Shown piece after piece: positions 1 to 64,000 of a stretch of 64,000 bases of DNA. This DNA comes from Chlorokybus atmophyticus. Its lineage: Eukaryota > Plantae > Mesostigma and Chlorokybus algae. A program made the position numbers and the translations under genes. The stretch covers positions 1 through 64,000 of the forward strand of contig RHPI01003129.1 of assembly GCA_009103225.1 (NCBI GenBank). The letters run 5' to 3'. The notes under the pieces are model-generated. The model was not told the DNA's origin. It did no database searches and worked only from the letters and a program-made list of their open reading frames with translations. The stretch's first letter is position 1. Each line of letters starts with the position of its first letter.

Positions 1-83
1 ACCCTAACCCTAACCCTAACCCTAACCCTAACCCTAACCCTAACCCTAACCCTAACCCTAACCCTAACCCTAACCCTAACCCT
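1..83. repeat. Telomeric repeat (CCCTAA)n, i.e. TTAGGG type, at a left chromosome end
   Basis: About 14 perfect CCCTAA units from base 1, ending abruptly at CCCT|GGTGTG. Confidence 0.97.
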
Positions 84-536
84 GGTGTGCGTGGTTGCAG
101 TGTGCATACAAGAAGGTTTAACTGTACATACATGCATGAGATTGTAACTTTTCAATGCGATCACGCATGAATTAATCTTACCGTACTACTAAAAACAGCC
201 CCCCCTCCTCCACAGTTTTGCTTGGGGGGGTTTTATTCCTCTCAGGCCGGGGGACTTTATATGTATTCTGTATGTGAGCGCAAGACATTCACACCCTACA
301 TTTGTCATATTCGTCGGATGACGTAATGTCGCGGATAATTGTGACAAGCTGTGATTATTCTAGTAATTGTCCTAACGACGGCAAAGCCTTGTGCAAGCAG
401 AGCTGGTAAAAATTTGCTATAATAAGCGGCTACATGCATCTGTGCAGCCGAAAAGATACAATGCCTTTCACATCATGTATGCATATGTGTTGCAAGTTTT
501 TTATTGTTAAAAAATAACAGTTGTATCGTATAGCAT

Positions 537-542
537 ACACAC

Positions 543-581
<39 letters not shown>
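537..581. repeat. Compound (AC)n/(AT)n microsatellite
   Basis: Directly visible. Confidence 0.9.
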
Positions 582-582
<1 letters not shown>

Positions 583-2204
583 ATGATTGCTATATGTACT
601 CTTGCGCAATAATCAAGCATGGTTTTATTATGCATACATAGTTTTAATAATGTTCAAACGGAATATGTGCATTGCTAATATGTTGTATTTCATCAACAGG
701 TGCATATGATATGAACTATGACGTTGACATATGCTTTGCCCTGCTTGCGTGTTGCTGCTGTTACCTTACGCATACTGACGCTTTTTACCCTTCACAAAAC
801 GCACACATTGCCCGGCTTGAGTCGTGTGCGGGCCAAATTAGTCAATCGGTTGGTTCATAAGTCTAGCCTATGTACATATAATTGGCACTTTTTAATATAC
901 TATTAATACAGTACTTCTTAAGAGGGGACACAACAATAGAGGGCAGACAATAATGTTGAAACATAGTCCCCCTTTTATTTCGCTGAGGGGGACTGTATTT
1001 GGGTAAATACGGTAATAAGGTTTTCACAATTATATACACATTGTATATGTATATGCAGATGCTTATCATTGTATTGGTCGTTGTTATGTAAGATAAGTAT
1101 ATACATAAAATGGATGTCATAACACTGGCGCCTTAACCCTTATGTCATGACAGCTAGAGTTGCTACCATATATGCCTATATAAGCAAAGAAAAATAAAAT
1201 TTATTTAGCCTTGCCACATATATGTTACAATCAGACTGTATATATCGGTTGATTTGACGTGTGTGTATTGATTACTTGGATATTTTAAAATTACATATAG
1301 CGAGAGTAAATGATAAGTTATTATTATAATTATAATAATGTTTTCCGCGATTATTATGCATTGATAAGCCTGTTATATTGTTTGGTCATATGTGTGTTTA
1401 CACAACGTATTTATGTACTATATGTATCTTATATTTATATATTAGATAAATTCCTTATATAAGTATCTGTGATAACTACTTATAGATTATGAGCTATAGC
1501 ATATAACTATCTTGCAGGATTGACTTTCGTTGTGTATTGGAAATCACAAGTTGATGAATGATAAACTGCCCGCTCTGCAGCGCACGCCTCAGCGACTTGC
1601 CCAAGCAAGGACTACGCGGTATGCCTTTTTGCGTCTCAATCATTTTGCGCCTGCTAGGCCTATCAGGCTGAACAGCGCAAAAGCAGCTGCTTGGCAGGGA
1701 ACCCTAGGCCTAGGCTTAGCAACCCTGGGGCTCATTGGAACCTGTCGGTTGTTGGAGCGTTTGTTCCGGTGTTTGTACAGTGTTAGTAGCGGACGGCGTC
1801 CGATTGCCGCCTCCGCCGCCTCCACGCCGTGCACCTGGGTGAGTCCCATCCGAAATGCATGCCTCTCTCTCCCGTGCTGCGACTGGGTTGTCGCCTCGCC
1901 TTCCTTCTCCCATTCTGTGTGCTGCGTGTATGTGGGTTGTGTTCGTGCGAGTGAAAAGTCACGCATGATCGTCATGCATGCGGTGCGGTATGGACTTCAT
2001 GGCGTGACTTGTTTCTCCCTGCAGCACCTGAATGTTTGCTGCAACTGTGCATGTGGCCTGTCTGCATGCTTGTGTGCATGTTCTAAGGCCTTTGCTGTCT
2101 CTCTGTGCTGTCATTTGGCTGTTCCTCAACGACCATCACATCTGCAAACAAAGAATCTCCTCGTTATACCTGTTCAGCTTCTAACCGCATCCCAGGCCGT
2201 CAGG

Positions 2205-5200
2205 ATGGGTCAAATCTTTTCACCTCCGCCGCCGGTGGCATGGATGCTGTCTCTGGCGCTTCTGGCTGCCTGCGCATCCGCTGCCACCGCCACAAAAGCA
2301 ACGTAAGTGGCAGGGGTGCCATCTGGAGTAAGCAACACGCGCAATAGCAATGGCATGCATGTCACTCTGCTCCGGTTCTCAGCGTGTTCACGCCTGTTGG
2401 CTGTCTGGTGTGTGTGCAGCGCTGGAGGGCCGTACACCGTGAAAGCGTGCAACAGCATAGAACTGGCAGCCAATGGTGGTGTGGACTTGTGCGGTCAACA
2501 ACGCACCATCACCTGGGACTTCAACAATGACGGCGTGTTTGACGATGCCTATGGAGACACAGCGCTGTTCGTGGCCAACCTGCGCCCGGGCGTGTACACC
2601 ATCAGTGCTCGAGCCAGCAGCCCCTCCCCCTGCCCCTACCACCCCCTCGTGCTCAGCGCCACCGTCAGGGTCACTGGCCCTGCCACGGTCCCTGTCATCA
2701 AGGGCTTGCGCGCGGTGTCATACACCTTGAACAATGAAGCCTATGCTGGAGAGCGGTTCAGAGTGGTTGCGGACACTGAAACCCTCTCCTGCCGACACTT
2801 CAACGTGACATTCGACTGCGGTCCGGACAACGTGGTGGGCAGCTGTTGCGGTGTGTGTGTTGCTCGCTGCTTGGTGTGTCGCCGTGCGTGCGCGTGTGCG
2901 CGCTGCAGCAGCAAACACTCACAGCTGGGATGCCCTCTGCTCTGATCTGGATTGCAGGCAACGCCGAAGAAAAATGGGTTTTGCCAGTACAACAGCCTTG
3001 GAGAAAAGCGCATCACAGCCACGTTGGAGCAAGATGGCTTCGTGGCATCCGCGGAGCTGGTCGTCACAGTCTACACCATGTCGTAAGTTGCTGCTGTAGG
3101 TGGCACACTCGCACGCACACACGCACAACTATGCGCATTACCGTCAATAACGCAGCATCTACTCACCAGAATCAGCGGGCCATACGAACTGGGGGCGTGC
3201 GCTTTTACCACGGCGTCAGCGGGTGCGAGTGTTGATGCATGTGGCAATCAGAGAGATTTCGAGTGGAACTTTAACGGCGATGGCGCCTTTAACGATGCTA
3301 GCAGCAGCTACGTTTTCTTTGACAACAGCGGCGTGGGCCTCGCCCCCGGCGTGCACACCATAAGCGTGCGGGCCAGCAGCCCCTCCTGTACAGCCTCTTC
3401 TCCTCTAGTGCGCACAACCACACTCAACATCACTGCCCCACCGCCGACCATCTACAACGTGCACGCAGTCACACTCGGCAACGTGCCCGGCAAAGCAACC
3501 ATTGGCGAGAGCATCACAATATCAACATTGAGAATGGTGCAGACCTGCCTGCCCTTCACAGAAACTGTTGATTGCGGCCCGGACAACTTGGTGAGGGTGT
3601 GCGTTTGTTTGTTGTTGTTGTTGCTGTGCACAACTTGTCTTGTTAATGCATTGTTGTCTCCATTGACGGCTTGTTCACGCGCGCGCATGCTTACTTATGT
3701 GCTGCACTCCTGTGATCCTGTGACAGGACGACGGTACGGCCGGCGTTTGCCAATACAACAGCGCTGGAGTCAAAGTTATCACGGTGACGCTGGAGCAGTT
3801 TGACTTCGTAGTGTCCAAAAGCATCAGCATAACGCTTGCAACACTCATGTAAGCAGCACGGCATCACTTCACAATGCAATGCCTCATCAATGCGCACGCA
3901 CGCATAGTGCACATTGCATAGCTATAGCGCACAAGCCACATGCATGCGAGCTCAGATCACGGTCCAATGTCCAGCATTGGAGGCCCCTACCGCGCGGACG
4001 TATGCGGCGTCGTTCAACTGAAAGCCGCCGCGAGCGTGGATGCATGTGGCGTGGAGCGATCGCTGGCCTGGGACGTGGACAACAACGGCGTGTTTGACAA
4101 CGCGCACGGGCTCAAGCCCACCATCAACCCGTACAACCAGGGTCTCGGTCTCGGTGTGCATCCGATCAGCGTTCGCGCCAGCAGCAGCAGCAGCTCCTGC
4201 CCAAGCTCTCCACCTGAAGTGGCGAGCACCACCGTCAACGTCACCGCCGCACGCCTCGTCATCGTCGGCATAGACACGTTTCCGGCGAGCTACCTTGGGG
4301 TGGCAAGCGTCGAGGAGCGCATCCTAGTGAACGTGCGGAGCTCCAGGGCGTTCTGCGCGCCGGACAACCTTGAGATGGACTGCGGTGCAGACAGTGTGGT
4401 GAGTGGTAGCGCGCTTGCATGTTGCGTGTTGTTGGTAGCTTCTTATTTTACGTGCGCACGTGCTGGCGCAGAGTGAAGAGGAGGGATACTGTCGATACAG
4501 CAGCCCGGGCCAGAAGACCATTACTGCCACTGTGACACAGTTTGGCGTCACAGCATCGCTGTCACGCCACATCACAGTTGCAACGTTCTAGTGAGTGCTA
4601 TTGTTGTTATGAACTTTCTGCCAGGAGATGTGTATGCAGTGCACTCAGGGCCGCATGTCTTCATGCGTGTGCAGCATGCGAGGACCGTTCCGCATACCCC
4701 CCTGCTCCAGCGCTGAGTTGGCAGCTCCCTTCACCATTGACGCGTGTGGGAGTCAGCGCGTCCTTGCATGGGACTTCAACAATGATGGTGCCTTTGACGA
4801 CGCCACAGGGAGCAGGCCTTATCTTTACAACAGTGTCGTTCATCTCGCTCCTGGTGTCCACCCGATACGTGTGCAATCCAGCAGCAACCCCGCGTGCCCC
4901 GCCTCACCGCCTGAAGTGCACACAGTCAATGTTACTATCACGCCAGGTCCCAAGCTCGCCATCCGCGGAATAAACACATTCCCGGCGAGCGGCCAACCTG
5001 TGGCCAGTACTGGTGAGGACATTCGTGTCAATGTGGCGACAACGGTGATGCATTGTCTGCCTTACACCCTCACCCTCGATTGCGGTGCCGACAATGCGGT
5101 GAGTTGCAACCGTATGATTGCGGCATACCATGAATCATGCATGGTCCTTTGCTGACTATCTGCGTGCGCATGTGTGCACAGAGCAGCAGGACAATGTATT

Positions 5201-5298
5201 GTCGGTACAATACTTCCGGTCAAAAAGTTATCACAGCAACTGTCACGCAAAACGGCATCTCTGCCTCGAGCACCCTCACAATCGACATTGCTCCCTAA
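2205..5298 (+). CDS. Secreted protein (~754 aa) with four tandem Cys-containing PKD/Ig-like repeats; 9 exons
   Basis: Exons 2205-2302, 2420-2834, 2958-3082, 3170-3590, 3727-3848, 3975-4398, 4472-4590, 4675-5098, 5182-5298. All introns are GT-AG and splice to one 2265-nt frame. Signal peptide WMLSLALLAACASAATA. Four repeats of GGPY...C...WDFNNDGxFDDAxG...L.PGVH.I.VRASS...C...DCG.DN / C.YNS.G.K.IT.T. Confidence 0.85.
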
Positions 5299-5375
5299 TC
5301 CTGCATGCAAGCAGGCTCTGCTGTTGTGGACAAGACAAGACAAGACTAGACAAATTCATCCTTTGGGGTTGGCAG

Positions 5376-5397
5376 CATCGAAGGGCCGTACAGCGTG
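5376..5397 (+). pseudogene. Stub of a fifth PKD-repeat exon
   Basis: Acceptor TTGGCAG|C ATC GAA GGG CCG TAC (IEGPYSV) has the same phase and motif as exons 4, 6 and 8 (ISGPY, IGGPY, MRGPF). Similarity is lost after about 22 nt. Confidence 0.55.
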
Positions 5398-6159
5398 CTT
5401 CACAAACCTCCCCCCGTTTTGTAGCCATACATGCATGAATAAATAAAAGTAAACATCTGCATCTACAATCATTTCTAAGTGATAGGTCATGTACACTACA
5501 TCCACATCATTGTCTTTCTGATGTAGATGTGTTTATAGACGTGTGTCCCAACATAGTGCGATGTTGGACTTCACTACCCATGCGTATAATGCAACATCAT
5601 AATTAATCCGCATAGCTATATCAATATTTATTCATGAATAACATGGATGGATTTGTATTGCTGCCTTCCCAATAAAGAGATAGGTCAGCTGCAGTCACAT
5701 TATGGGAACGAGTATAGCTGAGTATATTAATAACGATCTTACCCATATTCATATTGTACAATAACGCTGACAACTTAGGCCCTCACCACGACAATGGCAA
5801 CCAACCTTGTATCAAAAAACTGATCTGTATACTAATTTAAGAGCTTGTATTGAATGTTTTGTAGTTTTGACCGCTATTGGGTATAAGGGGACGCCCACAC
5901 TGTGGCACACGTTAAATATGAATCATTTTGCTTGCCCTTGAGTATGGTGGCGGCCTTAGCCTATACGTGGTCTGGGCTGGTTGGGTCTGGTGTTGTCCAA
6001 TTTCGTCTTTTTTGCTTGCGCCGATGGTTCCAGGGTTTTGTGTTATGTGTCTATGCCTCAGAATCTTGCAACTCAACGCTTGTCATCGTGTTACTAATGT
6101 TGTGGTTCACACATGCACGTGCAAGCTAAATTGTGTATGCTTGGTGTCATTGCCTCGCG

Positions 6160-7230
6160 TTGTAGCGAAAACGAGGAAGAAACCTTACAATCTCGTGCAT
6201 CATCGGCTGCACAAGCAATCAAGCTTCGTGATGCCATAAGCATTGATGAAGCCAACTTTAAGGTCTCCAACGGCTGGTTGTACGAGTTTATACATTTATG
6301 AGTGCTGTGGTTTGGATACTGACGTTGCAGCGTAAGCACCAACGAGCGTGTGCATGCAGCAACCCAACATGTTGCATGTATTGCACACTTGTAATGCAAG
6401 CACATGTAGTTGCGCATACGTATGTCATAACTTGCTGCGCAGCTACGGCATCTAGAGCTACAAGATTTATGTGGAGTCTGCTGATGCCGCAGTGCATATA
6501 GGAAGGAGTAACTCTGTCCAATGACAAAGTGCCGAAGGTCTTCGAAGAGCTGGGTGCTGAGCCAAAAACCACATACAACCTTAATGAAGGAGGCTTGAAC
6601 TATGCGGCTGGTCTTGGCAAGTCCCTAACAACCGGCAAGTTAAAAAGCGAAAAGAAGAGAAAGATGGCGTCACAGTGCTGTTCGTTGTCAACACGAGTGG
6701 CTCTGCCAAGGTGAAGTTGATGGTCATGCACGGCCGCGCTGATTCAGCAAGACAACATCAACGAATCGGTGGACGACCACCGCAATAAGACTACTTGGAT
6801 GACGAATGCTTCGTTCTGGCATTGCATGAAGCAACTCAACTGGTGGCGGCTAAAAAGCACGTCATAATGATGATGCTACTGATGATGATCATCATCCATT
6901 TTTTTTTTACCGATGCAATCAGCCACAACCTCCCCAATGCCATGATGTGCCTTGCGAGCGACTGCACGGGCTGAATATTGTTAAGCTCAGCAACAGCACG
7001 CTCGTGTACTTGCCACCCAACACTATTTGAGAGGTCCAGGCTTTGGACCAAGGTAGTATAGCAGTCTTTAAGCTGTAATATAAAAAAAGGTACAAGAAAA
7101 GGTTGGTGGTTTGGCAGCTGACAATCAGCGACGATGCCATTGCTGCGAACATCAAGCCAAGCATGAACAATGTGCTACTGTGGGCTATGGATGCATGCGG
7201 CACAATCAGTGCGCATACCATTCATAACTG
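6160..7230 (+). mobile_element. Decayed pogo/Tigger (DDE_1) transposase
   Basis: CENP-B-type HTH motif FKVSNGWLYEF, then YNLNEGG (N.DETG), TTWMT, VQALDQGSIAVFK and TIHNC, in shifting frames with stops. Confidence 0.8.
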
Positions 7231-7319
7231 TGGGCGGGATGCCAAGTTGGCGTTGCCAGCATCTTGCCCACATCATGTACTACAGACTTCGTCGGGCCGG
7301 GTATTGTTGAGTGCGAGGC

Positions 7320-8340
7320 CTGCTCGAGTGGCAGCTGCCATTGTATGAGCGGCAAAGTTTTTAATGTTGAAGGCTTTGGGTTGTCGCGGATACGCAGAGG
7401 TTGAAGGCAAAAGTATGCCTCCCCCTCCATGGAGTGTGGTGCAAGAGCACAGCGTGATGCTGCATATGACTGAACCGTATGGCAGAGCAATCAAGTGCAT
7501 GTAATTAGTGTACATGCTCATACGAACGAGGCAACAAGCCATTACCAGAGGTCGTCCCATATGGCACATTTTGCATGAGTGGACGAATGCGTTGTAGCTG
7601 TTAGGAGGTGAATGAACACGCAACATGTAGATGATATGCTCTAACCGAGGATGGCAACGACACGACACCACACGGCACCATGAAGCTCACACCTAAACAA
7701 GGCAGTGCGCACGCTGACATGCACACTCTCTCACACGGTGAAGGATTCTTGCCAGCTGGACGTCGTGCGTCCAAGCTCCATCGTCTCGCGATCGCTATTC
7801 CGTAGTTCTCACTCATGGTTTCACCAAGCCACACAGTGACTCATACCGGTACTGCTTGTAAGTGCGTCACATTAATCCACATGTTCTATACAAGTTCGGT
7901 CAGTCTTAACAACTATATAAGGTGTCTTGTTCATGAAGACGTTACGTCTCCATATAGCCGAACAGTCGCCGAACTGTTCATCCAACTCAGGTAGTTTCGA
8001 GTAGCTAGATGCTGAGCAGTGCTACTATTATGCAGCTACGAGTCATAGCTTGCGACGAAGTGGTAGCTCGCGCGCAACTAATATGCTAGTGTAGCTTGCG
8101 TGTGGGGCTGGTTGGCATGAACGATGACCGGGCAATCGTGGGGGTTTGGCATGACAGCTGTCAGGACGGGTGTCCTCGAGGGTGATGCATGCTCAAGTGG
8201 CAGCTGCCATAGTATGAACGGCAAGGTCTTCGTTACAGAATGCTTGAGGATGTCGCGGATGTTGAGGGCAAAAGTATGCCCTCCCCCCTCATTGAATGTA
8301 ATGAAAGAGCACAGCGTGATGCTGCGCATGACAGAGCAAT
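7320..8340 (+). repeat. Diverged ~170-bp direct repeat pair (about 7320-7490 and 8185-8340)
   Basis: Shared blocks GTGGCAGCTGCCAT, GGCAAAAGTATGCC and AAGAGCACAGCGTGATGCTGC in the same order. Confidence 0.7.
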
Positions 8341-10091
8341 AAAATGCCCGAACTAGTGTACATGCTTATCAATCGTGAGTGTGCAACTACTCAGCATCAT
8401 GAGTTATGGGCACGCTAAACACGTACCCATCCAGCAGGCAATGATGCTTATGACTGAAGCCCTTGAAAGAAGAACGGGAGGCCTTGAGCGCCGCACAGCC
8501 TCCTGTACGCTTTCAAAGGTCAGGCGTCTGATGTACGCCTCGCCCATGTGATATTCAGCATGCAGACGGGAGCGCGACACGAATAGGCGGGTGCTTCGGG
8601 TTTCGTGCCCTCAATAGTCTCAAAAAGCACTTTCAATTTATGGAAGTGATGCAACGCCGGCTGCGGGGCACCATGGCTGGTGCGCGAAGTATATGAGATT
8701 TGTGGACCATGCATGGTTCCGAGTATGCACCCCGACATGGAGCAAAGGTGGTCCATACATGTGAGTACATGTGTGGAACATGTATGGCTCCAATAACCTA
8801 TGTAAGCATGGACCAAGTTTGGTTTATGCATGTGAGCAAATTCAGACTATGATGGGGTGTAGACCAGACAAGCTTTGGTCCACACCAAAAACTGCCTAGT
8901 TGCACGCAATACCAAGCAGACAAGCAATGAGAACATGTATGTATTCAAATCTACCTATCACTGTTCACAAAGCTCTCTAGCTACGAAGGCTAGTACACCC
9001 TAACCAAACTTCAAGCTGCCAAACCTCTTTACTTGTGTCATCCTTTGAAGTTCGAGCAACCTGCGCGCGCATGTTGCTGTCACAGTAGCGCGATGCAGGA
9101 CTGCGCGCTACATGTGTGAATATGTGCGCCATGATATGCATGTGCGCATGCAACGTATATAGACGCGTGCGAGTGTTTGTATGCATGTTCTTATGTGCAG
9201 AGCTATGCGCTTATATGTGCACGCTTGAAAGTCAGAGGGCAGGACGACATGCAAACCTTTGCACGCACCTTGATGATGGTAAGACTGTAGTGTCGAGTGG
9301 TTTCTCCACATGCGAGCTAGCCATAGTCACCCAGCAGTTGAGCTGCCGCAGTAATATCAACACTGGCTGCCGCAAATCTGTGACAATGACATGCGCATGT
9401 AAGAAAATGTGTGTGCATGCTTTTGCAATGTGTGTTCTAGTGTATGGGGTGTTGGGTGGCTGATCCAACAGTCCTCAAATGTCAGGAGCCAAATATCCTC
9501 CCGCCAATCTAGGGCTACCAACAGCACGCCCTTCCCTTAACAGCCCTTCCAACAGTCCTCCCATGGCCAACAGTCGAGGCTGTCGGAAGCGCTGGGGAAG
9601 AAACTTCGAGGGCTGTTGCGGGAAGTGCTGCCATTGTGTGTTATGCAATATCACAAACGTGTGCTGATACACTCTGTCTACGTGACTCAGGTGTTGTGCG
9701 CCGCATGCAGCTCCTCCAACCACACCTCTCCTCCAACCACACCTTATGCCCTCCATGGCCAGCACCTGCGATAAGTACAGCAAGTTGCCCTGTGAGTGTT
9801 TGTTGGAGGGTCCGTGCCATCAAGGCTCCTAGGAGAACCTACCTCGAGTGCTCCCACAGCTTCAAGCCAAATTGGCTGGTCGGCAGAGCCTGCACATGTC
9901 AGCATGCACGTGCGCAAGAGTGCGCTTGCGCATGTGTGCGAGTCTGTGCATGTTGATGTGCATGCGCACAAGATTGCATGTGATTGTGTGCACGCCTGTG
10001 TTTGTAACAACTGCCAGTAACTTGTGAGTTCCTCATGTTGTGCACGTGTGCGTGCACGCCGTGAAGAACAATCAAACTACTGCTCATGCAC

Positions 10092-10103
10092 TGCGTGCGT
10101 GTG

Positions 10104-10163
<60 letters not shown>

Positions 10164-10172
10164 TGTGTGTGT
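10092..10172. repeat. (GTGC)n/(GT)n microsatellite
   Basis: Directly visible. Confidence 0.9.
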
Positions 10173-10596
10173 GAGTGTATGCTCGAGTTGTATATGTGGC
10201 ACTAGTTGTGTTCGTTTGCGCGCCTGTATTGGGGCTACGCATGCGAGGTCGGCCTTGCGCTCACCTTGCTAAATGGTGGACTGACAGTGATTGTTGACAG
10301 TCGAGGGTTGTCGAATAGCCCTCAATTGTTAAACGGACAGTCCGAGATTGCCCGCTCAGCAATTGAGGGTTGTCAAACAAAGCCTAGGTTCCTGTGACAA
10401 ACACAAAGGCATCAGAGTTGGGTGGGTTGCAATGCAAGCAACCAACCCTGCTGTGTGTGCGCACACACATGCGCGCACACGTGCGCGCACGCGTGTTGAC
10501 ATGTACGACTGTTTATAAAGGTATGCACTTGCTTGTTGACACATACAATTGGTGCAAGACATGCACCGCTTGTACAGTTACCAATCCACGTGCTGT

Positions 10597-10668
10597 GCCT
10601 GCACACACATGTTGAGTGGTAACTTGACAGTCGATCCGACTGTCAAGTTACCACTCAACAGTGCAGGC
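10597..10668. repeat. Perfect inverted repeat: 24-bp arms, 3-nt loop, plus an 8-bp outer stem
   Basis: TGTTGAGTGGTAACTTGACAGTCG-ATC-CGACTGTCAAGTTACCACTCAACA (10610-10660), flanked by GCCTGCAC / GTGCAGGC. Confidence 0.9.
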
Positions 10669-10758
10669 CGTTAATAGCCCTTTGCGAGTGACAGCCCTTG
10701 AAGGGCTGCCGTCATGGTGGTGGCCTTTGGGAAAAGGCTGGGGGGAGGGCCTGTTGGG

Positions 10759-10966
10759 NNNNNNNNNNNNNNNNNNNNNNNNNNNNNNNNNNNNNNNNNN
10801 NNNNNNNNNNNNNNNNNNNNNNNNNNNNNNNNNNNNNNNNNNNNNNNNNNNNNNNNNNNNNNNNNNNNNNNNNNNNNNNNNNNNNNNNNNNNNNNNNNNN
10901 NNNNNNNNNNNNNNNNNNNNNNNNNNNNNNNNNNNNNNNNNNNNNNNNNNNNNNNNNNNNNNNNNN
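10759..10966. other. Assembly gap (N run)
   Basis: 208 N. Confidence 1.
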
Positions 10967-12559
10967 GGGGGCAGGTGAGTGCACACAAAACAATGGCTCT
11001 TGAGCTAGACGGGCCCTTGAACAGGCTGGGACTGTCCATCAAGGGATTGTCAAAGCAAGGGATGTTGAGCTTCACGGCGCTAATCCTCCGTTTAATGACA
11101 ACCTGCCAGTGGGGAAAGGACAAGTGTGCGTGTGCGTGTGAGCGTGCATGTACATTGTCGCACGCTTAATTGGCAGCAGCAAAGCAATATGCATGCTCAC
11201 AAACGTGCACGCACGTTAATGCACTTCCTAGGGGCATCCGAAGCTGATTGCCCGTGTGGTGCGTGTTTTATGTGTGCATGCGCATATGTGAGAGAGCGTG
11301 CGTGAGGCATAGACACACCCAAACGCAAACACCTATGGCCAGCAGGCTGGTGGCAGGCGTTGTGCACACAGGCAGCGGGCAACCCTCCTTGTTGCAGCTC
11401 CTCCTCCGGCCAACGAGCACAAAGGAATGGCAGCTGCTCAATGAGAGCATTGCAGCACTATCTCCTGCGCGAACATTATGACTTTGCCAACAATGTCTTA
11501 GGATTGCTTGCAGCTGAGTAGTTCGTAAATTGATAGTTAACCACTCAATGTAGCTCGAGTTGCAAGTTGAGCTACATGTGAGCTACACAGCATTAAGCAT
11601 TTAAGACAAGTGCGTGTATGAGCATGTGTGCATGCAGATGTGTGCTTTGACATGTGAAAGTGTTGTCTGTCGTGCTGATAGCTATCGTGTCGGCTGGTAC
11701 TCGATGATCACTTTCATAAAGTGTTCCGAGTCCTATTCCTTTGTGCATCGAGATAACGGCTCTGTTATCTTGAATGCTCAGCGGTAAGCAATGCCTTAGG
11801 CTCTACGCCTTTGCCTTGTGCACGCAAGTCAACCTGCTCACAATGCCGGCGGCGGACAAGGACAACGCATTCGCGTGGCCCCAGCGCTATGCTTGGCCAA
11901 TTAGAGGCGGGGCCTCAACTGTGGACGTGGCCTCTTCACAGCAAATGTGGGGGTGGAAGTAACCGTGCCGTGTTGGGGCGGCATAGTGGTGGCAATCCTA
12001 CCGCCCCCTCTCGTCCGATTGTCGACTGGCAATTGGCCTTGCTGGTACATACCAGCATAATGGTCACCTCTCCGTTGTCGTGACAACCCCGTACCTATGC
12101 GCAAGTATGGACCGACAGCAAAGGATAGGCCTGGCAGTTACTCTACCACGCCTTACTTCTGGATGGGCGGAGCAACGCAACGCTGGTGTCACCCCCGAAG
12201 GGTGGACTGCCCTGAATGCCCCCCTTCACGGATATGTATAGGGTTGTGCCAGACTGGTGTGTCCGGCTGCATACATAGGTGTGCGTGGTGTGAGCAACAA
12301 CGTTGTGCACGAGGTTGCCCTGCATTGCACCGCTTCGTGGTGCGCTGGCACATTAAGCTTCCACCTGACCCTGATGAGGATGCTAGCTCTTGTGTATAAC
12401 TGTTACATGTGCATTTGTAAGCTCGTGCTCTTTGTGCAGTGGAGAGATGCTGCCCGCTGTTTGTTTAAGACATGGTTGTGCTTCTAATGTAAAAAAGGAA
12501 TGTTGATTAGGACAAGAGCGAGCTCCCCTAACCCCCGCCAGTTGGCTCTTTACTGTCCT

Positions 12560-12730
12560 AAGTGGGCCAACTGTATCTGGCAGGCCTCACACGTCCAATC
12601 TCCTTTGGGCACCTTGTGCAGTGGCAACATGCACCATATGCGCCATCCCGCCACACGGCGGTCATTTATCAACATCTTTGCTTCCCCATCTACGCCTCCG
12701 TCAAGGTTGGGTAAATGACACAGAGCGCAG
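12560..12730 (-). pseudogene. PHD finger at the integrase C-terminus
   Basis: CALCH...MLINDRRVAGWRIWCMLPLHKVPKGDWTCEAC matches the C4HC3 PHD pattern (VP.GDW.C..C) with some ligands mutated. Confidence 0.75.
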
Positions 12731-15700
12731 TTGTTCATCTGCTTGGTGCATGTTCTAGCATCTCTGCCCTCAAGTAGCAATACGCCGTTGCGCACCTCCT
12801 TTACTCTCGAAATGATGTTGCTGGCATTGGTGTCCAGTGTGTCCTTGGTTTGCTTTGTAGGTAGACATAGTCTCCTAACCCAATTTTCTGCATGCGGGGC
12901 TTGTAGAACCCGCTGCGCACTTGAGCGTACCGCTGAGTGTCTTTATGCTGTGCAATGACCATGACGCGTCTGAATAGCTCAGCCCTTGTGATGAGCTTTT
13001 TGAAGAAGCTGCGCGAATTAAATAAAACTACAACAGCTTTTGCTGGCTTTTTGATGGAAGCCGGAAGCTGTGGATGGCGACCATATAGCAGAAAATATGG
13101 ACTATATGCCCCCAAGGCAGCCTGTATCTCGGCTTACCCTGCATCCCATCATAATCCATGGCAGCTGAAGGTCCCAATTGCTCTTATCATAACTGCGGCA
13201 ACATTTGCGCAGTCCCCCCTTCACAGTCTGCACCAACCTCGCAGTGAGTCCGTCAGTTTTGGGATGGTTGCGGTGCGTACGTTAATTATCAATGAAGCAG
13301 TCGCGTAGCAAGTCATCAAACTTGCCCCGAAACTTCGTGCTTCGGTATGTTAGCACCTCTGCACACCCACCGAATGCTCAACACTTGGTTAAGGAAAGCC
13401 TCCGTGATGGTGTCACTGTTTATGTTCACAAGTGGTGTGACCTCCACCCACTTGCTGAAATGTTCGATCATCACTAAGATGTAGCGATAACCTCTGTTGC
13501 TTATCGGTAGGTCTCCTGCCAGGTCCAAACTCCAACAATAAAACAACCCTTGGATGGGGAGTGGGTGAAGTTGTGGTTGCTTCATTTTTCAGCTGGCCTT
13601 CACCTTGTCACATTCCACGCATTGTTGTGCAATAGCAGCAACCATTGCGGCCACTCCTCACCAATACATCGTAATCACCAACGCCAGTGTGCGCTCGACT
13701 TCGAAGTGTCCCAATTGATGGTGCAGCTTGCGCACACTTTCTTCCTTGTCTTGCAGTATGGGCACCATTCTGGTGGTGCCGTCTTTCATTGTCTTGTGAA
13801 CCTTGTCGTCCTTCCAACTGTAGCTCTGAGAACGACGCCACATGCGATCCTGAGTCGGTGAACTCGCAGCTGGTGGGTGGGTTCCAGTCCTCAAGTATAT
13901 AAACGCATCCTCGTCTAGCCAGATGTCGCCTTGACAGTGTCATCTTCAGCGGGGATGACCCCCTCATCCTCTGCTGCTAGGCAGAGCGTGTCCCTACTGG
14001 TGGTGAGGATGTCAATTGCTTGCGCGTACTCAGTCGCACTTCCCGCAATAATAAGCGGTGCTACATCCGTAGCGACATGGGTGTCAAGCCCATCATCGTG
14101 TCGGGCCTCACTCTCATCTCTGATGTCAGCCATAAGGGTCCTGCTCAATTCATCGGCCGTCCGTGTGTGCTAACCCCGCCTTGTGTTTTATGACAAAGTC
14201 ATACTCCTGTACAATCAATGCCCACCGAGCATGCTTTCAAAGGGAGTCCCTGTCAAGTGGCTGTTGGTGAGTAGCCACTTCAGCGCCTAATGGTCCGTCC
14301 AGCAGTGTGAAAAGCCTTCCAGAAAGGAAAGGCCGGAGTGCACCACTGCCCATACAGCTGCTAAACATTCTCCTTCATAAGAGCTGAAGTTGCCTTCAGC
14401 CTTGTTGTGGCTCCGGCTGGCGTAGGCCACCACGTATCCTGCTCTATCATCATCTTTGTACCAAAGCACAGCACCAATCCCAACTTACTCCAATCCGTGT
14501 GGAGGATATATTCTTTGTTGCAATCAGGTCTCCTCAGCATTTGCGCGTCACTGAGCTTCTTCCTGAGCAGTTCAAATGCTTGTTGGCAATCTTTATCCCA
14601 CTGCCAATGGTTCTCCCTCTGCAGCAGGTCATTCACGTCATTTAGGGTCTGATCAACTTGGTAAAGTTCTTTACATATCGACGGTAGTAGTTTGCCAACC
14701 TTAAGTGCTCTGGGCTTGCTCATGTCCATGGGTGCAGGTACTTGGCCCTTAGCATTTACCTTGGCTTTCTGCACTTGCACTCCCCAAGGTACAATCTCGT
14801 GTCCCAAGTATTGCACGGTGTCGGCTGCAAACTTGCACTTCTTAGGGTGACAGATCATTCCTGCGGCCTTAATTCTCTCAAACACTGCATCGAGATGTTT
14901 CAAGTGGTCCTCCACATTGTTGCTGAAGACCAGCCAACATTATCGATGTAACACCGCGTGAAGGGGAGTCCCCTCAGACCTCGATGTATCACTCTCTAAA
15001 AGACCGTTAGCTCGTTCTTCATGCCAAACGGCACTTTTCACTGGTACAGTGTGTGGCTACCCCAGAAAGCGGTTTTATGCTTGTCTTGCTCTGTAATGTT
15101 GATTCGGTGGAAGCCATCGCGCAAGTTAATAATGGTAAAGACCTTTGCGTTGGCGACATCGTCAAAGATGTCCTCTGCAGTAGGCATTGCATACCTACAT
15201 GTTTCCGTAGCTGCATTTGCAGGTCTAAAGTCCACACACATGTGCATCTGCGTCCAGTTATTCTAAATCCTTCTTTCTAGGCATGACCACAGCAAACGCA
15301 TGGCTAGACATTAACTCTTCAATCAATCCAGCTTCCAGCGGTTTGTCACATTTTTGCTTTACTCCCTCTTTTTCCACTTAACTGAGTGGGTACTCTTTTG
15401 TTCAAATGGGCTCCTCCATTTCAACTTGGATATCCATCTCGTACCTGTTGCAGCGCCCCAACTCTTGCAAGTTGAAGGCGAAGGCTTTTCGGTGTTCCCT
15501 GAGCAATGTCAACACATTTTCTTTTTCTTCTGCTGTGTTCTCTTTGCTCCCAAAGCCCTAGGTGTTTGTAGACTCATCCACACTTTTTGCTGCAGCTGCT
15601 AACACTTGTAACAAAGCAGGCAAAATTGGTTACCCCTCAGTTCCATGGCCGTTGGGCCGTTTCCCACTCCTCAGCAACTGACTCGGTCTCCAACCGTTAG

Positions 15701-15741
15701 GTTGCTTTGACGAGACGCGTGCGCCTCTTGTGCTACCTCTT

Positions 15742-16710
15742 GGGCAGCCAAAGACACAGGCAAGATCCATACCAAGCTATTCGGATCCATGGCTTGGCCA
15801 AGCAGCTGTTGTTGCTGCTGGTTTGTTAGGCGGGTAAAATTGTGGCACCTAGTATAAAGCCCATGGCTCTCTCTCTCTCATCAGCAGTAGGTTCCTCCCA
15901 CTGGCTCGTCTTGTTGTTGTATACCATGCTATGCCCATGGTTGCAAAAAGCATAACTAGTAGGGTATGCGATCAGAGTGGGTAGCGCTCTCCGTGGCTTG
16001 CCCACCTTGTTGACAGAGTACTGTGGTAATCTGTCAACTTTCTGAACTGGCTGTGGCTTCGTCCCTTCTTCCAATATGTCGCTAACCAATAGCTGACCTG
16101 GTTGTCTGTATTCTTGCTGCACTTGCTTGAATAGCTCGGTCGGTGCTAGATTGGTCCAAAACACTTTTAACCGATGTGCGCGCGAACCAAACTGTGCCAC
16201 GTCAAACATGAGTTTCGGCACAATATTGACCTCATGATTTGATATTCATGCCGGACATGATCATGACGGTCGTCAACAGAAGGTACATCTTCAATCCGGT
16301 AGGCAAGGGGGTTGTCCTTGTGTGTAGCTTGCGACACCCGTAGCTTGCAAACTAGCTCCCCAAACAACTTAAACCGAGGGTTTTCCAATCCTTTCCCAAC
16401 TCCTGCTCTGGAATGTCCTTGGCATTCCTATTCAGCGATTACCATGTCGATGAGTCCTACTGCAGACAGGTGTGCTGCTGTGACCAACCGTATGTCAAAA
16501 GGCATTGCCTTCAAACTCCCTTTCAACGCACTCTGTGGCAACAGGTGTGGATACTTCTTAGATCATGGAAGCATGATGTGCAGCGCTCTGCTGCGCCACA
16601 GGGTGCGGGTCCACATACACGTACTGCCGTACTTTAACATCAGCATTCAATGTTGCAGCTAACCCACTTGCCATGCCCGTAAAGAATTCTACAAAACGGT
16701 TACCTTCTTC
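15742..16710 (-). pseudogene. C5 cytosine DNA methyltransferase domain inside the Ty3 pol region
   Basis: Motif I VEFFTGMASGL; YVYVD; motif IV IDMVIAE*ECQGHSRAG (catalytic Cys at about 16422-16424); motif VI LAYRIEDV (ENV-like); motif VIII FDVAQFGSRAHRL..FWTNL; IX EPTADERERAMGF; X LLGQAMD. All in canonical order. Confidence 0.88.
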
Positions 16711-17085
16711 GGGTACACTCCAATGGATAGCATCGGCTTCAAGGTAGCTGTGGCAACGGCACCCCCTCGGGTCTTTCTGCAGGTGGCAACGCGTGAAACC
16801 CCTTCGCCCATGCCCCTTCTACCTTGCGCAATGCTTCGGAGCGCCGTGTGCGCAGCTTCTTGTAGACAAGCTCTACACCCGCAGCTTGCTCTTCAGTAAG
16901 TGTTATTGCTGTCTTTGTTCCCAACTCCTCGATGGAGGCAGTGTGAACTTCCTGTTCATATTGCTCCCACAACTCTCTGATGGATGGCAGCTTCGTGTAG
17001 CATGCCATGTAACGCGGGGCTTGGCCGCTTAGGCCATAGTAGCAAAAGTTGCTAATATGAGAGGATGTGTATTGCTTATTACACA

Positions 17086-17613
17086 GGGGTTTTTACGCGC
17101 GGACCAGTCGAATGCGGCGCGCAGACTATGTCTGGCACGGCTTAGCGTACCAGTGTCGCGACTGGTCCGGCGTGATTGGACCACCGATGGTTCGGCCCTG
17201 GAGCCCACCGATATGGTCCGAATGAATGGACCGGGGCTGGTCAGGTGTCCCGCGGCTTGTAAATCGGTACAGCACTGGTCAGCACGCGGCCAATGAGCCA
17301 GGGCAGCACTGGTACAGAACGCATGTAATGTACGGACCAATCATGGTGCGCATGAGCAGGACCATGCTGCAATGGTATGGTTGTAAGCGGCCCTCGTAGA
17401 TCATGCATGGTCCCGGATCAGCACTCAACAACTGCCAAGCACTGGCTGAGAAGATTATGGACCAGAATTGGAGCGGTGCATTGGCATCAACATGGAAGAG
17501 AATGTTTGATATCTTGCCTGGGCACGATGACACATCTCACCTGGTTCTTTGCACCCAAGGTCACGTGTACCAATGCTAAACGAATAGCACGCACTGGGCT
17601 GCATGGTCCCCTG
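17086..17613. mobile_element. Putative non-autonomous DNA-transposon fragment rich in GGACCA/TGGTCC motifs
   Basis: About 10 GGACC/GGTCC motifs in both orientations. Starts CAGGGG and ends CCCCTG; no TSD found. Confidence 0.35.
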
Positions 17614-18329
17614 TCCATTTGCTAGGGTTTGGGGCTGCAATCGCGGCGGCAACGGCGGCGGCGGCGGTGGCAATATCCTGTGGGGCAGCTGGTTTGGTGG
17701 GCAATACGCATGCACCCAGCATGGCTGACCGGAAAGCAGCTGATATCGTCAAAAGACTTTATCAGTTTATGAGACTCAAGCTACCTGCAGTCAACCTTGC
17801 AGCTTTGCGCAAGTGGAAGCAGCGTTCCAAGTTGGTTGTCAACGCAATGCAAGGTCTCCTATGTCAAAAGAACTTGGAGTTGAGTCAAAGAGAGCAAGCT
17901 CTTGCCCGCAGAGAAGCTTTGGTGTCTAAACTATTGGCTGGCAGCGGCCTCGCTGGTGACAACGCGTCCCCAATGAAGGTGGATGGGCAGGCAGACCCCT
18001 CACTCAAGTATCATCCTTGCCCCCACTAGCTAGCTTTCAAGCCTGGTTGTTTGCGACACGGCTAGCACAGAATTTATGACAGCAGTTATTAAGCGCCTAA
18101 TATAACTCCCTGCAGGCCAGCTTCAGTAACTCAGCTTGCTGCTCACCCCCCTGCAACCGCTGGCTAGCCATCCACTTCTCATTCCCCTCTACTACCGGCT
18201 GCTGAAGCTGGAGGTGGCTCATTTGCCGACGAGCCATTGGATCATGTGGAGAGCCAGCAGTAGCAGCGTCAAGTGATCTGCAACTGCACTGCCAGTGGAT
18301 GCCGCGGCATGGTAAGCAGTGCGGTTTGT

Positions 18330-18530
18330 GACCTAAGCAATCCATTGCTATGACCCAAAGTCTCATAGGCACTGTCCAGTGTCTGCGTCTTACGCAATCC
18401 ATTGCTGACCTGAAGTCTCATAGGCACAGCAAAGGAAGGCATAACTCGTAGGCACTGTCCAGTGCCTTTTACTTATGCCGTCCATTGCTGTGACCAAAAA
18501 ACTAACATCACATGTCATCCTTAGGCACTG
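18330..18530 (-). repeat. Degenerate ~55-65 bp minisatellite, core GGCACTGTCCAGTG
   Basis: Reverse complement of the array at 22161-22470. Confidence 0.65.
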
Positions 18531-21500
18531 GTCAGTCCGGACTTTGACACAGCTATGCGCTCGTGTGTCTTGCTTGTCTGTTTTGGTAGCGTGGTGACAT
18601 GGATTGGTGTTTATTGCTTGCTGTCTAACCAAGCTCTGTCATCATAGACGGTGGGCGAAGCAGCAAGGGCGCACCGTGCAGTTGACCTGGCAGTTGCTGC
18701 AAGCAGGTGGGCACCACCTATTCCCCCTAGTCAACCTCCCGAGCTCAGCCAACCATTTGAGTCTGCTACCAAAAAGTGGCTTAATATCTTCCTAAAGATC
18801 GTGACAGCCCTGAAATATTCTGGTGTCTAGGTTACTCTCGTCAATGAGATCATGAAGCGCATCTTTGGCTAAATAATTTCTGTTGTCAAGCTGACCTTTA
18901 AGGTTTCTATTGGACAGGAGCAGTTGCGGGATGACATTGCCAGCCTCATAGGCGACACAATGACGCACATCCCTGTCGCGGATGAGCTGCTAACAGATAT
19001 TGCCGCCGTGGATAAACTATTGACCTCGCTCGGCGTGCCTGTTCTTCAGCGCCTGACCGATCGTCTAACATGCAAGTACTTGTTTGATGGACCTTATCCC
19101 ACATCCAATGAAGATGATGAGGACTGGGAATCGATGCAGTTCAGTAACAAACTGCCAGACATCATGTGCTTCATGGTCCAGATAATGAGCAGCAATGTGA
19201 AAAGAATTCTCATATGACTAGTCTTTGTGCTTTAGAGCTTGCTATTGCTTCTTGGAACTTGATGATGATTTCGTCCAGCGAGGTAGTGCCAGCACGTCCG
19301 GAAAACCGCAGGGACATGGTTGAGCTGGAAGACTCCATCTCGTAGTCGTCACTGTAGGACGAGAGTGGGGAAGCTCGATGACGAGGAGTGGACAGGAACG
19401 GAGTGAAGCCGGAGACAGAACGCGAGCCTCTGCTGCTGCGATCGTTGCTCCCGTCACTGGTCCAGTTGTATGTGAGATTGGAGGTTGCGCTCCAGCTGCT
19501 GAGGTCACCCTCGTCCATTAAAGACAACGGGGTGGGCCTGCTCATACAGCTAGTCCACAGATGAAGTGTATGCAGGGTAGAGCGTTTGTGCTCTACTGCC
19601 TGTCTCGATGCCGCTACCACTCACCACACTAGTGCTTGTGTGCGCACTATGTGATGACAATGATAACAAATGCACAAGGATGTGTCCCGAGATACAGACT
19701 GCACTATCTTATGCAAAATGCGACGCACTCACTTGAGCAAAGAGGGTGACATTGTGAATCAACAAGCCACTACTAAAAAGTAGTGCTGTTTCCACAGTTC
19801 TTTGCATGAGCGGAACATGTGTTACACTGTTAAGGGAAGTGAATGAGCAAGCAACACATGGATACTATGCTTTTATTGATGCCAATAAGCACACTGCAAC
19901 CAAGCACACCAAGCTCATAGCAATGATAGGCACGATGCACACGAGCATGCATAGGTTCTCACACGTTGAGGGGTTTCTTGATAACCGGGACAGTGTGTTT
20001 GTAGTCCAAGTTGCTTCACAAGCTCTTAGCTTTCTCACTCACAGTATCACCAGCTGATTCGGTGAACACCGTGACTACTTATACAAATCAAGTCACGACT
20101 GTTCATGACATAAGCTAATGGTCATATCGAGGCTATTTCTACAGCAATCCTCACTCAATATAGAACACAACTGACAACTGAACAGACAACTGAACAGCTA
20201 CGTGCGGTGCCTATGTAGGCTTTGGTTGTGAGCTACTCTAAAGTCATGACCTAGCTATTGGTCAGTGACGCGCGCGAGTTGGTATGCTGGTAGGCCGGGC
20301 GATGGTTTCAATGTAGGCATGCTCGATGAAGGCTGGTATGCGCGGCAATAGGCATGACAATCTGCTGTCTCTCTGCCGCCCTGGTTGGTGCGTCTGCGCA
20401 TGTACCTGCAATATTTTATGTGCAAGTGCTGCGCAATCCGTGCAGTCTTGGTGTGTGTGGTTTCTGGACGCCCGTTGGACTTTTGCAGTCCCGCCTTTAC
20501 GTTTGTTCTGCAGTAGGGACAGTGCCCATAGAAAATTCGCTGGTGTGAGGCTGCCTTCGAGTCTCCTCCGACGTGTTGACGATGCCGCCGACACGGTTGG
20601 GATGTCATCATCCATGGTGGTACTTAGCTTGCTGATCTCTGCAATCACTTGCTCTGCGCTACACTCTTATACAAGACAAGCCAGCACTCCGCTGCCATAA
20701 CTCCGCCAGCACCGCCAAAGCTACTTTGGGCACACCAAACATCAGGCTGGCGGCGTCACAAGCGACCGCACAGGCCGCTCCGATGAACCCACACAGACGC
20801 TGGGAAGAAATTTACTGGGAAGTTTTTTGTTGTCAGCTTTTGGCAGTGTTTTGTTCGTTTGCGCGTGCGTTGCGCGCAGTATAACTTCGGCACTGGTTAT
20901 CGCAGCAGCATTGTTGTGAGCATGCGTTGTGCGTTGTGCGCAGTATAACTTCGGCACTGGTTATCGCTGCATTGTTGAGGATATTCTTGTATCCGGTCAG
21001 CTTGCCCTATGGATAAGAATAGCCGCGAGAAGATTCGGGCGCAAGAAGGTTCCAGTTGAGAAAGGTCCAGGCGAGGACTTCAGTCGAGAAGGTTCCAGGC
21101 GCGGAGTCGAGTCCGGAGTCTAGAGACTTCCAGGCGCTGTAGAAGAAACGTTGTAGCTCGGTGGTTACGTCATTGTATGGCACGTGTCATAACTTGTTGG
21201 AAAGCTCTTGAAAGTAGCTACGTGGTGCAACTTGAAGCGCAGGAATCGGTTGAGTGTAAAAGTCGTGGTGGCTTCTAGAGTAGACAGGTGCAGAACTGGC
21301 GGGTATATAAGCCCGCGGTATGACTTTGTTGTAATCCTTAGAAAGCCTTTTGGATCAGCCTTGTGTGTATGCTCTGGTAAAGTGTGTGTACTTGTGCTTG
21401 CACCAACTCCATGCATGGTCAGTAGTGTCTGAATCTCAACATGCATTAAGTCACGTGCTGTAGACTACTGTGTGAGCCTTTTGTCATAGGGAAGCTGAGG

Positions 21501-21538
21501 TGCTTTGTGCATAGTGTAACAATGGTGACCGCAGTGCC

Positions 21539-21840
21539 TTCGGCCAGCCAAGTGTTCAACCCTAGCAACATCGGCCAGAAAACTGGGGACAGGTTCCTGA
21601 GGGATAACCTTTCCTCTGTGCACCCCACCCATGTGCAAAATATGGACAAGTTCACCAACAAGCTGAAGCAATGGGAGCAGATCCGTGGTCTAGGTTGGAA
21701 GGAGGTGAAATTCGACAAGCGGAGCACGGATCCTGCAGCGCAGGCCAGGATTGCCATGCATGAGAGGTTCTACGAGGAGTTAAAGCCGGAGCTGGAGCCT
21801 TTGGTGTTTGAGGAAGGCATAGAGCTCCGCATGTTCAAAG
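21539..21840 (+). other. Orphan exon-like open segment, unknown product
   Basis: CCGCAG acceptor, about 100 open GC3-rich codons (FNPSNIGQKTGDRFLRDN...EEGIELRMFK), AG|GTCAGT donor. No partner exons assigned. Confidence 0.35.
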
Positions 21841-22160
21841 GTCAGTTGTTTTCTGCAAGGTTTGCATTGAATGCCTTCTGTATAGCTCGGTTTTTGTTTA
21901 ACCCAAACCAAGTAGTATTCATGCATATAGCAAGCGTTAGTAGCCGTCAAACTGATTTTGCTGCTGGTCAATGTTGCCACTCTTGCAAGTCAGTTGCCAT
22001 CACATAGTTTGCAAAGTTATCACGTCACTTAACATAGATGACTGTTTAGCGAAATCAGCTAGTTTTCATGCATATGCAACTGTTTTTACTGCTGGTTAAT
22101 GGTGCCATAAATGCTATCACGTTGTTTGCCAGGTTGTCATGTTATTGTTTGTCAAGTTGG

Positions 22161-22470
22161 AACACTGGACAGTGCCTGTAAGTCTTTAGGTCGCATCAAT
22201 GGAATGCGTAACTTGTAGACACTGGACAGTGCCTATCAGACTTTAGGTGGCAGCATTGGACTGCATAAGTCGTAGGCATCGGACAGTGCCTGAGAGTCTT
22301 TAGGGCGCAGCAATGGAATGCATAATTTATAAACACTGGACAGTGCTCATGAGACTTTGGGTCACAGCGATGCACTGCATAATCTAAAGGTCGTAGAACA
22401 CTGGACAGTGCATGTGAGTCTTTAGGCCGCTGCAATGGATTGCATAACGCGTAGACACTGGACAATGCCT
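22161..22470 (+). repeat. Minisatellite of about 5.5 units of 56-65 bp, core ACACTGGACAGTGC
   Basis: Units of ACACTGGACAGTGCCT..GA..CTTTAGG..GCAGCAATGGA.TGCATAA. Confidence 0.85.
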
Positions 22471-22679
22471 TTGAGACCAAGCGGCTTTGTGGACATGTCG
22501 CTCATAAATTTTGCTTAGCATAGCACATTTGGGCATATCTTATACAACGCCAATGGCATATATTATACAACGCCTTGAGAAGCAGAGCGAATTGCCAAAC
22601 ACGACACAGCTGCTTGTCGCCGGTCTGCAGGGTGGGGCATATCTTCAGCCCTGACGATTACAGCCTTTCGCAGACAGTC

Positions 22680-23636
22680 TGTAACGATACCACTACTTAC
22701 TTGCTGGTCGGGGCTTGGCAAACTTACACAAGCACAAGCACTACGGACTTAGAGCGGAAGTCCCACTAGCACCACGGTGCACGGGAAGTTGCAGAAGCGC
22801 ACCAAGGGAGGAGAGGATGACCACCAACCTCTCACACAGCTCCAGCCCCAGGCACACCCTAGCCCAACACACCCACATGCACACACACAACACCACACCC
22901 CACAAGGGATGAGGGGGAGAGCCCCTTCAATAGCTACAACCAGGCACCCCACACACAAGTGGCCCTCAAGTGGTGAACACACTCTGATACCTTCTCCAGG
23001 TCGCAACTGAGCTTTTATACCACTTGCCGCTCTCCCGACCTGGCACATCATTTTCAAGATCCAAGGCCTTGTCGCTGTGTGCTGACCTTCCAGCACATGC
23101 TGACTGTGTCCACATAGGACCTGTCCCATCATAGGACATCAACCTCGGTATCATCAAACCTTGAGATTGTCAAACATCGGACAACAACCTCGGGAATATC
23201 AAACTCCCTCAGTTTTCCATAGGAGGAACAATCCTACCTCGGAACCACAACATAGGCTCTTCTAGTACATTAGTACTTGTAGATTGCCCACAGGCATCAC
23301 TTAGCCTTGCGACTGTCATCACAGTGGCAAATCGCATTACCACAATATAATCCTGTGGTTTGCCAACTTGGCTTTCTTTATTAGACCTATCACAACTTAT
23401 GGCAACTCATAGGTTTGGGCCAAAGGCCTCAGGCACTGACCAACTCTGTGCTAGCCCTCATCAATGCCTTGTGTAATTCATCATACTCGGGGCCATATAG
23501 GCTCAAGAGTAGACATACATGAGAGCGCACCCCACAAGCACTACACATGCTTATGGGATGAAGAACCCACTTGGTCTCTTCTTACTACATAAGTAAGGGA
23601 CAGAGAGTGACTTTTGCTAGCCTTATAGGCATGACA
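22680..23636 (-). repeat. 3' LTR of the deleted Ty3 element
   Basis: TGTAAC...ATGACA; TATAAAAG on the minus strand near 23015. Confidence 0.92.
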
Positions 23637-25599
23637 TGTCTCCCCACTTGCATTGCAACAACCCCGTTGAAAAAGGATGGAACACAAGTTCCGCACAGCT
23701 TCTGGCAAAGTTGGCCAAACCCGCCGATAGCCGCACTCCACGCATGAAAGCAGTGCAAGTCACGGGAGTAACAGAACCAACGCTGATACTAAGTATCAGT
23801 GTCGATGATGTTGGTATGTCACATGCAGAGATTGCAAACGTTTTAGTTTTAGTGCCAAGAAGTTCTCTCGGCTGGAGAGAACTTCTTGCTAACATAAGCA
23901 AGAGGGTGCCCACTCTGGAGCAACACAGCACAAGTGCCCTTAATGGATGCATCGGATATTACCTCAAAGGGCTTGGTGAAATCCGGCAACTGCAATACCG
24001 GCGCCGTCACCAAAGCCTCCTTATTAGACTCAAAGGCCTCTTGCTGCCTTTGTGACCATCTCCATACGACCTTATTACGTAACAGATTAGTGAAAGAAGC
24101 AACATGCGATGAGTACCCCAAGATATATATTCGCGGAAATGGTTGCTCAAGCCCAAGAACGCGCGTAGCTCGTGCACATTTTGCGGGCTAGGCCACTCTT
24201 TGACCTTAGCAACTTTCCTTAGGTCCGGGCGCACGCCCTTTTTGCTTACAATATGGCTAAGAAACTCAAGTTCCGTCTTGCCAAACTCGCACTTGGGCAT
24301 GTAAGCATAGAAATAATGCGCCCGCAATGTTTTCAACACCTCGCGCACATGCGCGGTGTGCAAGTCAGCGTCCTTGCTGACTACGAGTGTATCATCGAAA
24401 TATACAAGCACTGTCTTACCAATCAGCTTGTGAAACACACGGTTTATCATAGCTTGAAAGGTGGCTGGCACATTCGTCAGCCCAAAAGGCAGCACTTTAT
24501 ACTAAAAGTGGCCAAGCGGCGTACGAAACGCTGTCTTTGGCACATCTTTCGGAGTGGTACGTATCTAATGGTACCCACTAATCAGGTCCAAAGCGCTGAA
24601 CACCAAGGCTCCGCTCACTTGATCAAGCAAATCATCTATCCTTGGCAGTGGATACCTATTATTTGATTATCAGCTTATTTAAGGCCCGGTATTCTACGCA
24701 CATGCGTAGCCGGCCATCCTTCTTCGGCACGAAGAGGATGGGTGCCCCAAAGGGAGAGCTACTTGGCTCAATGAATCCCTTTGCAAGCAAGGCTTTGATC
24801 TGCCCCTCCATGTCCGCATACTCAGCCGGACTCAGCCTATGTCAGGTCTGAACGGAGGTTGCGCACCCGATTTAAGAGGGATCGTATGCCACACGTCCCT
24901 CTCAGGTGGCAATACAGGCAATTCAGCTTGAAACACGTCAGCATACTCAGATAATGACCTTTTAGAGCCGCGTCTTGCGGTTTGCCATTGGTGTCATCAA
25001 TTGCAGTGGTTGGGTTGTCAGTGGCAAACGGTCGGACTAGCACCAGAAGAGGTTGAGCTCCATGGCGAACTGCCCTCTTCACCTGCAAAGCACTCAACAA
25101 ACAACATGAGACATCGGTACCAGATCTGTCATCACTTGCAGGGGATACGACATTATGACCATTTGCGCGCAAGGTCACACAACCCCACCCTTTGCGTACA
25201 CTGCAAAGTTTGGTGTTTGCGTCCGTGCGCAAGCCACATGCTTGCTCCCAATGGCTGCTGACAATGACATCCACGCCTGGCACCTCAACTGGGATGACCA
25301 AGAACTTAAGCAGAGCATGATAGCGGTGCACATGCACGGACAAGCGTACGACGCCCCGTACAGGGATTTTACGCTTGTTCAAGGCCACAATCGAATCATC
25401 ACACTTGGTGACACGAATGCCTAAGCGTCGCACGAGAGACTCACTCACAAAGTTCTCCGGCGTGCCCGTGTCTATTATCAAGCTGCATGGCACGTGCGCA
25501 ACTGATGCCTTAAACAACCAAGTCAAGCTTAGAGAACTTACCGGATGGATTATAGGTGGGTCATACAACATATGTGCACGCCCCTTTTCCAGCTTGACT

Positions 25600-25914
25600 T
25601 CACCCAAGACTTGCATACCTTTGGTGAGGCGAACCCACGGGCCGGGATGCTTGGGTACAATAACGCACGCACTCGTGTTGTGCGCGCTCTTGCTTTTGCA
25701 TGCAACATAGCTTGAGCATGTTGTACAGCTTGTCAATAGGCGCATGAAGCAAAACACATTTGCCCGCACAGTCGTTTTGCAAGAATTGAGTGTCTACATG
25801 TACACCCATCTCATTCTCCGACACAGCAACATTGCATGGTTGGGGTTGGCAGGACATCAAGCCACTATAAGCACATTGCTCATCAACATCCTCAGAGCAA
25901 CTTGCCATTGACAA
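25600..25914 (-). pseudogene. Degenerate Dam/N6-MTase-like module before the protease
   Basis: With one frameshift corrected it reads FLQNDCAGKCVLLHAPIDKLYNMLK/YVACKSKSAHNTSACVIVPKHPGPWVRLTKGMQVL. Confidence 0.5.
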
Positions 25915-26581
25915 TCCCTGTTACATGCATGGCTTTTGGCTGACTTCATGCCCCTCGTTTATTTATGAGAACATGGCCCCGAGCGGCGTCCGCTTCAGCC
26001 TCAATGAGATGAGCTTCACGGTTGCGCTTTTGATCTCGGTAACCGCGTCGAGCATCACTGGAACCTTCAACATGTCTTCCATGAGGGACTTGATCAGCTC
26101 TCGAAAATTGCAAACGAGCAATGTCGGCCTCATGTTGTTGTTGCAACCCTATTACTTGCCCACACAATGTGGCAACCAACATGGATAGCTGTTGAGTGGT
26201 TTTGCCAACATCATTGCCCCAAGATGCCTCCTCACATGTTGCTTGCTGTTGCTCAGCCATCTCCACAATGGTTACCGTAACAGATGCAGACACGCGCACA
26301 CGCGCGTACACGAGCAGCAAAGTGCAGCAAAGGCAGATGCGTGTGCAAGACTATGCACCAGCAGCAAACGCACACAAGTAATGCACAGATCAGCGTGCAC
26401 AACGGCCCACACCTAGCATGCAAGTGTGCGTGCAGCTGCAACGATCAACTAACACGCATAATCAGCATCAAAACACTGCCATGCAGCACATGCATGCAAA
26501 GAATGCAACGCATGCACCGATCAGCAAGTGCACAGGCTGATGGACAAGCATGCAAGGCTTGGAAACAAGCTCCGAGGTCAA

Positions 26582-27538
26582 TGTAATGATACCACTACTT
26601 ACTTGCTGGTCGGGGCTTGGCAAACTTATGCACAAGCACTAAGGACTTACAGCGGAAGTCTAACCAGCACCACGGTGCACGGGAAGTTGCAGAAGCGCAC
26701 CAAGAGAGGAGAGGATGACCACCAACCTCTCACACAGCTGTAGCCCCAGGCACACTCACGCCCAACACACCCACATGCACACACACAACACCACACTCCA
26801 CAAGGGATGAGGGGGAGAGCCCCTTCAACAACTACAATCAGGCACCCCACACACAAGTGGCCCTCAAGTAGTGAACACACTCTGATACCTACTCCAAGTC
26901 GCAACTGAGCTTTTATACCACTTGCCGCTCTCCCGACCTGGCACACAGCATTTCCAAGGTCCAAGGCCTTGTCATTGTGTGCTGACCTTCCAGCACATGC
27001 TGACTTTGTCCACATAGGACATGTCCCATCACAGGACATCAACCTCGGGATTATCAAACCTCGAGATTGTCAAACACATGACAACAACCTCGGGAACATT
27101 AAACTCCCTCGGTTTTCCATAAGAGGAACAATCCTACCTCAGAACCACAAACATAAGCTCTCCTAGTATAATAGTACTTGCGGATTGCCCACAGGCATCA
27201 CTTAGCCTTGCGACTGTCATCACAGTGGCAAATCGCATTACCACAGTATAATCCTGTGGTTTGCCAACTGGGCTTTAATTATTAGAGCTGTCACACATCC
27301 TGTGGCAACTCATAGGTTTGGGCCAAAGGCCTCAGGCACTGACCAGCTCTGTGCTAGCCCTCATCAATGCCTTGTGTAGTTCATCATACTCAGGGCCATA
27401 TAGGCTCAAGAGTAGACCTACATGAGAGCGCACCCCACAAGCACTACACATGCCTATGGGATGGAAACCCACTTGGTCTCTTCTTACTACATACGTAAGG
27501 GACAGAGATTGACTTTTGCCAGCCTTATAGGCGTGACA
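26582..27538 (-). repeat. 5' LTR of the deleted Ty3 element
   Basis: TGTAAT...GTGACA, colinear with 22680-23636 with many substitutions. Confidence 0.92.
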
Positions 27539-27773
27539 CAGTCTTGCGCTCTTGTGCGCTTTAAGACAGCTGCTACCCCGAGAGGAGAATATAAGCACCG
27601 GCTTTTTACGGCTAAAAAGCTAGTCTTATTATGTAAGAGAATAGTTTCTCGGGCAGCAGTATTTGCCCACAGAATGAATGGTCTTTTGATAAATTATAAT
27701 GTTACATGGGGTTATTCTCTTAAACCAAAGTCTCTCAATGGGGGAAGACTGTACGCTGCCCCTATCGGTACGT

Positions 27774-27863
27774 GCACATGTAGCTTAGTGGTCAGGGTGT
27801 CGTGTTTATATTTCAAAGGTCCAATGAGTCCAATGAGTCTTGGGTTCGACTCATGGTGGACGC
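27774..27863 (+). pseudogene. tRNA-derived sequence (tRNA pseudogene or SINE head)
   Basis: A-box TAGCTTAGTGG at 27781-27791 and B-box GGTTCGACTC at 27843-27852. Acceptor and T stems pair poorly; internal CCAATGAGT duplication. Confidence 0.45.
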
Positions 27864-28251
27864 GTACGTATGTTCGTTACTAACCATTTTTAAAAATGCC
27901 GCGGCCTCGTGCGCCGCAGCTCAGCGGCCCGCAGATCGGGCGTGGCCGGTGCCGTCGGCTCAAGATAAAGCACATTTCCTACATTTGCAACACATATGCT
28001 GATGGTTAAAAACAAATATTGCGGTCGATGGTCCGCTGGCCCGGACCAGTGATGATTGTTTAAGTACAACTTGTATGAAGTTCCTCGTCCGCTGGCCGCA
28101 GGCAGGCTCGTGCTTGGTCCTGACGCGCCCGATCTGGCCAGACCAAACATGGTGCGACCCAAAGAAACATGGGACCGTTCACGTGAGGATTGCACCATGC
28201 ATGGTCCGACTGTCAATGACAGCCGGACCATGCATGATCCACCGATTTTAA

Positions 28252-28303
28252 CCGGAATCTTACCCTGCTTAGTGAGTGTTCACTAAGCAGGGTAAGATTC
28301 CGG
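28252..28303. repeat. Perfect inverted repeat, 24-bp arms, 4-nt loop
   Basis: CCGGAATCTTACCCTGCTTAGTGA-GTGT-TCACTAAGCAGGGTAAGATTCCGG. Confidence 0.92.
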
Positions 28304-28706
28304 CCCGAAGGCACTGACCATTCATGGTCCTTTAATGTCAAGCGGTGTGATAGCGAGGATGGTTTTATAGCAGTGTGCAGCAAGTATGTGAGGAGGTATC
28401 CTTGAGCAATGATGTTGCCATGACCCCTTAATGATGGACTATGGACGGCACTTTGTGTGAGCAAGCAACCATTGCTTTTAGTAAATTGCGGCAAGTTGTT
28501 GTTATAGCAACATGAGTCCGACATCGCATGTTTGCAACTGTCAAGAGTTGCCTAGCAAGTCACGTGCGAAGGACATGGTGCGTATGTAGATGCATTGCAA
28601 CACGTCCTTAAGTGTATTCATGAGGCTAGCGCTATTGCTTACGCATGCTCTTGTATATGAGGGGCATGAATAAAGTAAGAAGCCATGCCATGCGGGGGAG
28701 GGGGGG

Positions 28707-28721
28707 NNNNNNNNNNNNNNN
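28707..28721. other. Assembly gap (N run)
   Basis: 15 N. Confidence 1.
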
Positions 28722-29433
28722 CCCTTGTGCAAATGGGGTCGGGGAAGGGGGAGGGGGAGACCGCACGTAACAGCATGCAGCGACATCAGTGTAGCACATA
28801 TATGCTCCTCCATTAATCTGATACACATATCGCATGCGATGACATACAGATGTGTATATGACATGATGTGTACACATACGCATACACTACGGCACTGGTG
28901 CACACGCGCACGTAAGCAGCACGTAGTCTACCCTTGCTATAGAAATACTTCATCAACAGCGCTTTTAGTCTTATGGCGGGGTCATCCATTCGTCGTCATA
29001 AGATTGGATAGTCTTCAAACGCATACAAATGAATATATGATTACACTAAATTGTATAAGCAAAAATTGTGTATGTGCATAGTTTAAATACTAAAATATGA
29101 TATGTATGTAATGTATACTATATATATATATGTCATTATGTGCATAGACCACAAATGTATAATAAGACATATTTACATACATAAAGCATCGTTGCTTCCT
29201 CTTGTTGTGGGCATAATGAAGGGAAAATTGATATACAATTCAATGTTCCCTATGCGATCAAGACTATTTCCATGCCCATAGCTGTTTAACACTAAGGATG
29301 CCAATGTACACTAAAGTGTACATGTACACTTAACTGTACATTCAAAGGGCCCTCCTTTGCACGGCCTTCTTGGCCGGTGGTGATAATGCAACAAATGACA
29401 TATAAGTGGATAGCTCTTGGCGTGACGTGTCAA

Positions 29434-29467
29434 GGAAAAGTAACCGCGTCGGCGCGGTTACTTTTCC
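29434..29467. repeat. Perfect inverted repeat, 15-bp arms, 4-nt loop
   Basis: GGAAAAGTAACCGCG-TCGG-CGCGGTTACTTTTCC. Confidence 0.9.
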
Positions 29468-30071
29468 GCGATTGTTTAACATATACACATTTTAGTGTCT
29501 GACAGTGTCATTATGGCTTGCTATCGCAACCCGTCGGGTTCACTCACTTAAAACTAACTCCTCACACAGAAGGAATCTCGTACAAGTACTCGTATACTCG
29601 TAAGTACACGTATAAGTTACCAATGAAAATTGTTCTACACAACGAGAGCTATTCTTTGAGCTCACATATGCCGCGGAATTCATACAACTGCAACCATAAG
29701 GACGCTTTCAAGGCCCTTGCACAACTGTACACAAAAGTGTACAGTGACTTTTGCCATTTCGGTTGCTTGCCAAGTTTAACTTGTGACACAAATAGCCAAT
29801 TGGACTAAAACTTTGCACACTTATTGCTTGTAATGATAGTACTGTATGCACAAAGTTTTAGCTTAAATTAAGATAGTCTATATAAGTTATAGCAATGCCC
29901 AGCAGGTGAGATAAATACTCTTAAGTGTACATTTATTTATACCTAATGTTAATGAAGCGGACATCGGCCTCTGAGATTTTAATCTTATTACGGGCTTATT
30001 CTATTGGCGAAGATAACAGCAGGGGTGAACTGTATTTTCGTGCGATGTGTACATCACAACAAAGCCTTTGT

Positions 30072-30075
<4 letters not shown>

Positions 30076-30107
<32 letters not shown>
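30076..30107. repeat. (AG)n microsatellite
   Basis: Directly visible. Confidence 0.9.
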
Positions 30108-30108
<1 letters not shown>

Positions 30109-30699
30109 AGTGGAAGGAGGGTATAAATGAAATACCCCCTGTACAGCCGGTGACATAATCGTTACGTATTGATGATATAAGACATATCAATGAGTGGGTG
30201 GGTGGGGCTCATAGAGTCGTAGTGTGCATATGAACTTGGGACAACCAAAGACTCCTTCCCTTTATCATGTACAGTATACCCCTGTCTTTTGGCGTTTTAA
30301 GAGAATATAAATTCTTTCAATGGGGGTCTCGCTAGGAAGGTGCATGAGCGTTTACAAGACTAAGTTTGCTATCAACGTGTGTGCATTTTACATGTATATG
30401 ACGAGTATTGTGAGTTTACCGTACATTCAGCGATTAGATAACACACAATGTAACATGGTGCTGTGTGGCATCATACATGCTTAAAGTGTTATGGTACAAC
30501 AAGTGTTTATGCGCATGTATGTTGGCGCGCACGCATGCGTAAAATATATAATGAATTTGCTTAAATATGTACATGAGCATATTGCTTTCAAAGCAAGTCG
30601 CGTGTGTGTGTAAGAGCAAGCAGCATGCATCTTTGAGGCCATCACCACCAATACAAGCATTGCAGACTGCACTCGTACATGCATGGTATGCACGCTACT

Positions 30700-31800
30700 C
30701 TAACTCGACTGGCTCATCGACTATGCCACCCGTGCCAATGATGATAGCATCATGTCCAGAAGCACCCGCAGTGAAAAATTTCTGTATGATGGTTTGATGG
30801 CCAGCGTCAAACATCTCATGCTTGATGTCCACATTGCGCGGCTGCCGTATGGTGAGCTGTTGATGCTCTGAGTTGGGGCAGTCATTGGTGGCGATGAAGG
30901 CCTCCACACCATCACAGAATCTCATGCACTCTCCGCCACTGGGATGCGTGGGGGTGATTCCTCCTCCTCCTCCTCCTCATTTACAACACAAGGCATTGTA
31001 AGTGCCCACTCGTACACGTTTTGCAACGAGATCCCTCACCTTCAGCCTCATCAGGCTCAACGGCGGCTCCTATAATGCCTCCGGCGCTTTCACGGATGTC
31101 CTCATCGCTCTGCCTCGGCTTCGGTTGGAAGGGTGTCATCGACGTGAACGAACTCAGCTGGGGAGAGCATCTCCGCACGTGGCATGGGAAGTCGCTGCAT
31201 GATGTCCTCAATCTCCTGCACAATAACCTGCTCGTGTACGTCAGTGTCGGGAGTGGGCGCGTGCCAAGCAGGGGGGGTGATGCCGCTCTTCCTTTAGCAA
31301 TTCGAGATGGTGATTGCGGTGAGCTCTCCGTACGCTTCGCAACACGTGATTGCCTCCCTCACCTGCACCTTCACCGTGCGCAAGTCGGTTTTCGGGTGGG
31401 CATCATGTTGCTGCAGCAAGTACACAACAAGCTTGCGCTTGTACCTGCCATGACCAAAGTGAGAATGCATTACAAACTCTGACGCACAAGGGGGGTCAGG
31501 GGCTTGGGTACAATAACGCACGCACTCGTGTTGTGCGCGCTCTTGCTTTTGCATGCAACATAGCTTGAGCATGTTGTACAGCTTGTCAATNGGCCTTGAA
31601 CGCAGCAATAATGCCTGCGTTAAGAGGTTGAACCTTGCTGGTTGTGTTGAGAGGCAGGAACAGACACTTCACGGTGTCCACCTGCGTCTTGAACCCTCTC
31701 TCCATGCCCGCGACCCCATTAGCTTCATCTGAAAAGCGAAGTTGCAGAGCCAGCAACTGAAAGATCAGCATGAGACAATGTGTAGTTATACACACGAACA
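30700..31800 (-). mobile_element. Decayed pogo/Tigger transposase, C-terminal half
   Basis: FLPLNTTSKVQPLNAGIIAAFKA and TAITISNC*RKSGITP (TI.NCW.K.G motif), split by a foreign 89-bp piece and a single N. Confidence 0.75.
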
Positions 31801-31962
31801 CACATACAATTACACATGTGAACTTGCAGTTTGCATTAACAGACTTGCCAATCTCTTGTCCATGAGAGTAATGTTGCTACGCTTAGCGGGCTGTGGTGCA
31901 GACATGAAGACCTATAAAACGCACACAATGGCCTTACTGTTCCCGTTACAACATTGCACACC

Positions 31963-32000
31963 AACCCTAACCCTAACCCTAATCCTGACCCTAATTCTAA
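31963..32000. repeat. Interstitial telomeric tract
   Basis: AACCCT x3 then AATCCT GACCCT AATTCT, same orientation as the terminal array. Confidence 0.75.
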
Positions 32001-33461
32001 TACACGCGCATAGGCACAACACACACCTTGGCACAAGCCCTCCGGAGCTTGAAGCAGCTGTTCCCATCGTCAAGGCGTCTACTGCTATCTATCTACACCC
32101 TTGCCCCCGCCGCCGCCAACCCTCGCGCCGCCGCCGCCGCCGCATCTTACCGCGCCTCAAGGGGATAACCAGTGCCTCTGCAACTAACATGGCGGCTTAA
32201 GGCACAGAAGCACTTGTATGGGCATAAGGGCAAGTGCTTGCTCGTGCCCTTACGCACAGCATTGCTACCCCGATCAGAGCATATCACCACTGGGATTTTC
32301 ATGCGGCAACATTGGTCTGATTACGCACAAGACTATTCCATTAAGTGAAGATGTTTGCCTGTAAAACCATTGGTCTTTGATAATCTATGATCTTAGCGGG
32401 GTTATTCCCTTAATGCGAAGTCTTTCAACAGGGGTACACTGTACACATATATGTATGCGTGTGTCTTGCGGCATTGGTACCGTAAGGTAGGGTGTTTTGC
32501 CCTAACTTCGGACGATTGCCTAACTTCGGACGACCTCTGCAGTGACCTGTTGGAACTGTTGTAGAGGGCGCAATTAGCGGTCAAATGCTATGGGGGTTGT
32601 TTTCTCCGCTTGCCCTTGCCCAATCGAAACTGCTCCGTGAATTCGAATTCAAACCGCCGAGTACCGGCGCCATGGTGCTTGATTAACTGGATGACAGTGG
32701 GTTAGACCGCACTGTTGGGTTGACTTTGAACTTCCAAGGATAGACGCACACTGAACCGAATGAGGAGCTTGTAGGCTCTATGAATTGCCCTTGTAACCTA
32801 GTTAATAACTCTCAGAGGACTTGCTTAAACGCACTGCCATTTGAAAGTTATGGCGGGCAAAGCACAAGTGTGGTTGTTGGAGGGTTTCTTAAGCTGCTGT
32901 CCGAATGCAACTGCAGTTGTGTGCAAGCTTTTGTATGGCGGTGGTTCTTGTGAGGTTTAGGCGAGGTGCGAGGATGTGTGCTAGCTGTTGGTAGGGTGTT
33001 GGGGGTGGGGGTGGTGCAGTGTGACTCTGAGTTAGCACGCATCCTGCTGCAGCAATGGTGGCTACACGTGCAACGCAATCTAGTTCACCGACACACGACG
33101 ACACAGAACGGCATGAGGTGAGTTGCAATCAAGCGTTGAACTGCTAGGTTAGCATGCATACAGTCTACCTATGCTGCCTACTAAAGTCTAGTGCTGCTTA
33201 CACTCTTGTGGGGTGTTGTGAGGGGACTCAGAGCTGGTGGTTAATCAGCCTGTAGTGCTGTGTGTACACCCTTTCATCACTGCCCCCTGTGTTGAGTTGT
33301 GGTGTTGATGGATGTGGTCCGCAGGAGTGCACTTCTGCTGGGGGAAAGGGAGGCGCCAGCGTGCGGTCTACACCCCCTCTGCCCCGTGTCCTCTGAAGCG
33401 TCATAGAGGGCGAGGCAAGCAGGTGCTGCATAGCTGTGTGGGCAGTGCCAGACGTAAAGGC

Positions 33462-36211
33462 ATGCAATACATGAACTACAAGAGCGAGGGGATGCTGCTG
33501 ACGCTGAGTGTTGCTGTGGACAAGGTTAAAGCGGGCATGAGCTTGAGAATAGCAGCTGCAAAGCACGGACTCCCGCCTTCAACACTTTACGACTATGTGA
33601 TTTACCCACGGAAGTTGCAGCTTTCTCGTGGTCCAGGGAGAGCCCCCATGTTGACAGACGAGGAGGAGGAGGAGCTGGTGTAGTGGGTGCATTAGATGTC
33701 CAACTGCCACTATGCAGTGACGAGGCCTGCATTGTTTCGAAAGGTAAGGGTGCATGGTGCTCAGCTGTGGACATGTGTGCAGCAGCTGTGCCATAGTGAG
33801 ACTGACCTGCTGTTGGCATGTAGGTGGTGCACATGCTCGAGAGTGACCCAGCATGAAGGCTGCAGCGTTTTGGAGCTCGTGGAGTCCCTGGGTATCGCTA
33901 GCTGTGGCTCTTGATGAGTCGCCACCAGCTGGCATCTCGTGTGGCAGAGGGGTTGGATAGGCGCAGGTGGCAAGCCTGCACAAGAGACAACGTAACTGCG
34001 TTTTTTGACCTGTATGTCAAGACCTTGGAAGAGTTGGGGATTGAAGACCCCACGAGGATCTTTAATGCTAACGAAATCGGCTTTGAGCCCAATAATTTGG
34101 GTGAGTTCAGGTGCGTGCTTGGTTGTGCTCCTGATGTGGTAGGTACTAACTTTAACTCTGCAGGCACTGTTAAAGTTATATGCAAGAAGGGGTACAAGAA
34201 CCCCTACTACAATCAATGCGGAAGCCGTGAGCATATGTGGGTTGGATAGGCGCAGGTGGCAAGCCTGCACAAGAGACAACGTAACTGCGTTTTTTAACCT
34301 GTATGTTAAGACCTTGGAAGAGTTGGGAATTGAAGACCCCACGAGGATCTTTAATGCTGACGAAATCGAATTTGAGCCCAATAATGTGGGTGAGTTCAGG
34401 TGCGTGCTTGGTTGTGCTCCTGATGTGGTAGGTACTGACTTTAACTCTGCAGGCACTGTTAAAGTTATATGCAAGAAGGGGTACAAGAACCCCTACTACA
34501 ATCAATGCGGAAGCCGTGAGCATATGTGGGTTGGATAGGCGCAGGTGGCAAGCCTGCACAAGAGACAACGTAACTGCGTTTTTTAACCTGTATGTTAAGA
34601 CCTTGGAAGAGTTGGGAATTGAAGACCCCACGAGGATCTTTAATGCTGACGAAATCGAATTTGAGCCCAATAATGTGGGTGAGTTCAGGTGCGTGCTTGG
34701 TTGTGCTCCTGATGTGGTAGGTACTGACTTTAACTCTGCAGGCACTGTTAAAGTTATATGCAAGAAGGGGTACAAGAACCCCTACTACAATCAATGCGGA
34801 AGCCGTGAGCATATGTCTGTCATGGCGTGTGTTAGTGCAGCAGGGCAGTGGATGCCACCTATGTACATCCTGAACGGCACTCGCTACACAGGCAATTACC
34901 TCAAGCATGCACCATATGGATCTACCATGCGAATGCAGGAGAATGCATATATGACCATTGACATCTTCGCGGACTGGTTCGAAGGTATTCTCAAGTTCAT
35001 ACCTGGAGGCGTGTCGGAGGACAATCCTGTGCTGTTGCTGCTTGACGGACACTCTTCACAAATGAACCCTAGTCTGCTTGAGCTTGCCAGGTCAAGGGGA
35101 GTCCACATGTTGACATTCCCCCCTCACATGACGCACCTGATGCAGGTGAGAGTGTGAGCGCATGCAATGCTTGCATGGACTGCCAGTCAAGATGCACTGA
35201 CTACCTGTGCTGCGCAGGTGCTTGATGTGAGCTGCTTTTGCTCCTTGAAGGAGCATTACCGCCAGGCATTCCTTGAGTGGCGAGTTGAGGAACCAAACAG
35301 CCCCATCACTAAGTTGCAATTTGTGAAGCTGACCGCAGAACCTTTCCTGCTGGCTATGGATCCGCGCAACATTGTCAATGGCTTTCGCAAGACAGGTTAG
35401 TTGACAACTTGACACCAGTCGTGATGCAACCTGTGTGCATGCTGCATTGCTGAAAGTGTGACATTGTAGACCACTATGCTCTCTTTTGTGGTGCGTGTGC
35501 TGCACTTGTGTGCATATTGGCTCACATACCTGTGGCAACATCAGGAGTGTGGCCAGTGGACATCCACGCGCTGGACAGCAAAGTCCCCGAGATGCCAAAG
35601 CCAACAGCTGAAGAATGCACGCCCGACCTGGCTCATGCTCAAGTCCAGCATGATTCGGTGGACCTGCACTTGATGGTGACGGAGTGCCTGCCAACTCAGA
35701 CAACGAGGACTCTGATGCAACCGAAGACGAAGACTTCAGCTGTGACAAGGAGAATCAGCCCCCCCCTACAAGCCCACCTGTTCAACATGCCATCAACAAC
35801 ATCAGCAATGTGAACACTTTGGACAACCATGCACTCAGGAACAGCAACAACAACAACATCAACATAAACATCAACAGCGGTGAAAACACCTCCGCTGGCA
35901 ACATCAACATTGACATCGCACCTCCACAAGGTGGGGGCGCGGGCTGGAAGACGAAAGCACCACATTTGCCAGACTCTGTGGTTCTGACTTCACAAGGCTA
36001 CATCAACATGTTGAACGTCAAGAAGGCAGAGGCGGAGCGGAAGAAGGAGGCCATTGCTGTTCGAAAGCAGCAGATTGCTAATAAACGTGTGGACGTTGCC
36101 AGGAAGAAGGAGGCCGCTGCCCTTGACAGACAGGTTGCCAAGTCGAAGAAGGCGCTGCTGGATCTGCAGAAGCAGGAAGCAAAGGCAGCCAAAGAAGCTG
36201 CCAAGCAATAG
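33462..36211 (+). pseudogene. Intron-containing HTH_psq/CENP-B/DDE_1 transposase, disrupted
   Basis: MSLRIAAAKHGLPPSTL; GRAPMLTDEEEEEL; IFNADE; SVMACVSAAG; VLLLLDGHSS; FPPHMTHLMQ|VLDV (intron 35146-35217); GFRKTG| intron; charged coiled-coil tail. Premature stops and a frame-breaking triplication. Confidence 0.88.
33950..34816 (+). repeat. Tandem triplication of a 289-bp unit inside the transposase
   Basis: GGTTGGATAGGCGCAGG starts at 33951, 34240 and 34529. Copies 2 and 3 are identical; copy 1 differs at 8 positions. Confidence 0.95.
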
Positions 36212-36977
36212 AAGCTGTTAGCAATGCAGCAGGGCATTACCTGTGCTGAACCAACACACATACGCACATGGGCTGGCTTAAGGCCGGTGGTCATTGACTT
36301 GGAGACACAGGGTGTGGATGCCATCCACTACGACAACCCACTGGCTGGTCTCACCCCCATGGCCAGCCCACCAGGCAGTCTACAACCAGTGTGCTGGCAG
36401 TCGATGTCACCCACACCTTCAGACATGCAAGCTGCCAACCGCGCAGTGGAGGCAAGCCTCACAACAAGCATGCCAGCCCTGATACTGCTCAACCTTAAAG
36501 CCACAGCCAGAGGCCTACCACGATAGTTAGACAATGGCTTAAACATGTACATAGACATAGGCTACCTTAAAACCAAAAAAAGCACAGTCCAACACTGTGC
36601 AACACACCCGCTGTGCATGCATGCAAGTGCAATGCACATGCAAGTGCAATGCAATCGCAGTGCATGCAAGGCAATGCTGTCAACAGTGCGAGCAACACAC
36701 AAAGTCTGTGCATACACACAACCTGTCAAGACACACACACAACCTGTCCCCCCCNNNCAACAAGCAGAACTGTGCATGCATGCATGCAACCCACAGTGAT
36801 GTCTCAAGCCTGCTCACATGTGGGCCACACGATGTCGTCGGTGGGCAACATGGGACCCACATCATGCCAAGTCCCTTGCACATAAACGCTACCCAGCTTG
36901 AGCAACACCCTACAGAACCTGTCTCACACACACACAGACGATCACACACAACAACACAATGACCTGAATAAGCAACA

Positions 36978-37007
36978 GCACACGCACACGCACACGCACA
37001 CGCACAT

Positions 37008-37038
<31 letters not shown>

Positions 37039-37062
37039 TGCACACACACACACACACACACA
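36978..37062. repeat. Compound (CACG)n/(CA)n microsatellite
   Basis: Directly visible. Confidence 0.85.
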
Positions 37063-38435
37063 CAGGGGCAAGAACAGAGAGGCAACTAGCTGGCACACGC
37101 GCTAGAACCATGCATGCACCTGTAGGCGATGAAGCGGCGGGTAAGCGGCTGGTTGACAGCACCACAAGACTCTCTACAGCGCCGGCGCCGGCGCTGGGCG
37201 GGCTTTAGACAGCAGTGCCAGCAACCTCGCCGCCCAGAGGTCGCAAACCCTAGTGGTTTGATGGGTTTTAAGGCGTGGCGTGCTGATAAGTGTCAACACA
37301 ATACCCTGCCACAGGCGGAGGCCTGTCAGAGGCCAAAACACCGCCACAATCGGCTGCCAAGCAGCCAATTTGCCTAGTCCGAAGTTAGGCAAACTTCACT
37401 TTTCAGCCCTTTTCACACACACCCCACTTTGAGCGGGTGGTGATAGCGCCATACTTATCCGTTAAGCGAGCTTAATAGCTCATCGCAACCGTCAACAGCT
37501 CACCTTTTCAACGAGCCATCATGCGTCGTAAACGGTCAACTATGCCGTACGCCACAGCCTATCGTTCAAAAGATTTCCGAAGTATAGGCAAAACACCCTA
37601 GCGCCTACTTTAAGTTCTTACGAATGCCGCAAGAAAAGAAAGCAGCGATCCAACGCCCTTTGCTGCAGGCGTACCAGTCTACCGCGCGCTACGCCTACCA
37701 CAGCAGCTGCTGGCCACGGTCCCTACCTTGGGCGCGGGGCCGCGGGGGCACGCACCGGCCGATCTTGATCTTGTGCGGCCCGCTGCTATGCCACCGTTCG
37801 ATGGCATGTCCCCCTCTGACATGTATGACGCATCTCGCGGCCGCAATCTAGAGACCCAGCAAGCTACTGTGTGCGCTGATTGCCTGCGGAGACCTCAGTT
37901 CCAAGGCCTACGCACGTACGCCGCTGCATGGATTGGTCAGCACCCAGCGGGCCGCGCAGGCTTTAGTACCTAGAACCTAGGCTACCACTTATGAGTCATA
38001 GTCTGTGACAGTAGCACTGTCGCTGAATGCTGACAAGGCTGGCGGCGGCATGCTCGCGATTGTGTGACACAAGTTGTGTCAGCTGTGCCGCAGCAGGCAC
38101 TTGGGACCCTCACACATGAAATTTTGACGCAAATGTCCCGGTCCATTGCGCACACTCCACGTTCAGCACCAGTAGCGGTAGGCCTAGGTACTTAAAGTGA
38201 AACCTTAACGGATTTGCCTTGGCAGTATGTTGTATTTTATTGTGGTATTTTCTTGTTTGGGTTGCCAGAGTCGTAGCTGACTTTGAAAGCTGAGCAGCCG
38301 CTGCCTGGCCTTGCATCGCTGCTGTAAGTTCTTCGATCTCGCTGCGACGGCGGTGGTGGTCTATCAGGCCACAGCGGCGGCAGCATGACGAGCAGCAGCA
38401 TGTGCTCGCTACCTCGCCGCCGCCCGCGGTTTGCC

Positions 38436-40698
38436 ATGCCGCCGACGCTGTGGCTGTTGCTGACCAACCTCCTGCTCCTGGCGGGCGCCTTGCCACGGAC
38501 AACGGCGCAGGACAACACCGCTGGCAGGTACCACAGGCGGTGCCACAAAGCATGCATGCTGCATGTTGTACGTCTGCTCAGGTCGGTGATGTGCGACATT
38601 GCACGTTTACTCGACAGCATTTATTATTCATGACGAACATGCTTGCCCTGTTTGCAGCACATGTGCGGCGGTGCTGAGTGCAGGCATCTACAACGTGATC
38701 CAGACCTCCAACTCCTCCTACTCCTACAACAGCTTCCATTCGTCCATGTGCAGCTTCTCATCAAGCTACACGTATACGCAGGTGTGTGCACGGTTTTGCA
38801 ACTCTTGCATGGCTTGCCTGGCTAGCCGCCACTCTGGCCTGCACATGCGCCTCACTGCAATCCTTTGAGCACACCTATGTTCTGCACATATGGGTTGTAA
38901 GCATGCACTGCTGGAACCAACTTTCAATACGAGTGCTGACCTGACGTATCCCTCTTGTCATCTGATGACAGTACTTGTCGGAGATACGGACAGGAAGCAC
39001 CACAACCACCGCCTTCACTGCCAATGCAAATGCGCATGTCTTTGGCATCTTCTCAGGTGGTAGGTTCTTGTTTGTTCCTTGGAGTGTGCGTGCATCATTA
39101 CTCTGTGGTTGCTTGGCCGCAAGTTTCCGCAACCCGTACATGGGCTGTCTTTCTCATGTTGCATACCCGCCATGCGCATGGACTGTTGATAACATTGCCT
39201 GCAAACTTGTACGCTTGCGTCTGCTGGTGCCAGGCGGGAGTGGCTCATACACGCGAACTGAGATGACGGAGCAGCAGTTCACAACATACATGTCTGCAGT
39301 GACAGCGTACCAGAGCAGCCAGTGCGGCAGCTCTTCTGGCATTGCTATAGGCGACAGCACAGTCACCACGCTGCAAAGGTGAGTAGTAGTGTACATGTAT
39401 TTGTTCATCTGATATACATTCTTGCCCATCACGTTACTGAGTCAGGGCAGGCGCTAGTTGCAACTTCTATAGCAAAATCGACTGGTGAGTCTCCAGTTTC
39501 TTACAGTCTTGTCTGCTGCTGCAGAATCATTGAGCCGGCGGTGATGAACGCATACATCGCGTGCCTGCAGCTCTACACCGGCGGCGTGCGTATCCGTCAG
39601 ACATCCGGCGTTGGTTCGACCAGCGTTGCTCTGGACGTGCGCTTCATCCCCACAGAGCCGGGAGCCGTTGCGTACATCACGGGCGTGATCATCTCACCCG
39701 CAAAGAGTGCTTCCTGCACGCTGCTCGGCCCCAACGCTGCGCCCCGCACAAACATCAGCCAGATCCGCTTGCAGCCCAACGCAGTGTATTCTGTTGTGTG
39801 CGTCGCATCGTCCTCCACTGTGAACGCACGCGGCGCGACGGATATCTTCGTCTCCACCTCCATCGGCGGCACGTACCGCGCGATCCTCTTTCGCACGCCG
39901 ACCAGCTCACAGGTGGCGCAGGTAGAGCAGAAGATCAACTCCCTCGCCGCCAGCGTGGACGACCTCGCCAACGTGCTCTTCACCAAGTTGTACCGCAGCA
40001 ACTTGCGCCTGGTGGCTCTTGAGAACAGGGTGCCCACACTGACCTCCGGCGTGCAGCAGCTGCAGCAGCGAGCCAACGACATTGAGGCCGCGCAGGGCCT
40101 CCTCTCTACCAAGGTAGATGTGGTGGCGCCCTCCCTCGCCAACGTGCGCAACCTCTTCGAATCGGGTTCCGGCTCTTTCTGCGTCATCATGAAGGGCAGT
40201 GTTTGTCCAGCAGGCTGGGTGCAGGGCTCCATGTCTCATCGCTACGCTTCCCCGCCTGCGTGGATAAAGCGAACCTCCACCGCGGGCAACATGGGCTTCT
40301 TTGTGCCCAGCGATAGCGGGCAGATGAGCAATGCCACCCTCACCAATTGCAGGGTGACAAGCGTACTGGACCCTAGCAGACCATGTGATGTCGATCGTGG
40401 GTGTCCCTACAAAGATGCATACACATGTGACCAAAGCGCCCCCACCATCAATTTGGACCTCCGTCAACCCTCAGCTGTTGACACACCTGTGTATTCTGGA
40501 GACTCTCGTGTACTTCAATATGAAAGACAGCCAGTGTTTGACTTCTACTTGTTTGGAGGAGCCACTCATGGCATTACCCCCGGCGTGCAACGATCTGGTC
40601 CTGACACCCTCCCCGCACACGAGGAGCCACAGCTCTGGCAAGTTATCAACACCTGCTGCTACGGTAGCGCGCCCGACAGCTTTCAAGGTGTTTATTAA
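38436..40698 (+). CDS. Secreted protein (~539 aa): Cys-containing N-terminal domain, coiled coil, apextrin-like C-terminal domain; 5 exons
   Basis: Exons 38436-38527, 38658-38781, 38972-39056, 39234-39378, 39525-40698, all GT-AG and in frame (1620 nt). Signal peptide MPPTLWLLLTNLLLLAGALPRTTA; heptads VAQVEQKINSLAASVDDL...VQQLQQRANDIEA; GSFCVIMKGSVCPAGWVQG...CC. Confidence 0.85.
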
Positions 40699-43624
40699 GC
40701 TATGCTACCGAACATGAGTACCAGCTAGGGAGAACAGCATTGGCCTGATGTCAATCCGTCTAGAGTTGCTGGTTTGTGCAAACGTTGGAATAAAGTCGTC
40801 TTTGTCTAGGTGAACCTTCTGGTAAAATAAAGTGTCGAGTCTACTCTATAAGCAGCATAGCTTGGTCACTCACAGTCTGACGCTGTCATTCTCCTGTCTT
40901 GCGCCCGAGGCATTGTCCAAGGCTTGGTGAGCGGCCACAAGCCCACAATTTGAGGTCGATGACAGCCTTGCTGCATCATGCGGCAAGGCTCCTTGACGTT
41001 AAAGTTCAAGGTTAAGCCCCTCCACTCACGCTCCATGTACAGGTGCAAGTACACACACATGCACATACACGCGCTCTCTTGCACAGAACCAACACAAATA
41101 TGCGCATACACGCACCAGCTCTCTCGCAACATGCAATCCTTGTCCGCCAAGCGCTTTGCTCTGCAAGCAAATCACTTCAAGCACTTCAAAACAAATCAGT
41201 CCCACTCTAGTACTGCAACTAGTACTGTGACCATAGCAGAACAACAGTGTTCACAAGATGACGTGCTGTGATGTGTTTATGCCAGCGTTGACACAGACTG
41301 TGAACCTTACATGTCATTGTTGTTCTGGTCAACTGCGCCAGCGGCTAACTGTGCGCGGGGTACCGGTGTATTTTGGTATACAGCTTCCAATGCAGAAACT
41401 TTGTCGGCTCTCCCTGCCAATGGCTGTGCCAATGCCATGGGGATAAACCTTCTGCACGCCTAGAAGGGGGAGTGTACAAAAGTTGGAGTGCTGATAAGAC
41501 CGTATGCATGGGGTCATAAGCATGAGGCATGCATGTTGTCATGCACACGCCGCAAGCAAGCAGTCACAGTGCTATTTCACCACCTGGCTAGGTACTTCGA
41601 ACGCACTAAGTTCCACCACTTGGCTACCCCGTTAGTCATGCATGCATGACTGTATGTTCCATTACCACCTGCAGTTGGCAGCAGCAGCAGCATCAGCCAA
41701 TGTTGCACGGTCGTGCAGCGGTATGAGAGTACGAGCATGAGCATGCAGCGTGTGAATGCGCCCTCTCCTGTCTCTTCGCCTCCTCCTCTCCCTTCCCCTC
41801 TCTCGCCTCCTCCTCTCTCGCCCGTCTCTCTCGTCTCCCGCCACGTCCGTCTCTCTTGCTGGCGACGCAGCAACCCTTGTTGAGGGAGGGTCCCTCTGCT
41901 CCGCCTCTCTGCCTTGCCCTGTCTCCTTGGGTGCGTAGTGCCAGCCCGCACTGCATGCAGTAGTAGCGGCGCTGTTCTGTCTCCAATAGACAAATCACCC
42001 TGTTTCACTGGTGCATTACCTCGCCTCTTTGGCTTGTTGTGTAAAGCAAACTTGACAGATAGCATTGATATTATCGGATACACAGGGTTGATCAACAGGG
42101 TTCAAACCTGACACCTGCAATTCGCTGGAGTGCATCACCAAATTAGCCACACGCATTGATACGAGCATGCGCATCCACGCCGCAGGAAACTCTTCATAGT
42201 GCCATTGGTTCGGTTACGTTGGGCTGGGGTACAATGACAGTGGTTTCAGCAACCAACCCTCGCGTAACACGCCAAGCTCGCCTCCAGCCTGCTGCAAGCA
42301 GACTACAAGCTCCAGCAACAAAGACAACCACAAGACGCTTGCTAATCGATACCAGCTGAGCATTCACATGGTCGTAATACAACCAGACTTGACCGCAACC
42401 AGCTACACACTCAAACACAGAAAAGTAGATGATGCTAATGCTCAGCTGCCACAGCTCGATCAATCGTATGTGACAGAGCTGCAACGGTGCTCGCTGTGGA
42501 TCATACAGCACAAGCAGGCTCCAAGCCTTAGCACAAAAACCGGCAAGTCAGTAGTGCAGACGCTCACGCTACATAAACTGCGTAGCTGCTGATGGTGCAG
42601 GTAATTGGCAGATGCTATGCATGCTTGCATGTCTCTAACGGGGTGTTGGTGTTGGTAGTGTTAGTAGTGAAGGTAGATTAGGTCAGCCCGGTGGTAAACT
42701 ATTGAACAACTACGGCTACCTGCATGTTGTATGTTGTCTACACTCACATGTTTCCGTGCATACATACACCGCATTGCATGTACAAACTGCAGCGTGATGA
42801 CGGTGGCATTTTATGCAGTAAGGTGCATGAAAAGTGAGCAAGACAAGCATGAAAACTGCAAGTCACACGCACAGCTTCAGGCTCCAAGCGTGCAGTTGAG
42901 CTTGCAACGCTTGCCAGAGCTGCTCCCAGCTTGCTACACCGCTTCAGTAAGCTCGACCATTTGCACACTGCAAGGAGGTTCGACAGCGCCAGGACAACTG
43001 CAGCAACAGAGTTTGTCCAAAGTGCAAGCTAGCCAACCGCAAGTCTACAGCTGTTCACGTAAGAGCTGCAAGCTCCATGCTTCAGCTTTTGCATGGGCAG
43101 CAAGCAGCAGCATAGTCCACGCAAAAGGCTGCAGTAAAGCTGCCTAGACCTAAGTTACCACCTTACCAGGTTAAGCCATAAGTTCTGAGCCCATGCTGGT
43201 CTGGAGAGCGCGGCAGTTCTGCTCCACAGGCGGCAGTCGTAATCGGCAGGCAGGCTGCCGAATACGTCACTACGTATGCATGTGTGCAGCAGGGTAAACA
43301 CGCCTTGTGGCACAAGTGCTTGCCCCCATTTAAGCTGCACAATGCTAGGAAACGTCAGTGTGTTGGTACTGACAGCATTCTGCACTGCTGCGTTCACGCT
43401 CAACAAGCGCCGCACAGCATGCAGCAGCATGTATGTATGCACGCAACATTGAGCATCCAGGGCAACTACATGAAGTTGTTGTTGTTGCTGGGTTTTGCTA
43501 TTGACAGCAGGCTGAACTGGCTTACAGAACATCACAGTAGCTTGAAAAACGGTGTCCACCTCATAAGCTTTTCATCATAGGCTCATTGTGGGCACACGTA
43601 CCTCTTATCTTCAGTTCAGACACA

Positions 43625-43905
43625 CACGTTCAGAAGCACACCTGGGCTCTCCTCTTGATGACAAATGACGCGACGAATTGACACAACAGCGCGGAGGACG
43701 CACGCAACACCAACACCAAGGCCTTCTTGATAATGTTGTCCATTAACCACACGAGTCTGGGGGGAGAGTTGCGAACTTCTTCCAATTCGTGGACGGTGTT
43801 GAGGGTGTTGAACAGCCAGAAACGCTGACGAGTGGTCTTCTTGTGGATGCTGCGCAGGAGGCTGTTGGGTGCGCCGATGCCCTTCAGCACGGTGACTGTC
43901 CAGTG
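43625..43905 (-). other. Exon-like open segment, possibly part of a decayed TE accessory gene
   Basis: ACAAG acceptor, HWTVTVLKG...RFWLFNTL...RRAQ, CAG|GTGTGC donor. Product not established. Confidence 0.3.
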
Positions 43906-44969
43906 CCTTGTGTATATGGCTAAGTCGTAGGAATGTCACTTATGTGTGTGGCCGTCACCCATGCCCAGCACGCCTCTCGCTTCCTGTGCAACAAAAAGCC
44001 CACGCACCTGGAGAAAATGACTCGTCGTGTCCGCTCCCTAGCACACACTATGCACACAGGCTAAAAGTGGCATGCACATGCGTTTTTAACAGACCAGCAC
44101 GCATGTGCTGGCTGGCTTTTCATCCAAACACGTCATTGATATATTCAAGCGGTATAACAAGAAGTCTATGGCCACCATTGTCATCGTGCTCAGCATGATG
44201 CAGTACATATGGGGCATGAACTCTCAGTTGCGTGCACTACTTGCGTTGCTCACCTGAGCAGACCACATGTGCCGTGCGTTGGTCTGTGCAATGTTGACGG
44301 TCGACCGCGATGAATCTGGCGGTCGACTGGCGATCGACCGGCTTGATTTCACAGCTGAACCGCTATTGAACACAATCGCTAAATTACAAGGCTGACTTTC
44401 ACCGGTCAAATCTATAAAAAGGATAGACAAAAGCTCCCCTCCTATACTTGAGTTGGCTCACTTGTAACAACTATATGTGAGCCACAAGTTGTTCAATTAT
44501 AATTGTATATGAGCTATACATAATTAGCTAGTTTATAACAAATTATATTATAATATATAAAGGTTTTAGAATTGCTTAAAAGGCGTATCATACCCTCTGG
44601 CGTAATCAATCTAAATTACCCCCGTGCGTTTTCCAACTCATCTTGTACGATGGGTGTCTTAAAGTAGCATTTGAACAAATAATGAGCTACGATTAGCGAG
44701 CATGCTCTTGAACTCATTGCATTGTTTTGACGGAATTAGTGAATTGCATGTGCATTGTAAAGGATACACTTGTGAGCACAATCTTCTCGGCTTGAATTGG
44801 CTTAGATAAAAGGCTCTTTGGAGGAGAGTTTTCTCAGTTAACTTCTCATCTTCACCTCATTTCCACAGTACTGAAGCAATGGATATCCAAATATGCCAAC
44901 TAGCGATCGTATCTGTCAATCATATCTTCGTATTGTCATGTGCAATGTATATGACCCTCACCTATAAGG

Positions 44970-45021
44970 CCATCCGTATATTTGCGTAATCAACATCGCG
45001 ATTACGCAAATATACGGATGG
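44970..45021. repeat. Perfect inverted repeat, 22-bp arms, 8-nt loop
   Basis: CCATCCGTATATTTGCGTAATC-AACATCGC-GATTACGCAAATATACGGATGG. Confidence 0.92.
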
Positions 45022-45639
45022 AAACCCCCAAAAATGGATAAACCAAAAATCATGATGCAAATGATGAATAAAACACATAAACAACGTGTGCATCTACGTC
45101 TGCACTTGGCGTGAAGTGCAGTGTGCGGGTGTGAGTGAGTGCAAGTGGGTGGATGCAGTGTGTGCAGTTTTACGTGTCAGTTAATGACCGCTGTCGCATT
45201 GAATATGGCGATTGAACTACTATGGCACGCAGAAAAAGCCGCTGCCATAGCAGAAGCCATGCATCTCATATATGTCTAAGAATCAGTATAAGTTTCAACT
45301 GCACTAATGTATGAGGATAAAAGGCCGATGCATACTCATACTCAATAGTGTTATGAGTATTACGAGATGTAAAGTATTGGATATTTTGGTATTGCTCTGT
45401 ATGTGTTGTGCAATGGCTACCATTGCTGCTGTCGCTATCGCTTCTGTGAATATTAACGTAGTGCTATGAAGGCTTTATGGAGGGTGTCAATGCATGCAGC
45501 GAATGCTTAGGGCTCATCATGCAGAACTTAGCCATGGCCAAATTCATATGCATATTGCCATGTCAGTGAAGCCGAAATGATGGCTATAGTAAGGTTCCCA
45601 TTATCAACCACAGAACTCGAGTATCTACTGGCCACCTCC

Positions 45640-47100
45640 GTCACTTTTAAGAGGGTCCGAAGGTTGAGGACAAGGTCTTATTAGACATTGGGAACATTAG
45701 GCTCAACCACTGACAAGTCTAGTGGTGTGTGTAAGTTCCTGCCATGGTGGCTTGGGCCGTTCACTATTTGCAACTGTAAGAACACATGCCTTTAGCTGTA
45801 GCTGTATGGCTCGAATCTCAAAAGAACATGCGTATCCACAATGTGTTTCATGAGGCACTACTCAAGCCATACAGCGTGATGGCCGCGTACAGCCACCTCC
45901 ACCTCCTGTTGAGGTAGAGGTGGAGGGCATAGGGCGACCTTAAGTATGAGGTTTGGGCCATTGGCGAACGGTTCAGGAAGGGCTTCCGAGTTGAGTACCT
46001 TGTAAAGTGGATGGTTATGGTGAAGAGCATAACTTCTTGGAGCCAATCGTCAACTTGGCAAACTATGCTGCTTGCAAATCCACATGTGCCACTTAAGACT
46101 CTTCAAACAGAGCATGTGCTCAGTTGCAACATGTGCAACATTCTCTTCTGTGACATGTCAATATGCGCGCACTGTTACTTAATATTACACAATGAGGGTC
46201 TTCCATTAGGTCACATCAGCAAAAGGCGCTGATTGTGGAGGATATCATTTGGAGTTATGCTACATTTTTGATACTTAATATCTAAATTGGTTGTCACTCC
46301 TCCCGTGACTTACACATTAATTTATGCGTACTACTACTATTAATGTGCGATGATTAAAAGGGTTGGCCACCCTTGCTGGCAATGCAATTATCGTGTGGGG
46401 CTTGTGCTCCATCATTTTGTAAGGTGGAAGTTGCAATGCAAGTGGGGATCCCCACTTGCATTCGGACAAGACACTCTTTCGGACGTGACATTCCTCCGGA
46501 GGAATGTCATGTCCGAAGGACTGGCTTAAGTCACTCTCAGTTCCTTATGTGGTAAGTAAGAGCTGAGTGAGGATTTTGTATAGTCATGGTATGTGTAGCA
46601 CTTGGCATACGTACTACATATCACTAGTACTCATGAAGTGGTCATGTACTTGGTGCATCAAGACATAGCAACTACACGAGGCACTGTCCAACAGTAGGTT
46701 TTAGACCGGTCAGTGTCAACCGCAGAGTTGCTAAGGCACTTAGCAGCTTGCAACAAGAGTGCTGCATATGTCGATGTGCCCGACGATGGACAAGGTCAGC
46801 ATGTGCTGACAAATCAGCGCATAGGTGATGAGGCCTTGTTGGCCTCGGACATCTTATGTGTTCAGGCATAGAGCAGCGGGTTGTATAAAAGCATGACCAT
46901 CACCTTGTGGTGGTAAGGAGTTACTGGCCTAGCAAGAACACTTTTGTGGGGTGCCTGGCCAAAGCTGTTGAAAAGGCTCTCCCCATCTAAACTGTTGTGG
47001 GTTATAAATAGTTGCAAGATGTGTGGTAAAGTTCATCTACTTGTGCGGATGTTTGTGCCTCTTGGAGTCTTCAACGCTCAGTAGCAAATGAGAGGTAAGT
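45640..47100 (+). mobile_element. Old 3' remnant of a chromovirus-type Ty3 (GPY/F, chromodomain, PPT, decayed LTR)
   Basis: DKVLLDIGNIRL, KFLPWWLGPFTI, MRIHNVFH, QPPPPP, YLVKW..YGEEHN. GTTGCAATGCAAGTGGGGA equals the PPT region of the 22680-27538 element. From TGTCATG at 46505 the sequence resembles that family's LTR (AAGTCACTCTC, GTCAGCATGTGCTG, GTATAAAAGC). Right boundary approximate. Confidence 0.75.
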
Positions 47101-48390
47101 CAATGTGACAACCACACACTTTACAGCATCTCCCTACCACTACAAAGGGACCTTGATTAATAAACCACCCACGTATACAAGAAGTTTTTGATCCCCTTTT
47201 CCCGCAACACTTTGATCTACAAATGAACAATGAACATTACATGTTGATAACTTGGCAAGAAACTCAGCAAGAAGATGCTATCGCTTAAGCAATAGCAGCA
47301 CTACGCAATCACTAATAACTGAGCCACCAAAGCGCAAAAGACGGAGCACGCGCTTAACACGCTATGCGCGAAGTGCATCTTGCAACCCACAAAAACACAA
47401 TAATAGCGATCACACATAACGCTGGCGTAGTTCGTCGCGTCACGTCTCCTCTACTACCATGTTATCTTGGTGCACCTACTAACACATGTCCACATGTTGC
47501 TACTTTGATTCTACCATGTATGCAGCATCGACATATACATAGCACTGCAAATTCATGCAATGACATCTCCTTCTACTTATACACTAGCATGTCTAGCTAC
47601 CTGTACAGTGAATAGGCTACACGAGGGTGATGCCCTCCCCTCTCGCCCTCCTCGCCCCTCCTCCTTGCAAATGCACTTGCTGAGTAGGGTTTGATGGGAT
47701 GTGCCAGTGCCACACGCTCACAACACAGCCGTTGTTGAACAATCTCAGCTGAGGCACAAATCGCATACAATACAACAAGTTGTATTGCATAGCACCACTC
47801 TTACCAATCATTGTGGCTTCTTGCTAGTGCACACAGTGATATGGTATGGAAACTTGCTCACCACATAGCTACATCTATTCAGTCACACTACTTGTACACG
47901 GAATAAGTCAACTCCCATGTCTTAATTCAGCACAACCAATTAGGAATGCACTAATGATACATGATAAACGCTACTTGAACTTGCACTTTTCTAGCTCTAG
48001 CTCCAATCCACGCCTTCAATTATGAGTAGACCGTCTCCTTGACCAGCTCTTGACTGCCACATGGATGCCCTCTCATTCCATCAGTCCTTCCCCACTCACA
48101 ACTCTCGCAATAGCTCCGAATACACCCATCAGATCTGAGTTACGCTAATCTTTAGATATTCTTACTGTAACACGTTGAATGCACTTCCTCTCACTCAATG
48201 CATTTTACCCCCGCTAGAGACTTCGCTTTAAGAGAATCACCCCGCTAGTAGCACAGAAAGTGAGATTATCAAACGAAATGTAGGCAAATATTGGTACATA
48301 GGAGAATATGCCTAACCGCGAAGCGCATGACTTTTCATGTTGTTTTTGCAAGTGTTTATGAGCGATATGTTAAGGTCGGGGAGTAGCGCG

Positions 48391-48916
48391 TGTAACGGGA
48401 GCAATAATAATAGGGGTATTATTGCTACCTGAATAACACATTTTGTATGAATAAGTATTTAAATATGCTTATTTATACCTCTTTTCTACGGTTCCTCGCT
48501 TATTAAAGGCTATGATGCTTTATCATAGCTTAGATAAGTCCCAATGGGTGTAGAACCGCTTATTCAAGCCTATTTAGTGTCACATTCGATATAATGTGAT
48601 CACTATCTCGTTAGGTACCTTACGATAGGTATCTTTGGATAGGTACCTTATCGATAGGTACCTTATCTGAGCTGTGATTGGCTCACGCTAGATTTCCTAA
48701 CTACCCTATCTGTAGGGTCGATATCTAGTTGTGAGTTAATTATCGAGAGTTATATAGTTGATATACTCTTGATATAAAAGGTCACATCAATCTGATGTGG
48801 GGACTTTCAGTTCTCTGCTCAGTGGCGGCCACGCCGTCGAAAGGCTTGTCATAGGCGGTGTGGGTGTTGGGGTAGAGGATTGAAGGGGCATCACCGGCGA
48901 CGGTGGTGCTGTTACA
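48391..48916 (+). repeat. 5' LTR
   Basis: TGTAACGGG...TGTTACA; TATAAAAG near 48773. Confidence 0.97.
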
Positions 48917-48917
48917 T

Positions 48918-48931
48918 TGGTATCCAGGAGC
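48918..48931 (+). promoter_or_regulatory. Primer-binding site, initiator-Met-like
   Basis: TGGTATCCAGGAGC one base after the LTR; resembles TGGTATCAGAGC with two extra bases. Confidence 0.55.
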
Positions 48932-49831
48932 TGGGGGGTGACGTGGGTACTTATAGGGGGCGGCGACCTGCTTTCGGCCAATCAGAAGCGTCGGCGGCGG
49001 CCTCCTATTCGTCCACGCAGCCCAAGCTTCAAGTTCGCTTCCCTGCGCTACCTCCACGTTGAAGCCACCTATCAAAGAGGCGGCCTCTCCACGTGTGAGG
49101 TACCATCACACGTCGGTGACTTGCCTGCTTGCCTGCTTGTCAGCTGCTTGCCAGGTGCTTGCCAGGTGCACGTGTGTACTTTCATGCACATCACACAGTG
49201 GCTTGCCAGTGCACTATCATTGCTTGCAGTGATTGCCTGTCATTGCATGCGGTGATTGCGGCTTGCTAGTGTGCCATCACTGTTTGTCACACTTAGTGCA
49301 CTGTCATTGCTTGCAGTGATTGCCTGTCATTGCATGCGGTGATTGCTTGTCATTGTGCTTGCCAGTGCATGTCACAGTTAGTCACCGTGCGGCTTGCCTG
49401 TTGCATGCCTGTGACGTACCTGTGACCTGCCAGCGGCTTTGCCGGGTCGTTTGACCCGGGTCCGTAAGTTCCAAACCAAACTGTTCCCAAACCCTCCCCC
49501 TCTGGCTTCGGCCTGGAGATCGGGACTTGGTTAGGACAGTTGTGGGGAGGTTCTAGGACAATCTGTTCCCAAACCCTGTTAGTCTGAAACCCTCCCCCTC
49601 TGGCTTCGGCCTGGAGATTGGGACTTGGTTGAGGACAACACAGGGTTAGGACATTCTGGTCCCACTCAGACTTGTTCTGTTTGGTGACACTCCAGATCCA
49701 ACCTTTCCTATTTTGGGACTGGTTTGGACTCTGTTTGGGACTTTTACAACTTGGGGTCATTTTGATCCTCTCGTTAAACCTGGTCCATTGGTGAGGTTCT
49801 CACCATCCCATTCTGCCTGTTTTGCAGGCAA

Positions 49832-51007
49832 ATGGAAGAAAACTCGGTGCCCACCTCAAAAGGGGAGAGCTCAGAAAAAGAGCAACTTTCCCGTGAGGAG
49901 GAATTTCCATCCATGGAAGATATTCCGAATCCGGATGATGCACCTGATGAGTCTCAAGCTGCTAAAGCTGCGGAAGCTTCAGTGGATGATAGATCACCTT
50001 CTATATTCCCTGAGTTTTCTATTCGCATGACACAGCAGGACTTGATGGAGCATTTCCTTAGCACCTATGATCAGGACCCTCGTGAGGCAATTGTCTCATT
50101 CGTGAACTTTCTCTTCCTATTGGCAGAAAAAGTTTCAAAGCTCACCACCTTTATGGGGCGAGATTGGGAGGGGCAGATGGGTGAAGGCAAACGTGTTCTG
50201 AATATGATCGAGCGTCTGCAGCGTGCTGACGGTGGTCCACCTGTTCAAGCACTTGCTCGTCCTGCCGAGTTTGTTCCCAACAAGCAAGCGGCCATCTTCG
50301 ACTGGCTTGTGAAGTTGCGACACTATGTCAACTCCCTTCACATTTCTGAGGAGGGGAAATTGCGTGTAGCTGAGTTGCTGATCCCAAACGATGCTTTGGC
50401 AGAGTGGTACCGCCGTAAGCAACGGGATACCAACCTCGGGCGGGAAGTAAATCAGTTGTGCTTTTTCATGGAGCAGCGCTATGGTGGCGCAGATCCTGCC
50501 CAGGTTGCTCGCAACCAGCTGCACAACCTGCGTCAGAACGGGCGTCCGGTTCAGCAGTATATCCAGGATTTTCAGTCGTTTGTCAGCAAGATCAATGCTG
50601 GCAAACTACCTATCAGTGATGCTGATCAGCTGGATATGTTCAGGCGTGGCTTGGACACAGATCTCGTGCAGCATGTGGCCGTCAACCCCGCGAGTTTGCA
50701 AGAGTGGGCCTCGACGGATTTACCAATGCTGATGCAGATGGTTGCTGCTGTGGACAGTGTAAAACGCTCTCACGCCAACATGCAAACCACGGCAAAAGAG
50801 GCAGCCCCGGTTTCAGCTGCAAAGCGCCCGGCCACTGGCAACAAACCTTTTGTGAAAAAGGCGAAACCATCTCATCCTGCTGGCCCCTACAATGCGGCCA
50901 AATCCATCATCACTTGCAGTTTCTGCAAGAAGACAGGTCATGGGGAGGCTACGTGCTATGCAAAACAGAATGCACAGAAGGCCAAGCAGCAGAGAGAAAA
51001 GAAATAG
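49832..51007 (+). CDS. gag: Gag (391 aa) with CCHC zinc knuckle
   Basis: Open ORF; retrotransposon-gag-like LRQNGRPVQQYIQDF; CSFCKKTGHGEATC. Confidence 0.93.
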   Translation: MEENSVPTSKGESSEKEQLSREEEFPSMEDIPNPDDAPDESQAAKAAEASVDDRSPSIFPEFSIRMTQQDLMEHFLSTYDQDPREAIVSFVNFLFLLAEKVSKLTTFMGRDWEGQMGEGKRVLNMIERLQRADGGPPVQALARPAEFVPNKQAAIFDWLVKLRHYVNSLHISEEGKLRVAELLIPNDALAEWYRRKQRDTNLGREVNQLCFFMEQRYGGADPAQVARNQLHNLRQNGRPVQQYIQDFQSFVSKINAGKLPISDADQLDMFRRGLDTDLVQHVAVNPASLQEWASTDLPMLMQMVAAVDSVKRSHANMQTTAKEAAPVSAAKRPATGNKPFVKKAKPSHPAGPYNAAKSIITCSFCKKTGHGEATCYAKQNAQKAKQQREKK

Positions 51008-51010
51008 GAA

Positions 51011-54000
51011 TTGTCCGTGGTTGGTAGCTTAGTCGAGCAGAACGACTTTAAAAACTCTGTACTTCTTGATAAAGTTTCCTCTCTTTGCGATGTATCAGAT
51101 GTATGGACTGATATGAGCACACCACCTGTGTTGAGAAATGCAAACGGTTGTGTTTTAATCAATGTTCCATTCTCTGAATTAGTAACTGCTGTTAAGCACT
51201 TACACGAGTTGCAATTACAACATGCTGTCACTGCATGTGTAGTTATCCCTCGATATCATGGCCCGTGGTCGCGATTGTTGAAAGGGGGAGAAGTAATCAT
51301 GCAACTCTCACGCAAAGATACAGGAGCTTCACCATTGCAAGTGATCTTTATCAAGTCTGCTACCAATCACGGCACTCCGACATTAGCTACATTTGATGGT
51401 CACTCAGTGCCACTCAAATGGAGATTTGAGAGTCAACTTATGGGTACACCATGTACAGCATTGATTGATACTGGTGCAAACCATAACTTTGTTGAACATG
51501 CTTGGGTGAAACGTAATAACATTCCTTTCACACCAGTCACGTCATATGTACGTGCTGCTGGTTCCACTCTCAATGCAATGGGAGAGGTAAAAGGGCGTTT
51601 TGTTATTAATGGCCATATAACCCGACCAGCCTTCATCGTGGTGGATATTGGTATCCCCGGGGTGGATGTTGTTTTAGGGGAACAATGGCACACTGAAGCA
51701 GGTTTACAATTAGACTCTCGAGCCAATACGTGCACCCTTCGTAAAGGGAAACGTAGGATGACTTTAACAGCATCTGTACTCGCACGTATACCACGCGATA
51801 ATGTTCCGCTCCTCTCTGCTATGCAATTGAAACGTTGCATGCGTAAACGTGAGGAAGTATACTTACTGCACTTACGACAGGTGGAAACACCTGCTGAACA
51901 GGCTATCAGTGACCCTGTGGTGCAGTCACTTACGGAACAATACGCAGATGTATTTCAGGATGAACTCCCAGAGTTGCCTCCCGATCGAAACATACATCAT
52001 ACCATTCCGTTAGAGGAGGGGGCAAAGCCACCTTGGCGGCCTATATACAGGCTAAGTCCCTTAGAACACGCGGAGATGGAAAAACAGCTCAAAGAGTTAT
52101 TGGACAAAGGTTTAATAACAAAGAGCATATCTCCTTTTGGTGCACCAATTTTGTTTGTGCCCAAAAAGAATGGCAAGCTACGCATGTGTATTGATTACCG
52201 TGCGTTGAACAAGGTCACTGTGAAAAACAGATACCCTTTGCCTCGGATTGATGATTTGTTTGATAAGCTGTCAGGTGCAACAGTGTTCAGCACGCTGGAT
52301 TTGACCAGTGGTTATCATCAAATCAAAATCCACCCGTCGGATATACAAAAAACTGCATTTCGCACCCCACTAGGACACTTTGAGTATAAAGTGTTACCAT
52401 TTGGGTTAACAAATGCACCGGCTACATTTCAGACAGCAATGAACGCGGTATTTGCTGATGAATTGTACAAGTTTGTACTGGTATATCTAGACGACATTAT
52501 TGTGTTCAGCAAAACCCGGGAGGACCACCACAAGCATGTGGAATTGGTTCTAGCTAAGTTACGCGAACACAAATTCTATGCCAACCTGTCCAAATGCAAC
52601 TTTGCAAAGGATGAACTACCCTTTTTAGGGCATGTGATTGGCAAAGAAGGATTGAAACCAGATCCTCAGAAGGTGTGTGCGGTAAAGGATTGGCCACCAC
52701 CCAAGGATGTACATCAGTTACGTGCTTTCTTGGGGCTAGCCAATTATTTCCGCAAGTTCATGCGAGCATATTCTGGCATGGCAAATCCTTTAACATCTTT
52801 ACTAAGAAAAGATGTTAAATTTGTGTGGACGGAGGCACACGAGGTTGCTTTTACACGCATTAAAGATGCATTAACACAAGCCCCTGTGTTAGCCTTCCCC
52901 GACCACACCAAGCCTTTTGTGGTGATCAGTGATGCTTCCACCATTGGGTGTGGGGCAGTCCTTCTACAAGATGACAGACCATGTGCATATGAAAGCAGAA
53001 AGTTCATTCCTGCTGAACGTAATTACACAACCACTGAGCAGGAATTGCTCGGGGTGGTGCACGCGCTGCGCACATGGCGTTGCTACTTGGAAGGGGTGGA
53101 GTTTTCAGTGATTACTGATCACAACCCGCTCACATTCTTTCATACGCAACAAAATCTGTCGAGGCGGCAAGCTAGGTGGAATGAATTCATTTCTCGTTTC
53201 ACTTTCACTTGGCAATACCGTCCGGGTCGCACCAATGTGGCGGATCCACTAAGTCGCAGCCCTGCTCTTTTGGCACTTACGCGCTCTCGAAGTACGCGTA
53301 ATGTACAACAGCCTGAAGATCCTTTCTTAAAGGAAGTGTCCACAGGTTATAACTCAGATGATTGGTTTAGCAGTCAAACCAACTTGCAACAGCTTACTGC
53401 TGTTAGCAATCTGTGGTATAAAGGGGAGCAGTTGGCAATTCCCAACTCGGGCGACTTGCGTAAGCAATGCTTACATTCAGTGCATGACCCGCCGTATGCT
53501 GGGCATTTGGGGAAACACAAAACACTCAAATCTGCGCAACAGTTATACTGGTGGCCGTCAATGTCAGCTGACGTGGATCAATATGTTCGCACATGTGACG
53601 TGTGTCAACGTAATAAGCCACTACGACAAAAACAAGCGGGATTGCTTAAACCATTGGCAATTCCAGAACAAAAGTGGGATAGTGTCAGTATGGATTTGAT
53701 TACTGACCTACCTGAAACAGCAGCTAAATACACTGCTATTGTGGTTTTTGTCGACCGTTTGACTAAAATGGTGCATTTTGCCCCGTGTTGCACAACTGTA
53801 AGTGCACGGGACTTGGCACACTTATTTGTGTCCACGGTCTTTCGCGTTCACGGTATACCGCGTGAACTTGTCACAGATCGTGATCCTCGTTTTGTCTCCA
53901 AGTTTTGGCGAGAAGTCTGTGAATTGTTGGGGGTAAAACAAAGCATGTCGACTGCTTTCCACCCGCAAACGGACGGTCAAACTGAGCGAGCAAATCAAAT

Positions 54001-54739
54001 ACTGGAAGAAATGCTTCGCCACTATGTGGCTCCTAATCATGCTGATTGGGACAGGTACTTGCCAATGGCAGAGTTCGCTGTGAACAACGCGTGGCAAGAA
54101 AGTGTAAAGGAAACCCCATTTTTCTTAAATTATGGGATTCGCCCAAACACACCAGCGTCATTGCGTGTACCTCGCAATGCCCTGACTGTGCCAGCGGCAA
54201 AGGAATTTGCCACTAATATGCAAGAAAATTTGGCTCGAGCCAAGCTGTGTCTGTCAGAAGCACAGGACAGGCAAAAAGCTTATGCTGATACACATCGAAA
54301 AATGGCCACTTTCGATGTCGGCGATAAAGTTTTGCTTAATGCAAAAAACATAACCATCAAAGGTACGGGTGCTCGCAAGTTGCTGCCCCGATGGTTAGGT
54401 CCTTTCTCTATCACTGATAGAGTTGGTACGCACGCTTATCGACTGCAATTGCCCCCAAGTGTGCGTATACACAACGTGTTTCATGTAAACTTGTTGAAAC
54501 CTTACCGCTCAGACGGTAGAACACAGCCTCCACCACCGCCAATTGAGGTGGACAGCGAGCTCGAATACGAGGTGGAAGCTATATTGAACCATAAGCTAAA
54601 TGGTCGAGGACGCGCAACTCGCTATTTGGTGAAATGGAAAGGGTATGGCCCGGAACATAACAGTTGGGAGCCCGACAGGCATCTTACGCACTGCCGCGAG
54701 TTGCTTCGAGCTTATTGGGATTCATGTCCTGTCCCATAA
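51011..54739 (+). CDS. pol: Pol: Dam-like module, aspartic protease, RT, RNase H, integrase, chromodomain
   Basis: 1242 open codons in the same frame as gag after one TAG, with no ATG at its start. LIDTGA; YLDDI; SDAS; GHLG...C..C; SMDLIT; WLGPF; YEVEAIL...YLVKWKGYGPEHNSWEP. Confidence 0.96.
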   Translation: MSVVGSLVEQNDFKNSVLLDKVSSLCDVSDVWTDMSTPPVLRNANGCVLINVPFSELVTAVKHLHELQLQHAVTACVVIPRYHGPWSRLLKGGEVIMQLSRKDTGASPLQVIFIKSATNHGTPTLATFDGHSVPLKWRFESQLMGTPCTALIDTGANHNFVEHAWVKRNNIPFTPVTSYVRAAGSTLNAMGEVKGRFVINGHITRPAFIVVDIGIPGVDVVLGEQWHTEAGLQLDSRANTCTLRKGKRRMTLTASVLARIPRDNVPLLSAMQLKRCMRKREEVYLLHLRQVETPAEQAISDPVVQSLTEQYADVFQDELPELPPDRNIHHTIPLEEGAKPPWRPIYRLSPLEHAEMEKQLKELLDKGLITKSISPFGAPILFVPKKNGKLRMCIDYRALNKVTVKNRYPLPRIDDLFDKLSGATVFSTLDLTSGYHQIKIHPSDIQKTAFRTPLGHFEYKVLPFGLTNAPATFQTAMNAVFADELYKFVLVYLDDIIVFSKTREDHHKHVELVLAKLREHKFYANLSKCNFAKDELPFLGHVIGKEGLKPDPQKVCAVKDWPPPKDVHQLRAFLGLANYFRKFMRAYSGMANPLTSLLRKDVKFVWTEAHEVAFTRIKDALTQAPVLAFPDHTKPFVVISDASTIGCGAVLLQDDRPCAYESRKFIPAERNYTTTEQELLGVVHALRTWRCYLEGVEFSVITDHNPLTFFHTQQNLSRRQARWNEFISRFTFTWQYRPGRTNVADPLSRSPALLALTRSRSTRNVQQPEDPFLKEVSTGYNSDDWFSSQTNLQQLTAVSNLWYKGEQLAIPNSGDLRKQCLHSVHDPPYAGHLGKHKTLKSAQQLYWWPSMSADVDQYVRTCDVCQRNKPLRQKQAGLLKPLAIPEQKWDSVSMDLITDLPETAAKYTAIVVFVDRLTKMVHFAPCCTTVSARDLAHLFVSTVFRVHGIPRELVTDRDPRFVSKFWREVCELLGVKQSMSTAFHPQTDGQTERANQILEEMLRHYVAPNHADWDRYLPMAEFAVNNAWQESVKETPFFLNYGIRPNTPASLRVPRNALTVPAAKEFATNMQENLARAKLCLSEAQDRQKAYADTHRKMATFDVGDKVLLNAKNITIKGTGARKLLPRWLGPFSITDRVGTHAYRLQLPPSVRIHNVFHVNLLKPYRSDGRTQPPPPPIEVDSELEYEVEAILNHKLNGRGRATRYLVKWKGYGPEHNSWEPDRHLTHCRELLRAYWDSCPVP

Positions 54740-54873
54740 ACTGTGGGCTTGGTTTTATGACAGACTGGCAGTGCAGTTTCATTACCACCCTGTCATTTCC
54801 TGCTATCTCACTGGTTACAATTACTCGAAATCAAGCCTGATCAACTTGAGTTCAACGAGGACGTTGAAAACCT

Positions 54874-54886
54874 AAGTGGGGGGGAA
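54874..54886 (+). promoter_or_regulatory. Polypurine tract
   Basis: AAGTGGGGGGGAA immediately before the 3' LTR. Confidence 0.85.
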
Positions 54887-55412
54887 TGTAACGGGAGCAA
54901 TAATAATAGGGGTATTATTGCTACCTGAATAACACATTTGGTATGAATAAGTATTTAAATATGCTTATTTATACCTCTTTTCTACGGTTCCTCGCTTATT
55001 AAAGGCTATGATGCTTTATCATAGCTTAAATAAGTCCCAATGGGTGTAGAACCGCTTATTCAAGCCTATTTAGTGTCACATTCGATATAATGTGATCACT
55101 ATCTCGTTAGGTACCTTACGATAGGTATCTTTGGATAGGTACCTTATCGATAGGTACCTTATCTGAGCTGTGATTGGCTCACGCTAGATTTCCTAACTAC
55201 CCTATCTGTAGGGTCGATATCTAGTTGTGAGTTAATTATCGAGAGTTGTATAGTTGATATACTCTTGATATAAAAGGTCACATCAATCTGATGTGGGGAC
55301 TTTCAGTTCTCTGCTCAGTGGCGGCCACGCCGTCGAAAGGCTTGTCATAGGCGGTGTGGGTGTTGGGGTAGAGGATTGAAGGGGCATCACCGGCGACGGT
55401 GGTGCTGTTACA
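54887..55412 (+). repeat. 3' LTR
   Basis: Near-identical to 48391-48916. Confidence 0.97.
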
Positions 55413-55969
55413 GCGCGTGACGCGTGGCAAAAGTCGTGACGCGCGTGATGAGTAGGGTGATAGGCAAAGTGTGACACGCGATCAGCGTGACGAGAGTGAA
55501 GGCGCAGTGGTCGTGACGTGACGTGACACGCGTGACGTGATGGGTGTGATGGGTGTGATGAAACCGCACTTATACCATAATTATGCTCTCCTGGCACCCA
55601 AGCATGATATTCTTTTAGACGTCAAGAGATTTACCCTGCTAAGAGCAAAAGACATCGGAGGATAAGCGGTATGCTCTTAAAGGGGGTATATTGTATACAC
55701 TTATATAACATCCTCATCTACCTTCCCATCACACAACCCAAATGACATTCTTGTCTTAATATGCCTTTATAAGCATATGCAACTACCTCATGCCTACAAC
55801 CAGCCCACAATCTGGTATTGCCCTGCATAATGTCGTATCTTATGACAATCGCTCTATACATGTTATAAAATAATAAAGGTGCATCACGCAAAGAGTGTTA
55901 CCAATATACACACAACCATATACATATATATATATAATAAAGGTGTATTACGCAAATAGTTTTATTAAT

Positions 55970-55971
55970 GT

Positions 55972-56019
<48 letters not shown>

Positions 56020-56070
56020 ATACATACATATATATATACATACATATATATATATATGTGTGTGTGTGTG
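55970..56070. repeat. Compound (AC)/(AT)/(GT) microsatellite
   Basis: Directly visible. Confidence 0.85.
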
Positions 56071-56807
56071 AGCGTATGTATATGTGTGCGCGGGCGCGAG
56101 TGTATATATGTATATTTCAAAAACGAATAAAAAGCCCCGCTGAAATCAGCAAAAAGCTTATTTGAAGCAGGAGTAAACCAATCATACAGGGTGAGAGCGA
56201 GCGTAAATGAGAATGCCACCAGACATAAGTGCACTATGCAGCGTAACTTGTTGAAACAGTATTGCAATAGCTGTTTCCACTCCTTGACCGCAACAATGAT
56301 GCCTCAGCCTGATAAGCACAGCCATTCCACACCAGCGATGCACAATGCGTGACGCCCACATGCTACTTTGAGGCGCTCAAAACGAGCACTTCAGGCCGTA
56401 TTTCAACATTTTTCGACCTTCATAAAGCATGCAAGTTTACATCACTGGAAAGTGCTCGGCGAGAGCTTTCCAACGCACCCGCGAGCGCCTCAAGGTGACC
56501 TCGGGAGCTCAATTTCCCCTGGACCCAAAGTGGTGAGTTACGCTGGTCGCGTAACTCGGGGCGATTCACAACTGCAGTCACGCGCGCGTATCCGCAGCTG
56601 ACGCAACTGAAGTCCCCGCGGCGACTCAAGTGCAGGCCGCAATGGCTGGGGAAAGTAGCATGTGCCCGGTGCAAAATGGCATCAACGGCCGGGGCATTCT
56701 CTGGAGGTTGGGGCAGCGAACGCTAATCATGCGCATATCATAGGCATATCATAGGCATCAGCACCTTCACATGCACAAGTGCGTGCCGTGTGGCACGATT
56801 CGCTTAC

Positions 56808-57387
<580 letters not shown>

Positions 57388-58103
57388 CGCTCGCGCCGCA
57401 TGGGTGCGCAATGCAAGGTTTGTCGCCGTGCGTGCACCGTCATTCATAATGCGGTGCGTGACGAGGTGTTCAACCATAAAGTTTATTGTGATGGAGTCTG
57501 GCCTCACCGTCGGTTCCAAGCAATAGAGCATCATTATAAAACATTGCGCATCTGCGCCAAGAAGTCGCATGGCAAGTTGCAAGACTTGATGGATTCTAGC
57601 CGGAACACCGTGTCCCGGTTCGGCGAAGCGCTAGCTGCTGCTGGAAACCACCGTCACATCGTGTGGAGTTTGTACGGTGCGCAATGTGTGCAATCAAACG
57701 GCAAAACAATTAGCAACCACCTGTCATACGATTTAGATCATGTAGTGCCAATGCATACGTGTACACCGATATGGTGGCACTACACTGTTGATCATGTTCA
57801 CCAATGCACGCATCCAATCACCAACATGGTGATTGAATGCCTGCATTGTACTCACTTGTACACATACATGCAAAGGGTACAAGCAATCGTGCAACGCAGG
57901 CGAGTTGAAGCACAATATTGTGTGCCCTACTTATTGCCAGCTCCACTACACGCCAATAAATATACAAACATAACCATCATTGTATGTACACTTGTGCACA
58001 ATTTGCTTTATACACAACTTCTGGCTGGAATGGCTTGCCCACGAAAGGACACTACTCTAGCATGCGCATATGATATGGCTAGCACATGTATACTAGTTGC
58101 TAC

Positions 58104-59548
58104 TCAGTTGACGCCTTCAATATAGGCTCCAGAGCCATCCAGGACAAAGATAATAGCGTCAATGATCAATCTGCACACCGCACACCTCGCAATGGTAGCA
58201 GGGCCAGATGTCGTCTGCAGGTACTGGTGCGCGCACTCCGCATGGTAGAGGTGCATGCAGCTCACGCGGTGGGTCTGAAGATTAAGGAAGGCAATGACAC
58301 GGGCCGCGCTCTCATGCTGCTCAAAGAGCTTGTCGTGACAGATTGGGCACACTTCGTCCAGACACGCCTTCTGCACAGACTCGGAGCTATAGAGGTCTGA
58401 CGGGTGCCCCTGCATGCGCGGTGGTCATTTAGGGGTGCTTCTGTTGCACTGGAAGCATGGCGACGCTAGTGCAACAGATCAGGGTGACATACATGATGTG
58501 AATGCTGTTAACAGGCGCCTACCTCAAGTGGATGCTGCATTACAGCTAAGCACTGCAGCCGCAGGGCGCCAGGGTTGCCACGGGCTTGTGGCAGTCCGAC
58601 AAATTGTTGTCCACCGTCGGCATCATCATCGTCTCCAGCGGCCAGCAACAGCTGCTCAGTAGCATCGTAAAGAGCTTGCCGGCGGCGCCAGTTCTCCCAC
58701 ACCTGATCAAATTGTTAGCCTCTGCAGGAGGATGTCTGTCTAGCTCACTGCATGCACGAAAAGTTGATAAGCCATAGCTTCTACCTGCAGCGCTGCACGC
58801 GAGTACTTGTACACAGCCCAAGGAGTAGCAATGGCCGCCAAGGCAGGTGCCGCAGCGGGCATGAGGCAGCAGGCGCCGAATGCGATGGAGTACGAGACAG
58901 CACCGATGACCGCAGCATGGCTCGAGGCGCAGACAGTGTTGAAAACGGCGTCACCGGCAGACACCTGGCTTAGAGCAACGCCGTGCGCCTGGTCCAGTGC
59001 CACAATGCCACCAACCACGGCCGCGCAGCGCACGGCGGCGCCTTTCGCAAAGCCCAAGTTGCCATGATGGTGCTGTAAGTGACTTGGCCCGCCGTGCACG
59101 TGATCGCCGGTGGTGCCTGCAAGATGGTTATCGCCGAGTGTTGAGAGGCATGCATGGGGTACAGCAATCTGGTGTTAAGTGAGGCATAGCAGTTGCGGTG
59201 CTGGCAAGCGCTGACGCTCACCATGATGGTCGGCGTCAATGACAGCATCAGTATGGCTTGTGCTGTCGTGAGTCGCAGACGGATCATGGACAGGATGGCT
59301 GCTGTCGTGCTGGTTGTCGGCGAAAGCGTGATGCGCATCGTCTCGCGTTGCATCATGATGACCAATGCTTTGGTGTGCACCTAGCAGTATGCCAGGGGGT
59401 GATGATGTGCGTGGCATCAACCGCAACAGTAGCAATGCACCAGAGCGACGGCTATTGCCATCTGCAGTGATTGGACGGACTGGTTGAGACTTGCAATTGA
59501 CGGGCGACAGCACAAGCACGTGGGACGGGGGGGGGGGGGGGGGGGGGN

Positions 59549-59605
<57 letters not shown>

Positions 59606-59903
59606 TAACCTGCTAGTGTGCCGGAGGACTCAGGAGGGTTGCTGAGCATGAGGAAGTCCTGCGCCGCTGAAACGTCCACGTATAGCGGGTCCTGAGCGGC
59701 CAGAATGCAGAAGTAGACACCGCGGTCTGCATGCGCAATAGCCGGACAACCGGTGTCAGCAGCACGATGTTGCAAGTGTCAATGGCGCAACCAGATCACA
59801 TCATGCAAGGAAAGAAGAGAGCACATGCTCATGATAGGCGCAACGTGCACGCACCCAGCCACCAGACGCCGCTGAGGGCCCCCAGCGCTGCGACCACCGA
59901 CAT
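58104..59903 (-). CDS. His/Asp-rich, membrane-associated RING-H2 protein (~380 aa); 6 exons
   Basis: Exons 59903-59855, 59726-59610, 59380-59222, 59116-58785, 58702-58523, 58409-58104, all GT-AG and in frame (1143 nt). HHDATRDDAHH tract; hydrophobic AVIGAVSYSIAFGACCLMPAAAPALAAIA; CPIC...CMHLYHAEC...CAVC. Confidence 0.8.
59527..59602. repeat. Poly-G run containing one N, inside intron 2 of the minus-strand RING gene
   Basis: About 75 G; possibly a sequencing or assembly artefact. Confidence 0.8.
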
Positions 59904-60976
59904 GGCTGCTGTCGGCTAGTCGCAAGGGCAAGGAACGCGCCCGCCAGGCTGAGAATGCAGGGCGACAAGGAGTGCAACCAATGCGCGCAGCAGAGTGCTT
60001 CCTCCACACTCCTTTCTCCCTTCTCGCCGCCACTCACCATCGTATAGGCCTGTGAACTCTGCGCACGACGAAGTCCACGGAAGGTCCCAAAGCAGGCCAA
60101 TTCCCGCACATGGGTCCACACTCGGGTCCGCAGTCACCCGACTCTAAAGAAAGCCCTCCTTACAGGTCCCGCAAATGCAGCTGCTGCGTGGTAGCGGCTA
60201 CCTGATGCCCGGTAAAGGCGGTACGCTATGCCCTATCAGCTCAACCAAGCAGCGCATGTCCCAGGACCGGATGCCCCTCGCCAGCATGGCGACCTACCAT
60301 GGCATGATTGGCAAAGTCCCTCTGCACTGGGCGATACGGAAGCTGGCACCTTGTCAGAGCGAAGGGGGGGAAGCGCCCTCCTCAAAAGGGAGTACGGCAA
60401 CACGTGTCTGGTGTGGATTGGGACGCTTAGCGACATGCCCCTAAAGGGGCGCTTGACGTGTCGCGCTACGGGCGATGCGAGAATCAGTCAGGCCCCCGTG
60501 TAGGAGTGATACCTGCAGCAACGGACGGTGCGATCAATGCGATACACGTATTCGCCCACTCCCCCAGACGTGCGTCCGATTATATGCAACAAAGTCAGAC
60601 AACAATGTCAGAGCAGCGGCTGGCTAAGCTGGCATGAATTGCCTACGTGTGACCTAGGACGTCAAGACTTATAAGCACAGAACACTTGGTGTTCAAGTGT
60701 TGTTTGTGGCGGCTTGCTGTCGGTGTTCAGTCTCCACCGCATGAGTATCAGCCTGCCTGCTACGTTGCGGCTGGTGCATTGGTGGTAAGCGGAGGCCCAA
60801 GTGTGGGAAATCCCGTGCGTCCTGTGAGGTGAGCGCTGCGGCACCAGTGGTCCAACAATCTATGCCAGTGTGGGGTGGGAAGGGTGTGCATTCAGTTGTT
60901 GCCTCTGCATCTAGCACGCTGACGTTCTGTTGTCTGCCGCGTGTCAGCTGCTGCAACTGCCTGTCGGCCTCAGGCG

Positions 60977-63299
<2,323 letters not shown>

Positions 63300-64000
63300 G
63301 ATGAGCGCGAGTCACCTCAGCTCAAGCTCATGTACATTAGCATCCTAGGCTTTGTGTTGTGTTGGGCTCAACTTGATTTAGGTTGAGAGAAAGACAGCAT
63401 GTACCAGAGAATGGTTGTTGTAAATAGAAAGGAAGCCATGGCTTGTCGCAGCGCTGTAGCTATAGTGGTAAATACATTATTTTCCCTATCATAGTTGTTG
63501 GCCTGTTCGTGCCGGTGTGTGCTGCGTATGCGTTGGTAAGTTGTGTTTTAACTGTCATGTGTTGCGTGCTGTTCACCTTGTACGTTGCGAGTGTGTTTGT
63601 GTCTGTCTTTGGTTCACTAATGCTTCTTCGACGGTTTTTAGATATTGCATATAAAGTGATTTTATTGATGTGAAGGTCGGAAGCACCGCCTTGTTTAGCA
63701 TCATCAACATCTAGCTTGAATATAGCAATGTTCAAGTTGATACAAAGGACTTTTGTCTCTATCATTGTCATAACAAAACCGTTACTTCCCATGCGTCTTC
63801 ATGCTGAATAATTGAGTATCATCATGCATGTTGATAGTGCAAGCAACCGTGAATACTATAGCTATCAACATACATGTTGAAGTCATGTACATATCATACA
63901 CTTGACTTCCTGTCATCTGTACTTATGCAATGGTATACATGCTTGTGCTCCAGTGTGTAGCACACAAGCTGACTGGCAGCTCGCCACTTGCCCCAATAAT

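Follow-up and report, generated by a model that had tools for sequence, protein, structure and literature searches.

The window analyzed here, a 64,000-nucleotide stretch of contig RHPI01003129.1 from the streptophyte alga Chlorokybus atmophyticus, carries a young, complete Ty3/Gypsy chromovirus on its plus strand at positions 48391-55412. The two LTRs of this element (48391..48916 and 54887..55412, both on the plus strand), each 526 nt long and bounded by TG...CA, differ at 3 of 526 positions (99.4% identity; 99.43% by blastn), and a 5-bp target duplication (TSD), GCGCG, was read directly from the sequence on the left (48386..48390) and on the right (55413-55417). Directly 3' of the 5' LTR lies a PBS-like tract, TGGTATCCAGGAGC (48918..48931, plus strand), which we take to resemble the 3' end of the initiator-Met tRNA, and a polypurine-like tract (PPT), AAGTGGGGGGGAA (54874..54886, plus strand), adjoins the 3' LTR.

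The gag gene (49832..51007, plus strand; 391 codons) encodes a Retrotrans_gag domain and a zinc knuckle, and ends with an in-frame UAG (51005-51007) that lies between Gag and Pol. The pol ORF follows in the gag frame (51011..54739, plus strand), and every Pol domain of the element is found within its 1242 codons: a retropepsin with the DTG motif at LIDTGA (51437..51751, plus strand; Pfam Asp_protease_2/RVP_2, Pol residues 143-247), a reverse transcriptase with RNase H (52157..53200, plus strand; Pfam RVT_1, residues 383-543, 1.1e-39, and RT_RNaseH, residues 606-730), and an integrase (H2C2, rve and SH3 by Pfam) followed by a C-terminal chromodomain (53453..54721, plus strand). The element thus has the LTRs with TSD, the gag gene, the PR-RT-RH-INT order and the C-terminal chromodomain of a Ty3/Gypsy chromovirus. 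Its description as a young intact element in the original prediction was largely right, as borne out by the LTRs, the TSD, the TG..CA ends, the PBS- and PPT-like tracts and the full Pol.

The young Pol begins with about 140 residues ahead of the protease, and these can be aligned to an older copy at 25.9-25.5 kb. The peptides that had been quoted as signs of a Dam-like module are present, since the translation of 51011-51340 contains NGCVLINVPF... and ...TACVVIPRYHGPWSRLLKG. The recognizable core of the eroded Dam-like domain spans 51125..51316 (plus strand; Pol residues 39-102), as delimited by profile matches (~38-100), hhalign (39-100), a family HMM (46-102) and pLDDT values of 88-95, and consists, in this order, of strand beta4, the NVPF loop, a helix, strand beta5 (ACVVIP) and GPW..LLKG. 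NVPF itself (51161..51172, plus strand; Pol residues 51-54) falls exactly on the columns that hold the catalytic NPPF/NAPF tetrad in relatives and, in agreement with the claimed match to NPPF at three of four positions, has its Asn, second Pro and aromatic residue intact. The full span that superposes on class-I methyltransferase structures, taken from the VIA-align ranges, is 51026..51370 (plus strand; Pol residues 6-120), and its N-terminal third has low model confidence and is unrecognizable by sequence. The Dam-like domain would be made as a part of Gag-Pol, which would call for a way past the in-frame UAG, whether readthrough or some other. A readthrough-stimulating RNA structure was sought downstream of the UAG and not found (z +0.51); expression of Pol, and hence of the module, via readthrough is an assumption, and the UAG could be a recent nonsense mutation within a Lys/Gln/Glu-rich tail.

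The older copy belongs to a truncated element on the minus strand (22680..27538), whose LTRs (22680-23636 and 26582-27538) are 92.4% identical and whose internal part, only 2.9 kb long, ends inside RT/RNase H. Its module (25494..25920, minus strand) shows a HAPI tetrad (25735-25746) and a HNTSACVIVP..GPW..KGMQV core. The two strings originally quoted from this copy map to minus-strand positions of about 25764 and 25673, in different reading frames, and a 1-nt frame break near 25689 had gone unmentioned. The module of the older family is also represented by a lone 104-nt piece (31502..31604, minus strand), which is 96% identical to 25649-25751. Similarity between the young and old copies was beyond chance in a tblastn comparison within the window, confined to the core (E 4.6e-6). 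In line with the original prediction, the block is common to two diverged Ty3 families and has the homologous position in both, where Pol begins and ahead of the protease.

Direct searches did not recognize the young Pol stretch: Pfam (E<=1), PDB sequences (E<=10) and a word-based protein search (Pol 1-140) were all blank. Neither the young copy nor the old pieces reached the PF05869 gathering score, with zero matches even at E<=1. A profile of the two window copies was, in turn, searched against 1.84 billion proteins and gave 14 matches (E 6.1e-7 to 6.4e-4), all at Pol residues ~38-100. PF05869 was present in 7 of the first 10 of these, and most run on directly into a retropepsin and a reverse transcriptase. 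Three of the relatives lie beyond the Pfam cut-off of 28.1 bits (P0002, 30.5; P0003, 31.9; P0009, 32.7), P0012 reaches 39.5 bits for PF05869, and a single ORF of P0015 encodes Dam (35-101), PR (189-293), RT (439-596) and RNase H. A second search round added 12 members, 9 of them with PF05869, and hhalign of the window-copy profile against these 12 returned a probability of 96.6% and an E of 6e-10.

A family HMM from which the window sequences had been left out, scanned over all six frames of the 64 kb, matched only copies of the module, namely the young one (E 4.4e-9), the old one (5.2e-12 and 1.8e-6) and the 104-nt fragment at 31.5 kb (2.7e-7). Against solved structures, the family profile found PCIF1 (E 0.03), aligned via NPPF and the VPeW strand, and the nearest ESM Atlas clusters were PF05869 and PCIF1_WW (score 0.81, taken as a lead only). 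A further alignment found nothing in viral contigs, nor did the young module in JGI metagenomes, and a search for related loci gave none. The homology of the window copies to PF05869 is shown transitively, via relatives that pass the Pfam threshold. Taken at the level of sequence, these comparisons support an N6-adenine methyltransferase of the type of phage T1 Dam (PF05869) as the source of the block, and the adenine methyltransferase origin that had been proposed is supported by profile matches and hhalign, along with structure matches of modest Z.

For the predicted structure, AF2, run with a 30-row alignment dominated by canonical members, gave a pLDDT of 72.6 overall, of 88-95 over residues 45-115 and of below 50-56 over residues 1-46, while with only the three window rows the value was 40.6. 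In the model, the C-terminal half shows a predicted class-I methyltransferase-like fold, with beta4, the tetrad loop, helix D, beta5, beta6 and beta7. SAM methyltransferases made up about 46 of the best 50 VIA-align rows, with Z values over about 100 residues of 7.2 for KsgA, 7.0 for DIMT1, 7.0 for ErmC', 6.4 for METTL5 and 6.0 for T4 Dam, a Z of 7.0 for EcoDam (100 residues, 4.1 A) and of 6.3 for PCIF1 (103 residues); all are below 8, the grey zone of the tool, according to which Z in the range of 6-7.2 can reflect a common arrangement. Foldseek against the PDB returned no match at E<=0.001, and at E 0.03-0.3 its list mixed methyltransferases with GNAT acetyltransferases. The structural check suggested with the original prediction was therefore divided in its outcome, with VIA-align rows that are nearly all methyltransferases on one side and the lack of a significant Foldseek match on the other; a complete lack of similarity to Rossmann methyltransferases, named as an outcome that would count against the prediction, did not come about.

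With regard to catalytic motifs, the young copy keeps 12 of the 35 columns conserved in at least 80% of the family, and the old copy 16. Deletions differ between the two, with about 14 columns (kG..lF.ap) missing from the young copy and about 21 adjacent columns from the old one. Neither NVPF in the young copy nor HAPI in the old one conforms to the catalytic tetrad (N/D)PP(Y/F/W), which in 27 relatives reads NPPF/NPPY in 11 and NAPF/NAPL in 9; since NAPF is common among them, function may not depend on the first Pro, and inactivity is not proven by the tetrad taken by itself. A DACC..GSN block is common to the TE members and aligns with the D/E..A/C.S..N block of PCIF1; of this N-terminal block (F.hDACCN..GSN...S..SFL), the young copy keeps the Asp column alone, and its HMM match starts at Pol residue 46. 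The roles ascribed to DACC..GSN and KG..LF are putative, being based on how these segments align with PF05869/PCIF1 and on what is generally known of methyltransferases. One relative (P0011, P0016, P0017), whose tetrad is dead (YVST/YIST), is found with open PR and RT on two contigs, so elements of this kind multiply in the absence of the motif. Judging by these motifs, the domain is real but eroded and probably no longer an enzyme, so that the term methylation enzyme cargo was overstated. Methyl transfer would have been lost with the disappearance of the cofactor-side N-terminal block, the replacement of the first tetrad Pro and the deletion of the KG..LF segment.

It is quite unlikely that the module remains an active N6-adenine methyltransferase which, through its divergent NVPF tetrad, methylates the cDNA or DNA of the element in the manner put forward for canonical DAM-LTRs. 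In favor of such activity are the youth and otherwise complete state of the element, the good conservation and confident modelling of the core strands, and a tetrad that retains Asn, the second Pro and Phe in a family in which the frequency of N-A-P-F indicates tolerance at position 2; however, just 12 of 35 conserved family positions are left, the DACC..GSN block is unrecognizable, some 14 conserved columns are missing, the tetrad of the sister copy is HAPI and residues 1-46 are modelled at a pLDDT below 50-56. Furthermore, canonical eukaryotic TE Dam domains were inactive in E. coli, where they produced no 6mA, and streptophytes have been reported to lack abundant 6mA (10.64898/2026.05.21.726589). 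Decay without a selected role, in which the segment is present only since deletion has yet to remove it, is unlikely as well. Two different deletions in one C-terminal region, one per family, the loss of both catalytic and N-terminal motifs, and a long branch for the young copy (2.14 changes per column) are what such decay would produce, but the core shows signs of constraint. Identity between the young and old copies is 42% in the core compared to 22% before it, 26% after it and 28% in the protease (54% in RT), and out of 31 codon sites in the core, 15 match at position 1, 20 at position 2 and 10, the random level, at position 3. Also, the external family HMM still detects the core (E 4e-9), whereas neutral sequence would be unrecognizable at such divergence. 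Classical dN/dS between the window copies, with one copy per family in the window, is not computable because dS is saturated (core dN 0.61); nonetheless, the excess of core over protease identity and of codon position 2 over position 3 indicates purifying selection on the core, and not the neutral evolution that the original prediction had named as the outcome that would count against it.

A chance likeness to methyltransferases, with the segment being a lineage-specific Gag-Pol linker, is highly improbable. The blank direct searches of Pfam, PDB sequences and words, along with the non-significant Foldseek result, would suit such a linker, but the matches that were significant library-wide themselves pass the Pfam Dam threshold over overlapping residues, hhalign gave E 6e-10 and the structure matches are almost all methyltransferases. 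The explanation that we consider best, and likely to be correct, is that the first ~120 residues of Pol are an eroded, inherited Dam (PF05869) remnant, the core of which is kept as a non-enzymatic N-terminal part of Pol. Purifying selection would have maintained the folded core as a structural component of the N-terminus of Pol, where it may serve as a spacer or pro-region before the protease, or as a residual nucleic-acid-binding surface. That the mobile element needs the module, be it as a selected pseudo-methyltransferase for nucleic-acid or chromatin binding or protease gating, or as a 6mA writer via NVPF, is possible though doubtful; if true, this would be the first functional TE-borne module of Dam origin in a streptophyte, and Chlorokybus would offer a natural setting in which to test whether host 6mA and DAM-LTRs are linked as proposed.

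As for the origin of the domain, both Dam copies belong to one Dam-PR-RT family found well outside the Chlorokybus genome, which implies one older, inherited acquisition instead of the repeated capture that had been suggested. In the remnant reading, the Dam domain would have been carried between Gag and protease by a Ty3/Gypsy chromovirus lineage of the DAM-LTR kind, and inherited from an ancestor predating the split of the two Chlorokybus families of the window, not captured here. The DNMT-Ty3 element that had been counted along with them at 12.5-17 kb was unconfirmed in quick tests, as Pfam and PDB sequence searches of its broken pieces were blank. A dual "EpiLTR", with a Dam module also in this DNMT-type element, was considered and rejected, since the family HMM has no match there. 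In a tree, the eroded copies (young, old, P0011/P0017 and P0001) fell outside a canonical clade with 92/94 support, on long branches and in a placement that is not relied on; the row for the old copy was merged by column from two frame pieces, the break being filled with gaps only.

Ty3/Gypsy elements with a Dam domain (DAM-LTRs) have been described in other algae in a May 2026 preprint (10.64898/2026.05.21.726589), so that our finding is incremental with regard to the kind of element. Like them, the young copy, with its 526-nt LTRs, has a Dam-related domain in one ORF with PR and RT; the Ty3/Gypsy chromovirus type and a PF05869-related Dam inside the polyprotein are shared, the relatives found here carry Dam, PR, RT and RNase H, and the eukaryotic Dam domain is short, with a five-strand sheet and few helices. 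Unlike the published elements, the Chlorokybus copies reside in a streptophyte alga, a group reported to be without DAM-LTRs and without abundant 6mA; they have NVP or HAP in place of the Asn-Pro-Pro present "in almost all" DAMs (10.64898/2026.05.21.726589), and they are missing both the N-terminal block and a portion of the C-terminal half. The metagenomic relatives carry no taxon labels.

According to the preprint, Dam domains serve LTR elements in the exploitation of host 6mA chromatin, and their absence from streptophytes, which lack abundant 6mA, is cited there as support (10.64898/2026.05.21.726589). Our results indicate that the DAM-LTR lineage did reach a basal streptophyte alga, and the combination of lost catalytic hallmarks, a constrained core and a very recent insertion fits a "use it or lose it" decay after loss of the host mark. 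The Chlorokybus domain is invisible to Pfam at E<=1 and therefore also to the 1e-5 screen of the preprint; screens at Pfam thresholds under-count such elements. The complete young copy is available for testing the role of the relic.

The domain was also compared with other known systems. The methyltransferase-like domain of DIRS1-group retrotransposons is reported to belong to the same eukaryotic Dam family, DIRS being the source of the LTR-borne copies (10.64898/2026.05.21.726589). DIRS elements differ in relying on a tyrosine recombinase and in the place of the domain within the element. As to the phage T1-type Dam (PF05869), relatives of the module match its profile from position ~16 to ~104 of 169, a stretch that contains the NPPY/F tetrad and, after it, a hydrophobic strand ending in Pro, whereas the window copies have no Pfam score at all and the last third of the profile is unmatched even by canonical TE members. 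The cap-specific adenosine-N6 methyltransferase PCIF1/CAPAM (PDB 6irx and others) is the best methyltransferase by sequence profile among solved structures; it differs in being a large cellular RNA enzyme with helical and WW domains, and the likeness is remote and of borderline significance. METTL14 is a catalytically dead methyltransferase-fold partner with an EPPL tetrad, and the Chlorokybus module may resemble it, by analogy only, in having a degenerate tetrad on a kept fold with a non-catalytic role.

The element at 48391-55412 (the young element) is a complete LTR retrotransposon, a recently inserted Ty3/Gypsy chromovirus. Its LTRs, of 526 nt each (48391-48916 and 54887-55412), start with TG, end with CA and are 99.43% identical; a 5-bp duplication, GCGCG, flanks the element. 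Inside the LTRs lie TGGTATCCAGGAGC, a PBS-like tract just after the 5' LTR, and AAGTGGGGGGGAA, a purine tract just before the 3' LTR. The gag ORF (49832-51007; 391 codons, UAG stop) encodes Retrotrans_gag and a zinc knuckle, and pol (51011-54739; 1242 codons), in the same frame as gag, opens with the Dam-like module and continues with retropepsin (residues 143-247), RT, RNase H, integrase, an SH3-like domain and a chromodomain. With near-identical LTRs, a 5-bp duplication, and gag and all pol domains present, the young, intact element of the original prediction was largely confirmed, and the peptides quoted from its module were found where they had been placed, with NVPF at 51161-51172. Between the 5' LTR and the start codon of gag lies an unusually long leader (48917-49831; ~915 nt), which contains two pairs of ~52-nt direct repeats of 96-98% identity (49208-49259/49295-49346 and 49489-49538/49587-49637).

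The module was not recognised directly, as neither Pfam (at E ≤ 1), PDB sequences nor a word-based protein search gave a match. We rely on profile A2, an alignment of the young N-terminus with the old copy, which belongs to a second Ty3 family carrying the same module and was entered as two pieces, one per frame; this profile was searched against a library of 1.84 billion proteins. Fourteen proteins were retrieved, with E values between 6.1e-7 and 6.4e-4, and every match fell at profile positions of about 38-100, which are exactly the module. PF05869, the Pfam family of the N6-adenine methyltransferase Dam, was present in seven of the first ten, three of them exceeding Pfam's own cut-off, and a retropepsin follows in most of these ten. 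Among the metagenomic relatives, P0012 scored 39.5 bits against PF05869, P0015 combines Dam, PR, RT and RNase H within one 719-residue ORF, and P0002 is matched by Dam at 82-169 and by A2 at 117-183; because Pfam-matched and A2-matched residues overlap, the chain of homology from the module through its relatives to PF05869 is valid. A second search round added 12 members, nine with PF05869, and when the profile of the window copies only was compared with these 12 by hhalign, the probability was 96.6% (E 6e-10, residues 39-100). Conversely, an HMM made from the relatives alone, run on the window in all six frames, had no matches other than the young and old copies and a fragment at 31.5 kb. ESM Atlas separately indicated PF05869 and PCIF1 clusters, with a score (0.81) taken as a lead only; by sequence, the family profile reached E 0.03 against PCIF1 in an alignment spanning NPPF and the following VPEW strand.

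An AlphaFold model from a 30-row alignment had a pLDDT of 72.6 overall and of 88-95 for residues 45-115, residues 1-46 being poorly modelled. Its confident part comprises, in order, a strand (VLI), the NVPF loop, a long helix, a strand (ACVVIPR) and two further strands. Foldseek returned nothing significant for this model. In an exhaustive VIA-align search, about 46 of the best 50 rows were methyltransferases, adenine-N6 enzymes being prominent, with about 100 residues aligned in each of KsgA (Z 7.2), DIMT1 (7.0), ErmC' (7.0), EcoDam (7.0), METTL5 (6.4), PCIF1 (6.3) and T4 Dam (6.0). Since these Z values lie within the tool's grey zone, the predicted fold is supportive of, and not decisive for, a methyltransferase likeness.

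The old element is truncated, with LTRs of ~960 nt (22680-23636 and 26582-27538; 92.4% identity) and an internal region of just 2.9 kb that terminates in RT/RNase H; no similarity to the young gag was detectable in it by tblastn. Both strings quoted from its module are present on the minus strand, but in two different frames, separated by a 1-nt break near 25689, and HAPI stands in place of the young NVPF. A 104-nt orphan piece of this family's module (31502-31604), 96% identical to 25649-25751, adjoins N at 31591.

Canonical relatives have in common an N-terminal block, F.hDACCN..GSN...S..SFL, followed by the N[PA]PF tetrad, HY..CK, P..TSACI.VP.W, LLKGM, KG..LF and PW.V.VYYD.P. Of the 35 columns conserved at ≥80%, the young copy retains 12 and the old copy 16. 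In the young copy, a single Asp is left of the N-terminal block and about 14 columns around KG..LF are missing; the old copy lacks about 21 neighbouring columns through a different deletion. Given the lost motifs and the deletions, we read the module as catalytically inactive, a probable relic whose folded C-terminal half would have been retained as part of the Pol N-terminus. NVPF still has Asn, Pro and Phe, so we allow for residual activity, but only as an improbable reading.

The comparison of the young and old copies argues for retention of the core. The two families are 42% identical over the core (Pol 71-101) and 39% over the module as a whole, against 22% upstream, 26% downstream, 28% in the protease and 54% in RT. 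Within the core, 15/31 first, 20/31 second and 10/31 third codon positions match (dN = 0.61, dS saturated), a codon-level pattern that marks long-term purifying selection acting on the peptide. The codon-position pattern and the 42% identity speak against neutral evolution of the core, and the original prediction of a selected domain holds to that extent.

Erosion of the motif seems recurrent in LTR elements carrying Dam (DAM-LTRs), the first Pro often being replaced, since tetrads vary among 27 relatives: NPPF/NPPY in 11, NAPF/NAPL in nine, and also HPPF, HPPA, HADP, LPPV, HVPC and YVST/YIST. A dead tetrad evidently does not prevent an element from multiplying, because the YVST/YIST relative is represented by three almost identical proteins, spread over two contigs, in which PR and RT are open. 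A large share of the family's TE-borne Dam domains have NAPF, not NPPF (P0004, P0005, P0008, P0014, P0019, P0021, P0022 and P0027), and the tetrads of several other relatives are clearly dead (HVPC, YVST, HADP and LPPV).

DAM-LTRs have been described in a preprint, including a Chlorophyta DAM-chromovirus-like clade; it reports one prokaryotic source of DAM, with DIRS elements as donors in transfers, and assays in E. coli that showed no increase in 6mA (10.64898/2026.05.21.726589). There, the Asn-Pro-Pro triplet is near-universal, and DAM-LTRs are stated to be absent from Metazoa and Streptophyta (10.64898/2026.05.21.726589). The young element is of this published kind but differs in its erosion, with NVPF and HAPI in the Chlorokybus copies instead of Asn-Pro-Pro; this makes it an eroded form from a lineage in which the preprint detected no such elements. 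The screen employed there, hmmsearch at 1e-5 (10.64898/2026.05.21.726589), would miss the window copies.

A single in-frame UAG (51005-51007; AAA UAG GAA), within a Lys/Gln/Glu-rich tail, splits gag from pol, and making Pol would require getting past it. This UAG could be a recent nonsense mutation, and no stabilising RNA structure was found 3' of it, the 100 nt downstream being no more stably folded than shuffled sequence (z +0.51). The ORFs of the relatives likewise begin shortly upstream of the Dam domain, which suggests that the boundary at this spot is native, and possibly a readthrough site.

With regard to the repeated capture proposed originally, the two Dam-like copies instead reflect a single inherited acquisition. 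The DNMT-Ty3 (12553-17340, minus strand), for which a C5 DNA methyltransferase was proposed, is heavily broken into many short open pieces. RT and RNase H were confirmed in it at 14364-14939; the putative DNMT pieces (15829-16818) had no Pfam or PDB sequence match in quick tests; one contains a motif-I-like F.G..G string visible by eye. That this element also carries a Dam module was ruled out, as the relatives-only HMM found none there in six frames. A short integrase-C-terminus/chromodomain-like fragment (45703-46040; 34-50% identity to the young Pol), situated some 2.4 kb upstream of the young element, is what remains of another Ty3 copy.
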